Below are positions 1-64,000 of a DNA stretch of 64,000 nucleotides, piece by piece. The DNA comes from a plasmid. Position numbers and translations under genes: made by a program. The notes beneath the pieces were generated by a model, which worked only from the letters and a program-made list of their open reading frames with translations, had not been told where the DNA came from and ran no database searches. Positions within the stretch are counted from its first letter, which is position 1, and each line of letters opens with the position of its first letter. Location of the stretch: NCBI RefSeq assembly GCF_058153355.1, contig NZ_JBLWLY010000002.1. One strand, 5' to 3'.

Positions 1-159
1 TAAGGACAATAGTTTATCCAAACTGCCAAGCCCCTTTATTATAAGTACTAAATAAGCGTTCTAAACCGCCCCGAGTAGGCGGCCTGACGGCTGCGGCTTG
101 TCATGGCCTGTGATTACCGTTATAAAAACAGACAATATCATTGTCTTTCAGGCGGTTAT

Positions 160-525
160 ATGGCCCGTTCAGCTAAACCACGCAAACGAAAACCTGCACC
201 TCAAAGAAGCAAACTCCTCCGCTATGTCGTGAAACTTCACGAAGATGATTTTTTTGACGAAGAAGAAGCTGAGGTTCTGCGCTTTGATAATTTTGACGAT
301 GCCGTTGAGTGTTGCGCAGACCTGAATATTCCGTTCTTTGTGGATGCCGGAAACAAAAAACTGGTCTTCTGGTTTGTACGTGTTGATGACGAAGGGTATC
401 CGGAAATTGCCCGCTGCACGGAGCGGGAATTTGCGACAATTCCTGCCGGTATCAGCGCCGACGGCATGTATTGCCCTGAATGCGGTACGGTTCACTGGCC
501 GGATGGCGTTATTCCGCCTTTCTGA
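160..525 (+). CDS. hypothetical protein with acidic central region and C-terminal CPECG motif
   Basis: ORF 103..525 in track; internal ATG at 160 lies just after palindrome gacaatatcattgtc; no family recognised. Confidence 0.45.
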   Translation: MARSAKPRKRKPAPQRSKLLRYVVKLHEDDFFDEEEAEVLRFDNFDDAVECCADLNIPFFVDAGNKKLVFWFVRVDDEGYPEIARCTEREFATIPAGISADGMYCPECGTVHWPDGVIPPF

Positions 526-847
526 TGCTTCCCCGTTTTGCCGATATTTTTCAGCAGGGAAACCGATGGCTTAACTGGCTGGAGAAGCAGCCGGTGCAGA
601 TGAGCCGCCTGGAACATTATGCCGGTCAGGATGAAATTGGCCTGCGTTACAACAGCCACCGGACAAAACGAGAAGAAAACCTTGTGATGAGTGGCGACGA
701 GTTTATGGAAAGGTTCTCCTGGCATGTGGCGGATAAGGGGTTCCGGATGGTGATACGGGGTCCTGAGTCCGGTGAAGCGGCGATTACTGGAAGATGTGGT
801 GTACGCCATAACGGAGACAGTGAGAAAAACGGCGAGGCAAATCACAA

Positions 848-1200
848 GGAGAGGGATGTATCAGCAGTGACTGAAGGTTGACCCGCTGAAGTGCGAGCTG
901 TGCGGAGGTCAGATGCGGTTTACGGGGCTGAAGAGGGGTTACCGTCTGGCAGAGCAGGTTATGATGCATGAGCCGCTGGCACGAATACGGTGGTGCGGCT
1001 GAGAGTCGCAGAGGGGAAGTTGCGTCCATGTTGAGGGGAACGGAGCAAAAAACCATCAGAGATACATTGAATCAATCAATGTAAGCAATATTAAGTGTCT
1101 ATACCGATTACTTGATGATCAGGTTGTGTTGAATAAATGCGCATTCTTCGGTGCTTTTTTAATCTTTTGGGGATTTAAATTCCTATCGATGGACATGAAT
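848..1200. repeat. about 350-bp IS-derived segment, second copy at 31512..31860
   Basis: near-identical sequence read at both loci (gagagggatgtatcagcagtgactgaagg...); different flanks at each copy. Confidence 0.7.
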
Positions 1201-1768
1201 GCAGGCTATATAAGAGCAGCGCGCATCCACTTACCCAATGCGGTTGAGAAAATAGCCTTCGATCGCTTTCATGTGGCGAAACAACCGGGTGAGGTGGTGG
1301 ATAAAACCCGCCAGAATGAACATCCGCATCTTCCTGTTGAAAGTCGTCGTCAGGCAAAGGGAACTCGCTTCCTGTGGCAGCACAGCGATAAATGGATGAC
1401 CGAATCCAGGCAGGAAAAGCTGATATGGCTGCGTGCGCAGATGAAGCTGACGAGCCTGTGCTGGGAAAGAACTGGCAAAGGATATCTGGAGCAGACCATG
1501 GAGCGAGGAAAGACGCAACGACTGGCAGAGATGGCTGTCGCTGGCGGCCAACAGTGACGTCCCCATGATGAAGAATGTGGCTAAAACGATAGGGAAAAGG
1601 TTGTACGGTATCCTGAACGCCATGCGCCATGGCGTATCAAACGGAAATGCGGAAGCACTGAACAGCAAGATCAGGCTGCTGAGAATAAAAGCCAAGGGAT
1701 ACCGCAACCGGGAGCGCTTTAAGCTGGGAGTGATGTTCCACTATGGGAAACTGAATATGGCGTTCTAA
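1126..1768 (+). pseudogene. ISL3-family transposase, fragmented by frameshifts
   Basis: ORFs 1126..1557 and 1565..1768 carry ISL3-like motifs (FDRFHV, C-terminal KGYRNRERF) but are split and lack an intact N-terminus. Confidence 0.55.
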
Positions 1769-1861
1769 GCCTTCCCACCATGATCGGGGAAGACCCAGAT
1801 ATGAACAGGCACATTCAGAGTTACTTTAAAGAGCTTACTGAACGTTTGAGGTGTTAGAGCC

Positions 1862-2199
<338 letters not shown>

Positions 2200-2783
2200 A
2201 AACTGGATTGTGGGCCATAAATATTCCCAAAAAATAGCCCGCTCCGTTTATTACCGGAACGGGCGAGAGCATGACATTGTCTGTAATTATAATGAGACTG
2301 CTGATTCTACTTATTTTTAATTTCAAGAAAAGCGTTTTCTACAAGGAATTATGAGATTTAATGTTTTGTTTAGACAATATTATCATTCTGTTCAATAATG
2401 AAAGTCTTCATCAACAACAAGTAAAAACAACGTCCCTCTCATCGAACCGGACTTACAGATTTCCCGCATCCGGCTCTCTTGCAACACATCAGACCTTCAC
2501 GTTCGGGCGGTTATGGGGAAGGTCCAACAAGCTGTATGAGCCCTAACTGTTTGAATACCAGTAGATTACCAGAAACTTCTATCGATTGAAGACATTACCA
2601 ACTAGCGTTACTAAATGTTGACCAAGTTTTGTTCACTTGTCTGGTTTTGATAGTAGCATTCTGCAGAGTATTTTGATATGATAAATATGCATTAACAATG
2701 ATATTATTGTTAATTTCCTAGCATGAAAATTAAAAGATCAACTTTTTATCTCGAATATTTTTTACATTATCAGTTGGTTTCTT

Positions 2784-3500
2784 ATGAATGACAATTCATT
2801 GCTTAGAAATTCTTCATTATTCATCGCCTATATGGGATGTGTAGGGTGGGTCAGTGCTTATTCTTATGGCTGGGGAACCTCTTTTTACTATGGATTTCCA
2901 TGGTGGGTTGTTGGTGCAGGTTTGGATGATGTTGCCAGAAGTTTACTCTATGCTATCATAGTAATGGGTATACTCTTTACCGGTTGGGGGATTGGTATTT
3001 TATTTTTTCTTCTTATAAAGAAAAGAAGTAAAATACAAGACTTGAGTTTTTTTAGACTATTTTTTGCTATTACCCTACTGTTTTTCCCTGTAATATTCGA
3101 ACTTTTAATTCTCAAACAATATTTCATACTTCCATTATCACTTTCATGCATTATTAGTTCATTGGTTATTTCAATAATAATTCGTATATATGGACGGATC
3201 TTTTCTGTATCATGTTTTTCAGATATCCCTTTTGTTAGAGAACACCGCATTAAGTTAATTATGGCTGGTTTTTTGGTTTATTTTTGGCTTTTTTCCTTTC
3301 TTGTTGGCTGGTATAAACCTCAATTAAAAAAAGAATATCAGATGCTTTGTTATAATAATAGTTGGTATTATGTTCTTGCTCGTTATGATTCACGGCTCGT
3401 TTTGTCTAGTTCATTTAAAGATGACAGTAACAGATTCTTAATATTTAATACAGAACAGTCGGGATTTTATGAAATCAATGATGTTTATGTCAGAAAGTAA
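2784..3500 (+). CDS. hypothetical polytopic membrane protein (Trp/Phe-rich hydrophobic segments)
   Basis: 238-aa ORF in a low-GC block; several hydrophobic stretches; no family recognised. Confidence 0.5.
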   Translation: MNDNSLLRNSSLFIAYMGCVGWVSAYSYGWGTSFYYGFPWWVVGAGLDDVARSLLYAIIVMGILFTGWGIGILFFLLIKKRSKIQDLSFFRLFFAITLLFFPVIFELLILKQYFILPLSLSCIISSLVISIIIRIYGRIFSVSCFSDIPFVREHRIKLIMAGFLVYFWLFSFLVGWYKPQLKKEYQMLCYNNSWYYVLARYDSRLVLSSSFKDDSNRFLIFNTEQSGFYEINDVYVRK

Positions 3501-3848
3501 TAATCCTCTCCCACAAAGTGAATTAAATGAATATATAATGCGTTCGAAGTATATGTATTGAGCTGTCATACTGAGAAACAAACCTTAGGGCAGCACAATT
3601 AAAGCCAGAAACAACTATGCAAGAAATTCACCGTCATACTGATGCTGCATCGTGGTGACACTGTCTGTCACTTTCATGTTGACTGAACAACTCTGCTGCG
3701 AAGAAGGTGTACCGCCGGCGGGATTTGATTGTCCGGCGTCTAGCTTTCACTTCCCTGATGGAACTGAAAGTTGTTATGACCGGTCAGCTTGCCCTGTCCG
3801 CAGGACATGAGGTGCTGTGACGGACAGCACCAGTAACGGAAAGTGACA

Positions 3849-4259
3849 ATGAAAATGAATACTGCGCTGATAGTTGCACTAATGTGTATGTGGTATGCGG
3901 TACCCGCTGCTGCAAAAGAGACTTTACTGGCTATGCCACGTAATTCAACAGAACATTGCTATGCGGAGATTAATGTGCACGGACCATATGGGGTGTATTT
4001 CCGAGTGGTCCCGCATACCCCCGGGGGAAAGAGCTGGGTCGAATGTAACAGTGACTACTATTACTCTGATAAACCACCGGGAGTACAGATACTCGGAACC
4101 CGTGCAGGGTGTCGGGTATACGGAATCTGCGGGACCACCTCGACACTGCATGTGGCTGGAAGAGGGGTTGTGTGTATTAAAAATATATGCAGTCCACGTG
4201 GGATGATAATTCACAGGATACGGAAACGTCCTGTAGTGGCTGTAAGCGATGAGATGTGA
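3849..4259 (+). CDS. secreted cysteine-rich protein of unknown function
   Basis: ORF 3843..4259; ATG at 3849; N-terminal signal-peptide-like segment ending AAAKE; six Cys in the predicted mature part. Confidence 0.5.
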   Translation: MKMNTALIVALMCMWYAVPAAAKETLLAMPRNSTEHCYAEINVHGPYGVYFRVVPHTPGGKSWVECNSDYYYSDKPPGVQILGTRAGCRVYGICGTTSTLHVAGRGVVCIKNICSPRGMIIHRIRKRPVVAVSDEM

Positions 4260-4312
4260 TCTTACCCAGCAATAGTGGACACGCGGCTAAGTGAGTAAAC
4301 TCTCAGTCAGAG

Positions 4313-4475
4313 GTGACTCACATGACAAAAACAGTATCAACCAGCAAAAAAACACGTAAACAGCATTCGCCTGAATTTCGCAGTGAAGCCCTGAAGCTTG
4401 CTGAACGCATCGGTGTTGCTGCCGCAGCCCGTGAACTCAGCCTGTATGAATCTCAGCTCTATGCGTGGCGCAGCA
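4313..4475 (+). pseudogene. IS3-family orfA 5' fragment, truncated by IS66 end
   Basis: N-terminus MTKTVSTSKKTRKQHSPEFRSEALKLAERIGV is IS3 OrfA-like; reading frame runs into the IS66 terminal repeat starting at 4476. Confidence 0.6.
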
Positions 4476-4686
4476 GTAAGCGGCTCGCCAGAACCGTATT
4501 GATATTTACTGAGAGCTCAGATCAACTTTCCAGGGCAACAGATCGCGTACCCGGTTTGCCGGCCAGTCCTGGATATGTTCAATGACGTAACGCAGCCACT
4601 TTTCTGGCTCCACATTGTTCAGACGGCATGTGCCGATCAGCGAGTACAACACCGCAGCATGTTCACCACCGCTGTCAGAACCCGCG

Positions 4687-6511
4687 AGTCGAGTCAGCCG
4701 GAGAGAATTTCACTCCCCGGCTGCTCACGGAACCGTACGTGACACTCTCGCGTCATACGGCTCTTGATCACTCATTTGATGCACGTAGTAAATACCAGTG
4801 AACAAATAGCTTCGGATACTCCTTCCTTACCAGCGTCAGCTTTCGCTGAGCCTTCCGGTTCGAAAGTCTGTATTTAGACTGCATCCACTTGAGCAGACGT
4901 GACTGCATTGCACTCCACAGTCGATAGTTGAAATTTCTGGACCAGAACTTTCCGTAGTACTCGATCCAGCCTCTCACTATCGCATTGTAGCGCCTCGCAA
5001 AATCCAGCAAACTCTCAGCTGTTGAGCGATGTATACGCCACTTCTTGATTGTTTCTGTTATTTTGCGCATTGCTGCATTTGACGCACCCGGCATGCATTT
5101 TCGGTACAGTTCGCCTTTGAAATTCTTCAGCGTACGCACTTTGAAGTCATATCCGAGAAAGGTGAAACTCGTTGCGACGTTTCTCCTTTTAAACGTGTCA
5201 ATGTAGGCGATATTCGTTTTCCCTGCATTCAGGACCAGCCCGACTTCCGAGAAGCGCTCCGATAACCTGTTCTTCAGCCTTGTTGCATCACTCATTCGTG
5301 AACAATGTACTACAATATCGTCAGCGTACCTCTCAAACGGTACCCCCCGATATTCTCTTTCCATCCACAAATCAAATGCATAGTGAAGGAACAAGTTAGC
5401 AAGTAGTGGACTAATGACCCCGCCCTGCGGAGTGCCTCGTGTTCGGGTTATTAATTCTCCATTTTCACAACTCTGCATTGGCGCTTCCATCCAGCGTCGA
5501 CAGTACAGGATGACCCATTTAGGCATCCCGTGGTGTTCCAGAGCTTTGAGCACCAGATCATGTCTCACATGGTCGAAAAACGCACTGATGTCCACTTCCA
5601 GTATCCAGCTATAACGCCAGCACCGGATGGCACATTGTTTCAGAGCGTCATGAGCTGATTTGCCTGGTCGGTAACCATATGAATCAGCATGGAAAATCGG
5701 GTCAAGCTTTTCTTCCATGAAAAGTTTTATCGCTCCCTGAGCAATTCGATCGGATACTGTTGGGATCCCCAGAATGCGTTCCTTGCCATTCGACTTCGGG
5801 ATCCGTTTTTCCAGCACTGGTGGCGGAAACCATGTTCCCGAACATAGCCGGTTCCAGATCTTGTATAGATTGCCATCACGTTGCTGGTCGAACATTTTCA
5901 AAGTCTGCCCGTCGCATCCGGGGGCTCCCTTGTTGCGACGCACATCCAGATATGATGCCCAGACCAGTGCTTTTGGTATTTCAAATGATTTTCGTTGCAT
6001 CAGTTACGTCATCCCCTTTTGGGTTGTGTCTTCTGCAATGAATGTGATCCCCATCCCTTCGCTCCAGACCCATTACAGATCTTTCATCACTACTACGAAT
6101 GGGTCCGCCCCTGTTTCCCGATACGTGCCGGAAACAGGTTCTCACGTTCCCTGAGATGGTCTGGCCCGGGATCCTGCTGCCTTCACACCGGATGCCGCGC
6201 AGTCAGTAAGCAGGTGTCTTCTGCGCTTATCAGGGGACGGCTGTACGGCCCCATTTTGACATCATCTAAGATTTCGATGCTTCATCGGACAGTTTACTTT
6301 CGTTCAGCTTCCCGAACCCCACGTGACAGTAGATCTCTGCCTTTTCCCGAGTCGCTCACCACCTCATTCCTTAGAATGAAGCAGCACCGGGTCGTTTGGT
6401 CAGTGCTCCTGTAAACCCTGACCGGAGGGCCCACCTCCACCCACCTCAGAGCATGGATAACTTATGCTGCAATTTTCACATTGTTGCCATAAGTACTCCT
6501 TCGTGACACAC
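4687..6511 (-). mobile_element. bacterial group II intron, copy 1
   Basis: 5' GTGTG and 3' ...AC termini; domain V-like hairpin gagccgtatgacgcg...cacgtacggttc after the IEP; interrupts tnpC between codons for GRKNWL and FAGSDSG. Confidence 0.8.
4768..6000 (-). CDS. group II intron-encoded reverse transcriptase/maturase (no endonuclease domain)
   Basis: 410 aa with RT motifs including YADD (RYADDIVV) and a maturase-like C-terminus. Confidence 0.85.
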   Translation of the reverse strand: MQRKSFEIPKALVWASYLDVRRNKGAPGCDGQTLKMFDQQRDGNLYKIWNRLCSGTWFPPPVLEKRIPKSNGKERILGIPTVSDRIAQGAIKLFMEEKLDPIFHADSYGYRPGKSAHDALKQCAIRCWRYSWILEVDISAFFDHVRHDLVLKALEHHGMPKWVILYCRRWMEAPMQSCENGELITRTRGTPQGGVISPLLANLFLHYAFDLWMEREYRGVPFERYADDIVVHCSRMSDATRLKNRLSERFSEVGLVLNAGKTNIAYIDTFKRRNVATSFTFLGYDFKVRTLKNFKGELYRKCMPGASNAAMRKITETIKKWRIHRSTAESLLDFARRYNAIVRGWIEYYGKFWSRNFNYRLWSAMQSRLLKWMQSKYRLSNRKAQRKLTLVRKEYPKLFVHWYLLRASNE

Positions 6512-7943
6512 AGAGCCAGTTTTTCCGGCCTACGGCCACTCCCCGTAAGGCGTTCTCTGCGATGTTGTTGTCGATTTCCACCCAGCCATTACTGCAGTAC
6601 ACGTTCAGTGCATCCCACTGTTTCAGCAGGTATGCGAACGCTTTTGCCGTGTCCGAGTGACGCGACAGTGTTTTCATCTGTTGCTGTATCCAGTCATACA
6701 GTGACTGCATCAGTGGCGCGGCTCTGGCTTTTCTTGCCGCCAGACGCTGTTCTGCTGAACAGCCCCGGACCTCTGCCTCGATGGCATACAGTTCACCGAT
6801 ACGCTGCAGGGCTTCCGTGGTGATGTCGGTGGGCACTCTTGCATGCACATCGTGGATTTTTCTCCGGGCATGAGCCATACATGCGGCTTCCGTTATTCTG
6901 CCGGATTCGTACAACGCCCGGTAACCACCGTAAGCATCGGCCTGAAGCACTCCGCTGTAACCGGCCAGATGATTCTGTGGATGGATACCTTTCCGGTCCG
7001 GGCTGTACGCGAACCAGACCGCCGGAGGCATTTCCGAACCGGCATTCCTGTCATCCCGGACATACGTCCAGATATATCCTGTTTTCGCCTTCTTCCTGCT
7101 CGGTGCCAGCACTTTTACTGGTGTGTCATCAGTGTGAACCTTGCGGGTGTTCATCACATAACGGTACAGGGCATCATTCAGCGGAGTCATTAACTGGCAG
7201 CACGCGTCAACCCAGTTGGAGAGTAACGTACGGCTCAGTTCGACCCCCTGACGGGCAAAGATTTCACTCTGACGATACAGTGGCAGGTGTTCGCAGTATT
7301 TTCCCGTTAACACGCGGGCAAGTAACCCCGGGCCCGCGATACCACGCTCTATCGGACGGGACGGTGCCGGAGCTTCAACGATGCAGTCACATTTTGTACA
7401 GGCTTTTTTTACCCGTTCTGTGCGGATCACTTTCAGAGCGCTGCTCACCAGTTCCAGTTGTTCTGCGCTGACTTCCCCCAGATAATCCAGCTCACCGCCA
7501 CACTCCGGGCAACAGCTTTCTTCTGGCTCCAGGCGATTTATTTCGCGGGGCAGATGCTCCGGTAACGGGCGACGATGACGAGACTGTCGTAACTGGCGGG
7601 GAACCCGGAACTCCACCTTGCAGGAGTTTGCACTGACAGTTGTCTGAGTAGATAGAGACGGAGTAAGAGCCGCCACCGGTTCTTTCTGCTCATCCGGCGT
7701 TATCTCCACAGGTAATAATTCAACGCCAGCGTCAGAAGGGGTTGTTACCGGAAGACGCCGTGATATACGCCCTTCGTTTTGCCAGAGTCTGAGCCATTTG
7801 AAAATAACATTATCATTAACGCCATTTTCTCGTGCAATCTGGGCCACACAAGCTCCGGGTTGTGATGCCAGTTCAACCATACGAAGTTTGAATTCATTCG
7901 AATGCTTTTTACGAGGTTCTTTTCGCCAGTCCTGTAATTCCAT
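6512..7943 (-). pseudogene. IS66 orfA-tnpC in-frame fusion, interrupted at 3' end by the intron
   Basis: N-terminus matches orfA of copy at 25452, then jumps at [19 protein letters not shown] into the middle of tnpC; tnpB absent; downstream tnpC exon at 4506..4686. Confidence 0.7.
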
Positions 7944-7993
7944 ACTCAGGTGTCCGTCTGTGTCAGATGGGCGTCTAAGTTACCAATTCTTGT

Positions 7994-8311
7994 CTAATGG
8001 CTACATACGGCAGTTGGTTTACGCTTACCAACTACACCTTTCAGTTCGGTAAAATCCGACAGGCCCCGCAGACCGGGCTGATGCCGCTGGCGGAACATGA
8101 CCTCCTGCTCTGCACCATACTGTAGCTTCCATTCGCGAACCCGCCGTTGCATTGTTCTTCGAAGGCTGTTGGGGTACTGACCGGGATATTTATCCTGTAG
8201 CATCTCCAGCAGAGTTGTTGGTGTTAGAGCAGGCCTCTCTTTCAACAGAGGAACAAGCATGCTGTCCCACACAGCTTCAGTAATAATGCCGGTATCAGTT
8301 TTTATCATCAC
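7994..8311 (-). pseudogene. short fragment, possibly from an IS transposase
   Basis: 105-aa ORF ending at the IS66 terminus; assignment is a guess from its position among IS elements. Confidence 0.3.
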
Positions 8312-8701
8312 TCTGTTTGCTGTTTAACCAGACTGGTGTGATTACTGATGCAGTGAAGACCTTCCCGCATCCTGACTCACACAGCGATCGACCCTTTGTG
8401 TCCTGCCCTGGACCTGTCGGTTGCCGGAAGCGCCTTCATGCGAGGTGTCTCCTCACCGATGCGCGTGACTCAAGAAGGGCCTGACGGCTTGTCTCGTTAC
8501 TGTCCTGTCCGGGTTATCTGTCTGGAGATTCAACTCTGTTTCCTCACAGGAGAATGAGATGAACGCATCCCCCAACATTAAATCCGGAGCACAGTGATGA
8601 ATAAAGGGGGAAATCAGAGAGGTGTGGAGCCTCGCAGATTTCCGGCATCATTGTGCCCAATACGGGATGCATAAAGCTCCCTCAGACTGGAGACTCCACA
8701 A

Positions 8702-9721
8702 ATGAAATATACACCGGTTGGCGTTGATATCGCAAAACATCTGATTCAGGTTCACTTCATTGATGAGAACACAGGTGAAGTGGTGGATAAGCAACTTCGC
8801 GGCAGAGATTTTCTTGAATATTTCAGCAACCGGGAACCCTGCCTGATTGGTATGGAGGCCTGTGGAGGCTCTCAGCACTGGGCACGGGAGCTGACAAAGC
8901 TGGGGCATAAAGTCCGCTTGTTACAGGCCCGCTTCGTTAAGGCATTCGTCATGGGAAACAAGAACGACGTGATGGATGCCCGGGCTATCTGGATGGCGGT
9001 TCAGCAGCCCGGTAAAGAAATTGCCGTCAAAACAGAAGAACAGCAGTCGGTACTGGTTCTGCATCGTACCCGCATGCAACTGGTGAAGTTCCGGACCGCA
9101 CAAATTAACGCCCTACACGGGACGTTACTGGAGTTTGGTGAAACCATCCACAAAGGTCGGGCAGCGATGGAGCGGGAGTTCCCAGAAGCACTGGAACGAA
9201 TGAAAGAGAGACTGCCACCGTATCTCATCACGGTACTGGAAAACCAGTATAAGCGGTTGAATGAGCTGGACTCCCTGATAGAAGACATCGAAAAACAGCT
9301 TGCCAGCGTGGCGAAACAGAATGAGACCTGTAAGCGGTTGCTGGATATTTCTGGCGTTGGGCCACTTATTGCGACGGCAGCGGTGGCCACCATGGGGGAA
9401 GCATCAGCGTTTAAATCAGGGCGAGAGTTCGCGGCTTATGTTGGTCTGGTGCCCAAACAGACTGGCTCAGGAGGGAAAATCCGCCTGCTGGGGATAAGCA
9501 AACGTGGTGATACATATCTGCGAACCCTGTTTATTCATGGCGCAAGGGCGGCAGCATTACTGACCAAAGAACCTGGTCCGTGGATAACCGAACTGAAAAA
9601 ACGTCGTCCAGCCAGTGTGGCTATCGTCGCCATGGCAAACAAGCTGGCACGAACAGTATGGGCGATAGCTGCCCATGACCGTAAGTATGACAGGAACCAT
9701 GTCAGTATCAGACCATATTAA
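8702..9721 (+). CDS. IS110-family transposase
   Basis: 339 aa with N-terminal GVDIAKH and typical IS110 C-terminal region (VAMANKLARTVWAI). Confidence 0.8.
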   Translation: MKYTPVGVDIAKHLIQVHFIDENTGEVVDKQLRGRDFLEYFSNREPCLIGMEACGGSQHWARELTKLGHKVRLLQARFVKAFVMGNKNDVMDARAIWMAVQQPGKEIAVKTEEQQSVLVLHRTRMQLVKFRTAQINALHGTLLEFGETIHKGRAAMEREFPEALERMKERLPPYLITVLENQYKRLNELDSLIEDIEKQLASVAKQNETCKRLLDISGVGPLIATAAVATMGEASAFKSGREFAAYVGLVPKQTGSGGKIRLLGISKRGDTYLRTLFIHGARAAALLTKEPGPWITELKKRRPASVAIVAMANKLARTVWAIAAHDRKYDRNHVSIRPY

Positions 9722-9936
9722 TCGCTGATACCGATAAACAATGAACTCTTAACAAAAGGGTGAATGCTGAAAGGTTGCTCTGGCGGCCCGAGTGATGACA
9801 ACGACAGGTAAGACCGTGACCTGATAAACCTGAATAACAGCCGGGATATAAAGTCCGTAAGGAGAATAAGGCTCAGGTCAGCGAATCTCATAGTGGCCCG
9901 CAGCCCTGGCTGCAATAAGGCCGGAGTTACCGGCAG

Positions 9937-10434
9937 ATGCTGGCATGGATGACTTCGTTTGGGGCATTAAAGCGAATTGGTGTTGAGTGTACAGGCACCT
10001 ATGGATCAGGTCTGCTTCGCTATTTACAGAATGCCGGGTTAGAAGTTCTTGAGGTGACTGCGCCAGATCGGATGGAGCGACGCAAACGGGGTAAAAGTGA
10101 CACGATTGATGCTGAATGTGCCGCTCACGCCGCATTCTCCGGAATAAGAACCGTCACACCCAAAACGCGCAATGGCATGATTGAGTCTCTGCGAGTATTA
10201 AAAACTTGCCGAAAAACAGCAATATACCGCAATGTTACCAACGTTTATCGTATTTCATTAAAGTCCCTTGCCCGACGCTATCTCGAGTTACATGACGAAA
10301 TCGCTGATTTGGATGTCATGATTGCGGCAATTGTCGATGAGCTGGCGCCTGAACTGATTAAACGTAATGCTATTGGATACGAAAGCGCTTCGCAGTTGCT
10401 GATTTCTCAAGTCGCTGATTTCAAAAAACTGTAG
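9937..10434 (+). pseudogene. IS110/IS1111-family transposase N-terminal fragment
   Basis: 165 aa with IS110-like N-terminal motifs (ECTGTYGSGL, KSDTIDAECAAHA); no C-terminal half. Confidence 0.55.
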
Positions 10435-10478
10435 TATCCTCTGCGAAACGATCCCTGTTTGAGTATTGAGGAGGCGGG

Positions 10479-10739
10479 ATGTCGCAGATCGAAAATGCAG
10501 TAACTTCCTCACCGAAACGCATTTACAGAAAAGGTAATCCGTTAACCGGAGCCGAGAAACAACGCATATCTGTTTCCCGGAAAAAGGGGACACATAAAGC
10601 GATTAATGTTTTCATCCAGAGTGAACTCAAAGATGATTTGACACAGCTTTGTAAAGATTCGGGCTTAACTCAAAAAGAAATGATAGAGCACTGGATTTTG
10701 AAAGAAAAAGCTGCGGTGGATGATGCGAATAGAAGGTAA
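10479..10739 (+). CDS. repA2: RepA2/CopB replication copy-number repressor
   Basis: 86 aa starting MSQIENAVTSS, same length and N-terminus as IncFII CopB. Confidence 0.8.
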   Translation: MSQIENAVTSSPKRIYRKGNPLTGAEKQRISVSRKKGTHKAINVFIQSELKDDLTQLCKDSGLTQKEMIEHWILKEKAAVDDANRR

Positions 10740-10863
10740 CTAAGTTACTTTCTTGAACATTTGAATCGCGGATGCTAGATTACTGATCGTTTAAGGAATT
10801 TTGTGGCTGGCCACGCCGTAAGGTGGCAGGGAACTGGTTCTGATGTGGATTTACAGGAGCCAG

Positions 10864-10954
10864 AAAAGCAAAAACCCCGATAATCTTCTTTAACTTTGGC
10901 GAGTGAGAAAGATTACCGGGGCCATCTAAAAACCGTATAGCCAACAATCAAGCT
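10864..10954 (-). ncRNA. copA: CopA-like antisense RNA (approximate bounds)
   Basis: position between repA2 and tap; minus-strand hairpin ccccggtaatc...gattatcgggg followed by a T-run at the 3' end. Confidence 0.45.
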
Positions 10955-10973
10955 ATGCGGGGAGTATAGTTAT

Positions 10974-11048
10974 ATGCCCGGAAAAGTTCAAGACTTCTTT
11001 CTGTGCTCACTCCTTCTGCGCATTGTAAGTGCAGGATGGTGTGACTAA
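10974..11048 (+). CDS. tap: Tap/RepA6 leader peptide
   Basis: 24-aa [27 protein letters not shown]; stop overlaps the GTG start of repA1. Confidence 0.75.
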
Positions 11049-11898
11049 TCTTCAACAAACTTATTACCGCCAGGTAAAGAACCCGAATCCGGTGTTCACA
11101 CCCCGTGAAGGTGCCCGGACGCTTCCGTTCTGCGGGAAACTGATGGAAAAGGCGGTGGGCTTCACCTCCCGTTTTGATTTCGCCATTCATGTGGCACATG
11201 CCCGTTCGCTTGGTCTGCGTCGGCGCATGCCACCGGTACTACGTCGCCGGGCCATTGATGCGCTGCTGCAGGGGCTGTGTTTCCACTATGACCCGCTGGC
11301 CAACCGCGTTCAGTGCTCCATCACCACGCTGGCCATTGAGTGCGGACTGGCGACGGAGTCTGATGCCGGAGTACTCTCCATCACCCGAGCCACCCGTGCC
11401 CTGACCTCCCTGGCTGAGCTGGGGCTGATTACCTACCAGACGGAATATGACCCGCTTATCGGGTGCTACATTCCGACCGATATCACGTTCACACCAGCAC
11501 TGTTTGCCGCTCTCGATGTGTCTGAGGTGGCGGTGGCTTCCGCACGCCGCAGTCGTGTGGAATGGGAAAACAGACAGCGCAAGAAGCAGGGACTGGATAC
11601 CCTGGGTATGGATGAACTGATGGCGAAAGCCTGGCGTTTTGTGCGTGAGCGTTTCCGCAGTTACCAGACAGAGCTTAAGTCCCGTGGAATGAAGCGTGCC
11701 CGTGCGCGTCGTGATGCGGACAGGCAGCGTCAGGATATTGTCACCCTGGTGAAACGGCAACTGACGCGTGAAATCTCGGAAGGGCGCTTCACTGCCAGTC
11801 GTGAGGTGGTAAAACGTGAAGTGGAGCGTCGTGTGAAGGAGCGCATGATTCTGTCACGTAACCGTAATTACAGCCGGCTGGCCACAGCCTCCCCCTGA
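11041..11898 (+). CDS. repA1: RepA1 replication initiator (RepFIIA)
   Basis: 285 codons from GTG at 11041; [19 protein letters not shown] and later sequence match IncFII RepA1. Confidence 0.9.
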
Positions 11899-12200
11899 AA
11901 GTGACCTTCTCTGAATAATCCGGCCCGCGCCGGAGGCATCCGCGCGCCTGAAGCCCGTCAGTACACAAAAAAGCAGCACCACATACAAAAAACAACCTCA
12001 CCATCCACCTTCCGGTGCATCCGGTTTCCCCTGTTTTTGATACAAAACACGTCTCACAGACGGGCAATTTTGCTTATCCACATTAAACTGCAAGGGACTT
12101 CCCCATAAGGTTACAACCGTTCATGTCATAAAGCGCCAGCCGCCAGCCTTACAGGGTGCAATGTATCTTTTAAACACCTGTTTATATCTCCTTTAAACTA
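11899..12200. other. oriR vegetative origin region (approximate)
   Basis: directly downstream of repA1; DnaA-box ttatccaca at 12074..12082. Confidence 0.5.
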
Positions 12201-12872
12201 CGTAATTACATTCATTTAAAAAGAAAGCCTATTCACTGCCTGTCCTGTGGACAGACAGATATGCACCTCCCACCGCAAGCGGCGGGCCCCGACCGAAGCC
12301 ATCTTAGTTACAACACTCAAACACAACCACCAGAAAAACCCAAGTCCAGCGCAGAACTGAAACCACAAAGCCCCTCCCTCATAACTGAAAAGCGCCGCCG
12401 CCCCGGCCCAAAGGGCCGGAACAGAGTCGCTTTTAATTATGAATGTTGTAACTAAGCATCATCATCGCTGTCAGTCTTCTGGCTGAAAGTCCTCAGTACA
12501 CGCTCGTAAGCGGCCCTCACGGCCCGCTAACGCGGAGATACGCCCCGACTTCGGGTAAACCCTCGTCGGGACCACTCCGACCGCGCACAGAAGCTCTCTC
12601 ATGGCTGAAAGCGGGTATGGTCTAGCAGGGCTGGGGATGGGTAAGGTGAAATCTATCAATCCGTACCGGCTTACGCCGGGCTTCGGCGGTTTTACTCCTG
12701 TGCCATATGCAACAACGGAGTGCCGCCTTCCATGCCGCTAACGCGGCATCAAAAAATCCCTCTTCTCCAGTGCCCCCCTCCGAACTCAGAGTGTATTTTC
12801 ATTTATTGATGAAATTTACTGTTTGCGCAATTTTCCTGTTTTAGTGTATTTTGTCATTCTGGAGGCTATAAT

Positions 12873-13184
12873 ATGTTTAATGTGATTACTCACCCGGCCG
12901 CACTGGATGAACTTCTGGAATTACCAGACAATCTGCGTGGTCGTATGACCAGACTGATTGAACGGCTGGAACAGGAAGGTAACAAAATGAAAATGCCTCA
13001 CAGCCGTGTAATTGGCGGAGGGCTTTTTGAACTGAGAGTCGGGGATAAAAATATCGCAAGGACACTGTACGCTTATGCAACGGGTAACGAAATCTATCTG
13101 CTGCATGCATTTGTGAAAAAAACGCAAAAGACACCAACGAAAGCTATTGAAATTGCCAGGATGCGTCTGAAGGAGATGAACTGA
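12873..13184 (+). CDS. RelE/ParE-superfamily toxin, HigB-like
   Basis: 103 aa; toxin-first order with overlapping downstream HTH antitoxin. Confidence 0.65.
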   Translation: MFNVITHPAALDELLELPDNLRGRMTRLIERLEQEGNKMKMPHSRVIGGGLFELRVGDKNIARTLYAYATGNEIYLLHAFVKKTQKTPTKAIEIARMRLKEMN

Positions 13185-13471
13185 TGAAAGTAAAAGGTGT
13201 TCCATTCAGCCAGGTAAAGCAAAAACTACTCAGTACTCCAGAAGCTGTCAAAGGGTATGAGGATGCTGACAAAGAACTGGAGATGGTGGAAATGTTATAC
13301 GAAATGAGAGAAAAAGCGGGATTAACAAAGTCAGCACTGGCCGAACGAATGGGGTTACGCCCGTCAGCCATCAGTCGCCTGGAAAGTAACCCTTTAGGGG
13401 CCAGCATGAAAACTTTGACAAAATATGCTCATGCCTGTGGCGCAACCATCGATATTCACGCTGTCTATTGA
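13184..13471 (+). CDS. HTH (XRE-type) antitoxin, HigA-like
   Basis: 95 aa with helix-turn-helix segment LTKSALAERMGLRPSAISRLE; start overlaps toxin stop. Confidence 0.65.
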   Translation: MKVKGVPFSQVKQKLLSTPEAVKGYEDADKELEMVEMLYEMREKAGLTKSALAERMGLRPSAISRLESNPLGASMKTLTKYAHACGATIDIHAVY

Positions 13472-13756
13472 GGGGGCCGCTTGGAATTCGGAAAATAAAC
13501 CACGTTAAGACTATTTTTTAGACAAATGACTTTCAGGAATCGCCAAGATGGCGGGATAACAGCGGTTTTGGTGTCCGAAATCGTACAATTCTGTACATCC
13601 ACGAAAGGGAATGTACGGAAGTAAGCCAGACGGTTATCGGACGGTAAGAACATTTCGTACAGCCTTTACGTTCAGTGAGTTAGCTGGCCTGGACGTAACC
13701 ACTCGTTAACTCAATTCTCTTAGCGTGGGAAAATTTCCGAATTCCAAGCGGACCCC
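13472..13756. mobile_element. Tn3-derived inverted-repeat miniature element
   Basis: 38-bp terminal IRs gggggccgcttggaattcggaaaataaaccacgttaag (13472..13509) and its near-complement (13719..13756), matching the Tn3-family IR pattern; no transposase inside. Confidence 0.7.
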
Positions 13757-13801
13757 TTTATCCTTGCCCCGCTGAATGAGGAAACGCTGTTCCGGGGGAT
13801 T

Positions 13802-14029
13802 ATGCTGAACGTCTTCCGTTCACGGTACTGCTGGACGATGTGGCTGGGTGCGCTGATAACGTCGTTGTTGTTCGTCGCCGCGCACAGCCAGTATCAGAAC
13901 CTGCTGACCCTGGCAGAACTGTTCCTGGTGGGGGTGATTACATCAGCGGCCAGGATCAGAAGTGGTGGCCTGCTGCTGCCGGTATTGCTGCATATGGAAG
14001 CAACCGCGCTGGGTTTACTGTTTGGTTGA
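13802..14029 (+). pseudogene. CPBP/Abi-family intramembrane protease C-terminal fragment
   Basis: 75-aa ORF; family call from memory of the CPBP C-terminal region; a second copy of the same fragment is at 17049..17196. Confidence 0.4.
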
Positions 14030-14121
14030 CAGTTATATTTTTATTAAACATTGCGCGTTAAAGCCTGGTGTGTTTTTTTAGTGGATGTTATATTTAAATA
14101 TAACTTTTATGGAGGTGAAGA

Positions 14122-14379
14122 ATGCATACCACCCGACTGAAGAAGGTTGGCGGCTCAGTTATGCTGACCGTCCCACCGGCACTGCTGAACGCGCTGTCTC
14201 TGGGTACAGATAATGAAGTTGGCATGGTCATTGATAATGGCCGGCTGATTGTTGAGCCGCACAGACGCCAGCAATATTCACTGGCTGAGCTACTGGCACA
14301 GTGTGATCCGAATGCTGAAATATCAGCTGAAGAACGAGAATGGCTGGATGCACCGGCGACTGGTCAGGAGGAAATCTGA
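14122..14379 (+). CDS. pemI: PemI antitoxin, copy 1
   Basis: 85 aa MHTTRLKKVGGSVMLTVPPALL..., PemI/MazE-like. Confidence 0.85.
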   Translation: MHTTRLKKVGGSVMLTVPPALLNALSLGTDNEVGMVIDNGRLIVEPHRRQQYSLAELLAQCDPNAEISAEEREWLDAPATGQEEI

Positions 14380-14380
14380 C

Positions 14381-14713
14381 GTGGAAAGAGGGGAAATCTG
14401 GCTTGTCTCGCTTGATCCTACCGCAGGTCATGAGCAGCAGGGAACGCGGCCGGTGCTGATTGTCACACCGGCGGCCTTTAATCGCGTGACCCGTCTGCCT
14501 GTTGTTGTGCCCGTAACCAGCGGAGGCAATTTTGCCCGCACTGCCGGCTTTGCGGTGTCGTTGGATGGTGTTGGCATACGTACCACAGGTGTTGTGCGTT
14601 GCGATCAACCCCGGACAATTGATATGAAAGCCCGGGGCGGAAAACGACTCGAACGGGTTCCGGAGGCTATCATGAACGAAGTTCTGGGCCGCCTGTCCAC
14701 TATTCTGACTTGA
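14381..14713 (+). CDS. pemK: PemK toxin, copy 1 (GTG start)
   Basis: ERGEIWLVSLDPTAGHEQQGTRPVLIV..., PemK/MazF family; ORF 14249..14713 in track. Confidence 0.85.
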   Translation: MERGEIWLVSLDPTAGHEQQGTRPVLIVTPAAFNRVTRLPVVVPVTSGGNFARTAGFAVSLDGVGIRTTGVVRCDQPRTIDMKARGGKRLERVPEAIMNEVLGRLSTILT

Positions 14714-14978
14714 ACATGGGGGGGTGCCCCTATTAAGTTGTCAAGCATGTTATGACCCCTGCGGGGTATAAAAAGTCCCGTCGCGCATCATGGCGAACAG
14801 AACGTCGCAGCGTCGTCTCGCCAGGGCGATAAGCGCCTGATTGTGTCGTTTTCCCTGACTCATTTTGCGGGTGTAGTAAGCCCTGGAGAGCGGATCCCTG
14901 AGCGCGGCGAAGGCCGACTGTCAACGCCACGATTTTTAACCGTTATTTGCCATTTTCATGCCCGCTAAGATACTTTCG

Positions 14979-16948
<1,970 letters not shown>

Positions 16949-17048
16949 GTTGATGTCCTTTCTGGTGTGGGAACCTTAAGGAAACAACATGTTGGGTGGA
17001 GCGGACAATCCAAATGGCGAATTACCGTCTTATATCACTGGCGCTGAC

Positions 17049-17196
17049 ACACAGCCAGTATCAGAACCTGCTGACACTGGCAGAACTGTTCCTGGTGGGG
17101 GTGATTACATCAGCGGCCAGGATCAGAAGTGGTGGCCTGCTGCTGCCGGTATTGCTGCATATGGAAGCAACCACGCTGGGTTTACTGTTTGGTTGA
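17049..17196 (+). pseudogene. CPBP-family protease C-terminal fragment, copy 2, cut by IS21 end
   Basis: same sequence as 13877..14029 beginning exactly at the IS21 terminus. Confidence 0.4.
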
Positions 17197-17288
17197 AAGT
17201 TATATTTTTATTAAACATTGAGCGTTAAAGCCTGGTGTGTTTTTTTAGTGGATGTTATATTTAAATATAACTTTTATGGAGGTGAAGA

Positions 17289-17546
17289 ATGCATACCACC
17301 CGACTGAAGAAGGTTGGTGGCTCTGTTATGCTGACCGTCCCACCGGCACTGCTGAATGCGCTGTCTCTGGGTACAGATAATGAAGTTGGCATAGTCATTG
17401 ATAATGGCCGGCTGATTGTTGAGCCGCACAGACGCCCGCAATATTCACTGGCTGAGCTACTGGCACAGTGTGATCCGAATGCTGAAATATCAGCTAAAGA
17501 ACGAGAATGGCTGGATGCACCGGCGACTGGTCAGGAGGAAATCTGA
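17289..17546 (+). CDS. pemI: PemI antitoxin, copy 2
   Basis: 85 aa; three substitutions relative to copy 1. Confidence 0.85.
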   Translation: MHTTRLKKVGGSVMLTVPPALLNALSLGTDNEVGIVIDNGRLIVEPHRRPQYSLAELLAQCDPNAEISAKEREWLDAPATGQEEI

Positions 17547-17547
17547 C

Positions 17548-17880
17548 ATGGAAAGAGGGGAAATCTGGCTTGTCTCGCTTGATCCTACCGCAGGTCATGA
17601 GCAGCAGGGAACGCGGCCGGTGCTGATTGTCACACCGGCGGCCTTTAATCGCGTGACCCGCCTGCCTGTTGTTGTGCCCGTAACCAGCGGAGGCAATTTT
17701 GCCCGCACTGCCGGCTTTGCGGTGTCGTTGGATGGTGTTGGCATACGTACCACAGGTGTTGTGCGTTGCGATCAACCCCGGACAATTGATATGAAAGCCC
17801 GGGGCGGAAAACGACTCGAACGGGTTCCAGAGACTATCATGAACGAAGTTCTTGGCCGTCTGTCCACTATTCTAACTTGA
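17548..17880 (+). CDS. pemK: PemK toxin, copy 2 (ATG start)
   Basis: MERGEIWLVSLDPTAG...; ORF 17416..17880 in track. Confidence 0.85.
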   Translation: MERGEIWLVSLDPTAGHEQQGTRPVLIVTPAAFNRVTRLPVVVPVTSGGNFARTAGFAVSLDGVGIRTTGVVRCDQPRTIDMKARGGKRLERVPETIMNEVLGRLSTILT

Positions 17881-18184
17881 ACATGGGGTTTGAGGGACAA
17901 CCGGACGAAAACGTTCGATTTAGGGCACTAAAACCGCTGCTGTTCCCTCATTCAGTGACTGCCCCAGGTTTTTTTCATGCTCTCCAAGATAGGTGTTTCT
18001 GGGCTCTGTTTGGGAAACGTAATCCTATCACACATTTACACCACTGAATTAGATTTCGATTGTGGAGTAATATCTTTAGTAAATAAATTTAGTCTTTCTT
18101 TTTCAGTTGAGAAAATATATCTCTTGGCTTGGGTTGCATTTTTCTTACTAATTAAGTCTGATATATGTTGTGGAGTATTTATTG

Positions 18185-18541
18185 TCAATTACCAAGTGGG
18201 TAGTATTTATGTGTGAAATAGTTATTTCTTGAAGCATTTTTATGACATAAAACTCCTTTAATATACTCTTTCCTTTTATAAAAAAGATGCATTCCGACTA
18301 CAAAACTTGGATATAAATCCTCTAGTGTCTTAAAAAGATCCTCAATGAAGTTGTTTTTACTATCATCAATATAAATAGTGTGCCTGTACATTTGGCCACA
18401 AATTTTTGTGGCATTAAGAGGAACAATTCTTTCTTTTATTTGCTTCTTGCTAGCGTCTATTTTAACAAAACCATAAACTGTATCTTTCCCGACATGTGGA
18501 TCTTTAGATGTTATTTTAAACTGTCTGATATAGTCAACCAA
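18185..18541 (-). CDS. hypothetical protein in AT-rich segment
   Basis: 118-aa ORF with ordinary composition; no family recognised. Confidence 0.35.
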   Translation of the reverse strand: MVDYIRQFKITSKDPHVGKDTVYGFVKIDASKKQIKERIVPLNATKICGQMYRHTIYIDDSKNNFIEDLFKTLEDLYPSFVVGMHLFYKRKEYIKGVLCHKNASRNNYFTHKYYPLGN

Positions 18542-18924
18542 CAGACGTATCGTGTACTAATCATATGGGGGGGCTGTTGGTTGTTTTCCTGCTTCGACAT
18601 AACAAATCTTTCTGGTTCATGTGGTTAAATAACTGTTCATCATACGCCGGAGGAGACTTAACAAAAAATTCCCCTATGTTGCCTCGTGACAGGACGTAGC
18701 TACCAGTGAATGCTGCGCATGGCGGTTTTGGTGTCCGATATCGTACAAAACTTACCCGTCAGCCTATTCATGTATTGCGCCTGTGGCACACACGAGAAAA
18801 CAGGTAGATTGTGTGTGGAGGAAACATGATTCCTTTCGTGTTATACCGCATGTTTTTTCTACTAACATTTTTTATGATAATCTGAATATTCGTAAAAATC
18901 CGATTTTTTAGTATGTATAAAAGA

Positions 18925-18962
18925 AGAGCAGGTAATTGACTGAACCTGCTCTTTTTTATTAT
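18925..18962. terminator. hairpin terminator downstream of parR
   Basis: gagcaggtaattgactgaacctgctc stem with T/A runs on both sides. Confidence 0.5.
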
Positions 18963-19318
18963 TTTTTTAACATAGAAAGATTGCGTCTGGTTTGTTCTTC
19001 GAAATCATCTTTTGAAGTGATGCTCTCTGATTTGTTTTCTGAAGATGCCGCTATGATGTTTTTTAACACACTTATATCAATTGATGTAGATGTGTATCCT
19101 GTTGTTTGCTCTATAAGTTTCACCAGATTTTCTGCAGTGATTTTCTCACTGAAAAAACCACTGATTAGCGTTAACAGTCGGGGGTCAACAGAATAAAGAG
19201 CTGCTCCGCAAATAAGAGATTGTCTGTAGAAGTCTCCCCGCATTTGTATCGGGAGAGAGTCTATTGTTTGTTGTGTCAGGTTATCCTGCGGATAAAGTGT
19301 CGGGTGCAGGTATGCCAC
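18959..19318 (-). CDS. parR: ParR/StbB-like partition adaptor
   Basis: 119 aa immediately downstream of the parM-like gene; ParR-like size and position. Confidence 0.6.
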   Translation of the reverse strand: MAYLHPTLYPQDNLTQQTIDSLPIQMRGDFYRQSLICGAALYSVDPRLLTLISGFFSEKITAENLVKLIEQTTGYTSTSIDISVLKNIIAASSENKSESITSKDDFEEQTRRNLSMLKK

Positions 19319-19349
19319 AACTTTCTTTTTTTCGGATCACTGCTTTCCA

Positions 19350-20238
19350 TTACGCATGCACCATTGCTTTCACCAATGCAAACTGAGGTTCATCCACCTT
19401 GTTCACTTTCAGATTCGGGAAATATTGCTTTATGTGAGGGTAAATAAGCTCGGCTCCCCCGCCTGTGAGGTAGATTCGGTTCATTCCTGAGAATGTTGAA
19501 ATTTCCTGCCTGATGCTTTCTGCCAGAGATTTCACCTCACTGTCTATTACATGAGTAATATTTTTTATTTCAGCCACATCATTTATTAATGTCTGGAGAT
19601 ATTCATTATCATGCCTGTTTTTTATTAACTCATCAGCAATAAAATAATTGCAGGGTGTGGAGGCTTTTGTTAGTGCATTCATGACGGTATGAGTTATGCG
19701 GGATGTCCCGATTTCTGAATTGCCACGGATTTCAGAAATGCCTTCAAATGCACCGAGAATTAAACCACAATCCAGAGTGGTTCCTCCAAGATCGATAATC
19801 AGGCTGCGTTCAAGTTTGTTTACTTTATCTTTTTTTAGTGATTCAAATGCAGCCGGCAAAGATTCAGGCATTACATTAACTTTTTTAATTTTAAATGTTT
19901 CCCCTTTATTCAGAGATATCTCACGGAGAACATTTGCCTTTTTTCTTTCTATTCTTTCTTCATTTGGTTGATTGTCATTATCAAAGAATTCGGTTACAGG
20001 TAATGTTACTGTCAGTTCTACATCCTGTGGCTGAAGGCCGGATGTCAGCAGTGCTGCCCAAATCATAGGTGTATTTTTTTCCATCCACGACGTAATTGTA
20101 AACTTTGCCGGCATTAAACAGTCCCGGGTTCCAGCCTTCTTTAAAGCTGTTTCCTGACAGACTGGTTCTTACCTCGCCATCTTCAAGCCAGGCCAGTTTT
20201 ACGTTAGTTGAACCATCATCGCATGATACTTTTAGCAT
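19350..20238 (-). pseudogene. parM: ParM/StbA actin-like partition ATPase, frameshifted
   Basis: N-terminal part (ORF 19981..20283, CDDGSTNVKLAW) and C-terminal part (ORF 19350..20114, IIDLGGTTLD) are in different frames. Confidence 0.7.
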
Positions 20239-20284
20239 TCTTTTTGCCTCGTTTTGAGTTTGTGTTTGTCTCAAATTGAGCATC

Positions 20285-20400
20285 CTTTATGTCGATGCAT
20301 CTTTTTGAGTTTTTGTTATTTCTTATTGTGACTCAATTTGAGTTCTTGTTGGTTTCTCATTTTGCGTCACAAACTGAGACGGAAACTACTTAACCAGGCC
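20285..20400. promoter_or_regulatory. parC: parC-like centromere/promoter repeats (approximate)
   Basis: repeated ttgag/tcaa motifs directly upstream of parM. Confidence 0.4.
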
Positions 20401-20589
20401 GTGCCGGCACGTTAACCGGGCTGCATCCGATGCAAGTGTGTCGCTGTCGCCGGCCTCCTCACCCGGTCACGTTTCGTCGTTCCTCCTCCACGCGCTGCGG
20501 CTTCGGGGCCGCACCTGCATTCGTATGCGGTCGCCCGGTTACAGGTGCGGCACGGCCTGATGGAGGCCGCATGTGAGAGGAGAATTCCC

Positions 20590-21516
20590 ATGCCAAACTG
20601 GTGCTCGAATCGTATGTATTTTTCTGGTGAACCAGCACAGATTGCTGCGATTAAACGACTGGCCAGCGGTGCAGTCACACCGCTTTATCGCCGCGCCACA
20701 AATGAAGGTATTCAGCTGTTTCTGGCCGGAAGTGCCGGACTTCTGCAGACCACTGAAGATGTGCAGTTTGAACCGTGCCCCGGACTGACGGCTGCCGGAC
20801 GTGGTGTTGTATCGCCGGAGAATATCGCGTTCACCCGCTGGCTGACACACCTGCAGAACGGTGTGCTACTGGATGAACAAAACTGCCTGATGCTGCATGA
20901 ACTCTGGCTGCAGAGTGGTACTGGCCAGCGTCGCTGGGAAGGATTACCGGATGAGGTCAGGGAAACCATCACCGTGCATTTCACCGCCAAAAGAGGTGAC
21001 TGGTGTGGCTTCTGGAGTAACGAGGATGTATCGGTGTGGTGGAACCGTCTGTGTGACAATGTACTGCCGGAAAAAAACATGCCGTTTGACCTGTTGACGG
21101 TTCTGCCCACCCGCCTGGATGTTGAAGTGAATGGCTTTAACGGTGGTGTTCTGAACGGTGTTCCTTCTGCGTATCACTGGTATACGGAACAGTATGGCGT
21201 GAAGTGGCCTGTGGGGTATGAGGTGAATATCAGCCGTCAGGGAGAAAACTTCATTCAGGTGGATTTCGACACGCCGTGGTGTCAGCCGGAAAGCAACGTT
21301 GTTGCAGAATTAAGCCGCCGTTTCGGCTGCACGCTGGAGCACTGGTACGCCGAACAGGGCTGCAATTTCTGTGGCTGGCAGCGATATGAGCGTGGAGAGC
21401 TTGTTGATGTGCTGTGGGGGGAACTGGAATGGTCTTCCCCGACAGATGATGATGAGCTGCCGGAAGTCACCGCGCCGGAGTGGATAGTCGACAAGGTGGC
21501 GCATTACGGGGGATGA
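20590..21516 (+). CDS. hypothetical protein, likely conserved plasmid backbone gene
   Basis: ORF 20545..21516; probable start MPNWCSNRMYF at 20590; family not identified. Confidence 0.55.
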   Translation: MPNWCSNRMYFSGEPAQIAAIKRLASGAVTPLYRRATNEGIQLFLAGSAGLLQTTEDVQFEPCPGLTAAGRGVVSPENIAFTRWLTHLQNGVLLDEQNCLMLHELWLQSGTGQRRWEGLPDEVRETITVHFTAKRGDWCGFWSNEDVSVWWNRLCDNVLPEKNMPFDLLTVLPTRLDVEVNGFNGGVLNGVPSAYHWYTEQYGVKWPVGYEVNISRQGENFIQVDFDTPWCQPESNVVAELSRRFGCTLEHWYAEQGCNFCGWQRYERGELVDVLWGELEWSSPTDDDELPEVTAPEWIVDKVAHYGG

Positions 21517-21899
21517 AGTATGACGGAGACGGGCGGGCAACCGCCCGTTTCTTTTCCGACAAAGGATGTCGCCGTGCTCCTCTTTTTACTGCGCCGGCTG
21601 ACGCGGCGCGGCATAAACGCTGCCTGTGGTCAGTGTCCCGCGTCCGGCGGGCACGGGACGGGCGCTTTACCGCTCCGGGCTGGCGTCGGTGACAGTGTAC
21701 GCCAGCCCGTCGCCCTGTTCTGATGAACGCCCTTCAAGCCGCTTTCTCGGCATAACCTTGCCGTCAGAAAGACGACGGCTGCGGTATTCCACGGTCGGTC
21801 TGACCCGTTACCGGACGCGGTGAACAGCCCACAGGCAGCGGGGAACGGGCACCACAGGGGTGCCCTCCCGGTGCCCTCTGTAAGAGAAGGAGCGTTGTT

Positions 21900-22583
21900 A
21901 TGTCCCGTTTTGTCCTTGGTAACTGCATCGATGTTATGACGCGTATCCCTGATAACGCCATTGATTTCATATTAACTGACCCGCCATATCTCGTCGGTTT
22001 TCGTGACCGTTCCGGGCGCACCATCGCCGGAGATAAAACCGATGAATGGCTGCAACCGGCCTGTAATGAAATGTACCGCGTGCTGAAAAAAGATGCGCTG
22101 ATGGTGAGCTTCTATGGCTGGAACCGCGTCGATCGCTTTATGGCCGCCTGGAAAAATGCGGGATTCAGCGTGGTTGGCCACCTGGTATTTACCAAAACCT
22201 ACACATCGAAGGTCGCATATGTGGGCTATCGCCACGAATGCGCTTACATCCTGGCAAAAGGGCGTCCGGCGCTGCCTCAGAAGCCATTGCCCGACGTGCT
22301 GGGCTGGAAATATTCAGGCAACCGCCATCACCCGACGGAAAAGCCCGTTACCAGCCTGCAACCGCTCATTGAGAGCTTCACACACCCGAACGCGATTGTG
22401 CTGGACCCGTTTGCAGGCAGCGGCTCAACCTGCGTCGCCGCCCTCCAGTCCGGACGCCGGTATATCGGTATCGAGTTGCTTGAGCAGTATCACCGTGCCG
22501 GGCTGCAACGCCTTGCCGCCGTGCAGCGGGCCATGCAGCAGGGGGCCGCGAATGATAACTGGTTTGAACCGGAGGCGGCGTAA
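21900..22583 (+). CDS. orphan DNA methyltransferase (N6-adenine/N4-cytosine type)
   Basis: 227 aa with DPPY motif (LTDPPYLVGF) and SAM-binding-like FAGSGST; no adjacent restriction gene seen. Confidence 0.8.
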   Translation: MSRFVLGNCIDVMTRIPDNAIDFILTDPPYLVGFRDRSGRTIAGDKTDEWLQPACNEMYRVLKKDALMVSFYGWNRVDRFMAAWKNAGFSVVGHLVFTKTYTSKVAYVGYRHECAYILAKGRPALPQKPLPDVLGWKYSGNRHHPTEKPVTSLQPLIESFTHPNAIVLDPFAGSGSTCVAALQSGRRYIGIELLEQYHRAGLQRLAAVQRAMQQGAANDNWFEPEAA

Positions 22584-22805
22584 ATGAACTATGCCGGACA
22601 CGAAAAACTTCGCGCCGAAGTGGCGGAGGTGGCCAACACCATGTGTGACCTTCGGGCCAGGCTGAACGATATGGAGCATCGCTGTCGCTTTGATTCCGAT
22701 GTGCTTGTTGAACGCCTGACACGCCAGACGCTGTATCGCGCCAATCGCCTGTTCATGGAGGCATATACCGAAATTCTGGAACTGGATTCCTGCTTCAAAG
22801 ATTGA
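22584..22805 (+). CDS. hypothetical protein
   Basis: 73-aa ORF immediately after the methyltransferase gene. Confidence 0.4.
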   Translation: MNYAGHEKLRAEVAEVANTMCDLRARLNDMEHRCRFDSDVLVERLTRQTLYRANRLFMEAYTEILELDSCFKD

Positions 22806-23251
22806 GGGGAGAGAGTATGTACGGAACATGCGAAACGCTCTGCCGGGAGCTGGCAGCAAAGTATCCGGGAGACACGCCGTTGATGCTGGTTGTCTGGTCC
22901 CCGGAAGAGATTCAGGCCCTCGCTGACGGAATGGATATTTCCCTGTCCGATCATGAAATCAGGACCGTCCTGGCGCGCCTGGAGGACATCCCGGAAGACC
23001 AGCGAATTGAGTCCGGTATTTCTTCCTCCGCGGCGATGGAGATTATCAGCAACGTGAGCGAAAACCGCCAGGTGACCGTCCCTGCTGAACTGCTGGCGTC
23101 CCTGATTCAGACCGCTGAACAGGCATTGTGGAAGCGTGAATGGGCCGCCCGTGATTACGGCCTCGCCGTCCCGGAATGCGTTACCCGCCGTCAGGCGGTG
23201 GTTAATCAGGCCCGCATCCTGCTGAAAAACAACACGCACGAAAACGACTGA
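22802..23251 (+). CDS. hypothetical protein
   Basis: 149-aa ORF; start overlaps the upstream stop. Confidence 0.5.
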   Translation: MRGESMYGTCETLCRELAAKYPGDTPLMLVVWSPEEIQALADGMDISLSDHEIRTVLARLEDIPEDQRIESGISSSAAMEIISNVSENRQVTVPAELLASLIQTAEQALWKREWAARDYGLAVPECVTRRQAVVNQARILLKNNTHEND

Positions 23252-23296
23252 TGTTATCGCCGCCTGCGGGCGGCGATACAGGGAGAACGATTAATC

Positions 23297-24073
23297 ATGA
23301 ACGAAAACACAACGCTGAATGCACTGATTTGTCGTCACGCCCGAGACCTGCTGCTGGCGCAGGGCTGGCCGGAAGAGACGGATGTTGACCAGCGGAACCC
23401 GAAGTATCCGGGCTGGATCAGCATTTATGTTCTGCTGGATGCGCCCCGGCTGGCGACGTTACTTATCAACCGTCACGGCGGCGCACTGCCGCCACTCCTG
23501 GCCTCCGCCATTCACAAACTGACCGGAACCGGGGCGGAACTTGTACTGTCCGGCAGTCAGTGGCAGTCGCTGCCGGTACTTCCGGCAGACGGAACGCAGG
23601 TGTCTTTCCCGTATGCCGGTGAGTGGCTGGCAGAGGATGAAATCAGGGCAGTTCTTGATGCGGTACGCGATGCAGTACGCTGTGTCAGTTACCAGGTGGC
23701 AGAAGATACGCGGCGTATCCGGGCGGCGCTGACCACAACCGGTCAGACGTTACTGACCCGCCAGACGCGCCGCTTTCGCCTGGTCGTGAAGGAAAGCGAT
23801 CACCCCTGCTGGCTCGATGAGGACGACGAAAACCTGCCCGTGGTGCTCGATGCCATCCTGAACCGGGGCGCACGTTTTTCGGCGGTGGAAATGTATCTGG
23901 TCAGCGATTGTATTGAGCATATCCTGTCCAGTGGGCTGGCCTGCGATGTGCTGCGTATACCGGATGAACCGCCCCGCCGGTGGTTTGACCGTGGTGTTCT
24001 GCGGGAGGTGGTCCGGGAAGCCCGGGCCGAAATTCGCAGCATGGCGGATGCCCTGGCAAAAATCCGGAAATGA
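23297..24073 (+). CDS. hypothetical protein
   Basis: 258-aa ORF, same strand as the preceding block. Confidence 0.5.
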
Positions 24074-24375
24074 TGACGATGGCGGGGAAAATCTATGGTC
24101 ACCCCCGTTTTTGCAACACTGATTTTTGATTAATGGTGGGCTTGCTTAAATCTATCCGGCGTCTCTGTGGGCAAGGGATGCCCGCGCCTCGATGAGTTCC
24201 GCACCTGATAATCCTAAAAATCCCCTCGGCTTCAGTGAGCCATTTTCCCCTGTTAGGTTTTTAATCAGGTCGATTTGCCGTTCATGTCATCAATAATCAA
24301 TCTTCGCAAAACCAGACGGTAACTTGTATCTTATTGTTTGCAATAAGCTAATTGAGTTTTGTCAGCATCTATATA

Positions 24376-25266
24376 TCAGGCCTGATATTCTTTTTGCTGA
24401 GTAGTGATTGCCCAGGCAATTCGGGCCAGTTTATTTGCCAGAGCGCAGGCAACCACATTCGAATGCTTCTTGTTGAGTTGCTCCCGAACCCACTCAGCAA
24501 GTTTTCCATGCTGGCGTTCAAGCTGCATCATGAATGAGCGGGCACACTGAACCAGTAACCGGCGTAAATTTTTATCACCTCGCTTACTGATACCCAACAG
24601 AGTCGATTTTCCTCCAGTGCTATACTGCCGGGGAACGAGCCCTGTGGAAGCCGCAAAATCTCTGCTGCATGAAAACAGTTTCCCGTCACCAAGTTGCGAC
24701 GATAGTAAGCTGGCAGTAATCGGCCCAACACCAGGAATTGTCATAATGCGCTGAGCGGTATCATCAGCGTTGATTGACTGACTTAATTCTGATTCCAGCT
24801 CTGCTATTTGCTCAACAAGGTAAAGGTAGTGGGTATGCAACCTCACCAAAAGGCGGCTCAGATATTCGGGGATTTCGTGTTCAGCCAATACGAGAGACAA
24901 CCGTTTTATTACGGCATCCCCTGTCGGCAGGCTGATTCCAAATTCCAGCAGGAAACCGTGGATCTGGTTGGTTGTTTTCACCTTATCTCTGATGAGCGAT
25001 TCTCTGACCCGGTGTAATGCCCTCATTGCCTGCTGGGTCTCAGTTCTTGGTTGGACAAAACGCATTGATGGTCGTGAAGCCGCTTCACATATGGCTTCTG
25101 CATCAACAAAATCATTCTTATTACTTTTGACAAACGGGCGAACGAACTGTGGAGAAATCAGCTTAGTTTCATGTCCAAAATCAGAGATACGGCGAGCCAA
25201 AAAGTGTGCACCCGCACAGGCTTCCATTACAACAACTGAGGGCGGACATGTTGCCAGAAACTGCAT
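24376..25266 (-). CDS. IS110-family transposase; 5' end overlapped by IS66 terminal repeat
   Basis: 296-aa ORF; upstream in frame to about 25365 encodes YLIGIDLGKHSFHIH but no start codon is left. Confidence 0.7.
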   Translation of the reverse strand: MQFLATCPPSVVVMEACAGAHFLARRISDFGHETKLISPQFVRPFVKSNKNDFVDAEAICEAASRPSMRFVQPRTETQQAMRALHRVRESLIRDKVKTTNQIHGFLLEFGISLPTGDAVIKRLSLVLAEHEIPEYLSRLLVRLHTHYLYLVEQIAELESELSQSINADDTAQRIMTIPGVGPITASLLSSQLGDGKLFSCSRDFAASTGLVPRQYSTGGKSTLLGISKRGDKNLRRLLVQCARSFMMQLERQHGKLAEWVREQLNKKHSNVVACALANKLARIAWAITTQQKEYQA

Positions 25267-25451
25267 CAGTTTAGTACGGGTAAATTTTTTACGCAGAAGA
25301 GCCTTACCAGACTTGTCTTGACAATGAATGTGGAAGGAATGCTTTCCGAGATCGATACCAATAAGGTAAGCGTAAACTGACCGCCGTATGTAGCCATTAA
25401 GCCTGTATTGGTAACGTAGGTGCCCACCTTTTCAACTAGTGGACACCTGTT

Positions 25452-25871
25452 ATGGAACAGAAAGCATTATCCGCAGAACCCCGCAGATCATTTTCAAATG
25501 AGTTTAAACTTCAAATGGTTAAACTGGCTTCACAACCAGGAGCCTCTGTTGCCCGTATTGCCCGGGAACACGATATCAATGATAACCTGCTGTTCAAATG
25601 GCTCAGGCTCTGGCAGAACGAAGGGCGCATATCGCGGCGTCTTCCGGTAACAACCTCTTCTGACACTGGCGTTGAATTATTACCTGTGGAGATAACGCCG
25701 GATGAGCCGAAAGAACCGGTGGCTGCTCTTACTCCGTCTTTATCTACTCAGACTACAGTTAGTGCCAGCTCCTGCAAGGTGGAGTTCCGTCACGGTAACA
25801 TGACGCTGGAAAATCCTTCACCAGAGCTGCTCACAGTGTTGCTCCGTGAACTGACCGGGAGGGGACGATGA
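25452..25871 (+). CDS. IS66 OrfA
   Basis: 139 aa, IS66 orfA-like (FKLQMVKLASQPGASVARIARE). Confidence 0.8.
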   Translation: MEQKALSAEPRRSFSNEFKLQMVKLASQPGASVARIAREHDINDNLLFKWLRLWQNEGRISRRLPVTTSSDTGVELLPVEITPDEPKEPVAALTPSLSTQTTVSASSCKVEFRHGNMTLENPSPELLTVLLRELTGRGR

Positions 25872-26218
25872 TCTCACTCCCGTCAGGCACCCGCATCTGG
25901 CTCGTTGCTGGGATAACCGATATGCGTAAGTCTTTCAACGGGCTGGGTGAACAGGTACAGCATGTGCTGAATGATAATCCCTTCTCCGGTCACCTGTTCA
26001 TCTTCCGTGGCCGACGGGGTGACATGATTAAAATCCTGTGGGCTGATGCTGATGGTCTGTGCCTGTTCACCAGACGCCTGGAGGAAGGCCAGTTTATCTG
26101 GCCTGCTGTGCGTGACGGCAAGGTATCCATTACCCGCTCGCAACTGGCAATGCTCCTCGATAAGCTGGACTGGCGTCAGCCAAAAACATCCCGCCTTAAC
26201 GCACAGACAATGTTGTAA
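25868..26218 (+). CDS. IS66 TnpB
   Basis: 116 aa, LPSGTRIWLVAGITDMRKSFNGL. Confidence 0.8.
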   Translation: MISLPSGTRIWLVAGITDMRKSFNGLGEQVQHVLNDNPFSGHLFIFRGRRGDMIKILWADADGLCLFTRRLEEGQFIWPAVRDGKVSITRSQLAMLLDKLDWRQPKTSRLNAQTML

Positions 26219-26248
26219 AAATGTCATGGCCGGATTATAAAAACGGCC

Positions 26249-27840
26249 ATGAATCAAAAATACCTCATTCGCATTGCAGAACTGGAATGCCAGCTCCGTC
26301 AGAAAGACCAGCAACTGAGTCTGGTTGAAGAGACGGAGGCCTTCCTGCGCTCTGCACTGGCCCGCGCCGAAGAAAAGATCGAAGAAGATGAACGGGAAAT
26401 AGAACATCTGCGGGCTCAGATAGAAAAACTGCGCCGGATGCTGTTCGGTACCCGTTCTGAAAAACTGCGTCGTGAAGTTGAACAGGCTGAGGCCCTGCTG
26501 AAACAACGCGAACAGGACAGTGATCGTTACAGTGGGCGGGAAGACGATCCGCAGGTTCCCCGCCAGTTGCGACAGTCTCGTCATCGTCGCCCGTTACCGG
26601 AGCATCTGCCCCGCGAAATAAATCGCCTGGAGCCAGAAGAAAGCTGTTGCCCGGAGTGTGGCGGTGAGCTGGATTATCTGGGGGAAGTCAGCGCAGAACA
26701 ACTGGAACTGGTGAGCAGCGCTCTGAAAGTGATCCGCACAGAACGGGTAAAAAAAGCCTGTACAAAATGTGACTGCATCGTTGAAGCACCGGCACCATCC
26801 CGTCCGATAGAGCGTGGTATCGCGGGCCCGGGGTTACTTGCCCGCGTGTTAACGGGAAAATACTGCGAACACCTGCCACTGTATCGTCAGAGTGAAATTT
26901 TTGCCCGTCAGGGTGTCGAACTGAGCCGTGCATTACTCTCCAACTGGGTTGACGCGAGCTGCCAGTTAATGACGTCGCTGAATGATGCCCTGTACCGTTA
27001 TGTGATGAACAGCCGCAAAGTTCACACTGATGACACACCAGTAAAAGTGCTGGCACCGGGCAGGAAGAAGGCGAAAACAGGATATATCTGGACGTATGTC
27101 CGGGATGACAGGAATGCCGGTTCGCCAGAGCCTCCGGCGGTCTGGTTCGCCTACTCACCGGACCATCAGGGTAAACATCCGGAGCAGCACCTTAGTCCCT
27201 TCCGGGGTATCCTGCAGGCAGATGCGTTTAATGGTTACGATCGGCTGTTCAGTGCCGAACGAGAAGGCGGCGCGTTGACGGAAGCAGGATGCTGGGCTCA
27301 TGCGCGGCGCAAAGTCCACGATGTATATATCAGTACCAAAAGCGCGACAGCGGAAGAAGCACTGAAACTAATCGGTGAGCTGTACGCCATCGAGCACGAA
27401 ATACGCGGGTTGCCGGTGTCTGAACGCCTGGCGGTCAGGCAAATGCAGAGTAAACCGCTACTGACTTCCCTGTATAAGCTGATGCAGAGAAAGAACACAC
27501 GTTATCGAAAAAATGCCGTCTGAGAGATGCGTTCCGGTATATCAGGAAGCACTGGGTTGTGTTGTGCAATTTCAGTGATGATGGTCTGGCTGAGGCGGAT
27601 AATAATGCCGCGGAAAGAGCGCTTCGTGCAGTCTGTCTCGGAAAGAAAAACTTTATGTTCTTCGGCAGCGATCACGGTGGAGAGCGTGGTGCGCTACTGT
27701 ACGGGCTGACCGGCACCTGCCGACTGAACGGTATCGATCCGGAAGCGTATCTGCGCCATATCCTGAGCGTACTGCCGGAATGGCCTTCCAACCGTGTTGA
27801 CGAACTCCTGCCATGGAACGTAGCACTCACCAATAAATAA
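26249..27840 (+). pseudogene. IS66 TnpC transposase, frameshifted near 27520
   Basis: ORF 26249..27523 continues in another frame as ORF 27559..27840. Confidence 0.7.
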
Positions 27841-28086
27841 GCGTCAATACGGTGCTCCGTTGACGCTTACGGTGACGGGCTGTGCCTCCTGACCAAACGG
27901 CTGGAGCGTGGGCGTCAGCCCGTGATGGCAAAGTGTTCCTTCGGACACGGCAAAAGCGTTCGCATACCTGCTGAAACAGTGGGTATGCACTGAACGTGTA
28001 CTGCAGTAATGGCTGGGTGGAAATCGACAACAACATCGCAGAGAACGCCTTACGGGGAGTGGCCGTAGGCCGGAAAAACTGGCTCT

Positions 28087-29910
28087 GTGTGTCACGAAGG
28101 AGTACTTATGGCAACAATGTGAAAATTGCAGCATAAGTTATCCATGCTCTGAGGTGGGTGGAGGTGGGCCCTCCGGTCAGGGTTTACAGGAGCACTGACC
28201 AAACGACCCGGTGCTGCTTCATTCTAAGGAATGAGGTGGTGAGCGACTCGGGAAAAGGCAGAGATCTACTGTCACGTGGGGTTCGGGAAGCTGAACGAAA
28301 GTAAACTGTCCGATGAAGCATCGAAATCTTAGATGATGTCAAAATGGGGCCGTACAGCCGTCCCCTGATAAGCGCAGAAGACACCTGCTTACTGACTGCG
28401 CGGCATCCGGTGTGAAGGCAGCAGGATCCCGGGCCAGACCATCTCAGGGAACGTGAGAACCTGTTTCCGGCACGTATCGGGAAACAGGGGCGGACCCATT
28501 CGTAGTAGTGATGAAAGATCTGTAATGGGTCTGGAGCGAAGGGATGGGGATCACATTCATTGCAGAAGACACAACCCAAAAGGGGATGACGTAACTGATG
28601 CAACGAAAATCATTTGAAATACCAAAAGCACTGGTCTGGGCATCATATCTGGATGTGCGTCGCAACAAGGGAGCCCCCGGATGCGACGGGCAGACTTTGA
28701 AAATGTTCGACCAGCAACGTGATGGCAATCTATACAAGATCTGGAACCGGCTATGTTCGGGAACATGGTTTCCGCCACCAGTGCTGGAAAAACGGATCCC
28801 GAAGTCGAATGGCAAGGAACGCATTCTGGGGATCCCAACAGTATCCGATCGAATTGCTCAGGGAGCGATAAAACTTTTCATGGAAGAAAAGCTTGACCCG
28901 ATTTTCCATGCTGATTCATATGGTTACCGACCAGGCAAATCAGCTCATGACGCTCTGAAACAATGTGCCATCCGGTGCTGGCGTTATAGCTGGATACTGG
29001 AAGTGGACATCAGTGCGTTTTTCGACCATGTGAGACATGATCTGGTGCTCAAAGCTCTGGAACACCACGGGATGCCTAAATGGGTCATCCTGTACTGTCG
29101 ACGCTGGATGGAAGCGCCAATGCAGAGTTGTGAAAATGGAGAATTAATAACCCGAACACGAGGCACTCCGCAGGGCGGGGTCATTAGTCCACTACTTGCT
29201 AACTTGTTCCTTCACTATGCATTTGATTTGTGGATGGAAAGAGAATATCGGGGGGTACCGTTTGAGAGGTACGCTGACGATATTGTAGTACATTGTTCAC
29301 GAATGAGTGATGCAACAAGGCTGAAGAACAGGTTATCGGAGCGCTTCTCGGAAGTCGGGCTGGTCCTGAATGCAGGGAAAACGAATATCGCCTACATTGA
29401 CACGTTTAAAAGGAGAAACGTCGCAACGAGTTTCACCTTTCTCGGATATGACTTCAAAGTGCGTACGCTGAAGAATTTCAAAGGCGAACTGTACCGAAAA
29501 TGCATGCCGGGTGCGTCAAATGCAGCAATGCGCAAAATAACAGAAACAATCAAGAAGTGGCGTATACATCGCTCAACAGCTGAGAGTTTGCTGGATTTTG
29601 CGAGGCGCTACAATGCGATAGTGAGAGGCTGGATCGAGTACTACGGAAAGTTCTGGTCCAGAAATTTCAACTATCGACTGTGGAGTGCAATGCAGTCACG
29701 TCTGCTCAAGTGGATGCAGTCTAAATACAGACTTTCGAACCGGAAGGCTCAGCGAAAGCTGACGCTGGTAAGGAAGGAGTATCCGAAGCTATTTGTTCAC
29801 TGGTATTTACTACGTGCATCAAATGAGTGATCAAGAGCCGTATGACGCGAGAGTGTCACGTACGGTTCCGTGAGCAGCCGGGGAGTGAAATTCTCTCCGG
29901 CTGACTCGAC
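28087..29910 (+). mobile_element. bacterial group II intron, copy 2
   Basis: same sequence as copy 1 in opposite orientation; begins gtgtg after ...aaaaactggctct and ends ...gactcgac before tcgcgggttctgac. Confidence 0.8.
28598..29830 (+). CDS. group II intron-encoded reverse transcriptase/maturase
   Basis: 410 aa, identical to ORF 4768..6000. Confidence 0.85.
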   Translation: MQRKSFEIPKALVWASYLDVRRNKGAPGCDGQTLKMFDQQRDGNLYKIWNRLCSGTWFPPPVLEKRIPKSNGKERILGIPTVSDRIAQGAIKLFMEEKLDPIFHADSYGYRPGKSAHDALKQCAIRCWRYSWILEVDISAFFDHVRHDLVLKALEHHGMPKWVILYCRRWMEAPMQSCENGELITRTRGTPQGGVISPLLANLFLHYAFDLWMEREYRGVPFERYADDIVVHCSRMSDATRLKNRLSERFSEVGLVLNAGKTNIAYIDTFKRRNVATSFTFLGYDFKVRTLKNFKGELYRKCMPGASNAAMRKITETIKKWRIHRSTAESLLDFARRYNAIVRGWIEYYGKFWSRNFNYRLWSAMQSRLLKWMQSKYRLSNRKAQRKLTLVRKEYPKLFVHWYLLRASNE

Positions 29911-30156
29911 TCGCGGGTTCTGACAGCGGTGGTGAACATGCTGCGGTGTTGTACTCGCTGATCGGCACATGCCGTCTGAACAATGTGGAACCAGAAAAAT
30001 GGCTGCGTTACGTCATTGAGCATATCCAGGACTGGCCGGCAAACCGGGTACGTGATCTGTTGCCCTGGAAAGTTGATCTGAGCTCTCAGTAAATATCAAT
30101 ACGGTTCTGACGAGCCGTTTACTCAGAAAGAGAGCGATACGCTACAGCTGGAGCTG

Positions 30157-31503
<1,347 letters not shown>

Positions 31504-31511
31504 AGAGGGAT

Positions 31512-31860
31512 GTATCAGCAGTGACTGAAGGTTGACCTGCTGAAGTGCGAGCTGTGCGGAGGTCAGATGCGGTTTACGGGGCTGAAGAGGGGTTACCGTC
31601 TGGCAGAGCAGGTTATGATGCATGAGCCGCTGGCACGAATGCGGTGGTGCGGCTGAGCGCCGCAGAGGGGAAGTTGCGTCCATGTTGAGGGGAACGGAGC
31701 AAAAAACCATCAGAGATATATTGAATCAATCAATGTAAGCAATATCAACTGTCTATACCAATTACGTGATGATCAGGTCGTGTTGAATAAACGCGCATTC
31801 TTCGGTGCTTTTCTAATCTTTTGGGGATTTAAGTTCCTGTCGATGAACTGCTGGCGCTGC
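31512..31860. repeat. second copy of the 350-bp IS-derived segment at 848..1200
   Basis: near-identical sequence; here flanked by an IS66 fragment and an IS1 fragment. Confidence 0.7.
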
Positions 31861-31880
31861 TTACCCCTTTTACCATCGGT

Positions 31881-32096
31881 ATGTTGACCACTGACGAATG
31901 GGGTAGTTACACCAGAGAGTTACCGAAGGAGAAGTATCTGACTGGTAAGATTTTTACTCAGCGCATTGAGCGCAACAATCTGCCCCTGAGAACCCGAATC
32001 AAACGCCTGGCTCGCAGAACCATCTGTTTCTCTCGCTCTGTAAAATTTCATGAAAAAGTTATCGGTGCTTTTATCGAAAAACATATGTTCTACTAA
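31881..32096 (+). pseudogene. IS1 InsB C-terminal fragment
   Basis: 71-aa ORF with InsB-like KIFTQRIERNNLPLRTRIKRLARR...HEKVIGAF; IS1-like end ggtgatgact (complement) at 32101..32110. Confidence 0.65.
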
Positions 32097-32490
32097 TTGG
32101 AGTCATCACCCTTTTCCTCTTGGTGTTATCCCATCAATATTTCGGCCACGTGGTTTACGTTTATTATTGATAATAATCAATGAACTGCCGAGTAAAAATA
32201 ACTGCTGATATACGGGATCCCATGTCAACTCCCGTATTATATATTATACCCCAATAGGGTTACATTATTAATGTATGTAAATGTTAATTAATCAAAACAT
32301 TAATCAATTGTTATATAATGCATCACAGGTAAACACCAAATCAACGCAAGTATAATATAGTAAAAATGGTTCATATTTTGGTACTGTTTGGTTTTTTCGT
32401 TTTTAACGGGTGGATATTTGTCTATTTTTTTTTTAAATTATTTGTGTGCTTTCCATAAATAATGGGGTGTAAGTTATTAACTCTAAATTA

Positions 32491-33033
32491 GTGAGTATTA
32501 AATATATTGTGTTTATCTCTGCTTTATTAATTTCCAATACGGGAAAGGGGGGCGAACAGCGAGTTGTTTTCAATGTGGATATTGTAGGTTCTGCCTGTCA
32601 TGTGGTGGTGGATGCGGACGGTTTCGGCAACAGTGGCCGACTGATATTCGGGACTTACCGTAAATCCACTGGCGCACCTGTATTGCCACGTGACTTCGTT
32701 GTGCGCTTGTATGAGTCCGGCGCTACGGTTCAAGGGTGTTCAGCCTTTCGAGCGGGGCAGGTCGCAACTCTGGATTTTGGTAACCCGGGCCAGCTGGACG
32801 CAAAGGGAGTGGTCACTCGCGGTGCTGGTGATGGTATTCGCGTGGATGTACGGGCGGTGGATACACAGGCGGATTATCGCGGACGTCTGACTCAGGACAG
32901 TCATTCGGTGAATTACCCGGTGGAGTTTGCTGTTAAGGGACAGTTCCGTTTTCGTGCACAGCCGGTGTTTCCGGTGAACGTGAAGGCAGGGGAATACACA
33001 GGGGCGCTGACCTTTGTGGTCACGTATCAGTAA
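32491..33033 (+). CDS. K88/F4-type minor fimbrial subunit (FaeC-like position)
   Basis: 180-aa ORF immediately upstream of the usher gene; AT-rich promoter region upstream. Confidence 0.55.
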
Positions 33034-33044
33034 CAGAGGAAAGT

Positions 33045-35480
33045 GTGTGTGCAGGAAAGAAGGGGGCAGAGCTGGTTTTGTTCTTGTTTTTTCGTCGGGC
33101 CGCGCTTGCTGTATCAGTCGCTTTCGCCAGTGCCACAGGTGTTGCAGGTGAAAAACTGGATATGTCCTTTATTCGGGGTGGTGCCGGGATTAATCCGGAA
33201 GTCTGGGCAGCGCTGAACGGCAGCTATGCACCGGGACGTTATTTGGTTGACCTGTCCCTGAACGGGAAGGAAGCCGGGAAACAGATACTGGATGTGACAC
33301 CACAGGACAGTGATGAACTGTGCCTGACAGAGGCATGGCTGACGAAGGCCGGGATTTACGTCAGTGCAGATTACTTTCGTGAGGGATATGACGCCACACG
33401 GCAGTGTTATGTGCTGACAAAAGCGCCGTCAGTGAAGGTGGATTTTGATGTTTCCACTCAGAGTCTGGCGCTGTCCCTTCCCCAGAAGGGGCTGGTGAAG
33501 ATGCCGGAGAACGTGGACTGGGATTACGGGACTGGTGCATTTCGCGTGAACTATAACGCGAACGCCAACACCGGCCGGAATAACACCTCGACCTTTGGCT
33601 CGGCAGATCTGAAGGTTAATATTGGGCACTGGGTGGTGAGTTCTTCTGCCTCAGCCAGCGGTGGTGACAGCGGGGATAACTCCGCCACGATAAACGCGTT
33701 CACGGCCACCCGGGCCATCCGCGCACTGAGTGCGGACCTGACGGTCGGGAAAACATCCACCGGGAGCAGTCTGCTGGGCAGTACGGGAACGTACGGAGTG
33801 TCGCTGAGCCGGAACAACAGCATGAAGCCGGGCAATCTGGGGTATACCCCGGTGTTCAGCGGCATTGCGAACGGGGCGTCGAGGGTGACACTGACACAGA
33901 ACGGGCGGTTGCTGCATTCGGAGATGGTGCCGGCAGGTCCGTTCTCCATCACGGATGTGCCGCTGTACACCAGTGGGGATGTGACCATGAAAATCACCGG
34001 CGAGGACGGTCGTGAGCAGACTCAGGTCTTCCCGTTGTCGGTGATGGCCGGGCAGTTAAGCCCGGGACAACACGAGTTCAGCGTGGCAGTCGGTTTGCCT
34101 GACGATGACAGTGACCTGAAAGGCGGCGTGTTTGCGGCGTCATACGGTTACGGTCTGGATGGACTGACGCTGCGCACCGGGGGCGTGTTTAACCGGGACT
34201 GGCAGGGTATTAGCGCCGGGGCTGTCCTGGGGCTGAGTTATCTGGGGGCAGTGTCTGCTGACGGGGCTTATGCCATGGCGAAATACCGTGACGGCAGCCG
34301 CAGCGGAAATAAGGTGCAGTTATCCTGGAGTAAACAACTGGAGATGACGAACACCGGACTGCGGGTGAGCTGGTCACGGCAGAGTGAGGAATATGAGGAC
34401 ATGTCCTCCTTTGACCCGACAGAGCTGTGGTCGCAGTCAAATCATGGTCGCCGGCCGAAGGATGAATGGAATGCCGGTATCAGTCAGTCGGTGGGGGGGC
34501 TGTTCAGTCTGTCGGTGTCCGGCTGGCAGCGGAGTTATTACCCGGCACAGATGACGGGCCGTTATCGGTACAGCGATGACAATGGTCTGGACACAGGGAT
34601 TACCGGTACCCTGAGCACACAGATTAAGGGCGTCAGTCTGAATCTGGGCTGGTCCGGCTCACGGAATTCGCAGGGAGAGAATAACAGGTCGGCGTCAGCC
34701 TCTATCTCGGTGCCATTCACGCTGTTTGAGCGTCGCTACAGCAGCAGTACGTCGGTGAGTACCAGCAAAGGCGGTGGCACGGGCTTCAGCACTGGCGTGT
34801 CCGGCTCGCTGAATGACCGTTTCAGCTATGGCTTGGGCGGCGGTCGTGATAGCGGTGGTGGTGTGAGTAGTTATCTAAACGCGTCGTACAGTGGTGACCG
34901 GGCTTATCTGAATGGTGCCCTGAACCACTCACAGTCCGGCGGAACCAGTGGTTCTGTATCAGTCAGCGGTTCGGTACTGGTCGTCCCGACGGCGAAAGAC
35001 ATTATGTTCAGCCGCACGACCGGGGACACCGTGGCCGTGGTGAACGTGAAGGATACACCGGGTGTGAAGGTGACGTTCGGTGACGGACAGACTGACAGCG
35101 ACGGCAACCTGGTGGTACCGCTGAACAGCTATGACTGGAACACGGTGACGATTGATGCGGGCACACTGCCGCTGAGCACCGAACTGACGAACACCAGTCA
35201 GAAGGTGGTGCCGACGGACAAGGCGGTGGTCTGGATGCCGTTTGATGCCCTGAAAGTCAAGCGTTACCTGCTGCAGGTGAAGCAGCGTGACGGTGAGTTT
35301 GTGCCAGGGGGAACCTGGGCACGTGACAGTAAGAACACACCGCTGGGCTTTGTAGCTAACAATGGTGTGCTGATGATTAACACGGTGGATGCGCCGGGTG
35401 ATATCACCCTAGGCCAGTGCCGGATACCTGCGGCCAGACTGCAGGATACTGAGAAACTACAGGAGATTACGTGTGAGTAA
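33045..35480 (+). CDS. fimbrial outer-membrane usher (FaeD-like)
   Basis: 811-aa ORF, usher-sized, between subunit and chaperone genes. Confidence 0.85.
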   Translation: MCAGKKGAELVLFLFFRRAALAVSVAFASATGVAGEKLDMSFIRGGAGINPEVWAALNGSYAPGRYLVDLSLNGKEAGKQILDVTPQDSDELCLTEAWLTKAGIYVSADYFREGYDATRQCYVLTKAPSVKVDFDVSTQSLALSLPQKGLVKMPENVDWDYGTGAFRVNYNANANTGRNNTSTFGSADLKVNIGHWVVSSSASASGGDSGDNSATINAFTATRAIRALSADLTVGKTSTGSSLLGSTGTYGVSLSRNNSMKPGNLGYTPVFSGIANGASRVTLTQNGRLLHSEMVPAGPFSITDVPLYTSGDVTMKITGEDGREQTQVFPLSVMAGQLSPGQHEFSVAVGLPDDDSDLKGGVFAASYGYGLDGLTLRTGGVFNRDWQGISAGAVLGLSYLGAVSADGAYAMAKYRDGSRSGNKVQLSWSKQLEMTNTGLRVSWSRQSEEYEDMSSFDPTELWSQSNHGRRPKDEWNAGISQSVGGLFSLSVSGWQRSYYPAQMTGRYRYSDDNGLDTGITGTLSTQIKGVSLNLGWSGSRNSQGENNRSASASISVPFTLFERRYSSSTSVSTSKGGGTGFSTGVSGSLNDRFSYGLGGGRDSGGGVSSYLNASYSGDRAYLNGALNHSQSGGTSGSVSVSGSVLVVPTAKDIMFSRTTGDTVAVVNVKDTPGVKVTFGDGQTDSDGNLVVPLNSYDWNTVTIDAGTLPLSTELTNTSQKVVPTDKAVVWMPFDALKVKRYLLQVKQRDGEFVPGGTWARDSKNTPLGFVANNGVLMINTVDAPGDITLGQCRIPAARLQDTEKLQEITCE

Positions 35481-36255
35481 GCGTAACGCAGTAACGACGT
35501 TTTTCACTAACCAGGTGACAAAAGCACTGGGAATGACGCTGGCGCTGATGATGAGCTGTCAGAGTGCGGTGGCTTCCCTGGCGGCAGACCAGACCCGCTA
35601 TATCTTTCGCGGGGACAAGGATGCGCTGACCATCACGGTCACCAACAATGACAAGGGACGTACCTTTGGTGGTCAGGCATGGGTGGACAATATCGTGGAG
35701 AAAGACACCCGTCCGACTTTTGTGGTGACGCCGTCCTTCTTCAAGGTGAAGCCGAATGGTCAGCAGACACTGCGTATCATCATGGCCTCGGACCATCTGC
35801 CGAAGGATAAAGAGTCGGTGTACTGGCTGAACCTGCAGGATATTCCGCCGGCTCTGGAGGGCAGCGGTATTGCAGTGGCGCTGCGTACGAAACTGAAACT
35901 GTTCTATCGCCCGAAGGCACTGCTTGAAGGTCGCAAGGGGGCAGAAGAAGGCATCAGTCTGCAGAGCCGCCCGGATGGCAGGACCATGCTGGTGAACACC
36001 ACGCCATACATTTTTGCGATTGGCAGCCTGCTGGACGGAAACGGAAAGAAAATTGCCGCGGATAACGAGACGGCGCAGAAACTGCTGATGTTCATGCCGG
36101 GTGATGAAGTACAGGTGAAGGGAAATGTGGTGAAAGTGGACTCCCTGAATGATTACGGTGAACTGCAGACATGGACGATTAACCAGAAGAAATCAGCAAT
36201 ATCGTCTGCACAGAAGTCATCTGATACAGAGGGTAATTCATCTGATAAAAAATAA
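35473..36255 (+). CDS. periplasmic fimbrial chaperone (FaeE-like)
   Basis: 260 aa with signal peptide; start overlaps usher stop. Confidence 0.8.
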   Translation: MSKRNAVTTFFTNQVTKALGMTLALMMSCQSAVASLAADQTRYIFRGDKDALTITVTNNDKGRTFGGQAWVDNIVEKDTRPTFVVTPSFFKVKPNGQQTLRIIMASDHLPKDKESVYWLNLQDIPPALEGSGIAVALRTKLKLFYRPKALLEGRKGAEEGISLQSRPDGRTMLVNTTPYIFAIGSLLDGNGKKIAADNETAQKLLMFMPGDEVQVKGNVVKVDSLNDYGELQTWTINQKKSAISSAQKSSDTEGNSSDKK

Positions 36256-36289
36256 TCGCCCTCCGGCATACGGAACAGAGGGGTAATAA

Positions 36290-36781
36290 ATGAAGAAAAC
36301 AATGATGGTAGTCGCCTTGGCCCTGAGTGCACTCAGTATTCAGTCAACACTTGCCGCTGAATACAGCGAGAAAGCGCAGTATCTGGGGGTGGTGAATGGC
36401 CAGGTGGTGGGTAACAGCGTGGTGAAGGTAACCCGCACACCGACAGATCCGGTGCTGTACCGGAGTGGAGACACGACGCCTCTTCCCGACCGCCTGACCA
36501 TCCGTAATGCAGAATCCAGAGCAGCATCTGGTGGCTTGGCGTATATCACGGTGAAACAGGTGCTGCCTGATAACGGGGAAGCCCGCATCACCCTGAAGAC
36601 GGCCCTGATGGTTGATGGAAAGAAAGTGGCAATCAGCGCCAGACAGCAGGGTGAGGATATGGTGATAACTTTGCCGGAAGCACAGAAGCAGATTGAATTA
36701 AGAACGGATGCACCGGCAGAGCTGGAAGTACCGGTCAGTTACCGGGGAAATCTGCAGATAGCGCTGCAGGTGGAGGACTGA
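36290..36781 (+). CDS. minor fimbrial subunit (FaeF-like)
   Basis: 163 aa with signal peptide MKKTMMVVALALSALSIQSTLA. Confidence 0.6.
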   Translation: MKKTMMVVALALSALSIQSTLAAEYSEKAQYLGVVNGQVVGNSVVKVTRTPTDPVLYRSGDTTPLPDRLTIRNAESRAASGGLAYITVKQVLPDNGEARITLKTALMVDGKKVAISARQQGEDMVITLPEAQKQIELRTDAPAELEVPVSYRGNLQIALQVED

Positions 36782-36994
36782 GGATTCATTTCCTTTATAA
36801 ATGCAGTACATCCCGTGATTCCGGAGCGGGTCATATTGGTAAAGGGATTTACCGTCTTTTAAAACGGGAATAACGTAAAACAATTCTGAGTTAAACACTG
36901 TGTTTAATGAAATGCGGTTATTTAAATGAATCCGCAGGGGATGGTTTTGCGGTAATTCCGGGGAAATAAGGATTACTGATTCAGTTTATTATTT

Positions 36995-37819
36995 ATGAAA
37001 CGTCAAGGTGATTATTTTATGAAAAAGACTCTGATTGCACTGACTGTGGCTGCTTCTGCCGCAGTATCCGGCTCTGCTATGGCGTGGAATCCCGCTGGCC
37101 TTGGTGGCAACGGTGGCACCTTTAGCATGAGTGGTACTCTGAGCAAAGCTGCGAAAGTAGTACCGTGGGCAGTGGAAATAGGTGCTCCGGTAACAGCGCT
37201 TGATGTGACCGTTAAACCTGACCAGAAGAATGTTTTCATTCTTTTAGAAAAAGACATACCGATACTTGGCATTCGTAGCGCCCCGCAGGGTTTCATAGGG
37301 GAAAAGGGTATTGCCCCACAAATCGATTATAATAAAGCCGCTAATTTTGATTATATGGATAAGGGGAATTTACCTGCGGAAATTGATGTCACATCATCTG
37401 ATGGTAAGAAAATTGGTACTCTGGCGTTCGTAATGCGAGTTGCCTGTCAGGCCAGCGAAAAGAAGGGTGAAAGCGACGACAAGTTAAATAGTAGCATGCT
37501 ATTCGCTGGTTCAAAAGGTAAAGCTTTCTTTGGTGGAGTTGCCAAAGATGAAAAGGGTATCTGGAGTGACGCCGCTGCCTATACTTGGGCTACCCACCTT
37601 TTTAGCAGTATTGCTGACTCGTGGGATACTAAAATTCCTTACACGGCGGGCGATGCAGATGAAACCGACTTCAGTGATGGAAACAGTATTTACCGAGGTT
37701 ACTATGCATCCGGCCTTGTCAAGGGTATGCCCATGGAACTAACTCTTGATCAGACTATAACGTCTGCTACCCCAATTCCGTGGAAAGCTTCTCTGCCAAT
37801 TGTTATCTCCTACATGTAA
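36995..37819 (+). CDS. major fimbrial subunit (FaeG-like)
   Basis: N-terminus MKKTLIALTVAASAA...AWNP resembles K88 FaeG MKKTLIAL...AW; 274-aa ORF, probable start about 37020. Confidence 0.75.
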   Translation: MKRQGDYFMKKTLIALTVAASAAVSGSAMAWNPAGLGGNGGTFSMSGTLSKAAKVVPWAVEIGAPVTALDVTVKPDQKNVFILLEKDIPILGIRSAPQGFIGEKGIAPQIDYNKAANFDYMDKGNLPAEIDVTSSDGKKIGTLAFVMRVACQASEKKGESDDKLNSSMLFAGSKGKAFFGGVAKDEKGIWSDAAAYTWATHLFSSIADSWDTKIPYTAGDADETDFSDGNSIYRGYYASGLVKGMPMELTLDQTITSATPIPWKASLPIVISYM

Positions 37820-38032
37820 TTCAGCAGTGTTCAGCAGTAAGCACTTACCCGTTTACTGCTGATTAAAACTTCAGAACACAGTTTCCGGTGACCCGACCTG
37901 AATATACAGAACCGGTATGTCAGAACAGGTGTTTTTCTGTTGGAGTGTCTTGTGACGCATATTGGTTCTGTGCTTTTTTTAACAAAATTATTTTATTGAG
38001 CTGTTTTGTTTTATCCGGATAAACAGGAATGA

Positions 38033-38836
38033 ATGCCGATGAAAATAACGCATCATTATAAATTCTTCCTTTCTGCTGTTATTTTGGTAACCATATTTTA
38101 TTCGGCAGTGCCATATGCAAATATTCTTGATGGCGGCGAAATTCAGTTTAATGGCTATGTTACTGATGAAGCACCCAAATGGGCCTGGCAGATAAGTTCT
38201 CCCGACCAGACTTGGTCTGTGGATACTGCCGATGCCCGTACAGAGAACGGGCAACTGGTTTTTAATTTGCATGATAAAGGGGCTCTGCCATTTCTGGAGG
38301 GACATCTGCATGATGTGGCTGAGCGCGGTGGTCCCGGATTCACGCCATTTATTACTTTCAGCAGTAACGGACAGCCTTTTACTGTGACGGAAGGAAATGG
38401 TGCCTCAGCACAGCACTTTCGCGCCTCTGTCCCGGTGCGTGACCCGGAGACGGGGAACGTGTCGGGACAGCTTTTTTTTACCCTGAATCAGGGAATGGCG
38501 GTCAGTACCGGCAGACAGGACGACGGGGCATCCGTACCGGCTGGCATGTCGCTGGTCAGTGGACAGAGTGTGACGGATGTACAGCCGGGAAGTCTGCCAC
38601 AGGGGCTGAAAGCCCGACTCTCTTCCCTGTTACTGATGAATCAAAATTTTGGCAATGGCATGAATGCGGTGGATAACGGACAGGTTATCAACCAGGGGAT
38701 ACTGACTGACGGTCGGGTGATGGATCTGGCTGCGGCATATGCCTCTGCGGTGTCGGATTTTGAACTGCGGTTGCCGGCAGAGGGTACACCTGCAGCATGG
38801 CAGGCGGGGCTGAATGTGACGGTTACAGTACAGTGA
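38033..38836 (+). CDS. minor fimbrial subunit (FaeH-like)
   Basis: 267 aa with signal peptide; position after major subunit. Confidence 0.6.
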
Positions 38837-38865
38837 TGGTTGCAGGGATATAAGGAGAGAAGAGA

Positions 38866-39630
38866 ATGAAAAAGGTGGCGTTGTTTCTGTTTGCTGCTAG
38901 CCACCTGCCTTCCTGTGTACTGGCTTGGAACACGCCAGGAGAAAATTTCAGCGGAGAGCTTAAGCTGGAAGGCCCGGTGACCAGTACCCGTAACCCGTGG
39001 GTATGGAAAGTCGGGCAGGGAAATGAAGGTCTGGAGGTTAAACAGAGCCGCGGTGTTCGTGGCGGTGGGGAGGGGATTCAGGTCGAACTGCCGGCGATGA
39101 CCGTTTTACTGGGAAAAACCACCCTGACCACACCGGCAGGACGTGAGGGGCTTTCACCCCGGGTCAGTTATGGAAAAGGCACTGAGGGGTTTTCACTTGT
39201 ATGGACAGCGCCTGGCATGGCTGAAGTGACGCTACCTGTCACCGGAGATAATAATGCCCGGGCAGGCACATTTGTTTTCAGAATTCAGGCTGTGGGGGTG
39301 TTGCGCCATGTGCAGGGCGGACAACCGGTGTATGTTGGTATGTATGACGACCTGAATACGAATGGTTTGCCAGGTGAAAGCACTGCCATGAAGGTTTCTG
39401 ATATTCCGGGCGTTCTGCAGAAGATGTTCAGTGGGGAAGGCCCCGGCTGGCTTCAGACAATGACACTCAGTGGTTATTCAGGGGTGAGTCATTTCAGTGA
39501 TGACTTCCTGCGCCAGGTTGAAGGTGTGTATGGTGCACAGACTGTGGCTGGCAGTGGTGAATTACGGCTGAACGGCGAGATGCCGGAACACTGGAGGGTG
39601 TCACTGTCAGTAAACATTGAATATCAGTAA
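38866..39630 (+). CDS. minor fimbrial subunit (FaeI-like)
   Basis: 254 aa with signal peptide ending AWNTPGE, similar N-terminus to the major subunit. Confidence 0.6.
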   Translation: MKKVALFLFAASHLPSCVLAWNTPGENFSGELKLEGPVTSTRNPWVWKVGQGNEGLEVKQSRGVRGGGEGIQVELPAMTVLLGKTTLTTPAGREGLSPRVSYGKGTEGFSLVWTAPGMAEVTLPVTGDNNARAGTFVFRIQAVGVLRHVQGGQPVYVGMYDDLNTNGLPGESTAMKVSDIPGVLQKMFSGEGPGWLQTMTLSGYSGVSHFSDDFLRQVEGVYGAQTVAGSGELRLNGEMPEHWRVSLSVNIEYQ

Positions 39631-39953
39631 GGAGCAGGAGTGCGTTTTATAATCCGGAGATAAGGAACGTCGGTTACTGTAAGATTGGGGAGTTGTGTTG
39701 ATAGCGGGAGTGGCTGGAATAAGTGGTATACATAGATAAAAATTAAAACTATCACTATTTGAGGAGTTTTTTCCTGCTCTCCATGGGCTTTATAGCTCAC
39801 AAAAAATAGAATAATATTATTAATTATTCTGCTTTTTTATGGGCATTCCCCCTTGAAAAATGAGTTTGTGCCAGAATATTATTAATGTGTTTTTTGTGAT
39901 TTACTAATCAAGGATTGCTGAATAGCATCCAGTACTGAATATTTTGTTCAATT

Positions 39954-41180
39954 ATGTCAGGAACCATACCGAAAATCAAAACAGGTGAAAATGTTCTGTC
40001 TGCAGCCATTCAGCGCATTGAATGGCTATTTGGAACGTTTCCTTCTGTCTGCTTGTCCTTTTCTGGTGGTAAGGATTCTACCGTGCTTTTCCATCTTGTG
40101 TCCGAAGTGGCCCGCAAAAAGAGGCGTCGTTTTTCGGTATTGTTCATTGACTGGGAAGCACAATATCAATGCACCATTACGCATATTCAGAAGATGCAGA
40201 AGATGTACCTGGATGTGACGGACAGGTTTTACTGGGTGGCCCTTCCCCTGACTACGGTAAACGGTGTCTCTCAGTTTCAGCCGGAGTGGATATGCTGGGA
40301 GCCTGGTGTGACCTGGGTTCGCCATCCACCGGAATATGCTATTACGGATATGGCGTATTTTCCCTTTTACCGATATGCCATGACCTTTGAGGAATTTATC
40401 CCGGCGTTTTCCTCCTGGTTTGCCAGGGATAAATACCTGGTGGCTGTTCTGACCGGAGTCCGGGCAGATGAGTCCCTCAACCGCTTTATGGGACTGGTAT
40501 CCCGTCGCAAACAGAGATATGCCGATGATAAACCCTGGACTACGGCATCACCTGAAGGGTTTTATTACACCATGTATCCGTTGTATGACTGGAAAGCCCG
40601 TGATATCTGGATATATAACGCCAGAACCCGAGCTATCTACAATCCCCTGTATGACCTGATGCACCGTGCCTGTGTGCCGTTACGCAACATGCGTGTCTGT
40701 GAGCCTTTTGGTCCTGAACAGCGTAAGGGGCTGTGGCTTTATCATGTTCTGGAGCCGGAAACCTGGGCCAAGATGTGTGAGCGGGTGTCGGGTGCTGCCA
40801 GCGGGGCGCTTTATGCCAATGAGAGCGGTGCCTATTTTGCCCTGCGTAAGCGTATCACGAAGCCGCCTCATCATACCTGGCGTAGCTATGCGATGTTCCT
40901 GCTGGATGTGATGCCGGAAAGAACGGCAGAACATTACCGTAACAAAATTGCTGTCTACCTGCGCTGGTATCAGACGCGAGGCTTCCCGGATGACATTCCG
41001 GATGAACAGGAGAATGACCTGGGGGGCCGGGATATCCCGTCCTGGCGACGCATCTGTAAAACACTCATAAAAAATGATTTCTGGTGCCGGACCCTCTCCT
41101 TCAGTCCGAACAAAGCCCGGCACTATGAACGTTACCTGCAGCGTATGAAGGAAAGGAGGAAGGAATGGGGGATTCTGTGA
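39954..41180 (+). CDS. PAPS-reductase-family (PP-loop) protein, IbrA-like
   Basis: 408 aa with PP-loop motif SFSGGKDS near the N-terminus. Confidence 0.7.
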   Translation: MSGTIPKIKTGENVLSAAIQRIEWLFGTFPSVCLSFSGGKDSTVLFHLVSEVARKKRRRFSVLFIDWEAQYQCTITHIQKMQKMYLDVTDRFYWVALPLTTVNGVSQFQPEWICWEPGVTWVRHPPEYAITDMAYFPFYRYAMTFEEFIPAFSSWFARDKYLVAVLTGVRADESLNRFMGLVSRRKQRYADDKPWTTASPEGFYYTMYPLYDWKARDIWIYNARTRAIYNPLYDLMHRACVPLRNMRVCEPFGPEQRKGLWLYHVLEPETWAKMCERVSGAASGALYANESGAYFALRKRITKPPHHTWRSYAMFLLDVMPERTAEHYRNKIAVYLRWYQTRGFPDDIPDEQENDLGGRDIPSWRRICKTLIKNDFWCRTLSFSPNKARHYERYLQRMKERRKEWGIL

Positions 41181-41803
41181 CACCGGAGATACTTGGCAAC
41201 ATGATTCGTCAGTATTTCAGTCAGGTACGAACTGAAAAAGAGAGCATACAGGCTCTGAATCATCTGCGCAGAGTGCTTCATGAGGTCAGTCCTTTTGCAC
41301 AGGAGCCTGTGGACTGTGTGTTGTGGGTGAAAGCGGATGAGGTGGTGGCCAACGATTACAACCCTAATGTCATGGCACTAGGTGAGAAAAAACTACTGAA
41401 ACAGTCTCTGGAGAAAGATGGTTTCACACAACCGGTGGTGGTGTCAGAGGAGAAGAATCATTATCTGGTGGTGGATGGTTTTCATCGTCAGTTACTGGGG
41501 CGGGAAGCAGATACAGGAAAACGCCTGAGGGGCTGGTTGCCTGTAGTCTGTATTAATCCGGAGAGAAAGGGACAGGCCGCACGTATTGCCGCGACCATTC
41601 GACATAACCGGGCCAGGGGGAAACACCAGATCACTTTAATGTCTGATATTGTCAGGGATCTTTCACGTCTGGGCTGGACGAATGAACGTATTGGTACAGA
41701 GCTGGGAATGGACCAGGATGAAGTGCTGAGGCTGAAACAGATTAGCGGGCTGACAGAGTTGTTTCAGGAAGAGGATTTCAGCCCGGCTTGGACGGTTCGT
41801 TGA
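41165..41803 (+). CDS. ParB-like nuclease-domain protein, IbrB-like
   Basis: 212 aa with VVDGFHR (ParB/DGQHR-type motif); start overlaps upstream stop. Confidence 0.7.
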   Translation: MGDSVTPEILGNMIRQYFSQVRTEKESIQALNHLRRVLHEVSPFAQEPVDCVLWVKADEVVANDYNPNVMALGEKKLLKQSLEKDGFTQPVVVSEEKNHYLVVDGFHRQLLGREADTGKRLRGWLPVVCINPERKGQAARIAATIRHNRARGKHQITLMSDIVRDLSRLGWTNERIGTELGMDQDEVLRLKQISGLTELFQEEDFSPAWTVR

Positions 41804-42030
41804 TGCTGTTAAATATGGGCGGTATTTCTGAAAGTTGATACTTTGGGTAGAAAAAATGATACCGGAAACTATGAAGGATGTGCTTGTCAGGTGACTAGAC
41901 ACCATAGGTCTTAGGCTTTGATAACGGGATAAGATGAGCTGCTTTTCTCATACCATCAGGTGTGATGATGTCGCAGATTTACAAAATCTGATTGATTCTA
42001 AAGATGTATAAGTAAGGAAAAAGTTTTGAT

Positions 42031-42915
42031 ATGAAAAAACAGATATTTATTAATAATAAACCTCCTGTAGTCCCTTATTCAGGGGCGCACGCGAAAATAT
42101 TTAAATACATTGAAATCCCTCTGCCGTTTTTCTACTTTATCTATACATCAGGCGAACCATTCCACATGTCTGTCCAAAATACTGTTATTTATGTATCAAA
42201 ATACAATGGTATATTTATTAATAAATCAGTTCCTTTTTCTTTTTTATTTGACAGAGATATATCTGTTCTTCAAAGAAGAGATATTTGTGTTGTGCGATTT
42301 ACGTCAGAGGAGATAAGTGAACATAATGTTTTATTTGATCATGACTTTGAACGATTAAAAAAAATTTCCAAAGCTCAGCTTATATCTCCCGATTATGTTT
42401 TGATTGATTTTTCTAGTGGGGGGGAGGATGAATCCTACGCAATGTCCTGGTTAATATCTCAGTGTACTCATCAGTATACAGATAATAAAAAGACGGAGAC
42501 AGATGCTATTTACGATAAAGTGCGGAGTTCTTATTTGCTTTCATGTATTCTGCAAAAAAACGAAAATGTTGGGCTTATTCTTCATGCACCATCATTTGTT
42601 TCTGTGTCTGAAAAAATCGCCAGAATTGTGATGGCAAATTACTCCCGTAACTGGAGTACTTCCGAGTTGGCCAGTGCGGTTTTAATGAGTGAATCTTCTT
42701 TAAAAAGAAGAATGTACAAAGAGGTCGGTTCTATAAGTACATTTGTACATAAAATAAAGCTTACAGAAGCTATCAGGAAATTACGAAGGACAAATACTCC
42801 CATTTCTGTCATATCATCTGAGTTAGGTTACAGTTCACCATCGTATTTTTCTAAAGTTTTCTTTAAATATTTAAAGACATACCCTCAAAACATAAGGAAG
42901 AAAAATGGTCGGTAA
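42031..42915 (+). CDS. AraC-family transcriptional regulator (Rns/AggR-type position)
   Basis: 294 aa, low-GC gene; C-terminal region AraC-type HTH. Confidence 0.75.
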   Translation: MKKQIFINNKPPVVPYSGAHAKIFKYIEIPLPFFYFIYTSGEPFHMSVQNTVIYVSKYNGIFINKSVPFSFLFDRDISVLQRRDICVVRFTSEEISEHNVLFDHDFERLKKISKAQLISPDYVLIDFSSGGEDESYAMSWLISQCTHQYTDNKKTETDAIYDKVRSSYLLSCILQKNENVGLILHAPSFVSVSEKIARIVMANYSRNWSTSELASAVLMSESSLKRRMYKEVGSISTFVHKIKLTEAIRKLRRTNTPISVISSELGYSSPSYFSKVFFKYLKTYPQNIRKKNGR

Positions 42916-43102
42916 TGTCACCAATTAGGAGGACTTGCCGGGCCGCGTTGCAAGGATGAGCCCGCATTACGATTATTTCGTGCTCGATGGCGTACAGCTC
43001 ACCGATTAGTTTCAGTGCTTCTTCCGCTGTCGCGCTTTTGGTACTGATATATACATCGTGGACTTTGCGCCGCGCATGAGCCCAGCATCCTGCTTCCGTC
43101 AA
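42863..43102 (-). pseudogene. IS66 TnpC internal fragment
   Basis: 79-aa ORF matching [42 protein letters not shown] of copy B. Confidence 0.6.
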
Positions 43103-43144
43103 CGCGCCGCCTTCGTAAGCGGCTCGCCAGAACCGTATTGATAT

Positions 43145-44716
43145 TTACTGAGAGCTCAGATCAACTTTCCAGGGCAACAGATCGCGTACCCGGTTTGCCG
43201 GCCAGTCCTGGATATGTTCAATGACGTAACGCAGCCACTTTTCTGGCTCCACATTGTTCAGACGGCATGTGCCGATCAGCGAGTACAACACCGCAGCATG
43301 TTCACCACCGCTGTCAGAACCCGCGAAGAGCCAGTTTTTCCGGCCTACGGCCACTCCCCGTAAGGCGTTCTCTGCGATGTTGTTGTCGATTTCCACCCAG
43401 CCATTACTGCAGTACACGTTCAGTGCATCCCACTGTTTCAGCAGGTATGCGAACGCTTTTGCCGTGTCCGAGTGACGCGACAGTGTTTTCATCTGTTGCT
43501 GTATCCAGTCATACAGTGACTGCATCAGTGGCGCGGCTCTGGCTTTTCTTGCCGCCAGACGCTGTTCTGCTGAACAGCCCCGGACCTCTGCCTCGATGGC
43601 ATACAGTTCACCGATACGCTGCAGGGCTTCCGTGGTGATGTCGGTGGGCACTCTTGCATGCACATCGTGGATTTTTCTCCGGGCATGAGCCATACATGCG
43701 GCTTCCGTTATTCTGCCGGATTCGTACAACGCCCGGTAACCACCGTAAGCATCGGCCTGAAGCACTCCGCTGTAACCGGCCAGATGATTCTGTGGATGGA
43801 TACCTTTCCGGTCCGGGCTGTACGCGAACCAGACCGCCGGAGGCATTTCCGAACCGGCGTTACGGTCATCACGAACGTAGACCCACAGCCGGGCAGTCCT
43901 TGTTTTACCGCTGCCCGGCTCCTGGACCGGAACGGGGATATCATCGGCATGGACTTTACCGGGCATCAGCACATACTGGCGCAGGATGTCATACAGCGGT
44001 TCCAGCAGTTCAGCAACAGCACCTGTCCAGCGCCCCAGTGTGGCACGGCTCAGCTCCACGCCCTGACGACGGTATATTTCTGACTGGCGGTATAACGGCA
44101 GATGGTCTGCATATTTTCCAGCGACAACATGGGCCAGAAGCCCCGCTCCGGCATAACTGCGTGCAATGGGTTTTGAAGGCACCGGAGCCTGCACGATATG
44201 GTCGCACCGGCAACAGGCCAGTTTCGGACGTTGTGTTTCGATAACCTTAAAGGCGCTGCTGATAAGCTCCAGTTGCTCTGACACATCACATCCCAGAGAA
44301 CTGAGTTCGCCACCACAGGCCGGGCAGCATTCCTCTTCCGGACGGATGACCCGGGTTTCACGGGGAAGTGAGGCAGGTAACGGTTTACGGGCTGAAGACT
44401 GGCGCAGGGGAGATGGCAGTACCGGGTCATATTGCTCACCCAGCGTTTCCGCCATTTCTTCCTGAAGAGCGCTGATTCGCTCCTGTGCTTCCTGTATCTG
44501 CCGTTCGGTTTTTGCACGAAGTTTTTCTGAGCTTTTACCGAACTGCATGCGCTGCAGTTTTGCAACCAGCGCCTTCAGCCGGTTGATTTCGGAAGCATAA
44601 GCCGCCACCCGCTGTGAGAGCAGGCGGTTGTATTTCGCCATCTGGCGGATGGTGTCCTGTTGCGTCTGCAACAGTGCCCGCAGGCGGGCATTCTCATGAG
44701 CAAGTGAGGTGTCCAT
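43145..44716 (-). CDS. IS66 TnpC transposase
   Basis: 523 aa, intact. Confidence 0.85.
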
Positions 44717-44735
44717 ATCCTCACTTTACAACGGG

Positions 44736-45083
44736 TTATATGCGGATGCCAGCGCGTTCCGTTCGTTTCGGGTGTTTCCAGTCGATGCCCTCAAGAAGCA
44801 TGGATAACTGGGCCGGAGTAAGGTGCACCTTGCCGTCACGGGTGACCGGCCAGACGAAGCGGCCCCGCTCCAGGCGTCTGGTGAAGAGGCACAGTCCGTC
44901 ACTGTCAGCCCACAACACTTTTATCTGGTCACCCCGGCGTCCGCGGAAGATGAACAGATGCCCGGAGAACGGGTCATCCTTCAGGACGTTCTGAACTTTT
45001 GAGGCCAGGCCGTTAAAGCCATTTCGCATATCGGTGATACCTGCAACCAGCCAGATACGCGAACCTGCAGGGAAAGATATCAT
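44736..45083 (-). CDS. IS66 TnpB
   Basis: 115 aa. Confidence 0.8.
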   Translation of the reverse strand: MISFPAGSRIWLVAGITDMRNGFNGLASKVQNVLKDDPFSGHLFIFRGRRGDQIKVLWADSDGLCLFTRRLERGRFVWPVTRDGKVHLTPAQLSMLLEGIDWKHPKRTERAGIRI

Positions 45084-45694
45084 CAGTGGCTACTCCCTTT
45101 TATTTCGCGGATAAGTATCTGTAATAACGCCAGCGTCAGTTTACCTTTAAGCCTGAGAGTTCCGGCCGGCAGAACCAGCTCATAGCACAGACTGTCGGAC
45201 GGTGTATTTATCTGCTCTGGTTCCTGTGCCGGAGCCGGGATTTTATTATCCGGCTCCGGCGTTAACGTCACGGGAAGTAGCGATGTTTCATGTTCGCCGG
45301 GCGGCTGCAGGCCGCCGTTACGCCAGAGATGCCGCCAGTTAAAGAGCAGGTTATCGTTGATTCCATTCTCACGAGCTATTTGTGCGACACAGGCACCGGG
45401 TAAAAGAGTTTGCTGAACAAGTCTCCATTTAAACTCCGGTGAAAATCGGTTCCGGCGGGGTTTCTCTGCTTTCACAGGCTGAGTCACGGTCGGGGTTGAA
45501 GGATATCGCCCCGGGAAAAGAGCCCGGGCCAGTTGCCCGCAGGAATATTCGCCGGAAAGAGGCCAGTCAGTGAATACCTGGTGAAATCGCCTCACCAGAG
45601 AAAAAATGGCGGTTTTGCTGACACCAGTCTGCGCAGAAATGCGCGGGTACGACAGTGACTCGTCAAATCTCAGCTGTAGCACACGCAGGATCAA
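45083..45694 (-). CDS. IS66 OrfA with unusual 90-aa N-terminal extension
   Basis: C-terminal 110 aa orfA-like ([28 protein letters not shown]); N-terminal part unlike other copies. Confidence 0.5.
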   Translation of the reverse strand: MILRVLQLRFDESLSYPRISAQTGVSKTAIFSLVRRFHQVFTDWPLSGEYSCGQLARALFPGRYPSTPTVTQPVKAEKPRRNRFSPEFKWRLVQQTLLPGACVAQIARENGINDNLLFNWRHLWRNGGLQPPGEHETSLLPVTLTPEPDNKIPAPAQEPEQINTPSDSLCYELVLPAGTLRLKGKLTLALLQILIREIKGSSH

Positions 45695-45732
45695 TTCCGG
45701 ATTATCTGCCAGTACCGCCTTTCGTGCATTCG

Positions 45733-45987
45733 GACGGTGGCGGTTACATGATGCCGGATGGCGACCGTTTTTATCTGGTCAACAGTGAAAACTGGTTTGA
45801 CCGCACGGTCAGCGCCGATGCCGCAGGCATCATTCTTACCTCCCTTGTGATTAACCGCCTGTTGTGGCTGTACCACGACAGCGGGGATGCGGGACTGACA
45901 CACCTGTACCGGATGCGCGATGCGCAGTTGTGGAGCCACATCGAATTTCACCCCGAATGTAACGCGATTTACGCGGCACTGGACTGA
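45733..45987 (+). pseudogene. KlcA/ArdB-family antirestriction gene, 3' fragment
   Basis: C-terminal SDGGGYMMPDG...SADAAGI...AIYAALD resembles KlcA; no matching N-terminus upstream. Confidence 0.55.
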
Positions 45988-46061
45988 TTAACGGACGGGG
46001 CGGCAATGCCGCCCCTGTAAAGGAGACGAGAACATGTACTGTTAAAGAAATTATCCGCGAA

Positions 46062-46451
46062 GTGCTGGATACAGACGTGCCGGACAGTGAATGCGTTTTT
46101 GCCGTGGTGCTGACCCGTGGGGATGTGCGTCACATAGCCCAGGACTGGAGTCTGACAGACGATGAGCTGGAAACCGTCATGCAGCGGCTGGACGATGCCT
46201 TTGAGCATGGTGCGGATGTCAGCGTTGTTCACGACGTTGTTCGTGAACTGATGGAAGAAAAGCGCGCCAGTCGTCATGTGACAGTCCCGGCGGTGATGCT
46301 GGAAAAAGTGATGGCGCTGGCAGGCAGTGAAATGAAGCGCCTGTATGCCGTCGGGAGTGAGAACGGGGGCGACAGTGACGCATTCGTCAGGGAGGAACGC
46401 GAAGCAATGGACGTTGTGTTACAGGCGCTGGACGGGGAGACGATGTCATGA
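46062..46451 (+). CDS. hypothetical leading-region protein
   Basis: 129-aa ORF. Confidence 0.5.
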   Translation: MLDTDVPDSECVFAVVLTRGDVRHIAQDWSLTDDELETVMQRLDDAFEHGADVSVVHDVVRELMEEKRASRHVTVPAVMLEKVMALAGSEMKRLYAVGSENGGDSDAFVREEREAMDVVLQALDGETMS

Positions 46452-46639
46452 ATATCAGCACAGAAACCTGCGAAATTCTGCGTAATTACAGGGCCGTGAT
46501 TAATGCGCGGCGTCGTGAAATGGGGCAGAAACCGCTCACCACCGCGCAGATTGTTGATGAAATCTGCGATTTTGTGGCGAATCAGCAGGCGGTTTTCCTC
46601 GGTGGTCACTACATCCTTCAGGGCAGCAGAAACAGGTGA
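46448..46639 (+). CDS. hypothetical small protein
   Basis: 63-aa ORF overlapping the upstream stop. Confidence 0.4.
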   Translation: MNISTETCEILRNYRAVINARRREMGQKPLTTAQIVDEICDFVANQQAVFLGGHYILQGSRNR

Positions 46640-46827
46640 TACAGGGGCAGGCGGTTGAGGCCGCCTGTCAGCCCGCGCGAAAACCCCTGGCAGGCTGGCG
46701 CCTGCCGGAAGGGAAGCGGGCCACGCTGGCGCGTCGCCCGTTACCCTTCCCGTCTGTGATGTGTCTGACTCAGGAGTGTTTCTTTCTTATGTTATGGAAC
46801 TGTTCCTGATGTTGTTGTTCCTTTATC

Positions 46828-47295
46828 TGCTGCTCTGATTCTGACTACTGCAGTGTTGTTCTGTCTGCCGGGCGCACCTTCGGCTCCCGGCTGCCTGGCG
46901 GCATCTGGTCGTCAGGCCCGACTCCGACAGGCAGCTGCTGGCGCACCTGCCAGTCTCCGCCGAACCCGCTGGCGCGGTTTCGGGCTGTCGCTACGGTCCG
47001 ATGCGTGAAAACCCCGGGCTTGCAGCGACCGTTCCGGTCGCGCCGCCTCTGTCGCGCCGTGGCCTGCGCTCCTGGCATCCCGGCAAAAGGCCGCCGGGAT
47101 GTAAGGCGCAACGCCGTTTCGCAAACCGCGCTTCACGTCGTTGCGGCGGGTCCCTGCCCGTTGTTGTGTCCGGTGCCATTCACCTGTTTAAGCCCCTTGC
47201 GGCGAAGGTTCTCAAACAGGTGATGGTGAATACCGGAGGGAACAAAAGGCCGGTCCCCGCAAAACGTCAAAACCGCGGCTCCCGAAACTCAACAG
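46828..47295 (+). repeat. leading-region repeat upstream of ssb (Frpo/ssi-like single-strand promoter candidate), copy 1
   Basis: GC-rich structured sequence repeated at 51998..52640; the ORFs predicted inside are identical between copies and look spurious. Confidence 0.55.
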
Positions 47296-47334
47296 ATGAT
47301 GGGGGCTGAAAACATCAACAGAAGGAGACACATC

Positions 47335-47874
47335 ATGGCAGTTCGTGGCATTAACAAGGTCATTCTCGTAGGACGCCTGGGTAAAGATCCGGAAGTCCGT
47401 TACATCCCCAACGGGGGCGCAGTGGCAAACCTGCAGGTGGCCACGTCAGAAAGCTGGCGTGACAAACAGACGGGGGAGATGCGGGAGCAGACAGAATGGC
47501 ATCGCGTGGTGCTGTTCGGCAAGCTCGCGGAAGTGGCAGGTGAATATCTGCGCAAGGGCGTGCAGGTCTACATCGAAGGCCAGCTTCGTACCCGTAGCTG
47601 GGAGGATAACGGTATCACCCGTTACGTCACCGAAATCCTTGTTAAAACCACGGGCACCATGCAGATGCTGGGACGTACCGCAGGTGCTCAGACTCAGCCG
47701 GAAGAGGGGCAACAGTTCAGCGGTCAGCCTCAGCCGGAACCACAGGCGGAGGCCGGTACGAAAAAAGGTGGCGCGAAAACGAAAGGCCGTGGACGTAAGG
47801 CCGCGCAGCCCGAGCCTCAGCCGCAACCGCCGGAGGGGGAGGATTACGGGTTTTCAGACGATATCCCGTTCTGA
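47335..47874 (+). CDS. ssb: plasmid single-stranded DNA-binding protein
   Basis: [23 protein letters not shown]..., Gly/Pro/Gln-rich tail and acidic C-terminus DDIPF. Confidence 0.9.
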
Positions 47875-47888
47875 ACGACTGACTGTGA

Positions 47889-48164
<276 letters not shown>

Positions 48165-48224
48165 GAGAGGTGCCGGACGGGAACGCGTCCGGCAGACATT
48201 AACTAAACCATAAAGGGAATAATC

Positions 48225-50183
48225 ATGTCAGTTACAGAGTTTAAGGTAAAAGCGGGGCGTAAATCCAGCCGTAAACCGTCAAAAGTGCAGGAGACTGCAC
48301 TGTCTGCCCTGCTGGCGCAGACGGAAGAAGTGAGCGTGTCGCTGGCCTCGCTGATTAAATCACCGCTGAATGTGCGCACGGTGCCGTATTCCGCAGAGTC
48401 CGTCAGCGAACTGGCGGAGTCCATTAAGGGCGTCGGCCTGTTGCAGAATCTGGTTGTTCATGCCCTGTCGGGTGAGCGTTACGGTGTCGCCGCAGGTGGT
48501 CGCCGACTGGCAGCACTCAACATGCTGGCAGAGCGCAACATCCTTCCGGCTGACTGGCCTGTACGTGTAAAGGTTATTCCGCAGGAACTGGCGACTGCCG
48601 CATCAATGACTGAAAACGGTCATCGTCGGGATATGCACCCTGCCGAACAGATTGCCGGATTCCGCGCAATGGCGCAGGAAGGCAAAACACCTGCACAAAT
48701 CGGTGATTTGCAGGGCTATTCACCCCGCCACGTTCAGCGAATGCTGAAACTGGCTGACCTTGCCCCGGTTATCCTCGATGCGCTGGCAGAAGACCGCATC
48801 ACCACCGAACACTGTCAGGCGCTGGCGCTGGAGAACGACACCGCGCGTCAGGTGCAGGTGTTTGAAGCCGCCTGTCAGTCGGGATGGGGAGGTAAACCGG
48901 AAGTACAGACCATTCGTCGTCTGGTGACCGAAAGTGAAGTGGCGGTGGTGGGGAACACTAAATTCCGCTTCGTGGGGGCTGATGCCTTCTCGCCAGATGA
49001 ACTGCGCACCGATTTGTTCAGCGACGACGAGGGTGGCTATGTGGACTGTGTTGCGCTCGATGCTGCCCTGCTGGAAAAACTCCAGGCTGTTGCTGAACAC
49101 CTTCGGGAAGCCGAAGGCTGGGAATGGTGCGCCGGACGCATGGAGCCTGTCGGTTTCTGCCGTGAGGATGCCGGAACATACCGCTGTCTGCCGGAGCCGG
49201 AAGCGGTGCTGACGGAGGCAGAAGAAGAACGCCTGAACGAACTGATGGCACGTTACGACGCGCTGGAAAACCAGTGTGAGGAATCTGACCTGCTGGCAGC
49301 AGAAATGAAGCTGATTGACTGCATGGCGAAGGTCAGGGCGTGGACGCCGGAGATGCGTGCCGGAAGTGGCGTGGTGGTGTCCTGGCGTTACGGTAATGTG
49401 TGTATCCAGCGTGGTGTGCAGTTACGCAGTGAGGATGATGCGGCTGACGACGCTGACCGCACAGAACAGGTGCAGGAAAAAGCGTCAGTGGAGGAAATCA
49501 GTCTGCCACTGCTGACGAAAATGTCTTCCGAACGCACGCTGGCAGTCCAGGCGGCACTGATGCAGCAACCGGACAAATCCCTGACACTGCTGGCATGGAC
49601 GCTCTGCCTGAATGTGTTTGGCAGCGGGGCGTACAGTAAACCAGCACAAATCAGCCTGGAATGTGAACATTATTCGCTGACCAGCGATGCGCCATCGGGG
49701 AAGGAAGGTGCCGCATTCATGGCGCTGATGGCAGAAAAAGCCCGTCTTGCTGCCCTGTTACCGGAGGGATGGGCACGGGACATGACGACATTCCTGTCAC
49801 TCAGTCAGGAGGTGCTGTTATCCCTGCTCAGTTTCTGCACCGCATGCAGCCTTAACGGTGTCCAGACCCGCGAGTGTGGTCACACGTCACGCAGTCCGCT
49901 TGACTCGCTGGAAACCGCTATCGGATTCCACATGCGCGACTGGTGGCAGCCGACAAAAGCAAACTTCTTCGGACACCTGAAAAAGCCGCAGATTATCGCA
50001 GCCCTGAATGAGGCAGGGCTGTCCGGTGCCGCACGGGACGCGGAGAAGATGAAGAAAGGTGATGCGGCTGAACATGCAGAGCACCATATGAAAGACAACC
50101 GCTGGGTTCCAGGCTGGATGTGTGCACCACATCCACAGACAGATGCCACTGAACGCACCGATAACCTGGCTGATGCCGCCTGA
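48225..50183 (+). CDS. ParB-like nuclease-domain protein of the leading region (652 aa)
   Basis: N-terminal ParB-like region (LLQNLVVHA...GGRRLAALN); size and position typical for F-like plasmids. Confidence 0.75.
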   Translation: MSVTEFKVKAGRKSSRKPSKVQETALSALLAQTEEVSVSLASLIKSPLNVRTVPYSAESVSELAESIKGVGLLQNLVVHALSGERYGVAAGGRRLAALNMLAERNILPADWPVRVKVIPQELATAASMTENGHRRDMHPAEQIAGFRAMAQEGKTPAQIGDLQGYSPRHVQRMLKLADLAPVILDALAEDRITTEHCQALALENDTARQVQVFEAACQSGWGGKPEVQTIRRLVTESEVAVVGNTKFRFVGADAFSPDELRTDLFSDDEGGYVDCVALDAALLEKLQAVAEHLREAEGWEWCAGRMEPVGFCREDAGTYRCLPEPEAVLTEAEEERLNELMARYDALENQCEESDLLAAEMKLIDCMAKVRAWTPEMRAGSGVVVSWRYGNVCIQRGVQLRSEDDAADDADRTEQVQEKASVEEISLPLLTKMSSERTLAVQAALMQQPDKSLTLLAWTLCLNVFGSGAYSKPAQISLECEHYSLTSDAPSGKEGAAFMALMAEKARLAALLPEGWARDMTTFLSLSQEVLLSLLSFCTACSLNGVQTRECGHTSRSPLDSLETAIGFHMRDWWQPTKANFFGHLKKPQIIAALNEAGLSGAARDAEKMKKGDAAEHAEHHMKDNRWVPGWMCAPHPQTDATERTDNLADAA

Positions 50184-50237
50184 TGAACAACCACACCGCC
50201 CCGCCGGAGACGGGGCGGCAGCAAGGGAGATACTGTG

Positions 50238-51290
50238 ATGAAAACTGAACTGACCCTGAATGTATTACAGACCATGAGTGCACAGGAATATGAAGATATC
50301 CGGGCTGCCGGAAGTGATGAACGCCGTGAGCTGACACACGCCGTGATGCGGGAACTGGATGCGCCGGACAACTGGACGATGAATGGCGAGTACGGCAGCG
50401 AGTTCGGCGGCTTTTTCCCCGTCCAGGTCCGTTTCACGCCTGCCCACGAACGTTTTCACCTGGCGTTATGTTCACCGGGCGATGTCTCTCAGGTCTGGGT
50501 GCTGGTTCTGGTGAATGCCGGTGGTGAGCCGTTTGCGGTGGTTCAGGTGCAGCGGCGGTTTGCACCGGAAGCTGTCAGCCATTCACTGGCACTGGTTCCC
50601 CTCAGCGCAGAGCAACAGGCCGCATGGCGGGCGCTGGCAGAGACGGAAAAACGCCGCCATCAGGGAAACTTGCTGGCGGAATATCCGTATGCGGGGGCGT
50701 TTTTCCGCTGTCTGAACGGAAGCCGCAGGATATCGCTGTCTGACCTGCGATTTTTCATGCCGTCCCTGACCGCAGAAGAACTGCACGGCAACCGTCTTCA
50801 GTGGCTGTATGCCATCGATGTGCTGATTGAAACACAGGGCGAGGTCTGCCTCCTTCCCCTTCCCGGTGATGCAGCAGAGCGGTTGTTTCCGTCGGTGCGG
50901 TTCCGTGTCAGGGAGCGCAGTCGCCACAAATCCGCACTGGTCATGCAGAAGTACAGCCGTCAGCAGGCACGGGAGGCAGAGCAGAAAGCCCGTGCGTACC
51001 AGGCACTGGTTGCTCAGGCTGAAATCGAACTGGCGTTCCATTCACCGGAAACAGTCGGAAGCTGGCATGCCCGCTGGAGTGACCGGGTGGCAGAGCATGA
51101 CCTGGAAACCCTGTTCTGGCAGTGGGGTGAGCGTTTTCCGTCACTGGCCGGGATGGAACGCTGGCAGTGGCAGGATATGCCATTCTGGCAGGTTATCGCG
51201 GAAGCCAGTCTGGCAGCAAGAGAGGTCGGTCACGCTGTCCGTGAGATGGAGCGGTGGATGGTGCCGAACAAACTCCGGGAGGCAGCGTAA
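50238..51290 (+). CDS. psiB: PsiB-PsiA in-frame fusion protein
   Basis: N-terminal about 119 aa PsiB-like ([13 protein letters not shown]...), remainder PsiA-like to the end. Confidence 0.7.
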
Positions 51291-51479
51291 TGCGGCAACA
51301 ATCACACAGATTACCCGTAAACAGCCTGAATGAGCGGGTTATTTTCAGGAAAAGTGAATGTGGTCAGCGTGCTGGTATATGGGCTATGATGTGCCCGGCG
51401 CTTGAGGCTTTCTGCCTCATGACGTGAAGGTGGTTTGTTACCGTGTTGTGTGGCAGAAGGACAAAAGCCCCGTAGTTAA

Positions 51480-51545
51480 TTTTCATTAACCCACGAGGCC
51501 CTGCATGCTTAGACAACATCAGGATAGCCTCTTACCGCGCTTTGC
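51480..51545 (-). ncRNA. sok: Sok antisense RNA (approximate)
   Basis: expected antisense partner upstream of hok and overlapping the mok start; bounds not determined. Confidence 0.35.
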
Positions 51546-51717
51546 GCAAGGAGAAGAAGGCCATGAAACTACCACGCAGCTCCCTTGTCTGGTGTGTGTT
51601 GATCGTGTGTCTCACACTGTTGATATTCACTTATCTGACACGAAAATCGCTGTGCGAGATTCGTTACAGAGACGGATACAGGGAGGTGGCGGCTTTCATG
51701 GCTTACGAATCCGGTAA
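51505..51717 (+). CDS. mok: Mok (modulator of hok translation)
   Basis: 70-aa ORF overlapping hok in another frame. Confidence 0.6.
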
Positions 51718-51721
51718 GTAG
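51563..51721 (+). CDS. hok: Hok host-killing toxin
   Basis: 52 aa [52 protein letters not shown]. Confidence 0.9.
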
Positions 51722-51997
51722 CAACCTGGAGGCGGGCGTAGGCCCGCCTTTTCAGGGCTGATGCTGGTCTGACTGCACTGAAGCGCCTTTATAAAGGGGC
51801 TGCTGGTTCGCCGGTGGCCCCTTTCTCCTTGCTGGCATTGTGCGGGCATGAACAACCAGGCTGCCAGGAAGGCCGTTTCCCTTCGGGAACGGGGAAGAAC
51901 GCGCGCCTGCGGCGCCCGTTCTTCTCCTCCGTCTTCTCTGTTTATGGCCAGTTGTCAGAAATGACATTACCTTTCCCGTGATTATTCTCTTTTTCTT

Positions 51998-52640
51998 CCT
52001 GCTCTGATTCTGACTACTGCAGTGTTGTCCTGTCTGCCGGGCGCACCTTCGGCTCCCGGCTGCCTGGCGGCATCCGGTCGTCAGGCCCGACTCCGACAGG
52101 CAGCTGCTGGCGCACCTGCCAGTCTCCGCCGAACCCGCTGGCGCGGTTTCGGGCTGTCGCTACGGTCCGATGCGTGAAAACCCCGGGCTTGCAGCGACCG
52201 TTCCGGTCGCGCCGCCTCTGTCGCGCCGTGGCCTGCGCTCCTGGCATCCCGGCAAAAGGCCGCCGGGATGTAAGGCGCAACGCCGTTTCGCAAACCGCGC
52301 TTCACGTCGTTGCGGCGGGTCCCTGCCCGTTGTTGTGTCCGGTGCCATTCACCTGTTTAAGCCCCTGTCGCCGGGGGCAAAGACAGCCACAACCTGCCGC
52401 ACTGACTGTCTAGGGTAAATGAACAGCCCACAAAATTTTTTACCCAAAACCCGGTAAAAAATTTTGCGTTCTGCCCCGGACAGGTGCGTCAGGCCGTGGC
52501 AGTGATGCCCCTTGCGGCGAAGGTTCTCAAACAGGTGATGGTGAATACCGGAGGGAACAAAAGGCCGGTCCCCGCAAAACGTCAAAACCGCGGCTCCCGA
52601 AACTCAACCGATGATGGGGGCTGAAAACCAGAGAGAGGAG
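51998..52640 (+). repeat. leading-region repeat, copy 2, with about 130-bp internal insertion
   Basis: same sequence as 46828..47295 plus an extra block (tgtcgccgggggcaaagacagcc...gtgatgcccc). Confidence 0.55.
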
Positions 52641-52648
52641 AAAGCAGG

Positions 52649-52936
52649 ATGAGTACCCGAAATATCCACGTTAACACCGCGTCGTACACGCTTCTTGTTG
52701 CCGGGAAGAAAAAAAACACCGGGGAAGAGTGGGACGTCCTGGAATTCAGCAGCCTGACTGAGCTGAAAAAATATCGCAAAAGCCACCCGGAAAAGATGGC
52801 CTTCAGCTATAGCTACGCGCTCAGCCGGGGTGTGGATACGCAGTTCCGCCATATCAACATTGCGGAAGCCGATCACTTCAAACAGTTCCTGCGTCAGATT
52901 AAGCGTGCCGGCCTCGATATCCGGGCGATCTGCTGA
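52649..52936 (+). CDS. hypothetical leading-region protein
   Basis: 95-aa ORF directly after the repeat. Confidence 0.5.
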   Translation: MSTRNIHVNTASYTLLVAGKKKNTGEEWDVLEFSSLTELKKYRKSHPEKMAFSYSYALSRGVDTQFRHINIAEADHFKQFLRQIKRAGLDIRAIC

Positions 52937-53055
52937 CCGGATGTGATGAATATCCCTCCTGATTATTGCAATCTTGTTAATGGAGATCAGGAGGGGATGA
53001 TATTAAGCGGAAAAATTTTTTATTAAATTTATTCTTTCATAAAGGAGTAGCTGTT

Positions 53056-53877
53056 ATGCGATTAGCTTCCCGTTTTGGTCGGTATAATTCCATCCGCCGT
53101 GAACGTCCTTTAACGGATGATGAATTAATGCAGTTCGTGCCTTCGGTATTTTCCGGTGATAAACATGAGTCCCGGAGTGAACGTTATACGTATATTCCAA
53201 CAATCAATATCATCAATAAGTTACGTGATGAAGGTTTCCAGCCATTCTTTGCCTGTCAGAGTCGGGTTCGTGATTTGGAACGTCGCGAATACAGTAAACA
53301 TATGTTACGTCTTCGCAGGGAAGGGCATATTAACGGGCAGGAAGATCCTGAAATTATCCTGCTTAATTCACATGATGGTTCATCCAGTTATCAGATGATC
53401 CCCGGAATTTTTCGTTTTGTCTGCACAAATGGCTTGGTGTGCGGAAATAATTTTGGCGAAATCCGCGTTCCACATAAAGGTGATATTGTCGGGCAGGTTA
53501 TCGAGGGAGCGTATGAAGTGCTCGGTGTCTTTGATAAGGTCACTGATAATATGGAGGCGATGAAAGAAATTCATCTTAACAGTGACGAGCAACATTTATT
53601 TGGCAGAGCTGCACTGATGGTCAGGTATGAAGATGAAAATAAAACGCCAGTGACACCTGAACAGATAATTACTCCCCGTCGTCGGGAAGATAAACAGAAC
53701 GATCTCTGGACAACCTGGCAGCGGGTTCAGGAGAATATGATAAAAGGTGGATTATCGGGGCGAAGTGCCTCCGGGAAAAATACCAGGACAAGAGCCATTA
53801 CAGGTATTGATGGTGATATAAGAATCAACAAGGCGTTATGGGTGATTGCCGAACAGTTCAGAAAGTGGAAGTCATGA
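53056..53877 (+). CDS. DUF932-family protein (leading region)
   Basis: 273-aa ORF; family assignment from memory. Confidence 0.55.
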   Translation: MRLASRFGRYNSIRRERPLTDDELMQFVPSVFSGDKHESRSERYTYIPTINIINKLRDEGFQPFFACQSRVRDLERREYSKHMLRLRREGHINGQEDPEIILLNSHDGSSSYQMIPGIFRFVCTNGLVCGNNFGEIRVPHKGDIVGQVIEGAYEVLGVFDKVTDNMEAMKEIHLNSDEQHLFGRAALMVRYEDENKTPVTPEQIITPRRREDKQNDLWTTWQRVQENMIKGGLSGRSASGKNTRTRAITGIDGDIRINKALWVIAEQFRKWKS

Positions 53878-54172
53878 TAATATAAGTAAAGCCCCGAAAA
53901 ATTTTCGGGGCTTTACTTATATTATCATTTTTCGGCATCTCTGTGTCGTCTGATATACCTCAATTTCATCAACCGGATTTCCGGTTGTCTGTAAATATTG
54001 TGCCCGCGAAAAATGGTCTGGCAGGAGGCTGCGCAGTTACCGGGTATATATAAGATGGGTTCCCGCTTCGCGGGGCTTCGGCCAGTCAGTATTGTCACTC
54101 ATATGATATTTTTGTGTGTGGCCTTCCATGCCGCTTTTGCGGCATAACCGGTATCTGACAATGTCTGTAAGA

Positions 54173-54682
54173 TTAATTGTTCTGCACGCTGTTAATTTCC
54201 GGAAGTGATTTCTTCGTGGCCGGAAGCCGGATACCTTTACTGCTTTTTATCCCGGTATAAATCCGGTAAACATCTGATGCGTAGGCAAGACGTCTCTGGT
54301 TCTGGCGTTCGGTTTTCCTGAATCCTGCATTGTATGCACCAACGGCCTCCCAGGTGACGCCCCATTTTTTAAATGCTATTGCCAGATAATAAGCACCGGT
54401 ATAAATGTTCATGCAGGGATCTGTTGTCAGATGTTCCGGCTTAATTCCGTAGCGGGCCAGTTCGTTAAAATGCTGGGAATCTACCTGCATCAGTCCGCTG
54501 CCATATCCCGTTACCGGATTAATACCGATGGCATTAACCCGGTAACGGGATTCTTTCCATGATATTGCTCTCAGTAAATCAGGATCTATTTTGTAATCCC
54601 GGCCTGCAAGATCAAAGCAATCAGTGGCTTGGCAGATCTCATTTATAAACATCAGGCAGATGGCTAACATCCATTTTTTCAT
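54173..54682 (-). CDS. lytic transglycosylase Orf169/gene X
   Basis: 169 aa from [15 protein letters not shown]-like motifs ([19 protein letters not shown]); the longer track ORF 54173..54820 would run across oriT. Confidence 0.8.
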
Positions 54683-54724
54683 TTTTCCACCTCTGGTGAC
54701 TTTATCCGTAAATAATTTAACCCA

Positions 54725-54815
54725 CTCCACAAAAAGGCTCAACAGGTTGGTGGTTCTCACCACCAAAAGCACCACACCCCACGCAAAAACAAGTTTTTTC
54801 TGATTTATCTTTAAT
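54725..54815. other. oriT with F-type nic sequence
   Basis: minus-strand sequence tttgcgtggggtgtggtgcttttggtggtgagaaccacc; predicted nick between 54773 and 54774. Confidence 0.75.
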
Positions 54816-55095
54816 ATCATTGAGTTGTATTTGTGGATTTATATTGTTTAAATCTGCTTTATTTAAAGCAGCGTCGTTAACGCAGCTACAGCAACGCGCC
54901 GACACCGCTTTGTAGGGGTGGTACTGACTATTTTTATAAAAAACATTATTTTATATTAGGGGGGCTGCTAGCGGCGCGGTGTGTTTTTTTATAGGATACC
55001 GTCAGGGGCGCTGCTAGCGGTGCGTCCCTGTTTGCACTATGAATTCTAGTGTTTCGAAATTAACTTTGTTTTATGTTTAAAAAAGGTAATATCTA

Positions 55096-55479
55096 ATGGC
55101 TAAGGTGAATCTGTATATCAGCAATGATGCTTATGAAAAAATAAACGCGATTATTGAAAAACGTCGACAGGAGGGGGCGAGAGAAAAAGATGTCAGTTTT
55201 TCAGCAACGGCTTCAATGCTTCTTGAACTGGGTCTTCGTGTATATGAGGCTCAGATGGAGCGCAAAGAGTCTGCATTTAATCAGGCCGAGTTTAATAAAC
55301 TACTTCTTGAATGCGTTGTAAAAACACAGTCATCAGTAGCGAAAATTTTGGGTATTGAGTCTCTCAGTCCTCATGTCTCAGGAAATCCAAAGTTTGAATA
55401 TGCCAATATGGTTGAAGATATCAGAGAGAAGGTGTCGGTTGAGATGGAAAGGTTCTTTCCAAAAAATGATGATGAATAA
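55096..55479 (+). CDS. traM: TraM
   Basis: 127 aa MAKVNLYISNDAYEKINAIIEKRRQEG... Confidence 0.9.
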   Translation: MAKVNLYISNDAYEKINAIIEKRRQEGAREKDVSFSATASMLLELGLRVYEAQMERKESAFNQAEFNKLLLECVVKTQSSVAKILGIESLSPHVSGNPKFEYANMVEDIREKVSVEMERFFPKNDDE

Positions 55480-55670
55480 AGGGAAATAAATTTTGACTTT
55501 GTTCAAATATCAGAGTTTTTAATGGTTCAAACTGATGACAATAATCAGAATAATTAGTATATTAATTACGTGGTTAATGCCACGTTAAAATTTGAACTTG
55601 AAAATCGCCGATGCAGGGAGCTTGTCCCTCCCTGCATCGACTGTCCATAGAATCCTTTGAGGAGGTTCCT

Positions 55671-56348
55671 ATGTGTGCGATGGATACTAGAGAAAGAGCA
55701 CTCATACGTCAATCAGGCCTGCCGGAAATTATTTTATCCGCAAAATATCCAGTCTGTGTCCGCACAGAGTCTACCGTTCCCGGTGACCGGATTATCGCCG
55801 TGAACAGTCTGGATGGTGCCCTGACCAATAATGAGCAGACCGCCTCCGGCGGTGTGGTGGTTGCCACCGTCAACAAAAAGCCCTTTACGTTCATTCTGGA
55901 AACAGAACGTGGTCTGAACCTTTCCATTCAGGCCGTTCCCCGTGAAGGCGCGGGGCGTACCATTCAGCTGGTCAGTGACCTGCGCGGAACCGGAGAAGAA
56001 GCCGGTGCGTGGGAAACGTCCACGCCTTACGAATCCCTGCTTGTGACCATCAGCCAGGCCGTCCGTGGCGGAAAATTACCCGCAGGCTGGTATCAGGTCC
56101 CGGTGACAAAGGAAACCCTGCAGGCCCCGGCGGGGCTGTCTTCAGTGGCAGATGCCGTATGGACGGGGAATCATCTGAAGATGGTCCGCTTTGCCGTGGA
56201 AAATAAAACGCTGTCTGCCCTGAATATCCGGGAAAGTGACTTCTGGCAGCCGGGAACCCGTGCCGTGATGTTCAGCCAGCCTGCCAGCCAGTTACTGGCA
56301 GGTGCGCGCATGGATGTGTATGTCACCCGTGACGGGGAGGGCAACTGA
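55671..56348 (+). pseudogene. traJ'-'traK fusion left by deletion of traJ through traE
   Basis: ATG at 55671 with RBS gaggagg; first about 36 codons TraJ-like, then TraK-like sequence from [13 protein letters not shown] to the end. Confidence 0.65.

Positions 56349-64000: not shown

Follow-up and report, generated by a model that had tools for sequence, protein, structure and literature searches.

A TraJ–TraK chimera in the remnant of an F-like transfer region on an Escherichia coli plasmid

In F-like plasmids, traJ is driven by the promoter PJ, TraJ activates PY, the genes from traY to traX are transcribed from PY, and TraY activates PM; translation of traJ is blocked by FinP together with FinO (PMC7690428). 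An F-type oriT located on a replicon without a relaxase or a T4SS is transferable by the machinery of a helper (PMC7690428). For the ETEC enterotoxin plasmid pEntH10407, Ochi et al. (2009; PMC2762410) described the tra region as "incomplete". Like the plasmid analyzed here, of which a stretch of 64,000 nucleotides (the 64-kb window) was studied, pEntH10407 is a mosaic RepFIIA virulence plasmid whose tra genes were kept from traM to traR, and in both plasmids the region beyond traR was replaced by ISEc8 or ISEc8-like elements (IS66 family, 523-aa transposase) (PMC2762410). Unlike the present plasmid, pEntH10407 retains traJ, traY, traA, traL, traE, an intact traK, traP, trbD, and trbG (PMC2762410). 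It also retains traD-traI-traX-finO and is transferred at low frequency (PMC2762410), whereas neither traD nor traI was seen in our window. Another plasmid, pSCU-106-2 (NZ_CP053236.1), has independently lost the segment from traJ to traE and shows the same succession of traM, a gap, and traK-traB. In pSCU-106-2, an IS1 at the deletion replaces part of traJ through traE, traK is of full length, and no chimeric ORF is formed; in the plasmid described here, the joint contains neither an IS nor microhomology, and traJ' and 'traK form one in-frame ORF. Virulence plasmids commonly carry decayed F-type tra regions, as pEntH10407 and pSCU-106-2 illustrate, and nothing sets the locus under study apart but its precise end points, the chimeric ORF in frame, and a joint without an IS.

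Intact F-like regions with the same traM/traJ/finP allele are found on pSF-173-1 (NZ_CP012632.1) and pHK17a (NC_016039.1). Both plasmids are typed as conjugative and keep a full traJ, traY, traA, traL, and traE, a full traK, and trbD, as well as traC through finO. The segment comprising oriT, traM, PJ, the traJ leader, and FinP was 99.0–99.7% identical to these plasmids up to position 55771, and the order traK-traB-traP-traV-traR along with the ORFs following traR is common to all three. Plasmids mobilizable by virtue of oriT only also have no relaxase of their own, which in our case applies to the window; however, minimal oriT constructs lack traM and finP, both of which are kept on the present plasmid.

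The initial annotation placed an ORF about 190 bp downstream of traM and read its first 36 codons as the start of TraJ and its remainder as TraK. The distance was borne out, with 191 bp between the stop of traM (55479) and the ATG at 55671. A search by tblastn with pHK17a proteins and DNA alignment both demonstrated that the ORF is a TraJ–TraK chimera, although its TraJ part comprises 34 codons rather than 36. Residues 1–34 of pHK17a TraJ matched positions 55671–55772 with 100% identity, and residues 52–242 of TraK matched positions 55773–56345 with 99.5% identity (pHK17a and F TraK as queries). The alignment of 55480–56348 with traJ and traK, proposed earlier as a check, located the joint at 55771|55772: the traJ homology (99.7% over 55480–55771) stopped at 55771, and the traK homology started from 55772. 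According to the base-by-base comparison with pHK17a, nucleotides 1–101 of traJ are joined in frame to traK from nucleotide 153 (Table 1). Ser34 of the TraJ part is preserved across the joint as TCT, and the TraK part has one substitution, I236T. In the comparison with pSF-173-1, which on this side is more closely related than pHK17a, the left flank showed 99.0% identity over 52590–55771, and the homology ended exactly at 55771 as well. Both flanks of the joint matched thousands of F-like plasmids with 94–99.7% identity. Relative to the intact pHK17a, 2,342 bp are absent at the joint, namely traJ codons 35–215, the traJ–traY intergenic region with PY, traY, traA, traL, traE, and traK codons 1–51, signal peptide included. 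No microhomology between the two parental sequences was detected at the joint in the alignment with pHK17a.

The natural start of the chimera is the ATG at 55671, which is located behind GAGGAGG and corresponds to the position annotated for traJ in pHK17a; translation from this codon gives a protein of 225 aa. The stop codon of traK and the start codon of traB share bases (ATGA type, CTGATGG). Both the ORF listing and NCBI PGAP start the chimera at the ATG at 55611, 60 nt upstream of the real start and within the traJ leader/FinP stem-loop region (55611–55670), which yields 245 aa. The corresponding NCBI protein, EGO8355032.1 (245 aa), is named "type-F conjugative transfer system secretin TraK".

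Full-length TraJ proteins (about 215–229 aa) consist of an N-terminal PAS-like dimerization part and a C-terminal DNA-binding part. Only residues 1–34 of 215 are present in the chimera. Intact TraK of F and pHK17a begins with a signal peptide; the N-terminus of the chimera has no hydrophobic core. Pfam profiles for both domains of TraK, a VirB9-like protein, were still recognized above the cut-off, TraK_N with 40.5 bits (56.5 bits in intact TraK) and TraK_C with 79.5 bits, but TraJ sequence takes the place of the 17 residues with which the TraK_N match region opens (35–51 of intact TraK). Since the signal peptide as well as the PAS and HTH parts of TraJ are missing, the chimera probably works neither as TraK nor as TraJ. 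Our literature search revealed no traJ–traK fusion of this kind.

Table 1. Features of the transfer region remnant and its surroundings (positions within the 64-kb window).
Feature	Position	Strand	Description
psiB'-'psiA in-frame fusion	50238..51290	+	350 aa, leading region
oriT region	54740..55095		Nick region, then TraY/IHF/TraM binding region up to the traM start
traM	55096..55479	+	Intact, 127 aa
PJ-like promoter site	55535..55563	+	ATGACA-17-TATATT, 10/12 consensus matches (consensus scan), at the expected PJ position
traJ mRNA leader (5' UTR)	55568..55676	+	Complete; Rfam RF00243, model positions 1–109 of 109
FinP antisense RNA gene	55601..55677	-	Complete; Rfam RF00107, model positions 1–76 of 76
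finP promoter-like site	55712-55684	-	Kept; promoter scan, at the expected position
traJ' remnant	55671..55771	+	First 101 nt: codons 1–33 and two bases of codon 34
'traK remnant	55772..56348	+	Third base of codon 51, codons 52–242, stop; in frame with traJ'
traB	56348..57796	+	Intact, 482 aa; 93.8% full-length identity to pHK17a TraB
traP'-'trbG in-frame fusion	57786..58406	+	206 aa; tblastn, junction alignment, Pfam
traV	58403..58918	+	Intact, 171 aa; 97.1% identity to pHK17a TraV
traR	59053..59274	+	Intact, 73 aa; 93–96% identity to pHK17a and F TraR
Small post-traR ORFs, R100/pHK17a type	59267..61174	+	tblastn vs. pHK17a hypothetical proteins
Two paralogous post-traR ORFs	59267-59680, 59673-60146	+	Homologous to the single hypothetical gene after traR in pHK17a
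Further post-traR ORFs	60226-60444, 60441-60845, 60842-61174	+	
IS66-family (ISCro1/ISEc8-like) element	61171..63711	-	Three ORFs, 62-nt perfect terminal inverted repeats

The elements upstream of the joint were retained. Full-length identity of TraM was 99.2% to pHK17a and 96.9% to F (tblastn). The traJ leader scored 128.3 bits against RF00243 (gathering score 50), and the FinP gene scored 101 bits against RF00107 (gathering score 45); the retention of FinP and its promoter had not been mentioned in the initial annotation. FinO had no tblastn match in the 64-kb window and could be supplied from elsewhere on the plasmid or from a co-resident plasmid.

The oriT, assumed earlier to be intact, proved to be so. 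Over its whole length, the 356-nt stretch that separates the SLT gene from traM was 99.2% identical to plasmids typed as conjugative, and about 30 PLSDB records had an oriT identity of at least 99%. Both the nick site and the accessory-protein binding region are present. On the minus strand, the nick site reads GCGTGGGGTGT|GGTGC, which is the F type, and the nick falls between 54774 and 54773; the nick region 54755–54795 (GTGGGGTGT) is identical to that of F and pSF-173-1. In pHK17a, the nick is of the R100 type, GTAGTGTGT, though its traM/traJ/finP allele is otherwise the same. The F-type and R100-type nick variants are expected to govern the specificity of TraI.

Downstream of the joint, the persistence of traB, traP, traV, and traR had been claimed. 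The claim stood for traB, traV, and traR, all of which are intact, and failed for traP, which is truncated and fused to trbG, with trbD missing. The exact TraB protein is present in NCBI (EGO8355031.1, HFG3511405.1). By tblastn, the TraP–TrbG ORF consists of F TraP from residue 1 to about 140–142 and F TrbG from about 15 to 83 in one frame, and the Pfam TraP profile was covered only at positions 1–144 of 202. The joint lies within the 10-nt direct repeat TATCCGGTGC (58197–58206), and the deletion took the 3' end of traP, trbD, and the 5' end of trbG; the overlap of the trbG stop with the traV start was kept. NCBI names this chimera "TrbG" (EGO8355030.1), and the contiguous traP–trbG junction was absent from PLSDB. 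Self-blast of the paralogous pair after traR revealed a repeat (59245–59657/59651–60060) with 77% DNA identity. The last ORF of the group, 60842–61174, is devoid of about 10 C-terminal codons, and its stop codon comes from the IS.

A third fusion was found in the leading region. It combines PsiB from residue 1 to about 119–127 with PsiA from about 4/5 to 238/239 (NCBIfam, blastp, and alignment with F) and arose at a 98-nt deletion between TTCAC(T/A)GGCACTGG repeats, of which the window copy is located at 50582–50595. No contiguous psiB–psiA junction occurred among the PLSDB matches listed; the fusion was present in GCA_015332025.1 and SRR28786219 and is private to the same lineage as the other two. 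In the indel comparison with F and pHK17a, the psiB–psiA, traJ–traK, and traP–trbG deletions were the only within-gene deletions of at least 20 nt in the 45.7–61.2 kb region. Repeats of 8–10 nt accompany the psiB–psiA and traP–trbG deletions. All three lineage-private deletions are in frame, for which the neutral probability, calculated post hoc, is (1/3)^3 = ~0.04, and the overlapping stop and start codons at traB and at traV survived the deletions. This pattern is mildly unexpected under neutral decay and may be due to chance; it could hint at selection for continued translation downstream, but we do not take it as evidence of function.

This pattern lends slight support to an alternative, selection on the remnant. 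With frames and coupled translation preserved by the in-frame fusions, TraB, TraV, and TraR, and likewise a PsiB–PsiA protein, would still be made, now from a PJ-transcribed, FinP-gated cluster serving a non-conjugative role, e.g., an action of TraR on the host RNA polymerase or an envelope complex. The in-frame state of three out of three private deletions, the preserved traK/traB and trbG/traV overlaps, and the intactness of traB, traV, traR, PJ, the leader, and FinP are in line with this. However, the pattern comprises three events only (p ~0.04) and was noticed post hoc, and the normal TraK/TraV/TraB outer-membrane complex cannot form with a chimera devoid of the TraK signal peptide. Besides, the isolates differ by 3 SNPs in 14.8 kb, which left no time for the decay of ORFs, so that intact ORFs carry little information; moreover, traB, traV, and traR are not known to function without a pilus. 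We consider selection on the remnant improbable. A more specific version, quite improbable in our opinion, is that selection rewired the relic cluster (TraJ'-'TraK, TraB, TraP'-'TrbG, TraV, TraR) to the PJ and FinP switch for a non-conjugative function, or that co-resident F-like helpers with the same allele have their fertility modulated by the retained finP and traJ leader. Neutral decay remains the preferred reading, and the intactness of traB, traV, and traR fits a recent deletion without proving these genes to be functionless.

The traJ–traK junction was absent from 72,556 PLSDB plasmids, 5,426 complete E. coli genomes, GTDB representative genomes (40-mer and 24-mer searches), and JGI metagenome contigs. 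Taken by itself, this absence would be compatible with an assembly or cloning artefact, in which case the true plasmid would have an intact traJ–traK segment. An exact-protein look-up, however, retrieved the chimeric protein together with its neighbors in NCBI, where it is deposited under the accession given above, and in Logan. The same DNA was carried by a 14.8-kb contig of GCA_043012465.1 (3 SNPs compared to the window), and sequences identical to the window were found on a 6.4-kb contig of GCA_015332025.1 and a 7.0-kb contig of the Logan assembly of SRR31441161. All three E. coli contigs share both the traJ–traK and the traP–trbG junctions. Recovery of these junctions from two NCBI drafts and one Logan assembly of a separate run, the SNPs that distinguish one of the assemblies, and a joint free of repeats prone to misassembly make an artefact extremely improbable. 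Since the same junction occurs in three independent assemblies, the deletion is real and marks one small lineage of E. coli. No isolates with one of the deletions but not the others were found.

The alternative that this lineage has a divergent TraK whose own N-terminus comprises the first ~34 residues, with traJ to traE located elsewhere, as the plain NCBI name "TraK" might imply and as the initial annotation had allowed for, is virtually inconceivable and was refuted by the alignments: these residues are 100% identical to TraJ 1–34 and stand behind a complete leader and FinP at 99.7% DNA identity, TraK of F and pHK17a opens with a signal peptide, and no traJ–traE genes were found elsewhere in the window.

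The predicted loss of the regulator gene and of traY, traA, traL, and traE was substantiated for the entire window. No matches to TraY, TraA, TraL, TraE, or TrbD were obtained in the 64 kb by tblastn with the pHK17a and F alleles, and the same was true for TraC through TraI, TraH/TraG, TraD, TraX, and FinO. No second copy of traJ, traY, traA, traL, or traE was found in the window with either set of alleles (E = 1 for F). Given the strong divergence among TraJ alleles, the lack of a tblastn match carries little weight by itself; in addition, no unexplained gene-sized space beside oriT emerged from the ORF inventory. No unassigned ORF of at least 430 aa is present in the 64-kb window, which leaves no room there for a relaxase, a coupling protein, or a VirB4-type ATPase. 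The window is therefore devoid of the features of a self-transmissible F-like (MOBF/MPF_F) system: the pilin with the pilus-assembly set, TraI/TraD, and TraJ with PY. Accordingly non-conjugative as far as the 64-kb window is concerned, the plasmid as a whole is predicted from its sequence to be incapable of conjugation by itself; the part of the replicon beyond the window could still contain traI, traD, or another transfer system.

Very probably, the locus arose by decay of an F-like (MOBF/MPF_F) transfer region, carried by a mosaic E. coli plasmid of the IncFII virulence type. This is ordinary decay of a conjugation system and not a new mechanism. A single illegitimate-recombination deletion of ~2.34 kb without microhomology joined the start of traJ to traK, and by chance of frame left the 225-aa TraJ(1–34)–TraK(52–242) chimera. 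In the same lineage, the segment traP(3')-trbD-trbG(5') was lost by a slippage-type deletion between the 10-nt direct repeats, and an IS66-family element replaced everything downstream of the post-traR ORFs. With PY gone, transcription of 'traK-traB-traP'-'trbG-traV-traR would have to come from PJ or from read-through from traM/PM, and translation of the chimera would still be under FinP antisense control. By itself, the plasmid would be able neither to build a pilus nor to form a relaxosome and process its own DNA. Mobilization in trans by an F-like plasmid residing in the same cell and having a nick site of this type (e.g., a pSF-173-1-like one) is plausible on sequence grounds, since oriT, traM, and finP were found intact and E. 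coli harbors cognate conjugative plasmids.

The plasmid may be regarded as a candidate for helper-dependent spread. It would represent a further way for an IncF plasmid of the virulence type to become tied to its host without losing oriT, traM, and finP. Because the chimeras bear the public names "TraK secretin" and "TrbG", marker-based typing could count MPF_F genes on a plasmid without a pilus. No new question about conjugation is opened by these data, and their relevance is mainly to annotation and the prediction of plasmid mobility.

The interruption of the operon by IS66 at 61171, noted in the initial annotation, was recovered as an IS66-family element that ends the operon at 61170/61171. 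No 8-bp target duplication was found at this element (flanks CTTCAGGC vs. GTTTAAAT), and the DNA past it is not tra; it belongs to a minus-strand autotransporter gene, of which it is the 3' end. The lack of a target duplication together with the non-tra distal flank indicates that the element marks a rearrangement or deletion and not a simple insertion; the distal part of the operon was replaced, not merely interrupted. As a contiguous sequence, the tra/IS66 junction was absent from PLSDB, and it is specific to this lineage. Two assembly contigs, L006 and L008, terminate at 61168.

The autotransporter sequence adjoining the IS66 element (63876–64000, minus strand) encodes the C-terminal end of the beta-barrel (...NANFRYSF*, TIGR01414) and probably belongs to a SPATE-type virulence gene running off the window. 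Two IS66-family copies, 43114–45082 and 61170–63138, are 99.8% identical and have the same orientation. Between them lie the leading region, oriT, and the tra remnant; divergence of the first copy sets in after 45082, and no target duplication is seen at either junction. This arrangement suggests an IS-mediated rearrangement of the whole segment between the two copies.

Farther upstream, positions 32491–42915 are occupied by a K88/F4-like chaperone-usher fimbrial operon with a PefC/AfrB-family usher (33045–35480), a PAPS-reductase-like gene, and an AraC-family regulator. Large plasmids of E. coli and Shigella boydii contain segments with 97–98% identity to it. Two 2.2-kb repeats in inverted orientation (4475–6656 and 27941–30123) are 99.7% identical; each repeat contains a 410-aa ORF, which we take to be a group II intron reverse transcriptase/maturase, and these ORFs adjoin IS66-family sequence. 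Finally, the leading region contains a 385-bp direct repeat (46815–47197/51982–52366) with 98% identity between the copies, and the same repeat is present in F.
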